Positions 1-64,000 of a stretch of 64,000 nucleotides of DNA are shown one piece after another. The notes beneath the pieces are model-generated. The model did no database searches. It saw only the letters and a program-made list of their open reading frames with translations, and had not been told where the DNA came from. Source of the stretch: Ophelia neglecta. Its lineage: Eukaryota. Location: the NCBI GenBank assembly GCA_965285935.1, contig OZ260663.1, forward strand, positions 97,092,001-97,156,000. The letters run 5' to 3'. Positions within the stretch are counted from its first letter, which is position 1. Every line of letters begins with the position of its first letter. Both the position numbers and the translations under genes were made by a program.

Positions 1-2163
1 CCTTTTAGGTATTGGGTTAATGCAAGTAGCATGACTACGCCATTATTGAAATATAAACATTCTACTGAGGTATATTGTCTGAAATAACCGACCAGGGAGT
101 GTTATCGGCTGCTCTATATTCTTTACTTGTGTGCCATAGCTTTCTGTTGATGTGGGTTAAGCCTTCCGGGCAGGGTACAATCACCAGGGACCAACATGTA
201 CTCTCGCACGAGGGCGGCCTATAATACAAGGGAAATATATTTTCTCCCGGCAGAGGACGTCCTGGAATCCCAAGTCATCAATCTTAGATATCCACACCAT
301 ATATCCACACCAGGGAATGGCCTTAACTATTTTAAGGCATGTTAACAAAACTGGGGCGTTGGTATACGCACCCCCCCCCTTTAGTTATAATGAAATGCTG
401 CCCCCCCCCCCATGATGGGTTGTTACGTAAAGCCGACGCCCTCGTATGGGGGATATGGGGTCTAACGAGCGCATATACCTGTAAAAAGCTAGATTTTCAG
501 CAAGGAGGCTGCCTTAGATCGACCACGTGGCCCAGAGCTGGAGGTATAGGAATGAATATACAGTACATATGAGGAGAGGGTTGAAAAGGAAAACACAGTG
601 TAGATTATGACAAATTAGAAGCGATGTCTATGATCCACCAAGCGTATTGAAATAGTCTGTAATAACCAATCGCTTACTTTATTATGGAGAACATTCCTTT
701 CCTTTTGGCCAAGTTGGCGGAGCCTTAATGTCTTGTTATGTAACGCATCGACGATTTTATAGAAAGTCAACACTTGAATGAAAGAAGTCAACTAAACCGC
801 AGGTAAAAACACCTAAGATATCTATAGACGAGGTGGTTTATACCGTGGGTGTACAACTCTACTTCTGATTATAAGCATGTGGTGACTTAAAATCGGACAA
901 AATGGCGGAAATGCTGCGAATAAATAGTAAATGATGATATATTTCAACATTCTATACAGCATTGCAGGTATTGTTGTATTATGAGTAAAAATCAGGGTAT
1001 TTCCTCTGGAAGCCAAAGACAACATGCGTGATTGCACTGCATTGCCTAGGTTTGTTTAAATTAACTTTACCCGTGCTTGCCATGGACCTTATGAATTTGT
1101 GGTTAAAAAGTATATTATTTGTCCGCAAAGTCAGTTTAAGAATGAAACTTTTTTGCAATTCCAAATGAGCCTTATTTCAAAAGTAGTGACATCACTCCTT
1201 ACTAACGTAATTTCAACAAACCTATGGGCTAAAGTAAAGCATACACCTGAGTTTGAAGAGGAAAACTCGCCTCGTGACAGCAAATTTGTCCTAACGTTAT
1301 TAGAGCATATTAACCGAAGAAAAACATTACTTCTGACTTTAAGAGCCAAAATAATATTTAGTAACAATAGCACGGTGCAATCCGGCCTGAACAATTTAAT
1401 TAAATTAAAATTAAAAATATATTCATATAATATCTAAATATCAGAAAAGTGCAACTTGCATGTATAAATATCATGCTGTTTACGTAAATTCTGTGACATT
1501 ATTTCAATAAAAAGCAATTTATACTATTGTAATGTATAAGACAAATTTATTAATCACTGGTTAATTTGTATATCTAACTATTTGTTTATTTAACTTTCCC
1601 CTTACAAGGGTGAACAATACTAAGGTTGGTTATAATACATAATAAAGGAAGTATTCATGTCTCCAAATTTTACCCAGATGCAAGGCAGAGAAAAAAACGT
1701 TGATTTGTTTAGGAAATGCACACAAGCACTGGTAAATCAAATCAACAACTAGCGGGGAATGGTGTATCAAACTTTATTCACAAAGTTGGATAGTAATAAA
1801 TGAGAGTACCTCTCGTCAGGGGCTTACAATAACAAGGGTCAAATGTCCATTTTTCCCGGGGGGGGGGGGGGGGCTGCCTAGGGCCTCAAGATAAGGTGTT
1901 CCAAGAGCTCCTTTCCTAATTACGCCTCTGCTATGGCTGTTTTAAGGAACCCCATTTCTTACTCCGCCCTTAGTATATCTGTTCTAAGCACACTCAGGCT
2001 AGAATGACCACGTGACTCGTAAGGTAAATATAAACTGACTTGCATTGATAATAAATTCACAAATATCGCTCAAATTTAAACAAACAAAAACACAGTGATT
2101 GATAGTCGTTGTCAGTGATGCTGAAAGAAATGTTGCCGTTTATTGACATTTCTAAATTCAAAG

Positions 2164-5100
2164 ATGGCGGCTTTGATACATTTGTCTGTGTTTATGGTTA
2201 CAATTCTGACTATGGGGCGCAGCATTTCAGGTAATGGAGTACCACAATGTAAATAAAAAAGCATTTTATTATCATTTTTCACAGAGCTGTATTGTCGAAT
2301 ATGGATCGAATGGGGCTTTTATACATTTCTATATCCGACCATGATAAAAGCGTTCCAAGGAACCCCCTTTTTCTGAATCCACCCTGATCATGGCTGCTCT
2401 AAGACACCCAGTACTTACTTATCATGACTGTACTAAAACACCCTTCACCTTATTCCGACGTGATTACAGCTGTTCTAAGACTCCCCTTTTCTCACTAAGT
2501 GTCGTCTCAGCTCACTCAGTTTAATGACATTTTGTCAATGTAAATCAAATTGCGCAAATGTATTCAACTTAGAAGTACTTGGAAATACAAAAGCACAATT
2601 CACCCGACGATTGCCTGTGCCAACTTTATTATGAGCTTAGTGTTTACCTGTGCGTCTTATTGTCAATGACTTTGAATCCTGGAATGCGCCCATAGAACAT
2701 TATTACATTATTGTCAATGCTGCCTTAGCAATACAAACAGCATGAGTGACACAGTCAAGCTAAATATACAAGAAATGAAGGTTTGAAGATCACCGCTGCG
2801 TATAACCGCTGCGTATCAGAATATAAAGGTCTGAATAATGTATTTGTGTTAATGGATACAGTTTTGGTCATGTTTGGCGGCATTTTCAGTTATTGGATTA
2901 ACGCAAGTGACATAACTACACCTTAGCACGTCCTCCCGGAGGTATATAATCAAACACTGCCCTAAGGCTGCTATATATCCCAACATGGTTTACTACAGGA
3001 AATATTTTACAATTTGATTTCTCCTGTGTGTAAAATTCTAGCCTCTCTGTGAATAGGAATCTAAATAGTCCCCCGTGTTCACAGTCAATAAGAGTACCAA
3101 CTTTTAATAAAAGCCTTAACTCGAGAAGACGTGCTCCACACAACCACGCACTTGGGTCTGAATAGATAAGATGACATGTTTTCGACATATTGCCAGATGT
3201 CTTTGTATCGTGACTAAGCCCGATGAATGGTAAGTTTGCAATGTCAACAGACCTTTTATAAATCAAGCATTCTAAAATCTTATAGAATTTTACCAGAAAT
3301 TGTCCCCAGGGAAGAAGTGAGCAAAGAATTCTCGAAGCCACCCTTTCCATATATATACAGAAAATACAGTCACCCGACACCGTCGAGCATAAGGAAATAA
3401 CCTTCCATTTCCAGACATAATTTGTTTGACTTTCAGTTCAGCCTGAAGAAAATTTCTGGAGTTCTTTGGGAATAGGATAGATTAAGAGCATGAGGATTAA
3501 GTTGAACGAAAACAAAATGTTCTCACGATATATTTATGGAAGAGGCTCGTATTTTGTTCGGGGTAAATTGAGTGCAATTTCAATTTGTATCAAACTTAAA
3601 TTTTGCGATAAAAAACTACAACAAGGACATTTATGATAACATTGGAACAAAAATAATGTTCGAAATAAGTCTTCTAGACCCCCTAACCCCCCACCCCCAC
3701 CCCTTTCTCTTACACACACTTATCTAACGTTGCATACCTTATTCATCGCTTCCTGTGAATCCGATTCTAGACACGTGCCACGGACATGCATGCATAATAC
3801 AGGTTATTTGTTTAATTCTAGCTGCACGGCGTAGCACCGGATTAATAGAAAGTCTACACACTTATGTGAATAGATATCAAACAAACCAGCACGATAGACG
3901 CCGAGATAGCTATGGACGAGGAAGTTACGTCTGTATACCGACGTGTATAACACGACTCCTGATTTTAACGCTGTATTAAATGTTAAAGCACGGCAATATG
4001 GCGGTTGTGCTTCACATGGCAACATTTCTGGTGATAGTTTTGAGCGTTTTGTGCGGCATTTCAGGTATTACTTTACTACCAGTACGATTTCTGTGTCTTT
4101 ATTAAAAATGCACGTTTTTATCTTGAATAAAGTTCTCTAAAGTAACTTTAATGGTGCTCTAATACAGTTCTCTGTCTTTTTACTTGTTTTCCAAAGGTAC
4201 CTGCCGATACGGACTCCAAGTTACATGTGCATTCCAATGTCGGTGTACCATGGGTAATTGTCACTCCGACACAGGCGAGTGTCCATCTGGGGGAAATTGC
4301 ACACTGTGGAATCCTGGAGCTATACCATGGAATGGGCTGGGGTGTAGAATAGGTTAGTTTTATACCCCGCAGTCAAATTAAACTGCAAACTCTAAAAACG
4401 TATCAAGTAAAACGTTGGTTTTTATGCATATATATCGTTTTCATATATTTTTCATAGACAATATATCTATTTACATATCTATAGCAAAGTTGTTTGGTAG
4501 GTAACGTTGCGTTCAACAAACCATCAAGGCAATCCGGTATCAAAGATGGTAATGGTCCTGGCGCTGCAGTAGATGGAGAGGTGGGTGAGTCGTTGGGCGA
4601 TGGAAAGTGTTCTCATATAACACAGTCACAAGACAGTCTCTGGTGGATGGTGGACCTCGGCCAAATGCATATCGTGTACAATGTGATTATTTATGGGGAA
4701 AAGGCTAAAGGTGAGTGCAATAATAAACATATAATGAGTTGATTGAGTATCGTGTCGTAGATATTCTTTGTCCTTTTTTCTGTCTAGTCGGCTATATATT
4801 TAATGCGATGGTCTTTCTATTCACTGAAACATATCTAATAATTGTTTATATATTTAAATGAATAGAAAAGTTGGACAAGTACAACATTTTAGTAGGAAAC
4901 TCCACTGTAGCGCTCAGCAATTCTCACTGCGGGTCCAGCGACAGCGCAGACAATTCTCAGTCAGATTATACTAATGTGACATGTGACCAGGGAACGCCGG
5001 TCGTGGGTAACAAAGTGGTACTACAGTCAAATGAACTAAATGACATTATCGTCTGTGAGCTGGTTGTCATAGGGAGGACATTTGTAGGTATGACCGCCTA

Positions 5101-8100
5101 TATAACCCATATATTGATCCGACAAGAAGCACACAAATAAATACGAGACATAATTTTCCATCATACCTTGTAGTTTTCATTCAGATTGTGCCCTGTGTCC
5201 GGCGACCAGTACATGTGACGACTACCAAGGATGTAGTCAATGTCCCGAGAGATTTAGACTACCCGATTGTAAAGGTGGGCTCCAATAAAATAGTGCCGAG
5301 TTAATTATGAATAATGTCCCGTTATTAAGTAATGATACACACCAATAGCACTGAACGTTTGTTTCTCTTTGTACATTTAAGAATGTTCAGTAGGCTTGGT
5401 AGGAGAGAACTGCTGTAGCCCACACTGTAAAGATCAGGATTGTGTAAAGGAGACAGGAGTGTGCTCTAATGGGTGTAACTATACATTGACCGGTGGATTG
5501 GAGACAAGTGTGATGAGCAATTACGTGAGTATAAAATACTTGAAATAGAAAAATATATATATATGTATTCGTTTATTGCCATGAAAATTGCCAAACATTT
5601 GTTTAATTTTCTTTCATTCGTTCAAAGCTGTGATGCAGTTTGGACCCAGTGACACTGTAGACAGAACTCCGGTTGAGGTAACAACACAATCTGTGACGTG
5701 GCGCTGGAAAGAGTTTAGAACCGTTTCACCGCAGGCTGCTTTTTTTGTGGGGTTTCAAATTGTCTACCGTGAGGTTGGCTACGCAGCCTGGACTATAGGA
5801 GCAGACGTTCCATACAAAGACACTGAATGGCAGCAGGGAACTGTCAGCCAGCTACATCCAGACACAGAGTACGAGTTTGACCTGCAGGCGTACAGGAAAA
5901 AAGATGGTACGGTACATATTGGACCCTCAACTTACGTAAAGTCAGGATTATCTAATGAAGGACCTCTCCGTACTCGCACTTTAGGTAAAATAAGTGTTAT
6001 GATGACCTATCCCAAGGGCGATTTTGTTTTACTTTTTGATTTTGATATTGCAATCTATAATAATTTTACTAAATGTCTGTCTGATAATTTAGATATGTCA
6101 TATCTCAATTCTTTAACAGGATTACACAAAAATTATCCATTTATCGATTAATGTAAACTTATTATTATGTCATGATAGTTTTCATATAATTTATTTTAAT
6201 TTATTGCTGCCCTAGGAGGAACCACACCTGTACTACCTTCAACACAACCAAAGCCTGTATCCTCGACCCAAACAACCAATGTAAAGACCAACCAGACCGC
6301 CCCAACAACCACACCTGTACTACCAACAACACAACACCAGTCTGAATCATCGACTCACCTAAACAATGTACAGCCCAACCAGACTGACCCAACAACCACA
6401 CCTGTACTACCAACAACACAACCACAGCCTGTATCCTCGACCGAACCAACCAATGTACAGACCAACCAGACTGACCCAACAACCACACCTGTACTACCAA
6501 CAACACAACCCCAGTCTGAATCATCGACCCAATCAAACAATGTAAAGACCAACCAGACTGACCCAACAACCACACCTGTACTACCAACAACACAACCACA
6601 GCCTGTATCCTCGACCCAACCAACCAATGTACAGACCAACCAGACTGACCCAACAACCACACCTGTACTACCAACAACACAGCCACCGCCTGTATCCTCA
6701 ACCCAACCAACCAATGCAAATACCAACCAGACTGACCCAATAACCACACCTGTACTGCCAACAACACAATCCCCGCCTGTTTACTCGCCCCAACCCACCA
6801 ATCTAACGACCAACCAATCTGACCTAACATCCACACCTGTACTACCAACAACACTAAACCAGTCTGAATCATCGACTCACCTAAACAATGTACAGACCAA
6901 CCAGACTGACCCAACAACCACACATGTACTACCAACAACACAACCACAGCCTGTACCATTGACACTTAAAACCAGCGTACAGACCTTGGAGCCAAACACA
7001 CAAACTACTTCTAGGACTGTCATAGTGATATCATCGTCGCCTACTGTATCTTCGTTCACCGCATTTGACAACAATACGTCCAAGAAAAGTTCCGTGTCTG
7101 AGGTCTTAACAATGCCACTGCCCATAGGACTCGTAGCCGGGGTAACTGTGGGAATCCTGCTTCTTCTTTTAATATTAGGAGGCATTATCTTCTTCTTTGT
7201 GAAGTAAGTCTACACGCTCCATAGAAAACATACCGCATTGATAAATCATACGTCTTCGAATATTAATAGTCACCAAATATTTACATTTATAAATTAATAT
7301 ATAATCATACATTTAGAAGAAAAAAAGCCCCTAAAGATGGAGTTGTAGATGAGGAAATAACATTTCCTAAGGAAGAACTGCAGCCAAATACTGCAGGTAT
7401 TGTTTTAACAATAATTTTGTATAAAGATGTTGCTTTATCGTTCAGTACAGCAGGGCGTCACTGATTAATCCTGACTAAGCGATAGCTTTATTCAGGCAGT
7501 TGTTGAAAACATTGTAAAAACCAACAACACCAACACTTCATTACTGATGCACTGAATTTGTCTACAGAGCCCAATTATTATTATACCACGGCACTGGAAG
7601 AAGGCAATACACATGTTGCCAGCGATGATGAAAATGAGGAAATGGATGCATTGAACTCTGGGACGGGACTAGCGGAAGCAGTCAATGGCAACGCAGGCGC
7701 ATCGGCGGTTTCGAGAAGTAGCATCATACGACTAGAAAAATTGAGATCTTATATTGAGAACCTGAATGCTGATGACCGATACAAAGACGAATTCAACGTA
7801 CATACCATGGCATTTATCATCATTGTCTATATAACATCAGGCCAATTTCGCATACATTTGTTATTGTAGATTGAAAAAAAGTCGTCTTATGCAAAAATTC
7901 TCATTATTTTATAGAACATCCCCAGCCACGAGATGTTGGAATGTGTCGCCGCTAGTATGCCGAAAAACAATTTAAGAAACAGATTTAAGAACATAAAAGC
8001 CTGTACGTTTAAGCTTTATATGTTTATCTTTGAGTACGAATTTATTTATACAGCTTTAAGCACCACCTCTATAATAAGACCACATGTCAGTTCAGACCAC

Positions 8101-11100
8101 TAATATGAAGACCGTGCTGTATACTTTCAATGAGAGAGCAACCTGTCTAAACAGACCACCTCCGAAATCAAACCAGCATTTTCCAGTCCCTGGGGTGGTC
8201 TTAATTCACAGGTTTCACTGCATATTGTTCTAATGTGGATAATTTATTGTTTCCTTCTGTCACCGTCAGATGATTCCACACGTGTTGTTCTGGAACTGGA
8301 CCCCAATGACTCTGATTCGGATTATATTAATGCCAACTACATAACAGTGAGTAAAAAATGTATCAAAATTGAGCAAGTATATCGTGTTGTTGACTTCATG
8401 TTCATTGCAGTAATTGCTATTTTAAAGTAATTGCTTATATTCAAATTAAATTAATTTTCTTCCACAGTGACACGTTTTATTCTTCATTGTGTTTATTTTA
8501 ATATACTACATGTTATAAGTGTGTACTTAGGTGTCTATTTGAAAATATACTTTAATTGAACTTAATTTGTTGCATTCCTCATTTCAATCAAGGGGTACAA
8601 GGACTTGAAGAAAGCCTATGTAGCTACACAAGGTAGGGCGATTTCTTGTTTGTCTTTATCAGATAGTTTAAGCGCTGACTATCGTTTGCGGCAAGGTCCT
8701 CTATGTTTATGTATTGTTTTTACGGTTCTAATGTGCTTTACCTTTTCAGTCTTATATTTTTTGAAAATAATAGTTGTCAGTTTGTCTCTGCTAGCTCCTA
8801 ATAAACACACAACAGCAGAATTTTGGACCATGATATGGCAACTTAAATCAAACAGAATCATTATGCTTACAAGATTATTTGAAAACTGCGAGGTAAATAT
8901 GTGTTTGGTTCCTTTCTATTAGAAAATTATGACGTGAAGCGTGATATCCTACATGAGCTTCAAGGAAAGTCATTATTATTCCGCTCATCTAATTTTATAT
9001 TGCAGAAAAAAAGCGTGCAATACTGGTCCGATAAAGTTGGATATATGAAAAAGTTTGGCCAATTCAAAATTGAGACAACGAAGAGGGATACATTTACCGA
9101 CTATGCTTTTAGTATACTGCGTGTAACCAAGGCGGTAGGCTTTATATTTTTCGTTTCAGTTTCATAATATTAAATATTTATTGATGCTGAACCATCTGCT
9201 ATAAGAACGACATGTTTGATACAATAACGCCTAAGTCCATTTGCACTTTAAGGGCGAGTCTCGCACAGTGCGCCATCTCCAGTATCTAAGTTGGCCCGAC
9301 AAGTCGGCGCCGAGAGACGCCGACCCACTGCTCGCCTTCAGGAGGAAGGTCAGATCTTTAGACAATGTCAGCCATGGTCCTATGATTGTGCACTGCAGGT
9401 ATGTACAAATATTTAGACTATGTCTGTAATGTATACATTAATGGTGGAATAATTGAAACGTCGCCTTTTACCTGCAATGTTCAAGTGTTTCATTATGTAC
9501 TGTATTCTTCAATACTATCCACATGATTCCCTAACCAGTGCCGGTATAGGCCGAACCGGGACGTTTATTGCCCTGGACTTCCTGCTGCAGCAGGCAAATG
9601 CTGAATCTCAAATCGACGTCGTAACCCTTGTAAACCACATGAGAACAGAACGAATGAAAATGATTCAAACCTTGGTACATGCACAGATAAAACACATCTT
9701 GTATTTGTAATAATTTCATTAGAGTAGGATACATCCTGAAAGCTGTTTAATCAAGGAAAGAATGTTTTACATTCGTATTAAATAATGAAGTTATAACAGT
9801 TTAACATCCAAATTTGACAGGTATTTTGTATTATTGTTTCCAGGACCAGTATAAATTTGTGTACACGGCCGTTTTGGAGGCTGTAACCATCGGGGATACA
9901 GCTATACCATACTATGAACTGCAAAAACGATTGACTGCACTAACCTCCGTGGACAAAACAGGATTATACCCACTGAAGACTCAGTTTTCTGTAATAGCCA
10001 ATTTTGCCTTTAGCAATAATTGCTTAGTTTTGTTCATCATTTATCCATCGTATTGAGAGTTTTGATAATCAAATATTAAAATTAACATTACATAGATATT
10101 GAAGGAATTGAAATACACTGAACCAGGGGAAGCGAGTGACGGACAAAAACAGATAAATGTGGGCAAGAACAGAACTTTGAAAATTATTCCTGGTAAGAAA
10201 GCGTCCCATTAATGCAACAATAGGCTTAGTTTCATTTTATACTTTAGAGGTTATCGAGGAAAACTGATTAAATTGGTGAATTCGGTGAGAATTGTTATCA
10301 TTAGAACATTCTTGTTGACATCAAATAATGATAAACATCCTTTTGGCAAGAATTTTTTTGATTATAAGTTTGGCAATTACTGAATATGGCCTAAGTTGCA
10401 ACAGAGTTTAAGCCAAAATGGCCTAAATACCAACCTTCAAGATGAAAACTGTTTAAGTGACATGGTTGGCCAGTATCATCATTGGCTAAGCTACATCAAT
10501 ATTGAAACATGGCAAAAGGGACACTGAAATATAGCCTAATTAACAAATTAAAAATTGGGAAGTGACATGGTAGATAAACTCTTTATATATTGAATAATCA
10601 CTGCTTTCATACCAATTTCATTAAGGCTATATTTAGGAAGTTAGCTACAATAAGTATGTCATTTTGGTATACACAAATCCCAAGCGACCAAAGGGTCATT
10701 TGGGTCTTCTTTTATCGTTCATGCGTATTCACGTGTTTTTTTTATATACGAACATGCTGGATAATTTCAATAAGAATTGCCTCCTTCTTGTTTAGTTTAT
10801 CCATTTGCTCGTATATTTATGATAATGACCTTATGTTTACAGATGACAGTATGAGACCCAGACTGGTGACTTCGGGAGCTCATGACAACACTTACATCAA
10901 CGCTGTGTTTGTCGACGTTAGCAGATTTACTTTTCTTCATTTATAAAATATATTTGAACCCCATAAGCAGAACCATTGTTTAACAATTATTTTGTGTTAA
11001 TGATACATTTACACTATTTGACTATATTGACTAAATACAGGTATACGACAATATATATAAATGCAGGTGTTAATATGTAAAGCTTGCTATTTTATTACAG

Positions 11101-13196
11101 AATTTCCGAAATGAACGTGGTATTATCGCTACCCAGATGCCTCTGTCAAATACAGTCGATGATTTCTGGAGATTGGTCTACCAGCACAGACGTACTACTA
11201 TCGTCATGCTCAATCCGCTTGATAAAAATGTCAAGGTAGAATCAAAGTGTTCCTGCTTGTTTTCAAGTCTTCGACCTTCCCTAAAAAATTTAGATTTTAA
11301 TTTACAAGGTCATAAATGAAACACTTCAGAATTGCACGGCATATTGGCCAGATGACAAAGACCTGAAACAAAGACACGCAGATATGGAAGTCAAGTTCGT
11401 ATCCTCGGATCTTTGTGGACCTATTCGGACACGAGTTTTCCAAGTTGGCAAAATGGAAAAGGTACAAATACTTGGAATAATCAATTTCCTAAAAAAAAAT
11501 GTTGGTTTATATTCCTAGTTAAATGTCAGTGTTCGATACGCCCAACCGCAGCTTAATTTTCTTCTTCTCCCCAGAGAAATGAAGAAATACTGACTGTCAA
11601 ACAATTCCAGTTTTTGGATTGGCCAACTGGCGACGAGATTCCTAACGGCGGTTCTCTACTCGATCTTATTGCAAACGTATCCGCCTCGGAGAAAGATGAA
11701 TGTTCAATTCTTGTTCATTGCATGTACGTATTATTGCATATAAACTGGTGGTGAACAAGGTTTTATTCATATCGTAGTCAACAGACATGGTCACCTATCT
11801 TGTGTGCTTTTCATTATTTTAGGACCAACATTCATACAGGTTGAGAAAATAGCGGAAGTTAGTTAGTTCCACGTGGTGTTCCATTAAAATGTGTTAGTAC
11901 TATCTAGCTAAATTGTTTTAGCCGAATAGTTTTAACTGGCTTAAATACAGGCGGGCTAACAGGCTCAATTAAGCTAGACAATTAAAATTGAGCATACTGT
12001 AGTAATTCAAAACTTGGTTCTGGCAAGGTCAATAGGAGAACACGAAACTAATGCACAGGCTTTTTGCGAATGGGTGTCAAACATTTTCTTAAAGCACAAT
12101 CTAGCACTGGTGGGGGAGAATGGGGAATTGTTTGGAGAGAGAATGCATCGTTTTTATTAACAATCAAAATAACTACCAATTCAGATTTTTCGGCATACTG
12201 AATTAATTTTCTTCTCATTTGTGCAGGACGTTATAACTTTCTCTGGTACTTCTTATTGTTACAATGTTGAGGTCAATATAATTCTTATTTCTTTGGTCAT
12301 GTACAAACTTGGCGCGCGCCAACTTAATTTAATTTCCATTAAGCCTGTGACCATGTCATTCGTCTATGTGAGAGTTGAGCCCGTGTCGAGAGTCTTTTTC
12401 TTTATTACTAATAAGTTTGAATGACATATTTGCTATTGAGTAAGCGGTATTTATATTTAACAAGCGCGTAGTTACAATGAAGTGGCAGGTATGGGGTAGG
12501 TGCGGTTTTGCCTTGTTTTGCCTTGTTTGAATAAGTAAAGCGATCTGTCAGTTTCCTGACAAGTATGTCCAATACTTTCGGTGCCAATTCACGATATTTA
12601 CCCAATCAGAGTTCAAAGCAGCTCCTCGTTGCTTGTGAATACTAATGAAGGAAAAATGATTTTAAATGTGTTTTGTTGTATTGAAAATCAGGTCTTGGTA
12701 CATGTACGAGCACTAGGGAGATAATTCATCAAAGATGTATTAAATGCTACGTAGTATAGCTGATACATTATTCATCTCTCTATACACCAACGTGTATATT
12801 ACCTACAAGAACTTCGTAATGATGTTTCAGGGATGGTGCTTCACGGTCGGGATTATTTTGTGCTTCGTGCTACATGTTAGATAAGTTGAAGTCAGACAAG
12901 GAAGTGGATGTCTTCCAGGCTGTCAGATGTGTCTCCAGAGGGCGCCCTCAGTTTATTAACTCAATGGTAGGTATATGTGTAATGCACCTGCAGCCAGTTG
13001 GTGCAACTATTTTAGCCAATGTGTATTAGTTATTGTTGATTTTCACTTTTGGAAAATTATTATTGGTAGCACGGAACACAATGTTTAAATCAAATTTTGT
13101 TTAGTTTCCATTTATGTTTATTAGAAACAGTATCGATTTCTACTCGACGTGGCCAAGGAATATATATCATCACATGACGCCTTCGACAATAATTGA
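2164..13196 (+). CDS. RPTP-A: receptor-type tyrosine phosphatase, SP-EGF-F-type lectin-EGF-EGF-FN3-mucin stalk-TM-PTP D1-PTP D2 (25 exons; frameshift in exon 6)
   Basis: Manual GT-AG exons: 2164-2230 (signal peptide MAALIHLSVFMVTILTMGRSIS), 4197-4352, 4501-4710, 4866-5087, 5185-5274, 5382-5524, 5628-5984, 6216-7203, 7317-7396, 7568-7797, 7915-8002, 8270-8346, 8593-8632, 8795-8892, 9006-9134, 9253-9398, 9539-9674, 9844-9990, 10096-10192, 10843-10916, 11101-11235, 11330-11461, 11575-11723, 12831-12966, 13125-13196 (TGA). D1 motifs: RNRF, DYINANYI, FWTMIWQ, WPD, HCSAGIGRTG, IQT..QY. D2 motif: HCMDGASRSG. Exon phases are compatible except exon 6 (143 nt). Confidence 0.9.
4197..4352 (+). CDS. RPTP-A exon 2: Cys-rich EGF/laminin-EGF-like module
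   Basis: GTCRYGLQVTCAFQCRCTMGNCHSDTGECPSGGNCTLWNPGAIPWNGLGCRI; phase 1-1; homologous to 62241-62384. Confidence 0.8.
   Translation, partial: VPADTDSKLHVHSNVGVPWVIVTPTQASVHLGEIAHCGILELYHGMGWGVE
4501..5087 (+). CDS. RPTP-A exons 3-4: F-type lectin (fucolectin/FTP) domain
   Basis: NVAFNKPSRQS...AVDG...CSH...WWMVDLG...YNILVGNS...C...GNKVVL...CELVVIG matches the FTP fold pattern. Confidence 0.88.
5628..5984 (+). CDS. RPTP-A exon 7: fibronectin type III domain
   Basis: VTTQSVTWRW...GFQIVYRE...VSQLHPDTEYEFDLQAY is an FN3 signature. Confidence 0.85.
6221..6960 (+). repeat. Coding 87-bp tandem repeat (~8.5 copies) encoding a 29-aa Pro/Thr/Gln mucin-like stalk
   Basis: Unit ~TTPVLPTTQPQPVSSTQPTNVQTNQTDPT; in frame with the TM segment (LPIGLVAGVTVGILLLLLILGGIIFFFV) in exon 6216-7203. 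Confidence 0.92.
8051..8220. mobile_element. Tc1/mariner-like MITE in RPTP-A intron 11 (second copy ~28473-28642)
   Basis: TA|CAG... start and GGTGGTCTTAATTCACAGGTTTCACTG end, with internal AGACCAC(C) repeats complementary to GGTGGTCT; the left TIR is degenerate. Confidence 0.55.
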
Positions 13197-14024
13197 ACTG
13201 GAACAATCCTGGTTTATTCCAAAGATTCTTGACTACATGTGCATCCTGTAAGAAAATGTAATAAGTTAAACATTTGCTTGTAACATAGAAAAGTGTTTAA
13301 AATAACACAAGATGATCTTAGGAGTGTAGTTTAACATGCGATACAGACGAAAGATTGTCCACATTCTATTATCTGCACTTATTCCAATTTCTATAGTACC
13401 CAAGTAAGGAATGTTTATACAAATATATATATTGAGAGTTTATGCAAAATGTTTTCCAGTCAACTAAGCTTTGAGTGAGGTTTGTCAGGACTGTAATTAT
13501 ACAAATCGAGAATGTTATTTGTGTTTGTATTGATATTACAACATGTTATGACGTAAGACGAATTGGTGTTTCTATGTCGACGTCTACTTTTATATACTTA
13601 ATACTGTTATAACTTATATATATTATATTTACTCAATCCGAAACGAACGCCATGGTGGACTCAGTATTTGCATGTGGTGGTAATTCAACACAATTTGTTG
13701 ATATATTAAACAAGTTTAATTTACATGATTACTCAGATATCAGACACCTCAGAATGCAGCGCTCTATGACAATAAAAAAGTAATTATTTGCAGGAGTAAA
13801 ATGGATTTCGTTATAAGTGTGAATCTGTCGGTCAGGTCGATGTGTGTTGTAAATGACAACTATTTGAAATGATTATTACAAATACTGACACATTCACCAT
13901 GAGCATTATATAATTATGACCTTTATAAAATCCATGCTTTTGTCAGTATGCTGAGCTTCAGATAAGCTGATTTGTAAACAGATATGATACATGAAATGCG
14001 TATATGTTTTAATTTCGACGTCCA

Positions 14025-14105
14025 GGGGCGGGTCACTAATATATTAGTAGCTCTCCACTGTCACGTGACGTTCTTTAGCCGGTCGCCACGGTCCCGTGAC
14101 GTCAC
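14025..14105. promoter_or_regulatory. Promoter-like motif cluster: GC box, palindromic E-box, CRE (copy at 34533-34613)
   Basis: GGGGCGGG 14025-14032, GTCACGTGAC 14060-14069 and GTGACGTCAC 14096-14105 in a locally CpG-rich patch; function unverified. Confidence 0.3.
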
Positions 14106-15339
14106 AAGGCGTCTGTTTTCATTAGCCATTCATGTTACTACAGACCGAATACATATAGAGACAGGGAATACTACTTAAATACACTTGATAGTCAATAGGC
14201 AGGGCTCGGGCGTTTATTATGTCGGGCTGATAATCATCATTAGTACAAAAGTCCCGACAAATCTTGTTAATGGCACATTCACCTCTGTCGTACTATGATT
14301 TACATCATTTTTATAGGCATTTTAATGAATATAAGGTTTACTATGATTCGATGTCATCCACCAACGATGCCGGAAAGTCAGCTACATTATCATAACATGA
14401 TATTTATTTGTGTTGAAAGCTACTATTGACGGACAATATGCTTAAAAACTACTTTCGATCGACAATGTTGAATCATTGATATCATTCATGATATTCATAT
14501 TTAGCGAATCACCTGAGACAGCACCTGGGAGATTACGTGTGAAATGACACCTGGTGTTACATATGCCATACCACCTCGGCTGACACCTCAAGCCATGGGG
14601 CGTCTGAAATGTCTCATTAAATACACAGAGCACACATAACATGCCATTGATAAATTAAACCGTATTTAAAATGTCCTATATATCATTAAGATCTCCCTGG
14701 GTTATACAACACAAGCAAGAAGCACGAAATCTCCTGGCCTGATTGCTGCTGTGGCCTCGAGATCATCTCTATATGCAAGTCATGCAAGGTAGAAGCTGAA
14801 GAAGGTAGGCACCCCAGCATTTTTAAGCTTCTCACTGATAAATTCGAATATTTAGCACAATTCACTCAAAAACCTACAAAAAACGTTAAAACAAACAAAA
14901 TATGACATATAGAATACATGCCACGGGATATATCAAACTTTAAAGAGTAAAACCGCTTGTTTTACATATATAAGCCATAGGTTATAAGAGAGCGCCCAAA
15001 TACAAACGATTTAAACAAATGATCAAATTACGCTTAACAAACGAGTATAATCTAATATCAAACTGCTCTGAGTTGTATAAGTTGTCGAAAACAAATATTT
15101 GCGAGGACATAAATATCATCGAGCTTGTGACTTCCGGGTCGCGTGTTGGATGTGCCGCGCTTATTTGCAAACGGATGACTGACAATCTGTTAACTACAAT
15201 AGTGTATGAATAGCGTCACGGCAGAAGAATACCCGGATGACTTAACGGCAGACACTCGGAGTACCAATGTATCTTTCAAAAAGAAGGGGCATGTGGTCAG
15301 TAGTTGTACAGTAAGACATTATGTATCCTGGGCAATCAG

Positions 15340-15582
15340 GGTCCGGTTTCTAGATACGGTATTAACTCTAAGCTTGAATTAAAGTCAGGTTGGACGTGCT
15401 TGATCGATTTTAACTTACTAAATAGGTGTTTCTATAAACTAGATTTGGCCTTAAACCTACCCATTTTGACCTGAATCTTAATCCTGCTCATTAGAAACAC
15501 CGATTAACTCGGTCTCAGTTAATTTAATCGGTAATAAGCTAATCTTATCTCTAAATTTAAATCTGCTTCTTGTATCCGGGCC
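15340..15582. mobile_element. PIF/Harbinger-like MITE (copy at 35848-36090)
   Basis: Imperfect TIRs GGTCCGGTTTCTAGA / TCTTGTATCCGGGCC; flanks CAG / CAT as an approximate 3-bp TSD. Confidence 0.45.
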
Positions 15583-15847
15583 CATGCGTAATTTGTAAAC
15601 GAAGGAAATATCAGAAACAGGTCGTGAATTTATCGCACAAATATCGCAAGATCAAGGCGACATTCTCGCGATAATGAGCCGATATCACCACGGTTTCCGG
15701 CAAGCGGGACTGTACATCATCTTTTCCAGATTGTTTATCAGTTATGTTATCCAAGTTTATTTAGGCTTGTTTATCGTTATTTTTAATTAAAAGATAATTG
15801 ATATGCGTGCGTATATGCCTCATTGAGATCTATTTGATTTTTTTTAG

Positions 15848-16241
15848 GACCAGTATAGGTTTGTGCACACTGCCATGTTGGAGGCTTATACAATTGGCGT
15901 CACAGCAATATCTCTTAGTGAGATACAACATAGACTAACTGAACTGACCACCCCGGACGAAACAGGATCGGCTAAAATACATAATCAGTTCAATGTAAAA
16001 TAATATTTCTAAATCACACGTTTAATTTAATTTTTTTTTCTTCCCTGTAAGATTTGAACGCATTGTTAGTTTAGCAGTTTTGTTTATATAGTTCTAAACG
16101 TATTTATTATTATTCGAAAGTATATGTTTTGTATGTTCGAACAGATGTTACAAGTATTAAAACCAGGAAGACGTGTCGAAGGCACTGAAGGAAGAAACGA
16201 AATTAATGTGGATAAAAACAGGAGTAATGCTATTATTCCTG
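15848..16241 (+). pseudogene. First two exons of the orphan PTP D1-tail/D2 cassette, truncated by the tandem array
   Basis: Exons 15848-15994 (DQYRFVHTAMLEA...) and 16145-16241 (...KNRSNAIIP); the sequence switches to the array at 16304-16306. Confidence 0.85.
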
Positions 16242-18367
16242 GTAAATTCGCTTTTTGCTCGTTTTCATATCTTTCGTTGACGATTATCGACTGCCAGAGA
16301 AATGCAAAAAGAAGCTGCCCTTCCGGTTTGTAAAAAATATTTTGCTGTCGCAGGTGCTCTTTTGCTGCACTTTACTCCTTGAAAAATTTTGTTTTAGGCA
16401 AAAGAGGCTGGTCTTTTGCTGTGTTTTGCTCCCGTCCAAATTTTAAGGCAAAAAGAAGCTGCTCTCCCGGATGTAAAAAATATTTTGCTGTTGCTGATGC
16501 CCTTTGCTAATTTTTTGCTCCTGTCCAAAACTTTTTGGGCAAAAAGAGACTGCTCTCCCGGTTTGTAAAAAATATTTTGCTATTGCAGGTGCTCTTTTGC
16601 TGTACTTTACTCCTTGTAAAAAAATTTTTAGGCAAAAGAAGCTGCTCTTTTGCTATATTTTACTCCCATCCACAAATTTTAAGGCAAAAAGAAGCTACTC
16701 TCCTGGTTTGTAAAAAATATTTTGCTGTTGCAGGTGCCCTTTTGCTATACTGTACTCCTGTCAAAATTTTTTTGGGCAAAACGGGGCGCTCTACTAAATT
16801 ACGTCTATTTGGCACTTGTCCTGGCTGGTCTCCCGGTTTGTGGGGGATTTTTTGTTGTTGCAGGTGCTTTTTTGCTACATCTTACTCCTGTCCACATAAA
16901 TTTCAGGCAAAAAGAAGCACGCCCCTAAACTGTAGCCTATAAAGCACTTGTCCAAGCCGCTCTCCCGAAAAATTTTCCGCTGTTGCAAATGCTCTCTTGC
17001 TATATGTTACTCCTTGAAAAAATTTTCTAGCCAAAAGGGACTGCTCTCTTACTGCAGAAAAATTTGCTGGGGTTGCGGTTACCCCTTCACTGCATTTGAC
17101 TCGCTACGTACACTTTAGATGCAGAACTTCTCCTTATCTATGTCCTTTTAGGCGTTTGCTGCAACTGCTCTCCGATTGTACCAACCACATTTCTGCTGCT
17201 TCAACGGTTCCCAAAAAATATTTACACTACACAGCCTCTAATACAACAACCATCAAAGCCTCAGCTATACTCTGCTTAAACTACTGTACCACCTTCCAAA
17301 GCCATACTATTAAATAATACAATAACTTAGCGCAAACCTAAATTATTCATAATTGTTAGTCAGGTAATTATGCGAATTTTCCTCATACGAGAAGCGCGTC
17401 ACGGCACACAAGAGACTCTTGTACAGAAACGCGCTTAGGGTAGTGGTGCCGTCTGATGAGATCACTACTTTACAATAATTCGTCTTCGATTTAGGCAACA
17501 ACGTCAAAATTTTTTCCAAATACCCGTCTTGTATGAGCAAATGAAGCATAATGTGCACACCTAAACCAGCTAGCATCTAAATATTCAATCAATTAAAAAC
17601 AAAACCAACAGCCCCAATTATAGGATACACTGGACTGTTGCTTGATGTACGGGCCATGTACAGGTTACATCAATAAATTTTGAATCGCAGTCTTTCGTAA
17701 ACGCGCTTTTAATCACACCATTTTGCAATATTAAAGTGAGTTCTCACTTTAGCATTGCCCTCCCTAATAGCCCATAAATAGGTTTTTTTCACCCACTCTG
17801 AACTGGTTTTTCTCAGCTTGGTTGTTATCAAGGCTTTTCAACTTTGTTGGAAGCACTTTTCTCAGGCTAACACCTTTGAATTGTCGAATGCCCGCAGATT
17901 CTGTCCAAGGTAGCAGCGTAGGAAGAGATCCTGTAGTTAAGAAATACGATATGATATGACTACCCGCTAGACGATAGCAGCATTCGACGAACATACCACC
18001 TGATCAAAGAACCGGCTTCTCCGTTTATAAGTTTGTTTTAGTTTTGTTTCTGGTTTTTAAAAATACGTTTCAATGGTGTGGAGCCGTGTAATTTAGAAGC
18101 TTCCAAAATTTATTCACACGCGACTAATCGCATAATTCATCTGTACGTGCTTCTGCATTGATGCAGCTGTTCATCCTCCTACAACTATAGTCCAAATTCC
18201 ATTAATCTTCACCTATATAAACTGTTATCTGCCCAATTAAATTACTACAAAATATCCCACCAAAAGGCTTTAACCCCTCCCTAACCCAACCCATGCCACA
18301 GGCTATGATAGAATAAAACATAACCTATGGAAATCCTCCTCTCTAATGCAAAAGTGCAAACTATTCC

Positions 18368-18776
18368 AAAAAATCTTCAATTCAATACAAATAGCTATAA
18401 CCATGTCTAACCCCCCCCCCCAAACCCCCATCCATACCACAGGCTGTGATGGTCTCAAAAAATCTTCAATTCAATACAAGTATCTATAACCATGTCTAAC
18501 CCCCCCCCAAACCCCCATCCATACCACAGGCTGTGATGGTCTCAAAAAATCTTCAATTCAATACAAATGTCTATAACCATGTCTAACCCCCCCCCCCAAA
18601 CCCCCATCCATACCACAGGCTGTGATGGGCTCAAAAAATTTTCAATTCAATACAAATAGCTATAACCATGTCTAACCCCCCCACCCCCAAACCCCCATCC
18701 ATACCACAGGCTGTAATGGTCTCAAAAAATTTTCAATTCAATACAAACAGCTATAACCATACCTAACCCCCCCCCT
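18368..18776. repeat. ~89-bp sub-repeat (~4.6 copies) with TAACCCCCCCCC-AAACCCCC tracts; recurs at ~21852-22260 and ~25340-25750
   Basis: Unit AAAAAATCTTCAATTCAATACAAATAGCTATAACCATGTCTAAC(C)nAAACCCCCATCCATACCACAGGCTGTGATGGTCTC; starts at 18368, 18457, 18544, 18633, 18724. Confidence 0.95.
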
Positions 18777-19234
18777 TGCATCTACTACAAGCTAAAAGAT
18801 CCTGCCAGCTGCCTGCACGGCATAGCAAACAGTTGTTTGCCCTCACTACCTGCGTTGCTAGGCACGCCGCGTCGATTTACAAACTGCGAACTGAAAAATA
18901 TTTGTTTATAAATAATTCCTACCAGATGCCTGCACTGCACATTACGTAGCGCGCGTGCCTTCACTACCAGCGTTACTAGGCACGCCATCTTGATTTACAA
19001 ACTGTCAGCCGAAGACCGCTGCTCATATTGATATACCCAAACCAGCCGAGACCGTGCCTAAGAAGATCTGACGTTTTACCACCAGGACTTACACAAGAGC
19101 ACCTTCGCTGTGGCAATTTTTCACCCTTCCTGTGTTGCGATTGTTCATTTACTGCTACGGGCGCTGTTCGCCGCGTACAACTCATTACCTACGCTATTCA
19201 GGTTAGAGAAACATTCTCCTAAATCGTGTCCTGT

Positions 19235-20570
19235 TAGGCACTTGTCCCAGCTGCTTTCCCGGACCCCCAAAAAAATTTTCTTTGATGTTGTATGTGGACT
19301 TCTGCTAAGTTTTACTCCTTGTCCACCAATTTTTAGGCAAAAAAGAAGCACTCTCCTAAATTATGCCCTTTAAAGCACTCGTCCCAGCTGCTCTCCCGGT
19401 TTGAAAAATTTTTTTGCTGCTGCTGCTGCTGATGCTCTTTTGCTATTCTTTACTCCTGTCCAAAAAATTTTAGGCAAAAAGAAGCTGCTCTCCCGGTTTG
19501 TGGAAAACATTTTGCTGTCGCAGGTGGTCTTTTGCCATCTTTTACTCCTGTCAAAATAATTTTGGGAGAAAACGAAGCACTCTCCTGGCGTGATAGTATT
19601 TTTTGCTCCTGTCCGGAGCTTTTTGGGTTTGTAAAAAATATTTTGCTGCTGCTGGTGCTCTTTTGCTGTTTTTTGCTCCTGTCCAAGACTTTTGGGCTAA
19701 AAGAGGCTGCTCTCCCGGTTTGTGAGGGACTTTTTGCTGTTGCGGGTACTCTGTTGCTGTCCTTTGCTCCTGTCCAAAAATTTTTAGGCAAAAAGAAGCT
19801 GCCCTTCCGGTTTGTAAAAAATATTTTGCTGTCGCAGGTGCTCTTTTGCTGCACTTTACTCCTTGAAAAATTTTGTTTTAGGCAGAAGAGGCTGGTCTTT
19901 TGCTGTGTTTTGCTCCCGTCCAAATTTTAAGGCAAAAAGAAGCTGCTCTCCCGGATGTAAAAAATATTTTGCTGTTGCTGATGCCCTTTGCTAATTTTTT
20001 GCTCCTGTCCAAAACTTTTTGGGCAAAAAGAGACTGCTCTCCCGGTTTGTAAAAAATATTTTGCTATTGCAGGTGCTCTTTTGCTGTACTTTACTCCTTG
20101 TAAAAAATTTTTTAGGCAAAAGAAGCTGCTCTTTTGCTATATTTTACTCCCATCCACAAATTTTAAGGCAAAAAGAAGCTACTCTCCTGGTTTGTAAAAA
20201 ATATTTTGCTGTTGCAGGTGCCCTTTTGCTATACTGTACTCCTGTCAAAATTTTTTTGGGCAAAACGGGGCGCTCTACTAAATTACGTCTATTTGGCACT
20301 TGTCCTGGCTGGTCTCCCGGTTTGTGGGGGATTTTTTGCTGTTGCAGGTGCTTTTTTGCTACATCTTACTCCTGTCCACATAAATTTCAGGCAAAAAGAA
20401 GCACGCCCCTAAACTGTAGCCTATAAAGCACTTGTCCAAGCCGCTCTCCCGAAAAATTTTCCGCTGTTGCAAATGCTCTCTTGCTATATGTTACTCCTTG
20501 AAAAAATTTTCTAGCCAAAAGGGACTGCTCTCTTACTGCAGAAAAATTTGCTGGGGTTGCGGTTACCCCT
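19235..20570. repeat. Degenerate ~92-bp sub-repeat block (with ~52-bp half units) present in every array unit
   Basis: Consensus ~GGCAAAAAGAAGCTGCTCTCCCGGTTTGTAAAAAATATTTTGCTGTTGCAGGTGCTCTTTTGCTGTACTTTACTCCTGTCCAAAAATTTTTA; spacing 91-93 bp. Block boundaries approximate. Confidence 0.9.
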
Positions 20571-23500
20571 TCACTGCATTTGACTCGCTCTGTACACTTT
20601 AGATGCAGAACTTCTCCTTATCTATGTCCTTTTAGGCGTTTGCTGCAACTGCTCTCCGATTGTACCAACCACATTTCTGCTGCTTCAACGGTTCCCAAAA
20701 AATATTTACACTACACAGCCTCTAATACAACAACCATCAAAGCCTCAGCTATACTCTGCTTAAACTACTGTACCACCTTCCAAAGCCATACTATTAAATA
20801 ATACAATAACTTAGCGCAAACCTAAATTATTCATAATTGTTAGTCAGGTAATTATGCGAATTTTCCTCATACGAGAAGCGCGTCACGGCACACAAGAGAC
20901 TCTTGTACAGAAACGCGCTTAGGGTAGTGGTGCCGTCTGATGAGATCACTACTTTACAATAATTCGTCTTCGATTTAGGCAACAACGTCAAAATTTTTTC
21001 CAAATACCCGTCTTGTATGAGCAAATGAAGCATAATGTGCACACCTAAACCAGCTAGCATCTAAATATTCAATCAATTAAAAACAAAACCAACAGCCCCA
21101 ATTATAGGATACACTGGACTGTTGCTTGATGTACGGGCCATGTACAGGTTACATCAATAAATTTTGAATCGCAGTCTTTCGTAAACGCGCTTTTAATCAC
21201 ACCATTTTGCAATATTAAAGTGAGTTCTCACTTTAGCATTGCCCTCCCTAATAGCCCATAAATAGGTTTTTTTCACCCACTCTGAACTGGTTTTTCTCAG
21301 CTTGGTTGTTATCAAGGCTTTTCAACTTTGTTGGAAGCACTTTTCTCAGGCTAACACCTTTGAATTGTCGAATGCCCGCAGATTCTGTCCAAGGTAGCAG
21401 CGTAGGAAGAGATCCTGTAGTTAAGAAATACGATATGATATGACTACCCGCTAGACGATAGCAGCATTCGACGAACATACCACCTGATCAAAGAACCGGC
21501 TTCTCCGTTTATAAGTTTGTTTTAGTTTTGTTTCTGGTTTTTAAAAATACGTTTCAATGGTGTGGAGCCGTGTAATTTAGAAGCTTCCAAAATTTATTCA
21601 CACGCGACTAATCGCATAATTCATCTGTACGTGCTTCTGCATTGATGCAGCTGTTCATCCTCCTACAACTATAGTCCAAATTCCATTAATCTTCACCTAT
21701 ATAAACTGTTATCTGCCCAATTAAATTACTACAAAATATCCCACCAAAAGGCTTTAACCCCTCCCTAACCCAACCCATGCCACAGGCTATGATAGAATAA
21801 AACATAACCTATGGAAATCCTCCTCTCTAATGCAAAAGTGCAAACTATTCCAAAAAATCTTCAATTCAATACAAATAGCTATAACCATGTCTAACCCCCC
21901 CCCCCCAAACCCCCATCCATACCACAGGCTGTGATGGTCTCAAAAAATCTTCAATTCAATACAAGTATCTATAACCATGTCTAACCCCCCCCCAAACCCC
22001 CATCCATACCACAGGCTGTGATGGTCTCAAAAAATCTTCAATTCAATACAAATATCTATAACCATGTCTAACCCCCCCCCCCAAACCCCCATCCATACCA
22101 CAGGCTGTGATGGGCTCAAAAAATTTTCAATTCAATACAAATAGCTATAACCATGTCTAACCCCCCCACCCCCAAACCCCCATCCATACCACAGGCTGTA
22201 ATGGTCTCAAAAAATTTTCAATTCAATACAAACAGCTATAACCATACCTAACCCCCCCCCTTGCATCTACTACAAGCTAAAAGATCCTGCCAGCTGCCTG
22301 CACGGCATAGCAAACAGTTGTTTGCCCTCACTACCTGCGTTGCTAGGCACGCCGCGTCGATTTACAAACTGCGAACTGAAAAATATTTGTTTATAAATAA
22401 TTCCTACCAGATGCCTGCACTGCACATTACGTAGCGCGCGTGCCTTCACTACCAGCGTTACTAGGCACGCCATCTTGATTTACAAACTGTCAGCCGAAGA
22501 CCGCTGCTCATATTGATATACCCAAACCAGCCGAGACCGTGCCTAAGAAGATCTGACGTTTTACCACCAGGACTTACACAAGAGCACCTTCGCTGTGGCA
22601 ATTTTTCACCCTTCCTGTGTTGCGATTGTTCATTTACTGCTACGGGTGCTGTTCGCCGCGTACAACTCATTACCTACGCTATTCAGGTTAGAGAAACATT
22701 CTCCTAAATCGTGTCCTGTTAGGCACTTGTCCCAGCTGCTTTCCCGGACCCCCAAAAAAATTTTCTTTGATGTTGTATGTGGACTTCTGCTAAGTTTTAC
22801 TCCTTGTCCACCAATTTTTAGGCAAAAAAGAAGCACTCTCCTAAATTATGTCCTTTAAAGCACTCGTCCCAGCTGCTCTCCCGGTTTGAAAAATTTTTTT
22901 GCTGCTGCTGCTGCTGCTGATGCTCTTTTGCTATTCTTTACTCCTGTCCAAAAAATTTTAGGCAAAAAGAAGCTGCTCTCCCGGTTTGTGGAAAACATTT
23001 TGCTGTCGCAGGTGGTCTTTTGCCATCTTTTACTCCTGTCAAAATAATTTTGGGAGAAAACGAAGCACTCTCCTGGCGTGATAGTATTTTTTGCTCCTGT
23101 CCGGAGCTTTTTGGGTTTGTAAAAAATATTTTGCTGCTGCTGGTGCTCTTTTGCTGTTTTTTGCTCCTGTCCAAGACTTTTGGGCTAAAAGAGGCTGCTC
23201 TCCCGGTTTGTGAGGGACTTTTTGCTGTTGCGGGTACTCTGTTGCTGTCCTTTGCTCCTGTCCAAAAATTTTTAGGCAAAAAGAAGCTGCCCTTCCGGTT
23301 TGTAAAAAATATTTTGCTGTCGCAGGTGCTCTTTTGCTGCACTTTACTCCTTGAAAAATTTTGTTTTAGGCAAAAGAGGCTGGTCTTTTGCTGTGTTTTG
23401 CTCCCGTCCAAATTTTAAGGCAAAAAGAAGCTGCTCTCCCGGATGTAAAAAATATTTTGCTGTTGCTGATGCCCTTTGCTAATTTTTTGCTCCTGTCCAA

Positions 23501-26500
23501 AACTTTTTGGGCAAAAAGAGACTGCTCTCCCGGTTTGTAAAAAATATTTTGCTATTGCAGGTGCTCTTTTGCTGTACTTTACTCCTTGTAAAAAAATTTT
23601 TAGGCAAAAGAAGCTGCTCTTTTGCTATATTTTACTCCCATCCACAAATTTTAAGGCAAAAAGAAGCTACTCTCCTGGTTTGTAAAAAATATTTTGCTGT
23701 TGCAGGTGCCCTTTTGCTATACTGTACTCCTGTCAAAATTTTTTTGGGCAAAACGGGGCGCTCTACTAAATTACGTCTATTTGGCACTTGTCCTGGCTGG
23801 TCTCCCGGTTTGTGGGGGATTTTTTGCTGTTGCAGGTGCTTTTTTGCTACATCTTACTCCTGTCCACATAAATTTCAGGCAAAAAGAAGCACGCCCCTAA
23901 ACTGTAGCCTATAAAGCACTTGTCCAAGCCGCTCTCCCGAAAAATTTTCCGCTGTTGCAAATGCTCTCTTGCTATATGTTACTCCTTGAAAAAATTTTCT
24001 AGCCAAAAGGGACTGCTCTCTTACTGCAGAAAAATTTGCTGGGGTTGCGGTTACCCCTTCACTGCATTTGACTCGCTACGTACACTTTAGATGCAGAACT
24101 TCTCCTTATCTATGTCCTTTTAGGCGTTTGCTGCAACTGCTCTCCGATTGTACCAACCACATTTCTGCTGCTTCAACGGTTCCCAAAAAATATTTACACT
24201 ACACAGCCTCTAATACAACAACCATCAAAGCCTCAGCTATACTCTGCTTAAACTACTGTACCACCTTCCAAAGCCATACTATTAAATAATACAATAACTT
24301 AGCGCAAACCTAAATTATTCATAATTGTTAGTCAGGTAATTATGCGAATTTTCCTCATACGAGAAGCGCGTCACGGCACACAAGAGACTCTTGTACAGAA
24401 ACGCGCTTAGGGTAGTGGTGCCGTCTGATGAGATCACTACTTTACAATAATTCGTCTTCGATTTAGGCAACAACGTCAAAATTTTTTCCAAATACCCGTC
24501 TTGTATGAGCAAATGAAGCATAATGTGCACACCTAAACCAGCTAGCATCTAAATATTCAATCAATTAAAAACAAAACCAACAGCCCCAATTATAGGATAC
24601 ACTGGACTGTTGCTTGATGTACGGGCCATGTACAGGTTACATCAATAAATTTTGAATCGCAGTCTTTCGTAAACGCGCTTTTAATCACACCATTTTGCAA
24701 TATTAAAGTGAGTTCTCACTTTAGCATTGCCCTCCCTAATAGCCCATAAATAGGTTTTTTTCACCCACTCTGAACTGGTTTTTCTCAGCTTGGTTGTTAT
24801 CAAGGCTTTTCAACTTTGTTGGAAGCACTTTTCTCAGGCTAACACCTTTGAATTGTCGAATGCCCGCAGATTCTGTCCAAGGTAGCAGCGTAGGAAGAGA
24901 TCCTGTAGTTAAGAAATACGATATGATATGACTACCCGCTAGACGATAGCAGCATTCGACGAACATACCACCTGATCAAAGAACCGGCTTCTCCGTTTAT
25001 AAGTTTGTTTTAGTTTTGTTTCTGGTTTTTAAAAATACGTTTCAATGGTGTGGAGCCGTGTAATTTAGAAGCTTCCAAAATTTATTCACACGCGACTAAT
25101 CGCATAATTCATCTGTACGTGCTTCTGCATTGATGCAGCTGTTCATCCTCCTACAACTATAGTCCAAATTCCATTAATCTTCACCTATATAAACTGTTAT
25201 CTGCCCAATTAAATTACTACAAAATATCCCACCAAAAGGCTTTAACCCCTCCCTAACCCAACCCATGCCACAGGCTATGATAGAATAAAACATAACCTAT
25301 GGAAATCCTCCTCTCTAATGCAAAAGTGCAAACTATTCCAAAAAATCTTCAATTCAATACAAATAGCTATAACCATGTCTAACCCCCCCCCCCCAAACCC
25401 CCATCCATACCACAGGCTGTGATGGTCTCAAAAAATCTTCAATTCAATACAAGTATCTATAACCATGTCTAACCCCCCCCCAAACCCCCATCCATACCAC
25501 AGGCTGTGATGGTCTCAAAAAATCTTCAATTCAATACAAATATCTATAACCATGTCTAACCCCCCCCCCCAAACCCCCATCCATACCACAGGCTGTGATG
25601 GGCTCAAAAAATTTTCAATTCAATACAAATAGCTATAACCATGTCTAACCCCCCCACCCCCAAACCCCCATCCATACCACAGGCTGTAATGGTCTCAAAA
25701 AATTTTCAATTCAATACAAACAGCTATAACCATACCTAACCCCCCCCCCCTTGCATCTACTACAAGCTAAAAGATCCTGCCAGCTGCCTGCACGGCATAG
25801 CAAACAGTTGTTTGCCCTCACTACCTGCGTTGCTAGGCACGCCGCGTCGATTTACAAACTGCGAACTGAAAAATATTTGTTTATAAATAATTCCTACCAG
25901 ATGCCTGCACTGCACATTACGTAGCGCGCGTGCCTTCACTACCAGCGTTACTAGGCACGCCATCTTGATTTACAAACTGTCAGCCGAAGACCGCTGCTCA
26001 TATTGATATACCCAAACCAGCCGAGACCGTGCCTAAGAAGATCTGACGTTTTACCACCAGGACTTACACAAGAGCACCTTCGCTGTGGCAATTTTTCACC
26101 CTTCCTGTGTTGCGATTGTTCATTTACTGCTACGGGTGCTGTTCGCCGCGTACAACTCATTACCTACGCTATTCAGGTTAGAGAAACATTCTCCTAAATC
26201 GTGTCCTGTTAGGCACTTGTCCCAGCTGCTTTCCCGGACCCCCAAAAAAATTTTCTTTGATGTTGTATGTGGACTTCTGCTAAGTTTTACTCCTTGTCCA
26301 CCAATTTTTAGGCAAAAAAGAAGCACTCTCCTAAATTATGTCCTTTAAAGCACTCGTCCCAGCTGCTCTCCCGGTTTGAAAATTTTTTTTGCTGCTGCTG
26401 CTGCTGATGCTCTTTTGCTATTCTTTACTCCTGTCCAAAAAATTTTAGGCAAAAAGAAGCTGCTCTCCCGGTTTGTGGAAAACATTTTGCTGTCGCAGGT

Positions 26501-28406
26501 GGTCTTTTGCCATCTTTTACTCCTGTCAAAATAATTTTGGGAGAAAACGAAGCACTCTCCTGGCGTGATAGTATTTTTTGCTCCTGTCCGGAGCTTTTTG
26601 GGTTTGTAAAAAATATTTTGCTGCTGCTGGTGCTCTTTTGCTGTTTTTTGCTCCTGTCCAAGACTTTTGGGCTAAAAGAGGCTGCTCTCCCGGTTTGTGA
26701 GGGACTTTTTGCTGTTGCGGGTACTCTGTTGCTGTCCTTTGCTCCTGTCCAAAAATTTTTAGGCAAAAAGAAGCTGCCCTTCCGGTTTGTAAAAAATATT
26801 TTGCTGTCGCAGGTGCTCTTTTGCTGCACTTTACTCCTTGAAAAATTTTGTTTTAGGCAAAAGAGGCTGGTCTTTTGCTGTGTTTTGCTCCCGTCCAAAT
26901 TTTAAGGCAAAAAGAAGCTGCTCTCCCGGATGTAAAAAATATTTTGCTGTTGCTGATGCCCTTTGCTAATTTTTTGCTCCTGTCCAAAACTTTTTGGGCA
27001 AAAAGAGACTGCTCTCCCGGTTTGTAAAAAATATTTTGCTATTGCAGGTGCTCTTTTGCTGTACTTTACTCCTTGTAAAAAAAATTTTAGGCAAAAGAAG
27101 CTGCTCTTTTGCTATATTTTACTCCCATCCACAAATTTTAAGGCAAAAAGAAGCTACTCTCCTGGTTTGTAAAAAATATTTTGCTGTTGCAGGTGCCCTT
27201 TTGCTATACTGTACTCCTGTCAAAATTTTTTTGGGCAAAACGGGGCGCTCTACTAAATTACGTCTATTTGGCACTTGTCCTGGCTGGTCTCCCGGTTTGT
27301 GGGGGATTTTTTGCTGTTGCAGGTGCTTTTTTGCTACATCTTACTCCTGTCCACATAAATTTCAGGCAAAAAGAAGCACGCCCCTAAACTGTAGCCTATA
27401 AAGCACTTGTCCAAGCCGCTCTCCCGAAAAATTTTCCGCTGTTGCAAATGCTCTCTTGCTATATGTTACTCCTTGAAAAAATTTTCTAGCCAAAAGGGAC
27501 TGCTCTCTTACTGCAGAAAAATTTGCTGGGGTTGCGGTTACCCCTTCACTGCATTTGACTCGCTACGTACACTTTAGATGCAGAACTTCTCCTTATCTAT
27601 GTCCTTTTAGGCGTTTGCTGCAACTGCTCTCCGATTGTACCAACCACATTTCTGCTGCTTCAACGGTTCCCAAAAAATATTTACACTACACAGCCTCTAA
27701 TACAACAACCATCAAAGCCTCAGCTATACTCTGCTTAAACTACTGTACCACCTTCCAAAGCCATACTATTAAATAATACAATAACTTAGCGCAAACCTAA
27801 ATTATTCATAATTGTTAGTCAGGTAATTATGCGAATTTTCCTCATACGAGAAGCGCGTCACGGCACACAAGAGACTCTTGTACAGAAACGCGCTTAGGGT
27901 AGTGGTGCCGTCTGATGAGATCACTACTTTACAATAATTCGTCTTCGATTTAGGCAACAACGTCAAAATTTTTTCCAAATACCCGTCTTGTATGAGCAAA
28001 TGAAGCATAATGTGCACACCTAAACCAGCTAGCATCTAAATATTCAATCAATTAAAAACAAAACCAACAGCCCCAATTATAGGATACACTGGACTGTTGC
28101 TTGATGTACGGGCCATGTACAGGTTACATCAATAAATTTTGAATCGCAGTCTTTCGTAAACGCGCTTTTAATCACACCATTTTGCAATATTAAAGTGAGT
28201 TCTCACTTTAGCATTGCCCTCCCTAATAGCCCATAAATAGGTTTTTTTCACCCACTCTGAACTGGTTTTTCTCAGCTTGGTTGTTATCAAGGCTTTTCAA
28301 CTTTGTTGGAAGCACTTTTCTCAGGCTAACACCTTTGAATTGTCGAATGCCCGCAGATTCTGTCCAAGGTAGCAGCGTAGGAAGAGATCCTGTAGTTAAG
28401 AAATAC

Positions 28407-31400
28407 AAACAGATTTAAAAGCATGTACGTTTAAGCTATATATGTTTATCTTTGAGTACGAATTTATTTATACAGCTTTAAGCACCACCTCTATAATAAG
28501 ACCACATGTCAGTTCAGACCACTAATATGAAGACTGTGCTGTATACTTTCAATGAGAGAGCACCCTGTCTAAACAGACCACCTCCGAAATCAAACCAGCA
28601 TTTTCCAGTCCCTGGGGTGGTCTTAATTCACAGGTTTCACTGCATATTGTTCTAATGTGGATAATTTATTGTTTCCTTATGTCACCGTCCGATGCTTCCA
28701 CACGTATTGTTCTGGAACTGGACCCCAATGACTCTGATTCGGATTATATTAATGCCAACTACATAACAGTGAGTAAAAAATGTAGCAAAATTGAGGAAGT
28801 ATATCGTGTTGTTGACTTCATGTTCATTGCAGTAATTGCTATTTTATAGCAATTGCTTATATTCAAATTAAATTAATTTTCTTCCACAGTGACACGTTTT
28901 ATTCTTCATTGTGTTTATTTTAATATACTACATGATTTAAGTGCTTCCCTTCATCGGTGTTTTTATTTATTTCGTTTAGTTTGCCACTCTGAGTCATTGA
29001 CTGCTGTTTTACGAATATACAAATGTGTACTTAGGTGTCTATTTGAAAATATACTTTAATTGAACTTAATTTGTTGCATTCCTCATACATTTCAATCAAG
29101 GGGTACAAGGACATGAAGAAGGCCTATGTAGCTACACAAGGTAGGGCGATTTCTTGTTTGTCTTTATCATATAGTTTAAGCGCTGACTATCGATGGCGGC
29201 AAGGTCCTCTATGTTTATGTATTGTTTTTACGGTTGCAATGTGCTTTACCTTTTCAGTATTATATTTTTTGAAAATAATAGTTGTCAGTTTGTCTCTGCC
29301 AGCTCCTAATAAACACACAACAGCAGAATTTTGGACCATGATATGGCAACTTAAATCAAACAGAATCATCATGCTTACAAGATTATTTGAAAACTGCGGG
29401 GTAAATATGTGTTTGGTTCCTTACTATTAGAAAATTATGACGTGAAGCGTGTTATCCTACATGAGCTTCAAGGAAAGTCATTATTATTCCGCTCATCTAA
29501 TTATATATTGCAGAAAAAAAGCGTGCAATACTGGTCCGATAAAGTTGGATATATGAAAAAGTTTGGCCAATTCAAAATTGAGACAATGAAGAGGGATACA
29601 TTCACCGACTATGCTCTTAGTATACTGCGTGTAACCAAGGCGGTAGGCTTTATATTTTTCGTTTCAGTTTCATAATGTTAAATACTTATTGATGCTGAAC
29701 CATCTACTATAAGAATGACATGTTTGATACAATAACGCCTGAGTCCATTTGCACTTTAAGGGCGAGTCTCGCACAGTGCGCCATCTCCAGTATCTAAGTT
29801 GGCCCGACAGGTCGGCACCGGATAACGCCTACCCACTGCTCGCCTTCAGGAGGAAGGTCAGATCTTTAGACAATGTCAGCCATGGTCCTATGATTGTGCA
29901 CTGCAGGTATGTACAAATATTTAGACTATGTCTGTAATGTATACATTAATGGTGGAATAATTGAAACGTCGCCTTTTACCTGCAATGTTCAAGTGTTTCA
30001 TTATGTACTGTATTCTTCAATACTATCCACATGATTCCCTAACCAGTGCCGGTATAGGCCGAACCGGGACGTTTATTGCCCTGGACTTCCTGCTGCAGCA
30101 GGCAAATGCTGAATCTCAAATCGACGTCGTAACCCTTGTAAACCACATGAGAACAGAACGAATGAAAATGATTCAAACCTTGGTACATGCACAGATAAAA
30201 CACATCTTGTATTTGTAATAATTTCATTAGAGTAGGATACATCCTGAAAGCTGTTTAATCAAGGAAAGAATGTTTTACATTCGTATTAAATAATGAAGTT
30301 ATAACAGTTTAACATCCAAATTTGACAGGTATTTTGTATTATTGTTTCCAGGACCAGTATAAATTTGTGTACACGGCCGTTTTGGAGGCTGTAACCATCG
30401 GGGATACAGCTATACCATACTATGAACTGCAAAAACGATTGACTGCACTAACCTCCGTGGACAAAACAGGATTATACCCACTGAAGACTCAGTTTTCTGT
30501 AATAGCCAATTTTGCCTTTAGCAATAATTGCTTAGTTTTGTTCATCATTTATCCATCGTATTGAGAGTTTTGATAATCAAATATTAAAATTAACATTACA
30601 TAGATATTGAAGGAATTGAAATACACTGAACCAGGGGAAGCGAGTGACGGACAAAAACAGATAAATGTGGGCAAGAACAGAACTTTGAAAATTATTCCTG
30701 GTAAGAAAGCGTCCCATTAATGCAACAATAGGCTTAGTTTCATTTTATACTTTAGAGGTTATCGAGGAAAACTGATTAAATTGGTGAATTCGGTGAGAAT
30801 TGTTATCATTAGAACATTCTTGTTGACATCAAATAATGATAAACATCCTTTTGGCAAGAATTTTTTTGATTATAAGTTTGGCAATTACTGAATATGGCCT
30901 AAGTTGCAACAGAGTTTAAGCCAAAATGGCCTAAATACCAACCTTCAAGATGAAAACTGTTTAAGTGACATGGTTGGCCAGTATCATCATTGGCTAAGCT
31001 ACATCAATATTGAAACATGGCAAAAGGGACACTGAAATATAGCCTAATTAACAAATTAAAAATTGGGAAGTGACATGGTAGATAAACTCTTTATATATTG
31101 AATAATCACTGCTTTCATACCAATTTCATTAAGGCTATATTTAGGAAGTTAGCTACAATAAGTATGTCATTTTGGTATACACAAATCCCAAGCGACCAAA
31201 GGGTCATTTGGGTCTTCTTTTATCGTTCATGCGTATTCACGTGTTTTTTTTATATACGAACATGCTGGATAATTTCAATAAGAATTGCCTCCTTCTTGTT
31301 TAGTTTATCCATTTGCTCGTATATTTATGATAATGACCTTATGTTTACAGATGACAGTATGAGACCCAGACTGGTGACTTCGGGAGCTCATGACAACACT

Positions 31401-33704
31401 TACATCAACGCTGTGTTTGTCGACGTTAGCAGATTTACTTTTCTTCATTTATAAAATATATTTGAACCCCATAAGCAGAACCATTGTTTAACAATTATTT
31501 TGTGTTAATGATACATTTACACTATTTGACTATATTGACTAAATACAGGTATACGACAATATATATAAATGCAGGTGTTAATATGTAAAGCTTGCTATTT
31601 TATTACAGAATTTCCGAAATGAACGTGGTATTATCGCTACCCAGATGCCTCTGTCAAATACAGTCGATGATTTCTGGAGATTGGTCTACCAGCACAGACG
31701 TACTACTATCGTCATGCTCAATCCGCTTGATAAAAATGTCAAGGTAGAATCAAAGTGTTCCTGCTTGTTTTCAAGTCTTCGACCTTCCCTAAAAAATTTA
31801 GATTTTAATTTACAAGGTCATAAATGAAACACTTCAGAATTGCACGGCATATTGGCCAGATGACAAAGACCTGAAACAAAGACACGCAGATATGGAAGTC
31901 AAGTTCGTATCCTCGGATCTTTGTGGACCTATTCGGACACGAGTTTTCCAAGTTGGCAAAATGGAAAAGGTACAAATACTTGGAATAATCAATTTCCTAA
32001 AAAAAAATGTTGGTTTATATTCCTAGTTAAATGTCAGTGTTCGATACGCCCAACCGCAGCTTAATTTTCTTCTTCTCCCCAGAGAAATGAAGAAATACTG
32101 ACTGTCAAACAATTCCAGTTTTTGGATTGGCCAACTGGCGACGAGATTCCTAACGGCGGTTCTCTACTCGATCTTATTGCAAACGTATCCGCCTCGGAGA
32201 AAGATGAATGTTCAATTCTTGTTCATTGCATGTACGTATTATTGCATATAAACTGGTGGTGAACAAGGTTTTATTCATATCGTAGTCAACAGACATGGTC
32301 ACCTATCTTGTGTGCTTTTCATTATTTTAGGACCAACATTCATACAGGTTGAGAAAATAGCGGAAGTTAGTTAGTTCCACGTGGTGTTCCATTAAAATGT
32401 GTTAGTACTATCTAGCTAAATTGTTTTAGCCGAATAGTTTTAACTGGCTTAAATACAGGCGGGCTAACAGGCTCAATTAAGCTAGACAATTAAAATTGAG
32501 CATACTGTAGTAATTCAAAACTTGGTTCTGGCAAGGTCAATAGGAGAACACGAAACTAATGCACAGGCTTTTTGCGAATGGGTGTCAAACATTTTCTTAA
32601 AGCACAATCTAGCACTGGTGGGGGAGAATGGGGAATTGTTTGGAGAGAGAATGCATCGTTTTTATTAACAATCAAAATAACTACCAATTCAGATTTTTCG
32701 GCATACTGAATTAATTTTCTTCTCATTTGTGCAGGACGTTATAACTTTCTCTGGTACTTCTTATTGTTACAATGTTGAGGTCAATATAATTCTTATTTCT
32801 TTGGTCATGTACAAACTTGGCGCGCGCCAACTTAATTTAATTTCCATTAAGCCTGTGACCATGTCATTCGTCTATGTGAGAGTTGAGCCCGTGTCGAGAG
32901 TCTTTTTCTTTATTACTAATAAGTTTGAATGACATATTTGCTATTGAGTAAGCGGTATTTATATTTAACAAGCGCGTAGTTACAATGAAGTGGCAGGTAT
33001 GGGGTAGGTGCGGTTTTGCCTTGTTTTGCCTTGTTTGAATAAGTAAAGCGATCTGTCAGTTTCCTGACAAGTATGTCCAATACTTTCGGTGCCAATTCAC
33101 GATATTTACCCAATCAGAGTTCAAAGCAGCTCCTCGTTGCTTGTGAATACTAATGAAGGAAAAATGATTTTAAATGTGTTTTGTTGTATTGAAAATCAGG
33201 TCTTGGTACATGTACGAGCACTAGGGAGATAATTCATCAAAGATGTATTAAATGCTACGTAGTATAGCTGATACATTATTCATCTCTCTATACACCAACG
33301 TGTATATTACCTACAAGAACTTCGTAATGATGTTTCAGGGATGGTGCTTCACGGTCGGGATTATTTTGTGCTTCGTGCTACATGTTAGATAAGTTGAAGT
33401 CAGACAAGGAAGTGGATGTCTTCCAGGCTGTCAGATGTGTCTCCAGAGGGCGCCCTCAGTTTATTAACTCAATGGTAGGTATATGTGTAATGCACCTGCA
33501 GCCAGTTGGTGCAACTATTTTAGCCAATGTGTATTAGTTATTGTTGATTTTCACTTTTGGAAAATTATTATTGGTAGCACGGAACACAATGTTTAAATCA
33601 AATTTTGTTTAGTTTCCATTTATGTTTATTAGAAACAGTATCGATTTCTACTCGACGTGGCCAAGGAATATATATCATCACATGACGCCTTCGACAATAA
33701 TTGA
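28407..33704 (+). pseudogene. 5'-truncated duplicate of RPTP-A (PTP D1 and D2 exons only)
   Basis: Begins mid-exon 11 with an 8-bp deletion; the exon-12 acceptor is mutated (TCAG to TCCG at 28690-28691); no ectodomain or TM exons; downstream exons run intact to TGA 33702-33704. Confidence 0.9.
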
Positions 33705-36700
33705 ACTGGAACAATCCTGGTTTATTCCAAAGATTCTTGACTACATGTGCATCCTGTAAGAAAATGTAATAAGTTAAACATTTGCTTGTAACATAGAAAA
33801 GTGTTTAAAATAACACAAGATGATCTTAGGAGTGTAGTTTAACATGCGATACAGACGAAAGATTGTCCACATTCTATTATCTGCACTTATTCCAATTTCT
33901 ATAGTACCCAAGTAAGGAATGTTTATACAAATATATATATTGAGAGTTTATGCAAAATGTTTTCCAGTCAACTAAGCTTTGAGTGAGGTTTGTCAGGACT
34001 GTAATTATACAAATCGAGAATGTTATTTGTGTTTGTATTGATATTACAACATGTTATGACGTAAGACGAATTGGTGTTTCTATGTCGACGTCTACTTTTA
34101 TATACTTAATACTGTTATAACTTATATATATTATATTTACTCAATCCGAAACGAACGCCATGGTGGACTCAGTATTTGCATGTGGTGGTAATTCAACACA
34201 ATTTGTTGATATATTAAACAAGTTTAATTTACATGATTACTCAGATATCAGACACCTCAGAATGCAGCGCTCTATGACAATAAAAAAGTAATTATTTGCA
34301 GGAGTAAAATGGATTTCGTTATAAGTGTGAATCTGTCGGTCAGGTCGATGTGTGTTGTAAATGACAACTATTTGAAATGATTATTACAAATACTGACACA
34401 TTCACCATGAGCATTATATAATTATGACCTTTATAAAATCCATGCTTTTGTCAGTATGCTGAGCTTCAGATAAGCTGATTTGTAAACAGATATGATACAT
34501 GAAATGCGTATATGTTTTAATTTCGACGTCCAGGGGCGGGTCACTAATATATTAGTAGCTCTCCACTGTCACGTGACGTTCTTTAGCCGGTCGCCACGGT
34601 CCCGTGACGTCACAAGGCGTCTGTTTTCATTAGCCATTCATGTTACTACAGACCGAATACATATAGAGACAGGGAATACTACTTAAATACACTTGATAGT
34701 CAATAGGCAGGGCTCGGGCGTTTATTATGTCGGGCTGATAATCATCATTAGTACAAAAGTCCCGACAAATCTTGTTAATGGCACATTCACCTCTGTCGTA
34801 CTATGATTTACATCATTTTTATAGGCATTTTAATGAATATAAGGTTTACTATGATTCGATGTCATCCACCAACGATGCCGGAAAGTCAGCTACATTATCA
34901 TAACATGATATTTATTTGTGTTGAAAGCTACTATTGACGGACAATATGCTTAAAAACTACTTTCGATCGACAATGTTGAATCATTGATATCATTCATGAT
35001 ATTCATATTTAGCGAATCACCTGAGACAGCACCTGGGAGATTACGTGTGAAATGACACCTGGTGTTACATATGCCATACCACCTCGGCTGACACCTCAAG
35101 CCATGGGGCGTCTGAAATGTCTCATTAAATACACAGAGCACACATAACATGCCATTGATAAATTAAACCGTATTTAAAATGTCCTATATATCATTAAGAT
35201 CTCCCTGGGTTATACAACACAAGCAAGAAGCACGAAATCTCCTGGCCTGATTGCTGCTGTGGCCTCGAGATCATCTCTATATGCAAGTCATGCAAGGTAG
35301 AAGCTGAAGAAGGTAGGCACCCCAGCATTTTTAAGCTTCTCACTGATAAATTCGAATATTTAGCACAATTCACTCAAAAACCTACAAAAAACGTTAAAAC
35401 AAACAAAATATGACATATAGAATACATGCCACGGGATATATCAAACTTTAAAGAGTAAAACCGCTTGTTTTACATATATAAGCCATAGGTTATAAGAGAG
35501 CGCCCAAATACAAACGATTTAAACAAATGATCAAATTACGCTTAACAAACGAGTATAATCTAATATCAAACTGCTCTGAGTTGTATAAGTTGTCGAAAAC
35601 AAATATTTGCGAGGACATAAATATCATCGAGCTTGTGACTTCCGGGTCGCGTGTTGGATGTGCCGCGCTTATTTGCAAACGGATGACTGACAATCTGTTA
35701 ACTACAATAGTGTATGAATAGCGTCACGGCAGAAGAATACCCGGATGACTTAACGGCAGACACTCGGAGTACCAATGTATCTTTCAAAAAGAAGGGGCAT
35801 GTGGTCAGTAGTTGTACAGTAAGACATTATGTATCCTGGGCAATCAGGGTCCGGTTTCTAGATACGGTATTAACTCTAAGCTTGAATTAAAGTCAGGTTG
35901 GACGTGCTTGATCGATTTTAACTTACTAAATAGGTGTTTCTATAAACTAGATTTGGCCTTAAACCTACCCATTTTGACCTGAATCTTAATCCTGCTCATT
36001 AGAAACACCGATTAACTCGGTCTCAGTTAATTTAATCGGTAATAAGCTAATCTTATCTCTAAATTTAAATCTGCTTCTTGTATCCGGGCCCATGCGTAAT
36101 TTGTAAACGAAGGAAATATCAGAAACAGGTCGTGAATTTATCGCACAAATATCGCAAGATCAAGGCGACATTCTCGCGATAATGAGCCGATATCACCACG
36201 GTTTCCGGCAAGCGGGACTGTACATCATCTTTTCCAGATTGTTTATCAGTTATGTTATCCAAGTTTATTTAGGCTTGTTTATCGTTATTTTTAATTAAAA
36301 GATAATTGATATGCGTGCGTATATGCCTCATTGAGATCTATTTGATTTTTTTTAGGACCAGTATAGGTTTGTGCACACTGCCATGTTGGAGGCTTATACA
36401 ATTGGCGTCACAGCAATATCTCTTAGTGAGATACAACATAGACTAACTGAACTGACCACCCCGGACGAAACAGGATCGGCTAAAATACATAATCAGTTCA
36501 ATGTAAAATAATATTTCTAAATCACACGTTTAATTTAATTTTTTTTCTTCCCTGTAAGATTTGAACGCATTGTTAGTTTAGCAGTTTTGTTTATATAGTT
36601 CTAAACGTATTTATTATTATTCGAAAGTATATGTTTTGTATGTTCGAACAGATGTTACAAGTATTAAAACCAGGAAGACGTGTCGAAGGCACTGAAGGAA

Positions 36701-36813
36701 GAAACGAAATTAATGTGGATAAAAACAGGAGTAATGCTATTATTCCTGGTAAATTCGCTTTTTGCTCGTTTTCATATCTTTCGTTGACGATTATCGACTG
36801 CCAGAGAAATGCA
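28407..36813 (+). repeat. Segmental duplication copy 2 (partner 7977-16306)
   Basis: Colinear with copy 1; the first ~1.4 kb is diverged (about 3% plus indels) and the rest is essentially identical. Confidence 0.97.
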
Positions 36814-38373
36814 GATTATAGCATGATTTCCTTTTCAAAGATGACAGAGTAAGACCTACCCTTATGCCATCGGGAGAGGATGACAACATTTATATTAACG
36901 CTGTCTTCGTGGATGTAGGTTTCCCCAAACTACTTTTCATTGGAAAACTTATAATTGTAGTAATCAAAATAATTCTGGATTTGTAAATCCAATTCACAAA
37001 AATATCTAAACTTTTCATCGCTCTGTTTAGTTATTATATTAATTGTTTTACTAAACTGCAGAATTACCTAGATGAACGCGGCATAATAGTCACACAGATG
37101 CCACTTCTAAGCACAGTCGATGATTTCTGGAGACTTGTTTATGAATATAGACGGGCAACAATCATCATGCTAAATCCCCTTGATGAATATGATGAGGTTC
37201 AAAACAGGAATGGATACCCGACAGACAGTTGAAATTTATTGATCAGGAATCATATACGGCCATCTATCAATCCACAGTTATTTAACTTAAATAAAGAACA
37301 CCCATAATAACTCATTGAATCACTTAATTCTTCATTAAATTATAATGACTCTATTCCAGGTCAGATAATAATGTGAACACTATTTGTTAAGATTATTTGT
37401 TAACACATGACATTTCAGCAGTGTAAATTGTATTGGCCCAATGATGGGGAACTAACGCATAAATATGGACACCTCGTGGTCTTGTTCTTATCATCTGATA
37501 ACAGTGGCTCTATACAGACCCGAGAGTTCCTAGTCACCAAGACCAAGGCGGTAATAATCTTCATAATGACCATAATATATGGGGGCTTACTGCATTGTTC
37601 TGTTTTAATTTTTATAATTTTGACACGCGTGTTTCATCTGATTCTTCAGAGAGTAGAAGAACCATTGATGGTTAAACAACTCCATTTGTTGAATTGGCCA
37701 AATACTAATGAACTTCCAAACATTGGGTCATTGCTAGATCTAATTGATAACGTGCATCGCTCGACGAAGGACGACCCCCTTCTTGTGCATTGCCTGTAAG
37801 CTTTATGTGTAATTTTCATTTTTCACATTTGTAATATAAAATACAGTTTTTTTTCTGTTGTTGTCTGAATCTGAATATTGTTTTCATTAAGTGAAAAACA
37901 CATCTTTAAATCACATAAAATAAGAACGTTTGCTTTCTCGTATGTATTGAATACTTGCAAATCATTTTGATAGATGCTTGCTTTCAGGGACGGGGCAGAA
38001 CGTTCAGGCGTATATTGTGCAGCAAGTTATGTGGTAAAAAAGATGAAAGCAGACAATGAAATAGCCGCCAGATGTGTCTCCAACTGTCGGCCCCAATTCG
38101 TCAACAGCGTGGTTAGTATGAAACCCTTTGTAATGTGCGTAACGAAAAGCAACATCTTAATGAAAGGAAAGCATGTGAAGCTGTGGTTTTGGTAGCAAGG
38201 GTATTTGGTTGCCTCCGACTCCAGAATGGTATAAGAATACTTTTATTAGAAAAAAAAGAAAACATACTTAAGTAAAGACTTTTTATTGATAGGTTCAGTA
38301 CCAATTCCTCCACGAGGTTGCAAGAGAATATGTTTCCACGTATGGAGTCAATCTATCATCAACTGAATCTTAA
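36356..38373 (+). CDS. Orphan PTP D1-tail + D2 exon cassette (8 exons; alternative 3' end or 5'-truncated paralog)
   Basis: Exons 36356-36502, 36652-36748, 36841-36914, 37062-37196, 37419-37550, 37650-37795, 37988-38111 (12-bp in-frame deletion) and 38293-38373 (TAA). The frame is open with GT-AG sites. Motifs: YINAVFVD, TQMPL, DFWRLVY, YWP, HCLDGAERSG. Confidence 0.8.
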
Positions 38374-39559
38374 AGGATATTATGGAGTAGGAAAGATTGA
38401 TGAATATGCACACCAGCAAGTCTAATTATACAGTCTGAATGCTTTATACAATTTGAACAATGTTTCTTTAGCTGGCATTTATAAAACAAAGCATAACAGT
38501 TGCTTGCTTAATCAAATTAGTAATTAATCATTGTATCCAGAAAATTAACGAAAGCAACTTATGTAATAATTCTAAAATTATGTCGTTTTGAATGAGGAAT
38601 GTTACATAAAACATAAAATATCGTTTCATTATACACGTTTGTCTAATTTGAACTAATATGCTTTTACAAATGGAAGCAGTGTAGCTAATATTATCAACTC
38701 TTTTATGTTAGCTAAGTATATCCTAACTTACTATTTGGACTTCGATCATAAATTTAGTTTTTAAGCTTATAATGTAATTTGCGATTCCCGAAGCATTTTA
38801 AAGTAACTATTATATTTTAATATCCTGCTAGCAATCAGTTTCTACTACATACAGACAAATCAAATTTCAAAATGTTTGATGGTTAAGATAGTAAATGGTG
38901 GCAATATAAAGTTTAATAAAACACTTGCATCTCACAGAGCTCTCATGATATTTTCTGATAGCTATGCTTACATTTCTAACTCACAAATTTGCATAAATGT
39001 ATTGTATCCTTAGATGATGTGTATGCAGTTGAATATTTCAACAAATTCCTAAGCTTACGTTTGACGTTTGGTGTGACTCGTGATAAAACCAACCTTTGGA
39101 CCTAAGTCTACCTTTATAGTATCTATGTAGTACTCAATATAATCGTTCAGATGCTGGATTGAAGGATAATATCTTACCACTACAGAAATCACTGCACAGA
39201 CAACCGGCATACAATTCCAGACATTTTAAAAATATCTTGAATTGAATGCAATTGTTTTGCACACTGTGGCCATTTATAGCCTTAACACACTTTATATATT
39301 GCTAATGGTGTCGAACTTAATATTTGTTACTACCGATCCCTCTACAAGTTTATGTTCAGTCAGGGAACGAAAGTTGCTTGTGCGAATCACCAGTGCTACT
39401 AACCTCCTAAAACCTAGGCCATATAATTTATTTAAAGTAGGTATTATTGCCTCCAAAATATAATTAAGTACAAACAAGAAAAAATAAAATCAAGTTATCA
39501 TATTAAACTCCTGAATTCAGACTAAGAGCCCAAACAAATGAAATCAAAAGGCAGTTACT

Positions 39560-40260
39560 TGCCTGCATAAAATGTAAACAATTTGAAACACCATATACAA
39601 AAAACTTTTGGAGACAGAAAAATGACAAACTAAAGAGTTATCGATAAAGCAAAACGTACATGGCCTTATTGGACTTTCCAAAGGCCTTTAACCCAGTCCC
39701 CCATAGAAAGTTATCTTTCTTAAATGAACTACTATTGTTTTGGAGACAAGGTTATTACATAGATCGGGAACGTTCTGGCCAGTAGACAGCAGAGTGTTGG
39801 TGATGGGGTGACGTCCACTCATGGTCCAGTATAGGCCTGCGCACCGCAGCAGCTTTCATCGTCCCCCAATTTTTCTTTTTCATTTTCATCGTCCACCAAA
39901 GCGTGGCCGAGTGGTTAGGGTGTCCGCCTCGCGAGTGGTAGATCGGGGTTCGAATCCCGATCGCGTCAAACCCAAGACGTAAAAATAAGTACTGATAGCT
40001 CCCCTGCCAGGCGCCCAGTATTTCGGGGGTAGTATCAGGACTGGTCAACCCGGTGTCAGTATAATGTGACTGGGTGGGGTTCCCTGCCTGGTGTCTACGG
40101 CAGGTACTCGAGTGAGGCAGCACTATAAAGAGGGCATTGAGCCCACTGTCACAAGTAGGCACCGTGGCGATATGACCAGATAAGTGTTGAAAGCCACGTG
40201 GAACCCCAAACAACAATCATCGTCCCCATATTATTTCTCATCTTTATCAAGGATATAATA
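39560..40260 (+). mobile_element. Decayed CR1/L2-type LINE reverse-transcriptase fragment, interrupted by a SINE
   Basis: LLDFPKAFNPVPHRKL (~39667), RQQSVGDGVTS...PQ and PILFLIFIKDI correspond to LINE RT motifs LDFSKAFDxVPH and GVPQGSVLGPxLFxxYINDL. Boundaries approximate. Confidence 0.7.
39895..40216 (+). mobile_element. tRNA-derived SINE, full length (central region resembles the V-SINE core)
   Basis: A box TGGCCGAGTGG, B box GGTTCGAATCC, (CAA)-type tail; TSD TCATCGTCC at 39886-39894 and 40217-40225. The V-SINE resemblance is from memory, not from a search. Confidence 0.88.
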
Positions 40261-40269
40261 GAGGACAAC

Positions 40270-40600
40270 TCACGCATCATGCCACTCAAATTGGACTTTC
40301 TGTATTCCAGTCGAAAAATAGCAATGGAAAGTCCTTTGGTGGTTCCTGTGTTTAATAATTTTCGGATACGCAATATTTTGCGAAGGTGGAAAGTGATTGA
40401 CTTAACCACACTCGACACCTGAACGTCCATGTTTAGAGAGTTTGTCCATCGTTTAAGTTCAGAATCCTTACTTCAAATTACCTCCATCTGCATTCTAATC
40501 AAACTATTATGTGGCAACTGATTTCTTAATATATTACTTTAGAGAATTTCTGTTTATTCCTTGTTAGTAATAGATGTGATATTTATCTGTTTATTTCTTA
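40270..40600 (-). mobile_element. Decayed L2-like LINE ORF2 C-terminal fragment
   Basis: VSSVVKSITFHLRKILRIRKLL...RLEYRKSNLSG resembles L2 HLRNIxRIRxxL...SRLDYCNSLLxG. Boundaries approximate. Confidence 0.65.
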
Positions 40601-41559
40601 TTGGCAATATATGTGGTATTTCATAAGCTTCAAAACATCGTAAATTATCTTTATAGTAGTATTTTGCACGAGTGTAACAAAGTCTTCATATTTTGTAATC
40701 GGTGAAGTCAAAGTTATCTTTGGGTTGCAAATTACTTCTCATGTCACATAGTACATACACGTATAGCAATCCAGCTCTGTAATAACATAAATGAAAATGA
40801 GAAGAGATCGGCGATCACGCATTGCTTTTAAAAAGCAGCGTTTCATTCGAGCTCAACTCAACTGTTTGATCAAATAGCAATGTGTCATTATGGGTAGTCA
40901 GTAAAGCGGGCTTAGAACTATGACGTGTCGGACATATATTCCGAAATGATCGTGCGTGCGTTCGTAAGTGGTTTCCTTCGAAAATCACTTTTTAACCATG
41001 CGTCATCGGAAACACCGCGCCAAATATTACATGTACATTTACAGAAATAATCTCCTGATAAATGGTCTGTGTTCAGACATTCATAACTCTTATACTATGA
41101 GAATTGGATTTTGGGATTTCGAGGTTTGACGCCACATAAGCACAAACGGAGCCATTTAAGTCTTATATTATTAGAAGTACCAAGAAGACATCCTACTTTT
41201 AAGTCAAGGAAATAAACACGCGTAGGACCTCCCCGTCACGTCGGTACATTAATTTATAAACCAAACATATAGTCAAAACTGCATGTAATTGAAGTGACCC
41301 AAAGAGTTTGATACTGCGACCGCACAAACTGTGGCCATATGTGAACAGCATTGAGCGCACAGTTAGTTAAACTAATCATGTTTGTGTACCCGGTTTTAGG
41401 AAGTTTAGAATTACACAGCACACTTCCCGTGCCCAGTCTTTTACATATATCAAGCTTATCTCTCTGTTCTGTGTCAAAAAAATGATTATTTGGATACAAC
41501 GATTGGACAATGTATTATCGGCTACCGACGTTGAGTCGAAAAGTTCAACGCAGAGAAAC

Positions 41560-44500
41560 ATGGCCTCCGTACTTCACTGCCTGTTGTTTGGTTTGATTGT
41601 TTGTGGGACATTTACTGATGGTCTCGGTAAGAATTCTCTAATATATTCTAATTTGTACGACATTTATTAGTATTATGTATTTATGTCAGATCATTCGTTG
41701 TAGCTGTAACTGTAGCTATCTATATCTTTAAAGGGCCTAACTTAATTATATACTTAACTACTTACCTTTGGTACTGCTCGTTGTACGCTGCACGATTACG
41801 TACTACTTGCTAATAGTTTATATGTAGGCACAATTTACGAGGTCGCTAATTTCGGCTACACCTACGTTTTATGACATGGATTATCCCATGATGCATTGTA
41901 TATCCGGTGGCCATTTGTCAGACTATGCTGTCAAGAAATTAGCAAGCCTAAAGAATGCAAATTAACTTCGGGAAAGAGGTTCGTTACTTACCTTTATATG
42001 TCCAATATTGTTCCGAAATTACGTAAGAACAAACTGAAATACCTTTCATGTGTTGTATACAATTTATTTCCTTGTATTTCAGTTTTTACGGTCACCATCA
42101 ATAAAGAAACTTCAATTAATTTGTGAATCAGTTTGTGACTTGTTAAAAGACGCCCGAAGGCACTTACAGTAAAAACTCTTGTGACTCCGCAATTGTGAAC
42201 CTACCAGCATGAGTCTAGATAGGCCTAGAGCTAGAACAATGACCGATAAAGGGCGCCAGTACAGAGACTCCCTTTTGGAAAGGAAGATCAAGGACGCCCT
42301 CAAGTCTTTTAGGAAACTTTCGAATACAAGCAGCTATAGCCGACAATGAGGTCTCAATTCCAAGCCTACAAGAAGCCAGAGTCAGCCTAAACAGTTGCAT
42401 CGACACACTGGAAGAAACAATTGAAGAAAAGGAAAGGATAGCAGGATTTAAAGATCCAAAGGACAGTGTAAATGACATCGCCATAGAAGATGAGTATCAA
42501 AGAATCTTATTCATGATAAATGAGAAAATTAAAGAACTGAGGAAAGAAACAAATCCAGACTCAATGTCAAGTAGTAAAGGTTCAGCAGAATCAGTCAGAA
42601 GCACTTCAAGAAGTTCGAGTCATTCTTCCCAAAGGTCAAAGAGAGGAGCAATTAAAGTGGAAATGGCGATGAAATTAGCCCAAGTAGACACAGAATTGAA
42701 GTACCTGGAAATTGAAGCACAAAGATCTACAGATGTACAAAAACTACAGAAGCAAAAGGAGTTAGACATTATCAAGGCCAGATTAGATGCTCTAAGGGAA
42801 GTCGAAAACGAAGAATTAATTCGCGAACCCATGGACTCGTTGTCAAGTCAAAGTCCGAAATTGGATCACCTTGACAAGTATTTAACTTCCCAATTAAATT
42901 ACGTCACTCAACCAATTGTACCTGTGACTAACGTAAATATGGTATTGACTAGCCAGCCGACGACATTTGAACACTCTGCATCCACAGGACCAGTAACAGT
43001 TACTGCCGGTACCTCTGCACCTGCCATGACCACAACTTCTGTTTATATGCAAAATCCTATGTCTGATAATATTGTACATACTATGCCAAAAAATGTTTCG
43101 GGTCATGATAATGTTGAGTCTCATACTATGCCAATTGTATCTTCCGTGAATACTGTGAATGCTGTTTCAAATGTCAATACAAATGAATCAGATGTGAATT
43201 ATATGAACAATCAATCACAAAGGTTTGTCTCAACTGTTCAAATATCAGATACAACCATGGTAAAAGGTACATATAGCCCTGCAGTTCCCATGAATTCAGG
43301 TAATGATGTGTGGAATCAACCAACCCCATTGATTCCTGGAAGCAATTTGAATCCTATTGCTCCTGTATATGTCCCTAATGCCACACAACCAATGTATTTC
43401 ATGAATTCACTGCCTTTGCCAGAACCAGCAGTATTCAAGGGTGAACATTTAGAGTATCTAGGTTGGATAAAATCATTTGAGACTATCATAGAAGGTCAAA
43501 CCAAGGTTCCCTCACAGAGACTGTATTACTTGGGGAAATATACAGATAAAGACCCCAAGGAATGCATTAGAGGTTTTTTATACCTAGAAACAGAGGAGGC
43601 CTACAATGATGCAAAAAATCTATTAAAGGAAAGATATGGAAACCCATTTATAGTAGCCAACGCTTACAGGAAACGGTTGAAGGATTGGCCAAGAATAGCC
43701 CCAAATGATGGGAATAGCCTCTGACGATTTTCCGATTTTCTCCAACATTGTCAAAGTGCGATGGCCAGCATCAAGTATTTGTCAGTTCTCAACGATCCTG
43801 AAGAAAATAAATTGATTTTGAACAAACTTCCGAGGTACATTGTAGATAGATAAGGCAGGCAGGTTGATACATGCATCAACATACCTGGCGATCAGTACCC
43901 TTCATTCGAAACCTTCTGTCTGTTTATAGCTAAGGAGGCTAGGATAGCATGTAACCCAGTGACACATGCTAGTACGACGTCAACTGCAGTAAATGATAAA
44001 GACAATGTAACTAGAAACTATAAATGTCATCGAAGACAACCAAGTGTGTTTGTAACAGGCTCAAATGAAGTGGATAAAGACGACAAAACTACAGCTAGCT
44101 GGGATAGGACAAGACAATTAACGCCATGCATATTGTGTAAAAACAAGCACGATTTAGAAGGCTGTCCAGACTTTAAGAAATTGTCCTTAACGGAAGGAAA
44201 GGAAATGGTTAAGAAACACTTTCTGTGTTTCGGTTGCTTAAGGTGGGGACATACCTGGAGAGCTTGCCGCAATAAAAGGACTTGTAAAACTTGTAAAGGA
44301 AAACATCCAACTAGTCTCCACGACGAAACACTCATGAAGCCTAACACAGCAGCCCAGAAAACTGAAATTGTCAAACCCAAGGAGCTCAGTGAAATTAAAG
44401 CGACGATTCCCTCACCAACAGGCATAACTTCTAACTGTGTTGACTTGAACAAAGATACTAGTATTTGTTCTCACTCGCTTATTATGCCTGTTTGGGTGTC

Positions 44501-47500
44501 TCATCTGAATGACCCTACAAGGAAAGTGTTAATATATGCTTTACTGGATGAACAATCGGATGGCTGTTTCGTAAAACAAACTGTGGTCGACCAGTTAAAG
44601 GCTCCTGGTGTACAGGTAAATTTGAAGCTATCGACAGTGCTAGCTGAACAAATGATCGAAGCCAGTAGAATAGAAGGACTGGTAGTGAAAGGCTTTGGTG
44701 AAGAACGCGAGATACATTTGCCTAAGTCGTACAGTAGACCAAGTGTACCTACAAAGAGAGGACAAATTCCAAGACAGGAATTAGCCAGAGAGTGGCCTCA
44801 TTTAAGAGTTGTCGCCGATTATCTAATGCCCTATAGTGCAGAGACAGAAGTTGGACTCCTAATAGGAATAGATTGTATACAAGCACTGAAACCAACCAAG
44901 ATTGTACAAGGTCCAGGAGATGCTCCATATGCTCTAAAAGCCGCTCTAGGATGGGGTATTATCGGCGTAATGAATCAACCATGTGATGAATATGAAGATG
45001 TGATAAGTCATTTTGTTTGCCATAAAATACTTACATGTTCAAGGGATCCTGATGTTCAAGCCCTTGATAGAGCCCAGCCAACATGTCATTATGCTTTTCA
45101 AACTCGAGTGAAAGAACTCATCAATCCTCACCAGATCGCTAGGATGTTCGAAATAGATTTCATAGAAACAAAGAACGCGTATGATGATCAGCCAATGTCA
45201 ATGGAAGATAGAAAGTTTTGTAAAATGATGGAGGACAGCATATGTCAGCGACCTGACTCCCACTACGAGATGCCCCTCCCTTTCAAGGAAAGAATCAAAT
45301 TACCAAACAACAGAGAAATGGCGGTCAAAAGGCTTTCAAGTTTAAAGAAAAGGTTAGACAGTAATCCTGAGTTCCAAACAGAGTACACAGAGCTTATGAA
45401 AAACACAATCAACAAGGGATATGCTGAGAAGGTACCAAACGATGAATTATCCCTCGATGATGGAACAGTCTGGTATATACCACACCATGGTGTCGTTCAT
45501 CCCAGGAAAAATAAGCTGCGTATTGTTTTTGATTGCTCAGCTGAGTACAGAGGCCATGTACTCAACAAGAACTTGCTTCAAGGCCCCGACTTAAATAACA
45601 ATCTCATTGGCGTTCTCCGCAGATTTAGAAAGGAGCAAGTCGCCTTCCTTTGTGACATTGAAGGCATGTTTCACCAGATATTTGTAAATGAAAGGGACAG
45701 GAACTACTTGCGTTTCCTATGGTGGGACGATGAGAAGAAAACAAGTGTTACAGAATACAGAATGACTGTTCATTTATTCGGTGCAACAAGTTCACCCACA
45801 TGTGCGAAATACGCCTTGAGAGCAACGGCAGAAACCTACCGAGACGAGTGTGGTGAGCAAGCCTCAGAATTCGTACTAAATGACTTTTATGTCGACGATG
45901 GGCTAAAATCAGTGCAAACAACAAATGAAGCCATATCTCTTATCAAGTCAAGTCAAGCACTCTGTAGTAAAGGGGGCTTTCATTTGCACAAGGTGGTAGC
46001 AAACGACAAGGCCGTGATCAAAGCAATAGATCAAAGGGACAGAGCAAAGGAAATCCAAAATCTGGACTTGATCACCGAGAAATTACCCATAGAACATGTA
46101 CTAGGAATTGAATGGTGCGTAGAATCGGACTCATTCCAGTTCAGGGTAAAACTACAGGACAAACCGCTCACTAGACGAGGCATTCTGTCAACCGTTTCTT
46201 CTGTGTTCGACCCTCTAGGACTTGTGTCGCCATTTATTTTAACTGGAAAGGTAATTCTCCAGGAGCTGTGCAGGGATGGCATGGGATGGGATGATCATGT
46301 CCCAAGTGAGATAGCAAGTAGATGGGAAAAATGGAGAAATGAACTGATATTGTTAGGTACTCTAAGGATACCTCGTTGTTACAGGTCAAATGTTTCAGGA
46401 AACCTGACATCCATTGAACTTCACCATTTTTCGGACGCGAGCGAGGCAGCCTACGGCCAATGTTCATACTTGAAATTAACTGACGATCAAAATAATATTG
46501 CCACCACATTGGTAATGAGCAAGTCTCGTGTGACACCACTGAAGCAAACAACAATTCCACATCTAGAACTGGTTGCAGCATTAGTATCTGTCCAGGTTAG
46601 CAAAATTCTGATCAAGGAGTTGAAATTTTGGACCGATAGTAAGGTTGCGCTGTGTTATATATCTAGTGATGCGCGAAGATTTCAAACCTTCGTCGCCAAT
46701 CGCGTTCAGCAAATAAGAGATCAGACCACACCAAGTCAGTGGCGTTATGTAGACACTGCCAACAATCCTGCGGACTTCACATCGAGAGGTCTCAGTGCAG
46801 CTAACTTGATCAACAATACAGTATGGTGGACTGGTCCTTCATTTCTGTCTGGCCCTATGGAAAACTGGCCACTTCAGGATGAACACGTTAAGTTGGTACC
46901 AAATGACCCAGAAACCAGGAAATTCAAAACGGTGCTTTCAACGCAGTCTTCTGTTCAGGATGTATTTGCAGACATTGTCGATAGACTCAGCTACTTTTCA
47001 GATTGGCTTAGAGCCAAGAAGGCCATTGCCAACTGCCTTAGATTCAAACAGAGACTTATGAATAGAGAAGTCCAGAAACCCAGTAATGCTAATATCAGAA
47101 ACAAGGGAAGTATCCAAAGGATCGGACCACCCAGCGTGGAAGAACTCCGACAAGCAGAATTAGAGATAATTGGACATTCCCACAGGAATTTAAATCACTG
47201 AAAGACGAAAGGAGAACAGTCAGCAACGATAACCACAACAGCTCAGTCAGACATGTTAAATTCCGCAGCTCACTTGCTAAGCTAGACCCGTTTCTAGATC
47301 AAGCAGAATTATTGCGAGTCGGTGGTAGACTTAGGACAGCTCAAGACACTACAAATTTCACTTATGATATAAAGCACCCACTCATCCTACCCAAGGAAGG
47401 TCATATCACACAATTGTTGATTCAAAATTATCATATCTCGACAGGACATGCAGGAAGAGGCATGACACTAAATGCAATCCGCCAGGGAGGATATTGGATC

Positions 47501-50500
47501 ATTAACGGCAATAAATGTGTCACAGGCTTTTTGGCAAAATGTATTACATGTAAAAGGCTGCGTGTGTCAACTCAGACCCAAAAGATGTCAGATCTACCAC
47601 GGGACAGAATCGAACCAGCACCACCATTCACACATAGCGCAGTCGACTACTTTGTCCCTGGCAAATCAAAGAAGGACGGCGTGAAGTTAAGCGTTATGGT
47701 GTACTGTTTACGTGCCTGGCCTCACGGGCCATTCACCTAGAAATAGCCGCTACTCTCACAACAGACTCATTTCTCAATGCCTATAGAAGATTTGTCTGCC
47801 GCAGAGGCCCAGTACGACAACTAGGGAGCGACCAAGGATCAAACTTCATTGGAGCAAATCATGAACTAGAGATGTGTCTTAGAGAAATGGACAATGGTAG
47901 AATAACCAGAGAACTGCTCAAAACAAACTGTGATTGGATTGAATTTAAAATGAACCCACCACACGCTAGCCATATGGGCGGCGTTTGGGAACGCCAGATA
48001 CGCAGTGTAAGGAATGCATTAAATGGGATTCTCATTAACCACTCAAGCCAGCTGGATAGTGAGCTTCTGCACACCCTTATGGTCGAGGCAGAGGCTATCG
48101 TTAACAGTCGCCCTCTCACGACCGAACAATTATCTACACCGGACAATCCAGAACCCCTAACTCCAAACCACCTTCTCACACAAAAATCCCAGGTCATTCT
48201 CCCCCCACCAGGCATGTTTCAGGATGCAGACCTGTATTGTAGACGAAGGTGGAGAAGAGTCCAGTATTTGGCAAACCAATTCTGGATACGATGGAGAAAG
48301 GAGTATATCCAGAGTTTATAGGAAAGACAAAGGTGGCTCAGACCACAGAGAAATTTGAAGGAAAATGATATTGTGGTACTTAGAGATGACCAGTTACCGA
48401 GAAACAGTTGGAAACTGGCCCGAGTTCTAAGTGCAACACCAAGTCAAGATGATTTGGTACGTAAGGCTATGGTTAAAGTAGCCACAAGTGGATCATGTCT
48501 TGAAAGACCAATCCATAAATTGATTTTTCTAATGTCAGGGGAGGTTCCATAAATTGAAACCTATATTATAGTAACCCTAATATATGCGAATATTATTACC
48601 TGTTATAAGCCAGAGAAGTGATATCGAAATCGTAATGCATTAGTAATTGTATTTGAATGTTAATATGACTGAATGTTGATATGCAACCCGTGGTTAAATT
48701 CCCGTCAAGGAGCCTTAAATTCACTACAAACGTAGTTAATTATGGTGTATACTGAATGATATTGAGAAGTGGATTGTATAGTGGTGAATATATTATGTCC
48801 TTTATTACCATAAACTTAGTGATTGTAGCATTTACACAGTTGTCATTACCGTAACCACGTTATTTCAACACGCACATTTGTCAGTACCGTAATGGTTCCC
48901 TTTGCGACAAGAAATTGTTATGCTTATTAGTTTATAAATTGTCGTACACAATTTATGGGGAGCCATGTAACTGTAGCTATCTATATCTTTAAGGGTATAC
49001 CGAACCCCTACTGGATGTTAAATTTCATAATTGGGTGATTTTTGAAAATGTACTGTTTTAGATAGAGCTTGATCTGCTCTATCCATTGGTGTGTTTATTT
49101 TCATTCTTAGCATTTTATATTTTACTCAAAAAAGGATTTTTATTCATACCCATCAGCTAATTGTTTGTTTACAAACAAGACATGTTATGGTATTGTTAGC
49201 CACATGACCATACTGATCAGCCATGCATGACCAAGCATTAGGCAATGGCAATTAGGCTCCTCCCCACTCTCACTGGATCACTGATAGTTGTGATAAACTG
49301 AATAATATGACAGGTGGGATACCTGTACATAATATGTTAGTGTGCCCAAGAAATCACTAACAGAACTCAAAATGGCTCCAAGGAAGAGGCTGTGTCCGAA
49401 TTTTCATATGACAATAAACTTGTCAATAATAGTATATAATAGGTCTACAGAATGTATAGCAAGCTTTGACATAGAGCCCGATGAAAACGACGACAAATAC
49501 AGATAATTGCGCTTCATGTATATGTAGTCTACGTGCTTTATTATAGAGCGTGTGTCAGAAGGCATGTACATGTATGTGAGCGATAAAACGTGAAACAAAC
49601 GTTCCTAACTTACTAGATGTATATTTATCGCCGAGAATTTCACTATATCAAATTCAACAGATGCTAATCCATTCCTACAGGCACAGACCAGAGTTTATCC
49701 CACATTTGGCCGCAATCTAATTACAAATGTTTGATAAGGGTCTCTTTTTCCGTCCCATCCTTTAGGAATATCCCACCATCCACAGTTATTTTGTATATGA
49801 AGTACACGGTATTTGCAATAATCAATCGATGTCTGAAGTCACATATTATTCTTTCGCTAATTAAATTCCAACTGATGATGCATGATTTATATTTGACAAA
49901 GTCCCTAAACTTATATAAACAGATGATCTGTCTGATACCACTAATCTCCCCTACTTGGCTCCGCCCATAAGGGCTGACGCGACGGCATCACAGCCAATTA
50001 AAATGTGTCCGTGTGGCTCACCACGTGGAACTGAACGAGTGACATTTCAACCGACTAAAACTCACCGACTAAACCCTCAAAATTACGCTTATGATTGGAA
50101 GAAAGAAAATGACAGTTTGTGGGATTGCAGGGGACTACACTGCCCTAATGGCTAGTGAAAAGGTGAGAATGCATCAAGCCAAATCCAGGCGTCCAAGTGA
50201 GAAAAACAGTGTTCCGGCGCCTTCTTTGTTGATTAGCCGCGAAGATGAGTTAGTGTAAATTGCAAGCTATTCATCATTTTCAAACAACGCTGGCCTCGCC
50301 AAACTTTAACCGAATTAAAATCCGCAAACGGTAACTTGTCAACAAGAGTTAGATCTAGTAAACGGTCATTCAGATTTTTTATAAGATTTTCCATCAATTA
50401 GTAATCAATCGCCAAAGTTGAAATAGCCAATAATGAGTACTATATTAGATGACTAGTTACAAAGCCTATCTAAATCACTGGTTAGGAGAGGAATTTGGAA

Positions 50501-53500
50501 AATCTGAATGACCGTTTACTAGTTTACACTCTTAGGAACACATTGGCACAACTGTCACACTTGTAAATAATGTCAGTGGTTCATGGCAACCTTTGAAAAT
50601 AATACCTATATTTTCAAACAAAAAGTGCTACAAAGTCACAATTTTCAATTTTTTTTCCAGAAATTTCCACTCATAGGCCTTATGGTACCTAGTAGGCACT
50701 ATATATTATGAAAAATTTGTTGTATATATTGTAATCGTCGACAAAAATCAATTATAACACTTTACATCAACTAGGGGTTCGGTATACCCTTAAAGGGCCT
50801 AACTTAATTATATACTTAACTACTTACCTTTGGTACTGCTCGTTGTACGCTGCACGATTACGTACTACTTGCTAATAGTTTATATGTAGGCACAATTTAC
50901 GAGGTCGCTAATTTCGGCTACACCTACGTTTTATGACATGGATTATCCCATGATGCATTGTATATCCGGTGGCCATTGGTCAGACTATGCTGTCAAGAAA
51001 TTAGCAAGCCTAAAGAATGCAAATTAACTTCGGGAAAGAGGTTCGTTACTTACCTTTATATGTCCAATATTGTTCCGAAATTACGTAAGAACAAACTGAA
51101 ATACCTTTCATGTGTTGTAAACAATTTATTTCCTTGTATTTCAATTTTTACGGTCACCATCAATAAAGAAACTTCAATTAATTTGTGAATCAGTTTGTGA
51201 CTTGTTAAAAGACGCCCGAAGGCACTTACAGTAGCATCATGATTTATTTTACACAACTTCATTAATTAGTTCGGTATCACATTGATATATTCCTTACACT
51301 AGTGACTACTATCCTAGCATACAGTAGTGCTTTGACATTTATAACTGATTTGCCATCATAGTTTTGATATTTAATTCTTCAGTAAAGCACCATTAACACT
51401 TTCAGCAAGGAGGTGGTGTCATTGTTATGTTGGCTGACATCGTACATCTTTTTTGACCTGACTTATAAGGCAATTTTACTGAAAATATTTCGGTGTCTCT
51501 TTTTATGCATTTTTGCTTTAAAATAATTGAATATTAAATAAAGGATGTATCTGCCTTCCAAACACTTCCAGACAATATCGGTAAAGGGAAACCAGCGATA
51601 CAAAGTGGCAGGTACAGCGAGGAAGCTTCATGGGCTGTCGATGGGGATACCTCCGATCGGATATGCTCCTTCCCATCGTCTTCAAGCGGCCAAGTATGGT
51701 GGATGGCGGATCTTGGCCATCATTATCGTATCGCTAGTGTATTGGTGTATAGCTTGAAAGGAGGTAACAATTCTTCATTTAATGCGAGTTAAATACATTT
51801 AAATAAAGTGAAGGCAACCAATAGTAAAAATGTATCGCATTACCTCGAAAGAATATAATGCTGAATCATGTTTCATCCAAAATCATCTTCAGTTATATAA
51901 GGGAACAATAGAAACACTCTAGTAATATAATAAATATGTTAAATTCATAGAGCGACTAAATAATTACAACGTCTTGGTTGGAAACTCCACTGATGCGATC
52001 AGTAATGCTGAATGCCAGTCTAGCGAAATGGCCAACAACTCTCACCCTAACTTCAGCGAAGTGACATGTGCAAAAGCGATGATCGGAAGTAAGGTGGTGT
52101 TAAAGCGCCATGACGAGTCTGACACCATTATCTGTGAGGTAGAGGTATACGGGAACAGATCAATAGGTAACTGTAACACCAAGTTGATTGTCCAATTTTC
52201 GTGTGACATTTACGATTATTCCACCATTTAAATATTTCTGCTCAGAAATGTATCAAGAATCTAACACTAAGTATATACGTTTCACCGTTGCTCTGAAAGC
52301 CCGGTCGAGAAATATTTCAATGGGTGACTGGTATTTTAAACCTGGGTTAACAATAAATCTCTAACGACTGGCCACCAGTGGAAGATTGTTTCGCAACTTT
52401 TCCTCTGCAATGGCAATTGTTTTCAGAACCAATGATCAAAGAGGAAACACAAAAATATATCTTTGTATTAAAAAACGTTAAACCCAACATAGTTTATCAG
52501 ATTGGAACAGTCATGAAGGTTTTGATATAAATGTTTGTGATATAAAAAGTTGTCTGGCCTGATTTTTTCTTCATTCTTCATTTTGTGACTACTCATCATT
52601 GTAATTTCTTCACAGCAGGAAAGTGAAACACGTTGACCATGAAACCATGAGCTCTTTAGGTTTGATTTGTCAATGAATAAATTGAGCTCATCAAGCGACT
52701 ATTTTATTGCTGTTAAAAATTATACTTTATTCAATTTGATATAGCTAAAACTACCCGTTCAAAGGCGGTTAACATATGCCACACATATTGATAAGTTTTT
52801 TAAAGAGTAATATATCAAAATATGCCCGATTGAAATTTCACGAAAAGCAGGTGCGATACGAAATATTATGGTTTACATTACAGCCCATGTAAAAACCGGT
52901 GTTATAAAAGCTATATGAAGCAATTGGTCATTTAATGGTCGACATAATAAAAATACGTCTCATTATAAAATTAAAATTTCTGTTATTGGACTACACTCAA
53001 CACTAATGAGGAGCATATACCGTGTTTTCGAATAATATCGTTTCTTTCCATTCAATGCTGATTTTTCTTTATTTACAGCCGAGGAAAACGAAAAGAAAGG
53101 ACCTAATCCGAAGACGATAGCAATAATAGGGTGTTCTCTGTTGTTGATACTTGTCATTGTGGCAGTGGAAATGTTCATTTCTAGGTCCAAGTAAGTAAGA
53201 CATTTGTGCAAAAAGAAATAACTGATCTTATTTGGCCAAGGAGGTAATGTGCCCAGATCTTTATACCTTAACTGAAGATGGTAAAACCTTTTTGGTAGTA
53301 AATTCAATGATTAAAATTATTGCATTAAGCTACTTATTAATGTAATTAAAAATGACGACGATAGTAAATTTCAATATTACTAGAAAAAAAGAAAGAATGC
53401 CCAAAAGAAACAGTTCGATCAAACAGTGCCCCAACATAAGTGAGTTTAAGATTATTAGTTTTTTCTCATCATCGATTTACATAACGGTACAACCAGAACA

Positions 53501-56500
53501 CGTATACCTAACAAGTCTTAAGCACACCTTCTTTAGAGAGCAAACTCTTGTTGCATCAAGACAGAAGTTTAAATTGCACGGGGTTTATTCACTTAGTTGA
53601 GAATGAATTGCATTCTGAGCCACTTGAAGAAGGTACTTCAATCATGGATGTTAGCAACGAGAGAGCGAGCGTTACAGGGCTCACACGGGTCAACAGTTTC
53701 AAGCCAATCATCAACAGTACAAGGCAAGCTGGAGCTACTAACGCCAATCGCAGATCTACCATTAAGATCGAGGATTTGAAATCATACATTGAAGAGCTGG
53801 ATATCAATGATCAATTCCAAGTGGAATTTAGCGTGAGTTTCCATTAGTTTTATTCTCTCTCTGTCCTAAATCTGGTTTATATCAAGAATAATAATATTTT
53901 TAACTTATTATTATTATCATAATTACAGAACATTAAAGGACATGTATAAACAGACGCATAATTACATAAGACACCACAGGAAAAAACATTAAACGAATCA
54001 AATTAGCGGGTACTATCCGAAAGTATTGGCCAGCTGCTTTGGCTATTCCAGTGTATGAGCATGTCATTGGGGAGATGTGACTTTACAGCAAGTGTTGTTT
54101 CTTGTGTGTTTTCTATTGTTTGATAATCCATATATTATGTTGCAGGGGATTCCTTCTATTGAAATGTCGGATTCTATCGCAGCTAACCAACCTTTCAACA
54201 AGCGAAAGAACAGGTTCATGAACGTCAAAGCCTGTAGGTTTCTGTGGTGTTTGGTTTACTAAGATACATAATATATACCCTCTACTATGATCTTATTTCA
54301 TTATACTCACTTGCTATTGTATGGATTGAATCATTGTTAGTTTGTTGTTATAAGCCGATTTCGTCTTTTAAGATGATTCCACGAGGGTTATGCTAGAGGT
54401 AGAAAATGTGTCTCTTGATTCTGACTACATCAATGCCAACTATATCACTGTGAGTGTGGACTTAATTAAATAATGTTGATCAATTTTTAGCAGTTAAGCA
54501 TGTAAGTGTCTGCCGCGCTCATAAACCAGTATCTAAATAATGATCTTTTTACACGTTTGTGTTAATTTTCCTCCCGTAGGGGTATAAGAAGCAGCCGAAT
54601 TTCTATGTTGCTACTCAAGGTACAGCCTTTGCATGATTAATAAGTTTATGCCTAAAGTACAATGAAACGATTAAGTCTTAATGGAATGTTGTGTTTGGTT
54701 TATTATTCGTTACCTCATGAAACAAAGGTCGAAACCTGATTAAGAATTCATTGTCGCTCAGCTCCAATTCCATACACCGCCGATGACTTTTGGAAGATGA
54801 TATGGCAGATCAAGGCGAATAGAATAATCATGCTAACACGGACGATGGAAAACGGCAGGGTAATAATAAGCCATTGATTACTTGTAATCAGTGTGAGGTA
54901 ATTGGTGCAGTTGATATATCTTATACATAACAATGATATTTCTTGCTATAAACGGACACGAAATTGTATCATTTCAGAAAAAGAGTCACCAGTACTGGTC
55001 TGAAAAAGTTGGCGAAGAAGTCACTTTTGGGGGGTTCCGTATCAGAACCATGAAGAGAAATAAATTCACTGATTACGCATATTGCTTGTTGAATATCACC
55101 AATGGGGTATGTAACGGTAAAAGAAAAGGTATAAATTAAGGGAAATCTTTCAAGCTTGTGGATTTCAATCTGTGGGTATGAAGTGATATATTTGGAATTG
55201 CCGCATTTTAGATACTCAGCAAAGGCAAATCACATTATTTTTAATATTTTGGCGCTCAAAGGTCCGTTCATTGGATATATCTATTTACCATTTATACGTA
55301 TTAATTGTTCAGGATGAATCTAGGACAGTGCGACATCTCCAATTCATAAGTTGGCCTGATAAGTCGGTCCCGAAACACGCTTACCCACTAGTCGCCTTCC
55401 GGAGGAAGGTCAGGTCGTTAGACAATGTCAGCAGAGGTCCTATGGTAATACACTGCAGGTAGAGTTAATATTATCATTAATCGCCATTTCATTTTAAACT
55501 GGTTTTTTATTACATGTATAAACATCCACTCTTTAAAACATAAACGTTTAAGTATGTTTGATTCTAATGGTATTCAATATCGATGCTGTTTAATTTTCAA
55601 ACACAACATAATTACACCAAGCTAGAAAATGAAATGTGCACATTTTGAATGATCGTTTTCTATCAGTGCTGGTATTGGAAGAAGTGGTGCCTTTATCGCC
55701 CTCGATTATTTGCTACAGCAGGCAAAGGCGGAGTGTCAAGTTGACGTGGTTAACCTCGTCAACAGAATGAGAACTGAGAGGATAAATATGATTCAAACAC
55801 TGGTTCAAATATTTCTATTTACGTTGTTATTTAAAACGAGATGCGATACCCGGCTGAAATTAAATCAAGAATGTCCCATTAAAAATATCAGCAAGTTCAT
55901 TTTGTTATTATTTGTAGGAGCAGTACAAGTTTGTTTATTTGGCATTGTTAGAGGCCGTTACTGTCGGCGATACAGCCATCCCAACTACTGAACTACATCA
56001 GCGCATGACTGCACTTACTACTGAGGACGAAATGGGGTGTTGTCCTCTAAATGATCAATTCAATGTACTCTTCTATTTTCACATTTCTTTCGTCGCTGTT
56101 TTAGTTGCATTCATTTTTTAGTTTATTGACCACAGGACTATTTGTGTCTGGCGAGCCTTCATTGTGGTTGTAGAACTCATTCTTAGCTTAATATAGTTGA
56201 TAATACCATTAAATTACTTATTGAGTACAGACATTGCAAGGACTGAGACCGGTAGTTTCTCCTGGAAACATCGAAGGAGGAAACGACCAACATCTTGACA
56301 AGAACAGGACTATTGACATCCTTCCCGGTATATATTGAAACTAGATCAACTATATAAATTGTGCTTAAAATTATTCCAATTTACTCGGTTTGTCCACACT
56401 TATTCCGGTATGAAAGAAAAGTGTTTAATTTTAGGGCAATACGCGTGTATTTGTTAACCAAATGAATTGTGTTTAAGATATCCTGAGTTGGTTTAAACAA

Positions 56501-58811
56501 GCTTTTTTATGAAATTTTACCCGGAGCGAGGTACGAACCATGAATCTTTCGACTTGGATTTGTGGCATCAATTGACCAGCAGTTCTTTAGAGACGGACGC
56601 GCTATTCTTTCGGCCACGGGAACAACCCTAACATACAGGATAGTTTCCGTACGGATAATAACACACAGGGCTGTTTGCGTGGCTCATTAGATAGTCCTCG
56701 AAGTCTAATTTCCAGAAAAACTATATAAATAGGAAAATGTTGAATACACCAACTCAGAACTTCTTAAAACTCAAAAAATCTTTTGTTGTTTGTATGTCAG
56801 TATGTCTGGCATTTTCCACACGGTTGGTTTTTGTGTGTTATTATCAGGGAAGTTTGAATAATCTTTGTATGTTCATATTAACAATGTTTTTATGGCTATT
56901 CAAACCGGTAGCCATGGAGGTTCAAGTACTGTATAATTAACTTTTCTTATTTTGTCTTAGATGACAGAATGAGACCCATTTTGATGCCATCGAAAGAAAA
57001 TGAAAACACCTACATAAACGCCGTATACGTCGATGTACGAATTGAGCAAAGTCTGAAAAACAGGAATTCAATTTAGAATATATATTCGTATTTATCAATT
57101 AGATATTAATATCTTAACAGAATGAACTTGATCGTTGTATATTTGTATTGTAATACTGTTAATACGAATATTTCATTGGCAGAGTTATGAAAATGAACGT
57201 GGCATAATTGTCACCCAGATGCCACTTAAAAACACCGTGGAGGATTTCTGGCGGCTGGTTTACCAAAATCGACGTTCTACTGTCGTCATGCTTAATCATC
57301 TGGATAGATATGACGAGGTAGGTTATGTCAGGGAAAATGAATCATAGATATGACGAGGTAGGTTGTATCATAGGCACAGATCATATATATGACGAGGTAG
57401 ATTATGTCATCGACACAAATCATAGCTATGGCGAGGAACGTGGTGTTATCGGACATAAGTCATTTATATGTCGAGGTGTGTTATGTCATCGGACACTCAT
57501 CATAGATATTGCGAGGTAGGTTATGTCATGGACACAAATCATAGACATGACGAGATAGGTTATGTCATCGGACATAAATCATAGATATGACGAGGTAGCT
57601 TAAATCATCGGACACAATTTCCGTAAAGTTTGATTTATTATTCTGCATATAATTTACTGGGAAAATATTTAATATTATGTTTACTTGTTTACTATTTTTC
57701 AGCAGTGTACAGTGTATTGGCCGTTTGATGAGGAACCCAAACAAAGCCATGGAGACCTTGAAATCAAGTTTATGTCCTCAACCACAAACGGCCCACTTCT
57801 GACTAGAGACTTCCAAATCACCAATACAAATCCCGGAGGGGTCAACCCAACTAAGGTAACAGACGATATTTACAGCTATTTCATTGAATAAAGCATGTTG
57901 CGAGACTTATTTCATCTATCTTTCAGGGAGCTGAGGAGCCACTGATGGTCAAACAAATCCAGTTGTTAGATTGGTCCAGTTCCGATGATCTTCCTAAAGT
58001 AGAGTCACTGCTTGATCTGATTGAAAACGTGGAGAGATCTGCAAAAGAACAGGATACTAATTTTCTTCTGATGCATTGCATGTATGTCTTATCATTAAGC
58101 AAAAATAAATTTATAAATTGTCTGATGTTTTAGATATTTGTGTCGATGAAGGCGATCTTGAAATTAGTAAAATATAAAATGATTAACGCGCGTCTTATAG
58201 TGTAGATTATGTCTTGAATATACAACATTCTTTGCACATTAATAAGTTTTGTATCTCGAATTTGGCTGCTACAGGGACGGTGCGGCCCGTTCAGGTCTCG
58301 TCTGTGCTGCCATCTACATGATAAAGAAAATGAGAGCAGAAGAGGAAGTGGACGTCTTCTTATCTGTTAGATGTGTCTTCAACAGTAGGCCGCAGTTCGT
58401 TAACACTGTGGTAAGTTTTCATTCTGTAACTACGCGTTTCGTAGAAAATAGCCCAGCAAATCATATCATTCAAACTCGTTGAAACTGTAACATCTGTCAA
58501 TTATTGGACATCTCTGACCAACAACTAGGGTTAAACGATGTAATTAGTTCAGCTGGGCTCGAATACATGAGCGATTCCAAATATTGGATTAGTTTGAGAG
58601 TCCGTGTTGACAAACTACTGCCGCCTCTGCCAGGCAACCGATTACCTAGATAGTTTGATTAGCTATCTTAGTAGCATGATGTAAACACATATTTGATAGA
58701 CAAAGAAACCCACCTTATATAACACGTTTATCTTCGTAGAAGCAGTACCAATTCCTCCATAATGTGGCAAAACAACACCTTTACGCAAATGGAGTTAGTG
58801 TACACATTTGA
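41560..58811 (+). CDS. RPTP-B: receptor-type tyrosine phosphatase, SP-F-type lectin-TM-PTP D1-PTP D2 (21 exons, open frame)
   Basis: Exons: 41560-41626 (MASVLHCLLFGLIVCGTFTDGL), 51572-51763, 51951-52166, 53079-53190 (TM), 53384-53439, 53597-53832, 54146-54233, 54373-54449, 54580-54619, 54762-54859, 54978-55106, 55313-55458, 55667-55802, 55918-56064, 56231-56327, 56961-57034, 57183-57317, 57703-57855, 57927-58081, 58275-58410, 58740-58811 (TGA). D1: KNRF, WPD, HCSAGIGRSG. D2: HCMDGAARSG. D1 exon sizes equal those of RPTP-A. Confidence 0.9.
41705..42168 (+). repeat. 5' LTR (464 bp)
   Basis: Matches 48966-48992 + 50794-51230 with about 3 substitutions; AATAAA at 42100-42105. Confidence 0.96.
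42209..48552 (+). pseudogene. BEL/Pao gag-pol polyprotein, disrupted by stops and frameshifts
   Basis: Three Cys/His knuckles (CILCKNKHDLEGC, CFGCLRWGHTWRAC, CKTCKGKHPTSLH), protease ALLDEQS, RT YVDD, RNase H HHFSDAS, integrase H-H-C-C / SDQGSNF / GGVWER. Stops at ~43722, ~43851 and ~48319; frameshifts near 42320, 47190 and 47657. Confidence 0.95.
48993..50789. mobile_element. Non-autonomous TIR DNA transposon with TTAA TSD, Kolobok-like (GG...CC termini)
   Basis: TIR GGGTATACCGAACCCCTA (18 bp perfect, ~30 bp imperfect); TTAA at 48989-48992 and 50790-50793; the empty site is visible in the 5' LTR; no transposase ORF. Confidence 0.9.
50344..50533. repeat. Nested fold-back (24-bp perfect, ~35-bp imperfect inverted repeat)
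   Basis: CTAGTAAACGGTCATTCAGATTTT ... AAAATCTGAATGACCGTTTACTAG. Confidence 0.8.
51572..52166 (+). CDS. RPTP-B exons 2-3: F-type lectin domain
   Basis: DNIGKGKPAIQSG...WAVDG...ICSF...WWMADLG...ERLNNYNVLVGNS...ICEVEVYG; the first exon is absent from the ORF track in this frame. Confidence 0.88.
56518..56625 (-). mobile_element. Degenerate tRNA-SINE head remnant
   Basis: Minus strand reads CCCGTGGCCGAAAG (A-box-like) ... GGTTCGTACCTCG (B-box-like). Confidence 0.35.
57303..57617 (+). repeat. 39-40-bp minisatellite (~8 copies) that includes an exon/intron donor junction
   Basis: Unit ~ATCATAGATATGACGAG|GTAGGTTATGTCATCGGACACAA; the first copy supplies the true donor at 57317|57318. Confidence 0.9.
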
Positions 58812-60788
58812 AATGGACATTTATCTTCAGCGGTAGAACTCGGTGTAAGGCACTATCACGACAAGAAAACACTGAACTACATAATCATCAACTAAATTTG
58901 GAGAACAAGACAGAGACAAGTAGGTTAAGGGAACCGGCTACAAGTAAAGGAGTTACATGATTGTACCACAAGATTCGTATTTTCCAAACTTCTATAAATT
59001 GTACTATTTTTATTATATATGTCAATATAGCCATGCATTGCTACAGTAAGATTAAACAATATGAGTTACATTTTTAAAAGAAATGTGTTTTTGTTACCAT
59101 TAAGTTGGCTCATTTGAAAATATGATCAACAGATAAGAGTACGCGGAACAAATAAACCGCAGTGAAAAGAGTAAGTAGTAATTTGACCAGTACACTTATC
59201 AAGCTTCAATGACTATTTTTGTCTTGTGTATTAATCATTTCCCAGTGTATATGTGGGAGCAGGGGCTTCCGTGCTGCAGGTCCTTGTTTGTGGAACAGCC
59301 TACCATATGACCTAAATCAGGAATCTTTTATAATTAAGCGGTCGTTTAAAATATGATTATTCAGGGGGCTTATGATGTGTGTCTACAAGTATACTACTCC
59401 ATGAAATATGCGATAGCGAATGCTTTTTTGTTTACTCGAGGTTTCTTGAAATTACAATTTTTTTCAAGTACGCAATTCTTTGTAAAAGTACAGTTCTTGG
59501 ATGTTGAAACATAAGATTGTAAGATAATGGCGCTTACACTAATGGTCCTTTTCAACATCATTATCTTATTATTACATTTATAAATTACGAATGTGATTTG
59601 GTTTTTTAAATCAAACATGTTTTTGTCTTCCTCAAAACATGGTACATGGATTTTGGCTGATACAATGAGATACCAAACTAGTTATTGTAAACTTAGTATC
59701 TTTATATAGCAATGGTTCTTTATTAGTGGCTCTCGGCAGGCACGTGTGATTGAGCTATTGTGCCACACATTTGCACACACTGTGTATTTAACTTGTATCC
59801 TTCTCACACACTTGTATGTTCTTAATAAATGCCTAACGCTTCTTTAGGTTTTTTTCTTTATGATTATTATCATTGTGGTTGTATTATAGCTTTGCCAATT
59901 ATGGAATTTCTGCGGGCAATACACAAAATAAAGCGAAATAGATTAAATAAAATGCAAAATACACTCTTCCTGTTTCAACATGTATTGAGATACGCCATAA
60001 AATATGATATCCATAATTGTACCCCCTCAAATCAAGGTAATGTAAGCTATGACATTAACGAATTCATTTTACACAGGCTATGATTTACAATATACAAGAA
60101 AGCAGCCTTACTTTTCTTATATAATTGACAGCTATCTTACCGGGGAGTATCCGATTTAACTCTATGCCGTCGCCCTTACGCCGAACCGATAAGTTAAATG
60201 CACATTTTATTGTCAATTGTGTGATGGTCCATACCACGTGCATATTTTTAGCAACAGCTACTTTTCCTACTTGGCCGAAAGTGCATCCTTGGATTTAGGA
60301 TATTTTATAAATATATAGTTGAATTGGGTATTGTTGAGAGGAATGTTAGATATCAGGGCGTCAAACTATGCCTTTTATTCAAGGATGGATAGTGGGCGTC
60401 GTGAATACAAGATTTCTGCCAGGTCTGGCTAAGAATGTTATGACAGCTTGGACTTTCGTGCGCAATCGAGTGTCAGACATTATTCCACCAGTTTACCACA
60501 AAATATCCCCTTCTTTAGTTTTAAAGAAGCAGTAAATAGTTCTTATTGTTAAACATACAGTGACAGCCATTTTGTATTAGACAAGGTATTATTATACTAT
60601 GTAATTCCCAATTACCACGATAAGGCTACAGTATATAGAGTAAATGGAGGACAAACACTATCACGTTTGTGTGGTTTCTATCGTTTACATAACCACTTTG
60701 ACTTTAATATGTATGCATACAGGATACGTCAAATTAACCCTCGGTAGAGGGCAGTAACCGCCTGAAGTTGAGTCATAACCAGGGGAAC

Positions 60789-64000: not shown

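Follow-up and report, generated by a model that had tools for sequence, protein, structure and literature searches.

The closest described systems to the genes reported here are Biomphalaria receptor protein-tyrosine phosphatases (PTPs) with MEGF and galactose-binding domains, namely SudRes1 (PMC12297450) and LG5R subgroup 1C (PMC13712769). Receptors of this architecture lie in snail parasite-resistance loci, where the sensing of fucose or galactose has been assumed from the name of the domain; both papers presume a ligand that contains fucose or galactose, and the parts of them covered here give no analysis of the triad that defines canonical fucose-binding F-type lectins. F-type lectin domains (FTLDs) that deviate from this triad are in print, for example in Drosophila CG9095 (PMC5712786) and among the FTLD-like domains of nematodes (PMC5297725). 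Statements taken from these four papers refer throughout to the parts of them that were covered.

In the account below residues are numbered on eel agglutinin (AAA) via alignment, which agrees with the numbering in PMC5712786. The triad is written as His52 and Arg79-x-Asp81-x4-Arg/Lys86, and the published spacing of 26 residues between His52 and Arg79 (PMC5297725) is that of the motif given in an initial annotation of this DNA.

Organisation of the locus

The window, which is the whole 64,000-nt stretch of DNA analysed, is animal genomic DNA with a GC content of 35-44% (2-kb bins), and contains three paralogous genes, A, B and C, all on the + strand, with three FTLD genes within 60 kb. They are a predicted tandem family of single-pass receptor PTPs with the FTLD at the outer end. 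All exon borders were inferred from sequence alone, the signal peptides and transmembrane (TM) helices of A and B were read by eye, and both of these gene models stop short of the final coding exon.

Gene A has, in order, a signal peptide, a Cys-rich exon, the FTLD, two EGF-like exons, a fibronectin type III (FN3) domain, a mucin-like stalk, a TM helix and the phosphatase domains D1 and D2, in a model of 1328 residues that is open provided one 143-nt exon is skipped. The signal-peptide-like exon 1 (3998..4064) has an ATG and hydrophobic stretch with a GT donor in phase 1, and is followed by a Cys-rich exon (4197..4352) that is EGF-like in its Cys pattern and gave no match in a Pfam search; residues 1-54 of gene A resemble the N-terminal end of a receptor PTP from Gigantopelta (E 3e-4). 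Downstream of the FTLD lie a second Cys-rich exon (5185..5274; open, AG/GT, phase 1-1), where the EGF label is likewise a reading of the Cys pattern, and the 143-nt EGF-like exon (5382..5524), which contains a frame switch near 5477-5484. Taken whole, the 143-nt exon leads to a stop at residue 298 and a predicted secreted form without TM helix; the frame is preserved by skipping it, or by any of seven other donors (e.g. after 5474), and the frame switch may reflect an allelic difference, a fault in the assembly or a switch between soluble and membrane forms. The remainder consists of the FN3 exon (5628..5984; Pfam fn3, E 1.6e-5), the Thr/Pro-rich mucin-like stalk with the TM helix (6216..7203; 8.5 copies of an 87-nt unit) and the tandem D1 and D2 (7915..12966; Pfam Y_phosphatase), identified from their motifs within the open model.

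Gene B runs from a signal-peptide-like exon 1 (41560..41626) through the FTLD to a short stalk and TM helix (53079..53190), whose TM segment has a Glu close to the inner side, and to tandem D1 and D2 (54146..58410), again recognised from their motifs; the model is open over 830 aa and 20 of 20 exons have GT-AG introns. No counterpart of the EGF and FN3 exons of gene A was found between 52167 and 53078, and the FTLD is the sole folded extracellular domain in the model. Gene C begins with a signal-peptide-like exon 1 (60789..60858) and a Cys-rich exon (62241..62384) that has a weak GAG acceptor and shares 19 of 46 residues with that of gene A, continues with the FTLD and then runs off the end of the window. 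A Cys-rich exon preceding the FTLD is present in A and C and absent from B.

The surroundings are rich in repeats. An 8.3-kb block with the intracellular half of gene A (7994-16306) is repeated at 28416-36813 with 97-99.5% identity, the second copy being without ectodomain exons, and is either a recent duplication or an assembly artefact. Between the duplicated blocks (16304-28406) a 3.49-kb unit is repeated in tandem ~3.5 times at 99.7% identity, and the unit itself consists of 89- and 92-nt satellites. There is also a partial phosphatase paralog, the fourth, which comprises the end of D1 and D2; it is seen at 15837-16252, where it is cut by the repeat array, and at 36345-38120; its upstream exons were not found within the window. 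Intron 1 of gene B contains a BEL/Pao LTR retroelement at about 41710-51233 (Pfam Peptidase_A17, DUF1759, RVT_1 and rve), with LTR segments that are 98.9% identical over 451 nt, a pol split across several frames and a 3' LTR apparently interrupted by ~1.8 kb (48996-50782). Elsewhere in gene B an intronic 40-nt tandem repeat (57304-57617) contains several copies of the end of the exon together with its donor, and possibly gives alternative donors. On general inspection of the window no antistasin gene was noticed.

F-type lectin domains and their splicing

The positions that the initial annotation gave for the three lectin domains were borne out, each being a two-exon FTLD: 4501..4710 and 4866..5087 in A, 51572..51763 and 51951..52166 in B, and about 62995..63177 and 63327..63545 in C. 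The first exons match Pfam PF22633/PF00754 with E values of 7e-6 to 5e-4, scoring below the curated cut-offs because each exon is half a domain, and in the PDB exon 1 of FTLD-A matches striped bass FBP32 (E 3e-9), SP2159 and AAA (1k12, E 0.0055). Against an FTLD profile the spliced domains of A, B and C reach 101, 90 and 64 bits, and all three have the marks of the fold family, namely Asp64 and four Cys at the positions of Cys50-Cys146 and Cys108-Cys124, whose disulfides are predicted. By sequence, they are real F-type lectin domains. The profile of the second exon found no FTLD among PDB sequences (one unrelated match, E 1.2), a word-index protein search with the exon-2 alignment gave no matches from 510 candidates, which is a weak negative, and an Atlas search with exon 2 of A gave unnamed clusters (0.95-0.96) and a PF00754 cluster (0.89; 18% of members) that is a lead only.

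The short motifs quoted previously are all present (CSH, CSF and CYV; AVDG, AVDG and NIDG; WWxxDLG; the three loop strings), as is the intron inside the variable loop of all three domains, which is in phase 1 and measures 155, 187 and 149 nt in A, B and C. It is one ancestral intron, the differences in loop length adjoin it, and it is probably old rather than peculiar to this cluster; four short single-stretch matches (P0020, P0034, P0041 and P0043) in which similarity starts at about the loop-intron point are suggestive only. In FBP32, by contrast, an intron is found near Glu123-Cys124, outside the fucose loop (PMC5712786). The homologous FTLD acceptor of gene C has AT instead of AG (62993-62994), the sole open-frame acceptor, 63004, costs the domain its first three residues, and the loop length of FTLD-C depends on the donor used, there being two plausible ones at a distance of 6 nt.

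The idea that a canonical exon or splice form lies hidden was considered and rejected: RxD..R/K is restored by none of 19 open in-frame donor/acceptor joins (4 in A, 5 in B and 10 in C), and the canonical fucose loop is absent from all six frames of the window. All three FTLDs have in common an N-glycosylation sequon on the bottom face, directly after a conserved LVG, at approximately 4887-4901 in A, 51972-51986 in B and 63351-63365 in C.

The fucose triad and the calcium site

The full triad motif is found in none of the three domains. Arg79, Asp81 and Cys82-Cys83 are missing from every one of them, the position of Arg79 being taken by Glu in A (4698-4700), Leu in B (51754-51756) and Val in C, and the fucose loop is shorter by 2, 3 and 5 residues respectively. 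It had been proposed that all three domains have lost the triad, each differently. The first part of this stands in so far as no triad is complete, but A retains two of the three residues, His52 (4614-4616) and a Lys at position 86 (4868-4870), which the motif allows; B retains one, Arg86 (51953-51955), with Phe at position 52 (51670-51672); and C retains none, having Val52 (63093-63095) and Gly86, with one Arg a single residue earlier. The second part does not hold, as the losses of Arg79, Asp81 and Cys82-Cys83 are common to all three. One ancestral loss explains the shared missing residues and the short loops; three independent losses were rejected because the same residues are missing throughout, and a single loss in common, after which the paralogs diverged, is the better reading. 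The calcium site, said to be kept, is so only in part: Asp38 (4572-4574 in A) is present in all three domains and Glu147 in A and B, but Ser49 in none (K, I, M). In C Glu147 is replaced by His (63515-63517), a position that is Glu in 108 of 110 background domains, and only B strictly has the published h2DGx form; Ser49 can be replaced at the calcium site by water (PMC5712786).

The background set derives from a whole-library search with the exon-2 profile, which gave 48 proteins from which 159 near-full domains, 153 of them distinct, were cut; with pairs above 70% identity removed it consists of 110 FTLDs from 40 proteins and leans to multi-domain proteins. Within it 78 domains are without the full triad and 32 have it complete, Arg79 is absent in 37, no triad residue is left in 34, and His is lost with Arg79 kept in 38. 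Triad loss is common and degenerate FTLDs are already known; what stands out here is which residue went, namely Arg79. The order of loss is rarer than triad loss as such: the pattern of A (His and a basic residue at 86, no Arg79) occurs in none of the 110 domains and that of B in two. No close relative of the three FTLDs is present among the 110, the best identities being 32%, 30% and 26%. A literature search of titles and abstract openings, with subscription papers outside its scope, found no report of triad loss in FTLD-phosphatase receptors, and no match for the receptor name "PTPRLec".

Variability of the sugar face

With a canonical proxy as guide, the alignment columns were sorted into three classes, namely core, top (sugar-face) loops and bottom loops, and the bounds of the third and fifth loops were set by us; the comparison rests on three sequences whose loop alignments contain gaps, and gap-free columns were counted. 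Columns in which A, B and C each have a different residue number 12 of 61 in the core, 13 of 34 in the bottom loops and 22 of 31 in the top loops; on this one test the pocket is, as anticipated, more variable than other surface (top versus bottom, Fisher p=0.013). The description of a conserved scaffold is upheld by the invariance of the four Cys, Asp38, Trp61 and Asp64 and by a core pN of 0.27-0.31 against a pS of 0.72-0.77 in the three pairs; the FTLD fold is under purifying selection. Bottom-loop pN (0.37-0.48) is also below pS, whereas the top loops give pN/pS values of 0.64/0.73, 0.64/0.59 and 0.57/0.81, where pN is not clearly above pS, and thus no signal of positive selection in pairwise comparison of three sequences. 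Positive selection from pairwise dN/dS was rejected, dS being saturated at 1.6-2.7.

The identity of the top loops is 6-16%, and neutral simulation gives 6-17% at 1.0-2.7 substitutions per site. The top face behaves as unconstrained or diversifying, which three saturated sequences cannot separate. The proposal of paralog-specific pockets is plausible on these sequences, in that the top loops are more variable than the bottom ones, but their identity equals the neutral expectation; with synonymous sites near saturation, relaxed constraint fits equally well. When background pairs of like core identity are compared, the top-minus-bottom gap is as low as here in 0-1% of them overall and in 1-8% of those in which both members are without Arg79. 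Top-loop identity, on the other hand, is ordinary for background pairs both without Arg79, being as low in 22-83% of them. The top loops are net acidic, with K+R counts of 5, 4 and 3 against D+E counts of 9, 8 and 5 (8 against 6 in the canonical proxy), and those of A and C have no aromatic residue.

Phosphatase domains and their relatives

The catalytic motifs of D1 are intact in A (WPD, HCSAGIGRTG and Q-loop) and in B (WPD, HCSAGIGRSG and Q-loop); D2 of A has HCMDGASRSG, and the pTyr-recognition Tyr is Phe in both genes. Both classify as tandem receptor PTPs, with PTP epsilon and alpha as the closest PDB matches, and are identical to each other at 190 of 287 positions in D1, 135 of 240 in D2 and 55 of 135 in the FTLD. 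The closest named matches are mollusc proteins (full-length BLAST, 120 listed of 276 phosphatase matches), to which the D1 domains are 38-47% identical. In a D1 tree of 26 rows, from which three partial rows and most bird rows were left out, A and B group together on a separate long branch (100/100) whose placement is weakly fixed; a word-index search with the WPD-exon alignment gave no matches from 19 candidates, again a weak negative.

Orthology to a conserved gastropod receptor (P0082/P0051) was rejected, as it has no FTLD and falls in a separate clade; the Biomphalaria match P0051 is a different, conserved receptor. On a reading of their sequences, the gastropod receptor phosphatases P0082, P0051, P0153 and P0160 have a similar N-terminal EGF-like module and then a kringle-like stretch, which sits where gene A has its FTLD and hints at domain swapping at that slot.

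Possible function of the receptors

The reading that we favour, to which we would give a probability of about one half, is that the FTLDs are recognition heads with paralog-specific, probably non-monosaccharide ligands, and that they arose after one shared loss of fucose binding. Arg79, Asp81 and Cys82-Cys83 would have been lost once, before the gene was duplicated, and that loss would have ended canonical fucose (and galactose-type) binding. The freed, outward-facing loops may then have changed fast, giving each paralog a different surface, and these surfaces would act as recognition heads for which protein or other non-canonical ligands are likelier than a monosaccharide. Binding of a ligand would cluster or re-orient the receptor and so alter the activity of D1. 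Ligand-driven clustering or re-orientation changes activity in other receptor phosphatases. For a part in immunity or in the detection of non-self, the only pointer is the analogy with the SudRes1/LG5R clusters of snails.

Since the N- and C-termini of FTLDs both leave the barrel at its bottom (PMC5712786), the variable face is directed outward. In gene B, an intact 830-aa gene with no other folded ectodomain, the FTLD alone is a candidate for ligand binding. The C2 domain of factor V shares this fold, has no triad and binds phospholipid (PMC5712786). The earlier suggestion of non-fucose glycans as ligands is weakened, since galactose-binding relatives such as the sialidase and galactose-oxidase modules keep the equivalents of His52 and Arg79 (PMC5712786) and Arg79 is missing in all three domains. 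Against the favoured reading, packing on neighbouring domains or the sequon may conserve the bottom loops and give the same contrast between faces, and both C, in its acceptor, and A, in its frame switch, show signs of decay. We consider unlikely the stronger form of recognition by variable heads, in which the cluster is a family of variable receptors whose lectin fold has become a general scaffold for recognition: one early loss of Arg79 freed five outward loops that now diversify under selection for protein ligands, with the splice junction in the fourth loop tuning its length and an active phosphatase signalling; were it true, and were the snail receptors to share this state, their assumed sensing of fucose would be wrong.

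It is possible, though we doubt it, that the pocket is vestigial and the domain now a structural spacer or a binder through another face, its top loops drifting under relaxed constraint. The neutral-like top-loop identity with pN close to pS, the background FTLDs that keep no triad residue, and the bottom loops and sequon common to all three domains would all fit this, but a spacer accords less well with gene B, which has no other folded ectodomain, with a fold preserved over about two synonymous substitutions per site, or with the retention in A of His52 and a basic residue at 86. That retention of two triad positions is in turn what would favour continued sugar binding, in which A, and possibly B, have a weak affinity for fucose, galactose or some other glycan through remodelled loops and the avidity of clustering. 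Deviations from the triad may mean changed specificity as well as loss (PMC5712786), and snail receptors of like architecture are presumed to bind glycans containing fucose or galactose (PMC13712769). We regard sugar binding as improbable all the same, as Arg79 to Glu in A is a reversal of charge, galactose-binding relatives retain His52 and Arg79 (PMC5712786), one substitution may abolish binding (PMC5297725) and the top loops of A and C offer no aromatic residue.

It would seem very improbable that the genes are simply turning into pseudogenes in a repeat-rich, duplicating locus. The missing acceptor AG and Glu147 of C, the frame-switched exon of A, the LTR element in intron 1 of B and the partial phosphatase copies nearby could all be taken as decay; however B is fully open, A is open with one exon skipped or shortened and C is open via acceptor 63004, and decay would not spare the core, whose pN falls well short of pS in each of the three pairs.

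Comparison with known systems

SudRes1 and LG5R-1C resemble the present genes: they are clusters of paralogs for single-pass receptors that combine EGF-like repeats with a galactose-binding or fucolectin-like domain and two phosphatase domains. All of these elements are found in gene A, B is without EGF repeats, and the likeness is one of architecture only. Variable ectodomains, domain loss and duplications, which are described for the snail receptors (PMC12297450, PMC13712769), are further points of likeness, and gene A differs in its additional FN3 domain and mucin stalk. In their mode of action A, B and C would resemble orphan receptor phosphatases whose head is variable.

Among the 120 phosphatase matches listed of 276, FTLDs are carried by four bivalve proteins, those of Ostrea edulis (LOC125669227), Saccostrea cucullata (LOC134243463), Saccostrea echinata and Dreissena polymorpha (LOC127862660). 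Like A and B they join an FTLD ectodomain to phosphatase domains, and Cys82-Cys83 is absent from seven of their seven FTLDs; unlike A and B they keep Arg79 in all seven and, as read from the alignment, His, Arg and Arg in five. Their D1 domains are 41-44% identical to those of A and B, and within the present comparison they are not orthologues of these genes. Absence of Cys82-Cys83 is thus widespread in FTLD phosphatase receptors, whilst loss of Arg79 marks this cluster among the matches listed. CG9095 and the nematode FTLD-like domains also keep the fold with basic residues replaced, but in the parts of those papers covered no attachment to a phosphatase is stated and they are not described as a diverging set of paralogs (PMC5712786, PMC5297725).

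With canonical F-type lectins (AAA, 1k12; FBP32, 3cqo) the domains share a fold detectable in sequence, the Cys50-Cys146 and Cys108-Cys124 pairs, Asp38 and Asp64, and differ in having lost Arg79, Asp81, Cys82-Cys83 and Ser49 and in belonging to membrane receptors rather than soluble lectins. They would accordingly be placed in the FTLD fold family and outside the fucose-binding F-type lectins as defined by their motif. For this family the assumption of fucose or galactose sensing fails at the level of sequence, and the residues to check in other receptors are now named; gene B, with the FTLD as its only folded ectodomain, offers a clean test case for the ligand of a fucose-blind FTLD. Absent a ligand or a signal of selection A, B and C remain a common kind of lectin-domain degeneration. 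Their ligand is probably not fucose. Receptors of this type and degenerate FTLDs were both known before, and what is added here is an FTLD without Arg79 on phosphatase receptors.

What the first reader, a model, noticed from the sequence alone, without database searches (positions are those of the whole stretch)
16304..28406. 12.1-kb concatemer inserted between two copies of an 8.3-kb direct duplication via microhomology
Seen: the left junction shares GCA between the host (AGAAATGCA) and the repeat (GGCAAAAAG). The right junction aligns repeat GTTAAGAAA with host TTTAAGAAAC and has an adjacent 8-bp deletion. The array starts and ends mid-unit (3.47 copies) and its units are nearly identical. 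Inference: template switching (MMBIR/FoSTeS) onto a satellite, or capture of a rolling-circle/eccDNA concatemer, which duplicated the phosphatase exons at the same time. This is a possible mechanism for cluster expansion.
Basis: partly seen in the sequence, partly recalled or inferred. Interest (0 to 1): 0.75.

Follow-up and report, generated by a model that had tools for sequence, protein, structure and literature searches.

The report
Retroelement concatemer insertion with 8.3-kb duplication
The 12.1-kb array is not captured satellite DNA but a head-to-tail multi-copy insertion of a mobile retroelement, and the insertion duplicated 8.3 kb of the target gene, including both of its phosphatase domains.

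Summary
The structure is real in the sequence. D1 (7977-16306), the array (16304-28406) and D2 (28407-36813) lie as described.

The array is not an arbitrary piece of satellite. It is one 5'-truncated unit (1,644 bp) plus three full units (3,484, 3,488 and 3,487 bp). It ends to the base at ...GTAGTTAAGAAATAC. This is the fixed 3' terminus of a dispersed family, seen next to 16 other unrelated flanks.

Relatives with the same termini carry a 751-codon reverse-transcriptase frame. That frame has no endonuclease domain. The family shows the habits described for Penelope-like elements: 5' truncation, partial tandems and head-to-head copies.

Three other insertions of the family have clean flanking duplications of about 100, about 235 and 359 bp. 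The 8.3-kb duplication is therefore best read as an extreme target-site duplication made in one event.

D1 and D2 are identical over 6,984 bp, while the units carry 10 private substitutions. The concatemer therefore arrived ready-made.

The satellite or eccDNA source and the right-junction microhomology do not.

The one read-laying run did not show either junction bridged, so an assembly error is not formally excluded.

The scan had noted the unit and the mosaic tract on this window before.

The parts
7914..8003 (+). Phosphatase exon that holds the target site. It runs from acceptor ttttatag| to donor |GTACGT and reads ...PKNNLRNRFKNIKA. The break lies between 7976 and 7977 (TTTAAG|AAACAG).
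   Evidence: sequence read, with phase-1 continuation into 8270-8346 giving ...KA-Y-DSTRVVL. Pfam did not score this short exon on its own. The motif name is recalled.
7977..16306 (+). D1, the upstream copy of the duplicated target (8,330 bp). It holds the exons of two tyrosine-phosphatase domains.
   Evidence: for the boundaries. Y_phosphatase hits on 8 of 10 exon-bearing frames, covering profile 14-222 (first domain) and 36-225 (second domain).
16304..16306 (.). GCA shared by the D1 end and the truncated unit (5' junction microhomology).
16304..17947 (+). U0, a 5'-truncated unit consisting of the last 1,644 bp of the element.
17948..21431 (+). U1, a full unit (3,484 bp). It carries 7 of the 10 private substitutions.
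21432..24919 (+). U2, a full unit (3,488 bp).
24920..28406 (+). U3, a full unit (3,487 bp). It ends at the family's canonical 3' terminus ...GTAGTTAAGAAATAC.
28407..36813 (+). D2, the downstream copy of the duplicated target (8,407 bp). It starts inside the cut exon, with an 8-bp deletion, an 82-bp and a 4-bp extra segment, and 45 substitutions, all within its first ~1.43 kb (28407-29830). The rest is identical to D1.
28690..28691 (+). In D2, the splice acceptor of the first complete phosphatase exon reads CG where D1 (8268-8269) reads AG.
36814..38422 (+). R, the undisturbed continuation of the gene. It holds the exons of a further phosphatase-like domain and the gene's end.
   Evidence: frames read. 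Not scanned against Pfam.

Best explanation
The array is a single insertion of a non-coding, ORF-deleted derivative of a reverse-transcriptase-encoding retroelement with the habits of a Penelope-like element (PLE).

Proposed steps:
1. A multi-unit RNA, transcribed from a tandem master copy, was reverse-transcribed.
2. Synthesis started at a fixed internal site (...AAATAC) from a bottom-strand 3'-OH at window position 7976|7977, inside a phosphatase exon.
3. The cDNA ran through three whole units and 1,644 bp of a fourth, then stopped. This is the 5' truncation.
4. Its end was joined by a 3-nt microhomology (GCA) to DNA 8.3 kb downstream of the priming site. The stretch between the two points therefore ended up on both sides of the insert, as an 8,330-bp target-site duplication.

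What is shown: the anatomy, the family terminus, the truncations, the recurrent long flanking duplications, the reverse-transcriptase relatives, and the recency.

What is inferred: the RNA intermediate, the internal initiation, and the way the far join was made. The join could have used two breaks far apart, invasion of a sister chromatid by the cDNA, or a nascent strand that re-entered its template behind itself.

The only open reverse-transcriptase frame examined has no endonuclease domain. I therefore think it more likely than not that priming used 3' ends already present in the DNA, which would explain duplications of any length. This step is inference.
For: 1. Terminus. All four units end with the same 15-mer. 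The same end abuts 16 other unrelated flanks on C1, C5, C7, C8, C9 and C12.
2. 5' truncation. Solo copies share that end and start at different unit positions: 2500, 2905, 3023, 3051, 2935, 2941 and about 2023.
3. The unit's 5' start is preceded by a 3' end wherever I saw it. Examples are 122 bp plus a full unit in L018 and arrays at C5:98.86-98.90 Mb, C16 and C2.
4. Long flanking duplications abut both ends of other insertions:
   - L010: 359 bp (354 of 359 identical).
   - L011: 232 and 239 bp (212 of 245 columns identical).
   - L052: 96 and 107 bp (90 of 109 columns identical).
5. A 5,714-bp relative has the same two termini, and its 3' 2.1 kb is 97% identical. It carries a 751-codon open frame where the window unit has about 95 bp.
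6. That frame is a reverse transcriptase.
   - It has 9 database relatives at E from 1.7e-94 to 1.4e-7, one with RVT_1 and one with a C-terminal GIY-YIG domain.
   - A profile of the relatives hits solved reverse transcriptases at E = 1.8e-4.
   - BLASTP against the GIY-YIG-bearing relative gives E = 4e-21 over the RT region.
7. A head-to-head pair of 5'-truncated copies lies at C5:98900620-98900632.
8. One recent event. There are 0 substitutions in 6,984 bp between D1 and D2, against 10 substitution columns in the 12,103-bp array. Under equal rates, P = 4.65e-4 that all 10 fall in the array. The private alleles were found in 0 of the other loci held (8 of the 10 columns were tested).
9. Print, passages read:
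   - PLEs show frequent 5' truncation, partial tandems, adjacent inverted truncated copies and multicopy head-to-tail non-autonomous insertions. Endonuclease-less lineages use accessible 3'-OH ends (PMC8557442).
   - Multi-copy mRNA and internal initiation of reverse transcription (PMC11167929).
   - Flanking duplications of median 900 bp made by a LINE (PMC9977147).
   - An L1 insert at the junction of a tandem duplication (PMC7058536).
Against: - No read evidence for either junction. The one read-laying run gave only short contigs (the listed pieces are 131-362 bp) of a sample that differs from the assembly at many sites. No listed piece bridges 28406.
- No RNA evidence was obtained.
- Pfam finds nothing in the 751-codon frame. 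The profile search found bacterial and group II reverse transcriptases, not telomerase. Only 1 of 9 relatives has GIY-YIG. Placement among Penelope-like elements rests on architecture and habits, not on a tree.
- No hammerhead or other ribozyme at E <= 1 in 19000-29000.
- Long duplications are not universal. None was found at L030 or L032. L018 and L051 showed none within the 1.3-3.6 kb of flank I held.
- An 8.3-kb duplication is 23 times longer than the next longest seen here.
- Seven of the 10 private substitutions sit in one unit. This fits a heterogeneous template, but I did not find that template.
- The 3.3%-diverged first 1.35 kb of D is not explained by this model.
Confidence: 0.75

Rival explanations
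1. DNA-templated template switching (FoSTeS/MMBIR). A replicating strand left D, copied 12.1 kb from a pre-existing genomic array of the repeat (for instance the one 1.77 Mb away), and came back upstream, duplicating D.
For: Near-identical arrays exist on the same chromosome, 99-100% identical in the 3' 400 bp. There is 3-nt microhomology at the left join. The final product is the same as in the best explanation.
Against: Entry and exit points in a DNA template should be arbitrary. Here one of them is the family terminus to the base, and the same terminus-plus-duplication geometry recurs at three other loci. The right join has no microhomology. The private alleles of the units were not found in the arrays I hold.
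Confidence: 0.08
2. Capture of an extrachromosomal circular or rolling-circle DNA concatemer of the repeat by end joining at a break, with the duplication as a by-product.
For: The insert is head-to-tail, has a non-integer copy number, and its units are nearly identical.
Against: A randomly linearised concatemer would have two arbitrary ends. The right end is canonical. The full-length relative encodes a reverse transcriptase, not a Rep protein. End joining of a linear fragment does not by itself duplicate 8.3 kb. Folding of the unit junction shows no significant hairpin (z = -0.90).
Confidence: 0.05
3. Two steps. Either an ordinary insertion was followed by in-situ amplification of the unit through unequal crossing-over, with D duplicated separately, or an older D-D tandem duplication was later hit at its junction.
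For: Tandem arrays can grow by unequal exchange. Copy number varies between loci.
Against: The D copies abut the insert ends exactly. There is no repeat at the D boundaries to drive unequal exchange. The units carry 10 private substitutions while 6,984 bp of D carry none, so the units are not younger than the duplication. A hit exactly on a pre-existing junction would be a coincidence, and it would have to repeat at L010, L011 and L052.
Confidence: 0.05
4. Assembly artefact. Two haplotypes of D were stitched in tandem around a heterozygous insertion, or there is a phase switch.
For: The junctions were not verified by reads. The first 1.35 kb of D1 and D2 differ by 3.3%, an allele-like level, and the rest is identical. 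This would fit a phase switch at about 9322.
Against: There are no Ns. Both junctions have the anatomy of genuine insertions of this family, which a false join would not imitate. A phase switch explains the mosaic tract, but not the D1-end-to-truncated-unit junction, which is unique in the genome.
Confidence: 0.06

Closest known systems
Penelope-like elements, especially endonuclease-less lineages and non-autonomous multicopy head-to-tail derivatives (PMC8557442, PMC3846280, PMC11167929; passages read)
   Same: Single reverse-transcriptase ORF. Frequent 5' truncation. A full copy preceded by a truncated one (pseudo-LTR). Multi-unit head-to-tail insertions. An adjacent inverted truncated copy. 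5' joins by microhomology. A 3' boundary that lies upstream of the ORF in the tandem, as expected from internal initiation on a multi-copy RNA. No canonical hammerhead, as in Naiads.
   Different: No GIY-YIG domain in the open frame, although the copies are interstitial and not confined to telomeres. The 3' untranslated part is very long (about 3 kb, with 89-bp and about 92-bp sub-repeats). Flanking duplications range from 8 bp to 8.3 kb, whereas the PLE passages I read give 8-10 bp or none. Clade placement was not tested by a tree.
Dualen-4b_cRei LINE of Chlamydomonas, and rotifer R9 (PMC9977147, passage read)
   Same: Retroelement insertions flanked by unusually long duplications of the target: median 900 bp for Dualen and 126 bp for R9.
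   Different: Those are LINEs with restriction-like and/or AP endonucleases. Here there is no endonuclease domain and the habits are Penelope-like. The longest case here is about nine times the Dualen median.
L1-bridged tandem duplications in human tumours (PMC7058536, passage read)
   Same: A retroelement insert sits exactly at the junction of a direct tandem duplication. The published model has the cDNA invade a second 3' end on a sister chromatid downstream of the integration site.
   Different: Those are somatic, megabase-scale events involving an L1 with a poly(A) tail and an endonuclease motif. This one is germline, 8.3 kb, multi-unit, and has no poly(A).
FoSTeS/MMBIR tandem duplication with templated insertion (recalled; no paper read here)
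   Same: A tandem duplication with foreign sequence at the junction, and microhomology at one join.
   Different: The inserted sequence has a defined element terminus, and the family recurs with the same geometry.

Membership tests
Penelope-like elements | Reverse transcriptase of the kind that is fused to a GIY-YIG endonuclease | tested here: met
   The RT region aligns with P0006 (E = 4e-21). P0006 has GIY-YIG at residues 538-629. However, only 1 of 9 relatives has it.
Penelope-like elements | GIY-YIG endonuclease in the element's own ORF (the EN+ clades) | tested here: not met
   No Pfam hit in the 751-codon frame. There is no room for a further ORF in the 5,714-bp unit. EN-less clades are known (PMC8557442).
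Penelope-like elements | Frequent 5' truncation and partial tandems (pseudo-LTR) | tested here: met
Penelope-like elements | Inverted 5'-truncated copy adjacent to the 5' end | tested here: met
   Seen at one locus, C5:98900620-98900632. Not present in the window.
Penelope-like elements | Hammerhead ribozyme in the pseudo-LTR | tested here: not met
   Rfam gives 0 matches at E <= 1 in 19000-29000. Naiads also lack it (PMC8557442).
Penelope-like elements | Placement of the RT in the PLE clade, sister to telomerase, with the N-terminal GxKF/Y and DKG motifs | tested here: inconclusive
   LGPGFIP and ADKNLG were read by eye. The profile found bacterial and group II RTs, not telomerase. No tree was built, because I had no reference sequences.
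LINEs with long target duplications (Dualen, R9) | AP or restriction-like endonuclease in the ORF | tested here: not met
LINEs with long target duplications (Dualen, R9) | 5'-truncated insert with a fixed 3' end, flanked by a direct duplication of the target | tested here: met
FoSTeS/MMBIR templated insertion | Microhomology at both joins and arbitrary template end points | tested here: not met
   The left join shares 3 nt and the right join 0 nt. The right end is the family terminus.
Helitron/Replitron (HUH rolling-circle transposons) | Rep/HUH protein in autonomous copies; no or short target duplication | tested here: not met
   The full-length relative encodes an RT. Duplications are long. 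By the passages read, Replitrons are described from plants, algae and protists (PMC10288648).
Locus-bound macrosatellite | Units confined to one locus and grown in place | tested here: not met
   The family is dispersed on at least 8 contigs. The units are more diverged from each other than the flanking duplication is.

The most novel reading that the evidence does not exclude
An endonuclease-less Penelope-like lineage survives inside chromosomes by priming on 3' ends that replication or repair leaves open. Because its cDNA can be joined back anywhere behind the priming point, it routinely makes tandem duplications of the host DNA, from tens of bases to over 8 kb. This would be a germline, retroelement-driven route to duplicating exon cassettes, caught here just after it doubled a two-domain phosphatase cassette inside a cluster with at least 150 phosphatase exon hits.
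Probability: 0.3. Interest if true: 0.8.

Novelty: new variant of a known kind. Interest (0 to 1): 0.62.

Why it matters
Tandem duplication of exons and gene cassettes is usually put down to unequal exchange or replication errors.

Here a mobile element appears to have done it in one step, and very recently: there is no substitution in 7 kb between the copies. The same family left duplications of about 100 to 359 bp at other sites.

If the family really lacks an endonuclease, it offers a natural system for asking how a reverse transcriptase uses pre-existing DNA ends inside chromosomes, and how far from the priming point the cDNA can be joined. Until now that question has been approached mainly through L1 in tumours and one algal LINE.

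For annotation, it is a warning that 'macrosatellites' with a fixed phase at one end may be retroelement multimers.

Tried and rejected
- Ribozymes. Rfam at E <= 1 over 19000-29000 found nothing.
- Origin-like or terminator-like hairpins at the unit junction or the 3' end. Folding was not better than shuffles (z = -0.90 and -0.14).
- Replitrons as a source of variable target duplications. Passages of PMC10288648 describe them from plants, algae and protists, with short duplications in one family only. Rejected once the RT relative was found.
- Reads. One call was allowed. It returned short contigs from a sample unlike the assembly and confounded by paralogues, so neither the junction nor the depth could be judged. 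In the mosaic tract, 8 of the 10 listed read variants equal the D1 base. Because 96-100% paralogues exist, this does not tell alleles from paralogues.
- A long duplication around the C5:98.86 Mb array. Its 3' flank is itself a dispersed repeat, and no second copy lay beyond the array. Inconclusive.
- L030 and L032. Flank searches found no second copy on the other side. L032 has an 8-nt stretch shared by the element and the target at the 5' join.
- L028, L009 and L005/L006. Their flanks are tandem repeats, so flanking similarity there says nothing. I left them out of the count of clean cases.
- A donor for the D2-type first 1.2 kb. The best other match in the genome is 94% for the whole query, or 96-97% in separate pieces, so no paralogue in this assembly is the source.
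- Pfam on the RT frame: no hit.
- PDB by single sequence: only a chance hit at E = 0.81.
- In one search I set two unit boundaries 4 bp off. Columns 1-4, 3491-3494 and 1795-1846 of that table are artefacts. One search repeats the count with the right boundaries. One search used the alignment for 8 of the 10 substitution columns.
- I did not build a spliced gene model. Exons were scanned one by one and splice phases were read from the DNA. The joined step was left out.
- Supplementary files of PMC8557442, which list the families, were not seen and may already hold this family.
- Print searches behind the statement that I found no Penelope-like family with kilobase target duplications: (5 papers), (66 papers, 12 listed). 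These searches are narrow.
Full report
OBSERVATION

The window (G000 contig C5:97092001-97156000) has no N.

Self-BLAST shows a direct duplication:
- 7994-8521 pairs with 28416-28943 at 97.3%.
- 8514-16306 pairs with 29018-36813 at 99.54% over 7,797 columns.

Between the two copies, 16304-28406 matches itself at shifts of 3,484, 3,488 and 3,487 bp with 99.73-99.88% identity.

Reading the joins and aligning the copies puts D1 at 7977-16306 (8,330 bp) and D2 at 28407-36813 (8,407 bp).

An 8-bp deletion lies in the first 25 bp of D2.

The complete unit end ...GTAGTTAAGAAATAC is followed directly by host AAACAGATT. The TTAAGAAA similarity between host and unit lies beside the join, not across it.

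THE UNIT BELONGS TO A DISPERSED FAMILY WITH A FIXED 3' END

The 3.49-kb unit has at least 72 matching pieces on six contigs (27 of 342 candidates were scored). Most matches stop at the same unit coordinate.

A search with the last 400 bp gave 40 matches. I then lined up the last 40 bp and the next 50 bp of every held locus. The family ends at ...CCTGTAGTTAAGAAATAC in all of them but one (one copy reads ...AAATTC). After that it runs either into the next unit (GATATGA...) or into unrelated DNA.

I count 17 different flanks, the window's among them.

The four unit ends in the window lie at 17947, 21431, 24919 and 28406. The array is therefore the last 1,644 bp of a unit followed by three whole units, and it stops exactly at the family terminus. 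A random break would do that about once in 3,487 times.

TRUNCATION AND TANDEMS

Solo copies share the 3' end and begin at different places in the unit:
- 989 bp at 99.4% identity
- 583 bp at 99.3%
- 465 bp at 99.4%
- about 440-560 bp at 94-96%
- about 1.5 kb at 91%

The unit's 5' start is much rarer. Wherever I saw it, it was preceded by a 3' end:
- 122 bp plus one full unit in L018.
- An array of at least 11 units with spacing of about 3.37 kb at C5:98863521-98897502.
- Six units with spacing of about 3.02 kb on C16.
- Pairs on C2.

At C5:98900620-98900632, a minus-strand unit truncated near unit position 420 meets head-to-head a plus-strand unit truncated at 2514.

A REVERSE-TRANSCRIPTASE RELATIVE

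In L014 (C5:107.71 Mb), units of 5,714 bp have the same first bases (GATATGAAATGAC...) and the same last bases. Their 3' 2.1 kb is 97% identical to the window unit. They carry a 751-codon open frame at 387-2639, where the window unit has about 95 bp. The window unit is therefore an ORF-deleted derivative.

What the searches say about that frame:
- Pfam scores nothing in it.
- It has nine database relatives, with E from 1.7e-94 to 1.4e-7. Among them, P0008 matches RVT_1 (6.9e-11) and P0006 has a GIY-YIG domain at 538-629.
- A profile of the ten sequences hits solved reverse transcriptases (best E = 1.8e-4). These are bacterial and group II enzymes. Telomerase did not appear.
- The protein atlas puts it with 'reverse transcriptase domain-containing' clusters, commonest in rotifers.
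- BLASTP against P0006 aligns residues 339-661 with 166-470 (E = 4e-21). P0006's nuclease domain lies beyond that, whereas our frame ends 90 residues later without one.
- The genome holds few copies. One has an uninterrupted 751-codon frame, another a 672-codon frame at 97% identity, and the rest have stops or frameshifts.

COMPARISON WITH PRINT (PASSAGES READ)

- Craig et al. [quoted passage not shown]
- Arkhipova et al. 2013 (PMC3846280) describe partial tandems, 8-10-bp target duplications, and a 5' junction made by microhomology without a duplication.
- The 2024 Mobile DNA paper (PMC11167929) proposes a multi-copy mRNA and initiation of reverse transcription at an internal site near the pseudo-LTR/ORF junction. 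That fits a 3' boundary lying 386 bp upstream of the frame in the tandem.

LONG TARGET DUPLICATIONS ARE A HABIT OF THIS FAMILY

I compared the two flanks of insertions whose flanks I held. Three have clean direct repeats that abut both ends of the insert:
- L010 (C9:23.10 Mb): 359 bp, 354 of 359 identical, around a 1,539-bp insert.
- L011 (C12:62.84 Mb): 239 and 232 bp, 212 of 245 columns identical, around a 1,973-bp insert.
- L052 (C7:106.46 Mb): 107 and 96 bp, 90 of 109 columns identical, around a 443-bp insert.

Other cases:
- L053 has a possible 24-bp repeat at 79% identity.
- L032 has an 8-nt stretch at its 5' join that the element and the target share.
- L030 and L032 have no long repeat; flank searches of the whole genome found none on the far side.
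- L018 and L051 show none within the flanks I held.
- L028, L009 and L005/L006 lie in tandem repeats and were dropped from the count.

With the window, that makes four insertions with duplications of about 100, about 235, 359 and 8,330 bp.

In print, I found:
- Long duplications for an algal LINE (median 900 bp) and for rotifer R9 (126 bp) (PMC9977147).
- An L1 insert at the junction of a 22.6-Mb tandem duplication, with a model in which the cDNA invades a 3' end on the sister chromatid (PMC7058536).
- No Penelope-like family with such duplications.

ONE RECENT EVENT, WITH A READY-MADE CONCATEMER

All 45 substitutions and three of the four indels between D1 and D2 lie in 7977-9322. From 9323 to 16306 the copies are identical, apart from one base in a T run.

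The units differ at 10 substitution columns (7 private to U1, 2 to U3 and 1 to U0) and three indels. If both had aged together, the chance that all 10 fall in the 12,103 bp of array and none in the 13,968 bp of identical D is 4.65e-4.

For 8 of the 10 columns I looked for the private alleles in the other loci held and found none.

The differences therefore came in with the insert, either from a template with slightly different units or from copying errors. The array was not built in place from one unit after the duplication.

The left junction is unique in the genome. The 200 bp of D end recur at D2 and at 11 paralogues, none followed by the unit. Ten paralogues show an uninterrupted L-D sequence across the target site.

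WHAT WAS HIT

The plus strand carries a receptor-type tyrosine phosphatase gene. In order it has lectin-like, EGF-like and FN3 exons, a Thr/Pro-rich 87-bp repeat, a membrane span, and then the phosphatase exons.

Scanned one by one, 8 of 10 frames in D match Y_phosphatase. They cover one domain at profile positions 14-222 and a second at 36-225.

The break at 7976|7977 lies inside the exon 7914-8003. The duplication left that exon whole in L-D1 and cut in D2.

The last exon in D ends in phase 1 (CCT G|gtaaat). The exon at 8270 starts in phase 1, so a splice from the D1 end into D2 would stay in frame. However, the D2 copy of that acceptor reads CG instead of AG.

The gene sits in a very large cluster. 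One exon gave 150 scored hits (the cap), all but one on C5, mostly between 95.8 and 112.7 Mb.

WHAT STAYS OPEN

- Reads. The single read-laying run returned short contigs from one sample that differs from the assembly at many sites. No listed piece bridges 28406. A joint skipping 28941-29024 shows that the form without the 82 bp exists in that sample.
- The mosaic first 1.35 kb. It is 3.3% diverged. The D2 type has no match better than 97% elsewhere. The D1 type is 99% identical to a paralogue 222 kb away over the stretch 7777-8176 that I searched. This could be an exchange between haplotypes, conversion from a paralogue, or a phase switch of the assembler.
- How the far join was made.
- Whether the family truly works without a nuclease, or borrows one.

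VERDICT

The thing is a retroelement multimer with an extreme target-site duplication. It is a new variant of known kinds of event rather than a new kind.

Noticed in passing
window 7977-9322 versus 28407-29830: All differences between the two 8.3-kb copies are packed into the first 1.35 kb: 45 substitutions, plus an 8-bp, an 82-bp and a 4-bp indel. The remaining 6,984 bp are identical. The 82 bp are present in more distant paralogues, so the D1 type carries a deletion. The cause is not settled: haplotype exchange, paralogue conversion or an assembly phase switch.
   Followed up: partly
G000 C5, about 95.8-112.7 Mb: Very large cluster of receptor tyrosine-phosphatase genes. One 64-residue exon gave 150 scored hits (the cap), all but one on this chromosome. 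Several are 100% identical at protein level (97.32, 98.03, 98.24 Mb). Eight of roughly 45 loci of the retroelement family that I listed lie in this 17-Mb stretch. This is a lead only, because local duplications inflate the count.
   Followed up: partly
window 41721-51233: LTR retrotransposon with 451-bp LTRs at 98.9% identity (41721-42171 and 50783-51233). It has long gag-like and pol-like frames at 42513-48321, with pol split over several frames. Observed only.
   Followed up: no
window 6220-6955: 87-bp tandem repeat (8.5 copies, 85% matches). It is in frame with a Thr/Pro-rich stalk just before the membrane span of the phosphatase receptor.
   Followed up: no
window 28558-28754 and 8053-8176: Short, very abundant dispersed repeat inside D. 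Word depth reached about 117,000-225,000 in the laid contigs, and there are 87-90% matches of about 120 bp on many contigs. An unrelated repeat of about 210 bp flanks L032.
   Followed up: no
G000 C5:98863521-98903108 and beyond; C16:945369-960817: Larger concatemers of the same family. One has at least 11 minus-strand units joined head-to-head to a plus-strand array. An older array has six units with spacing of about 3.02 kb at 80% identity. A 62-bp piece next to the first array's 3' end recurs with about 3.6-kb spacing at 98.913-98.920 Mb.
   Followed up: partly
L017:180-2138 (G000 C5:115778180-115780138, minus strand): A 653-codon open frame with a weak GDSL-lipase-like match (E = 1.9e-6, below Pfam's cut-off). 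It lies directly downstream of a reverse-transcriptase copy of the family.
   Followed up: no
window 57304-57617: 40-bp tandem repeat (7.8 copies, 76% matches) with 79-bp and 119-bp higher-order periods.
   Followed up: no
L030 flank, G000 C5:4309684-4313138: The young 465-bp copy of the family sits at the edge of a tandem repeat with a period of about 1.05 kb (88-91% between copies). Related arrays lie at C5:5.15 Mb and C8:85.76 Mb.
   Followed up: no
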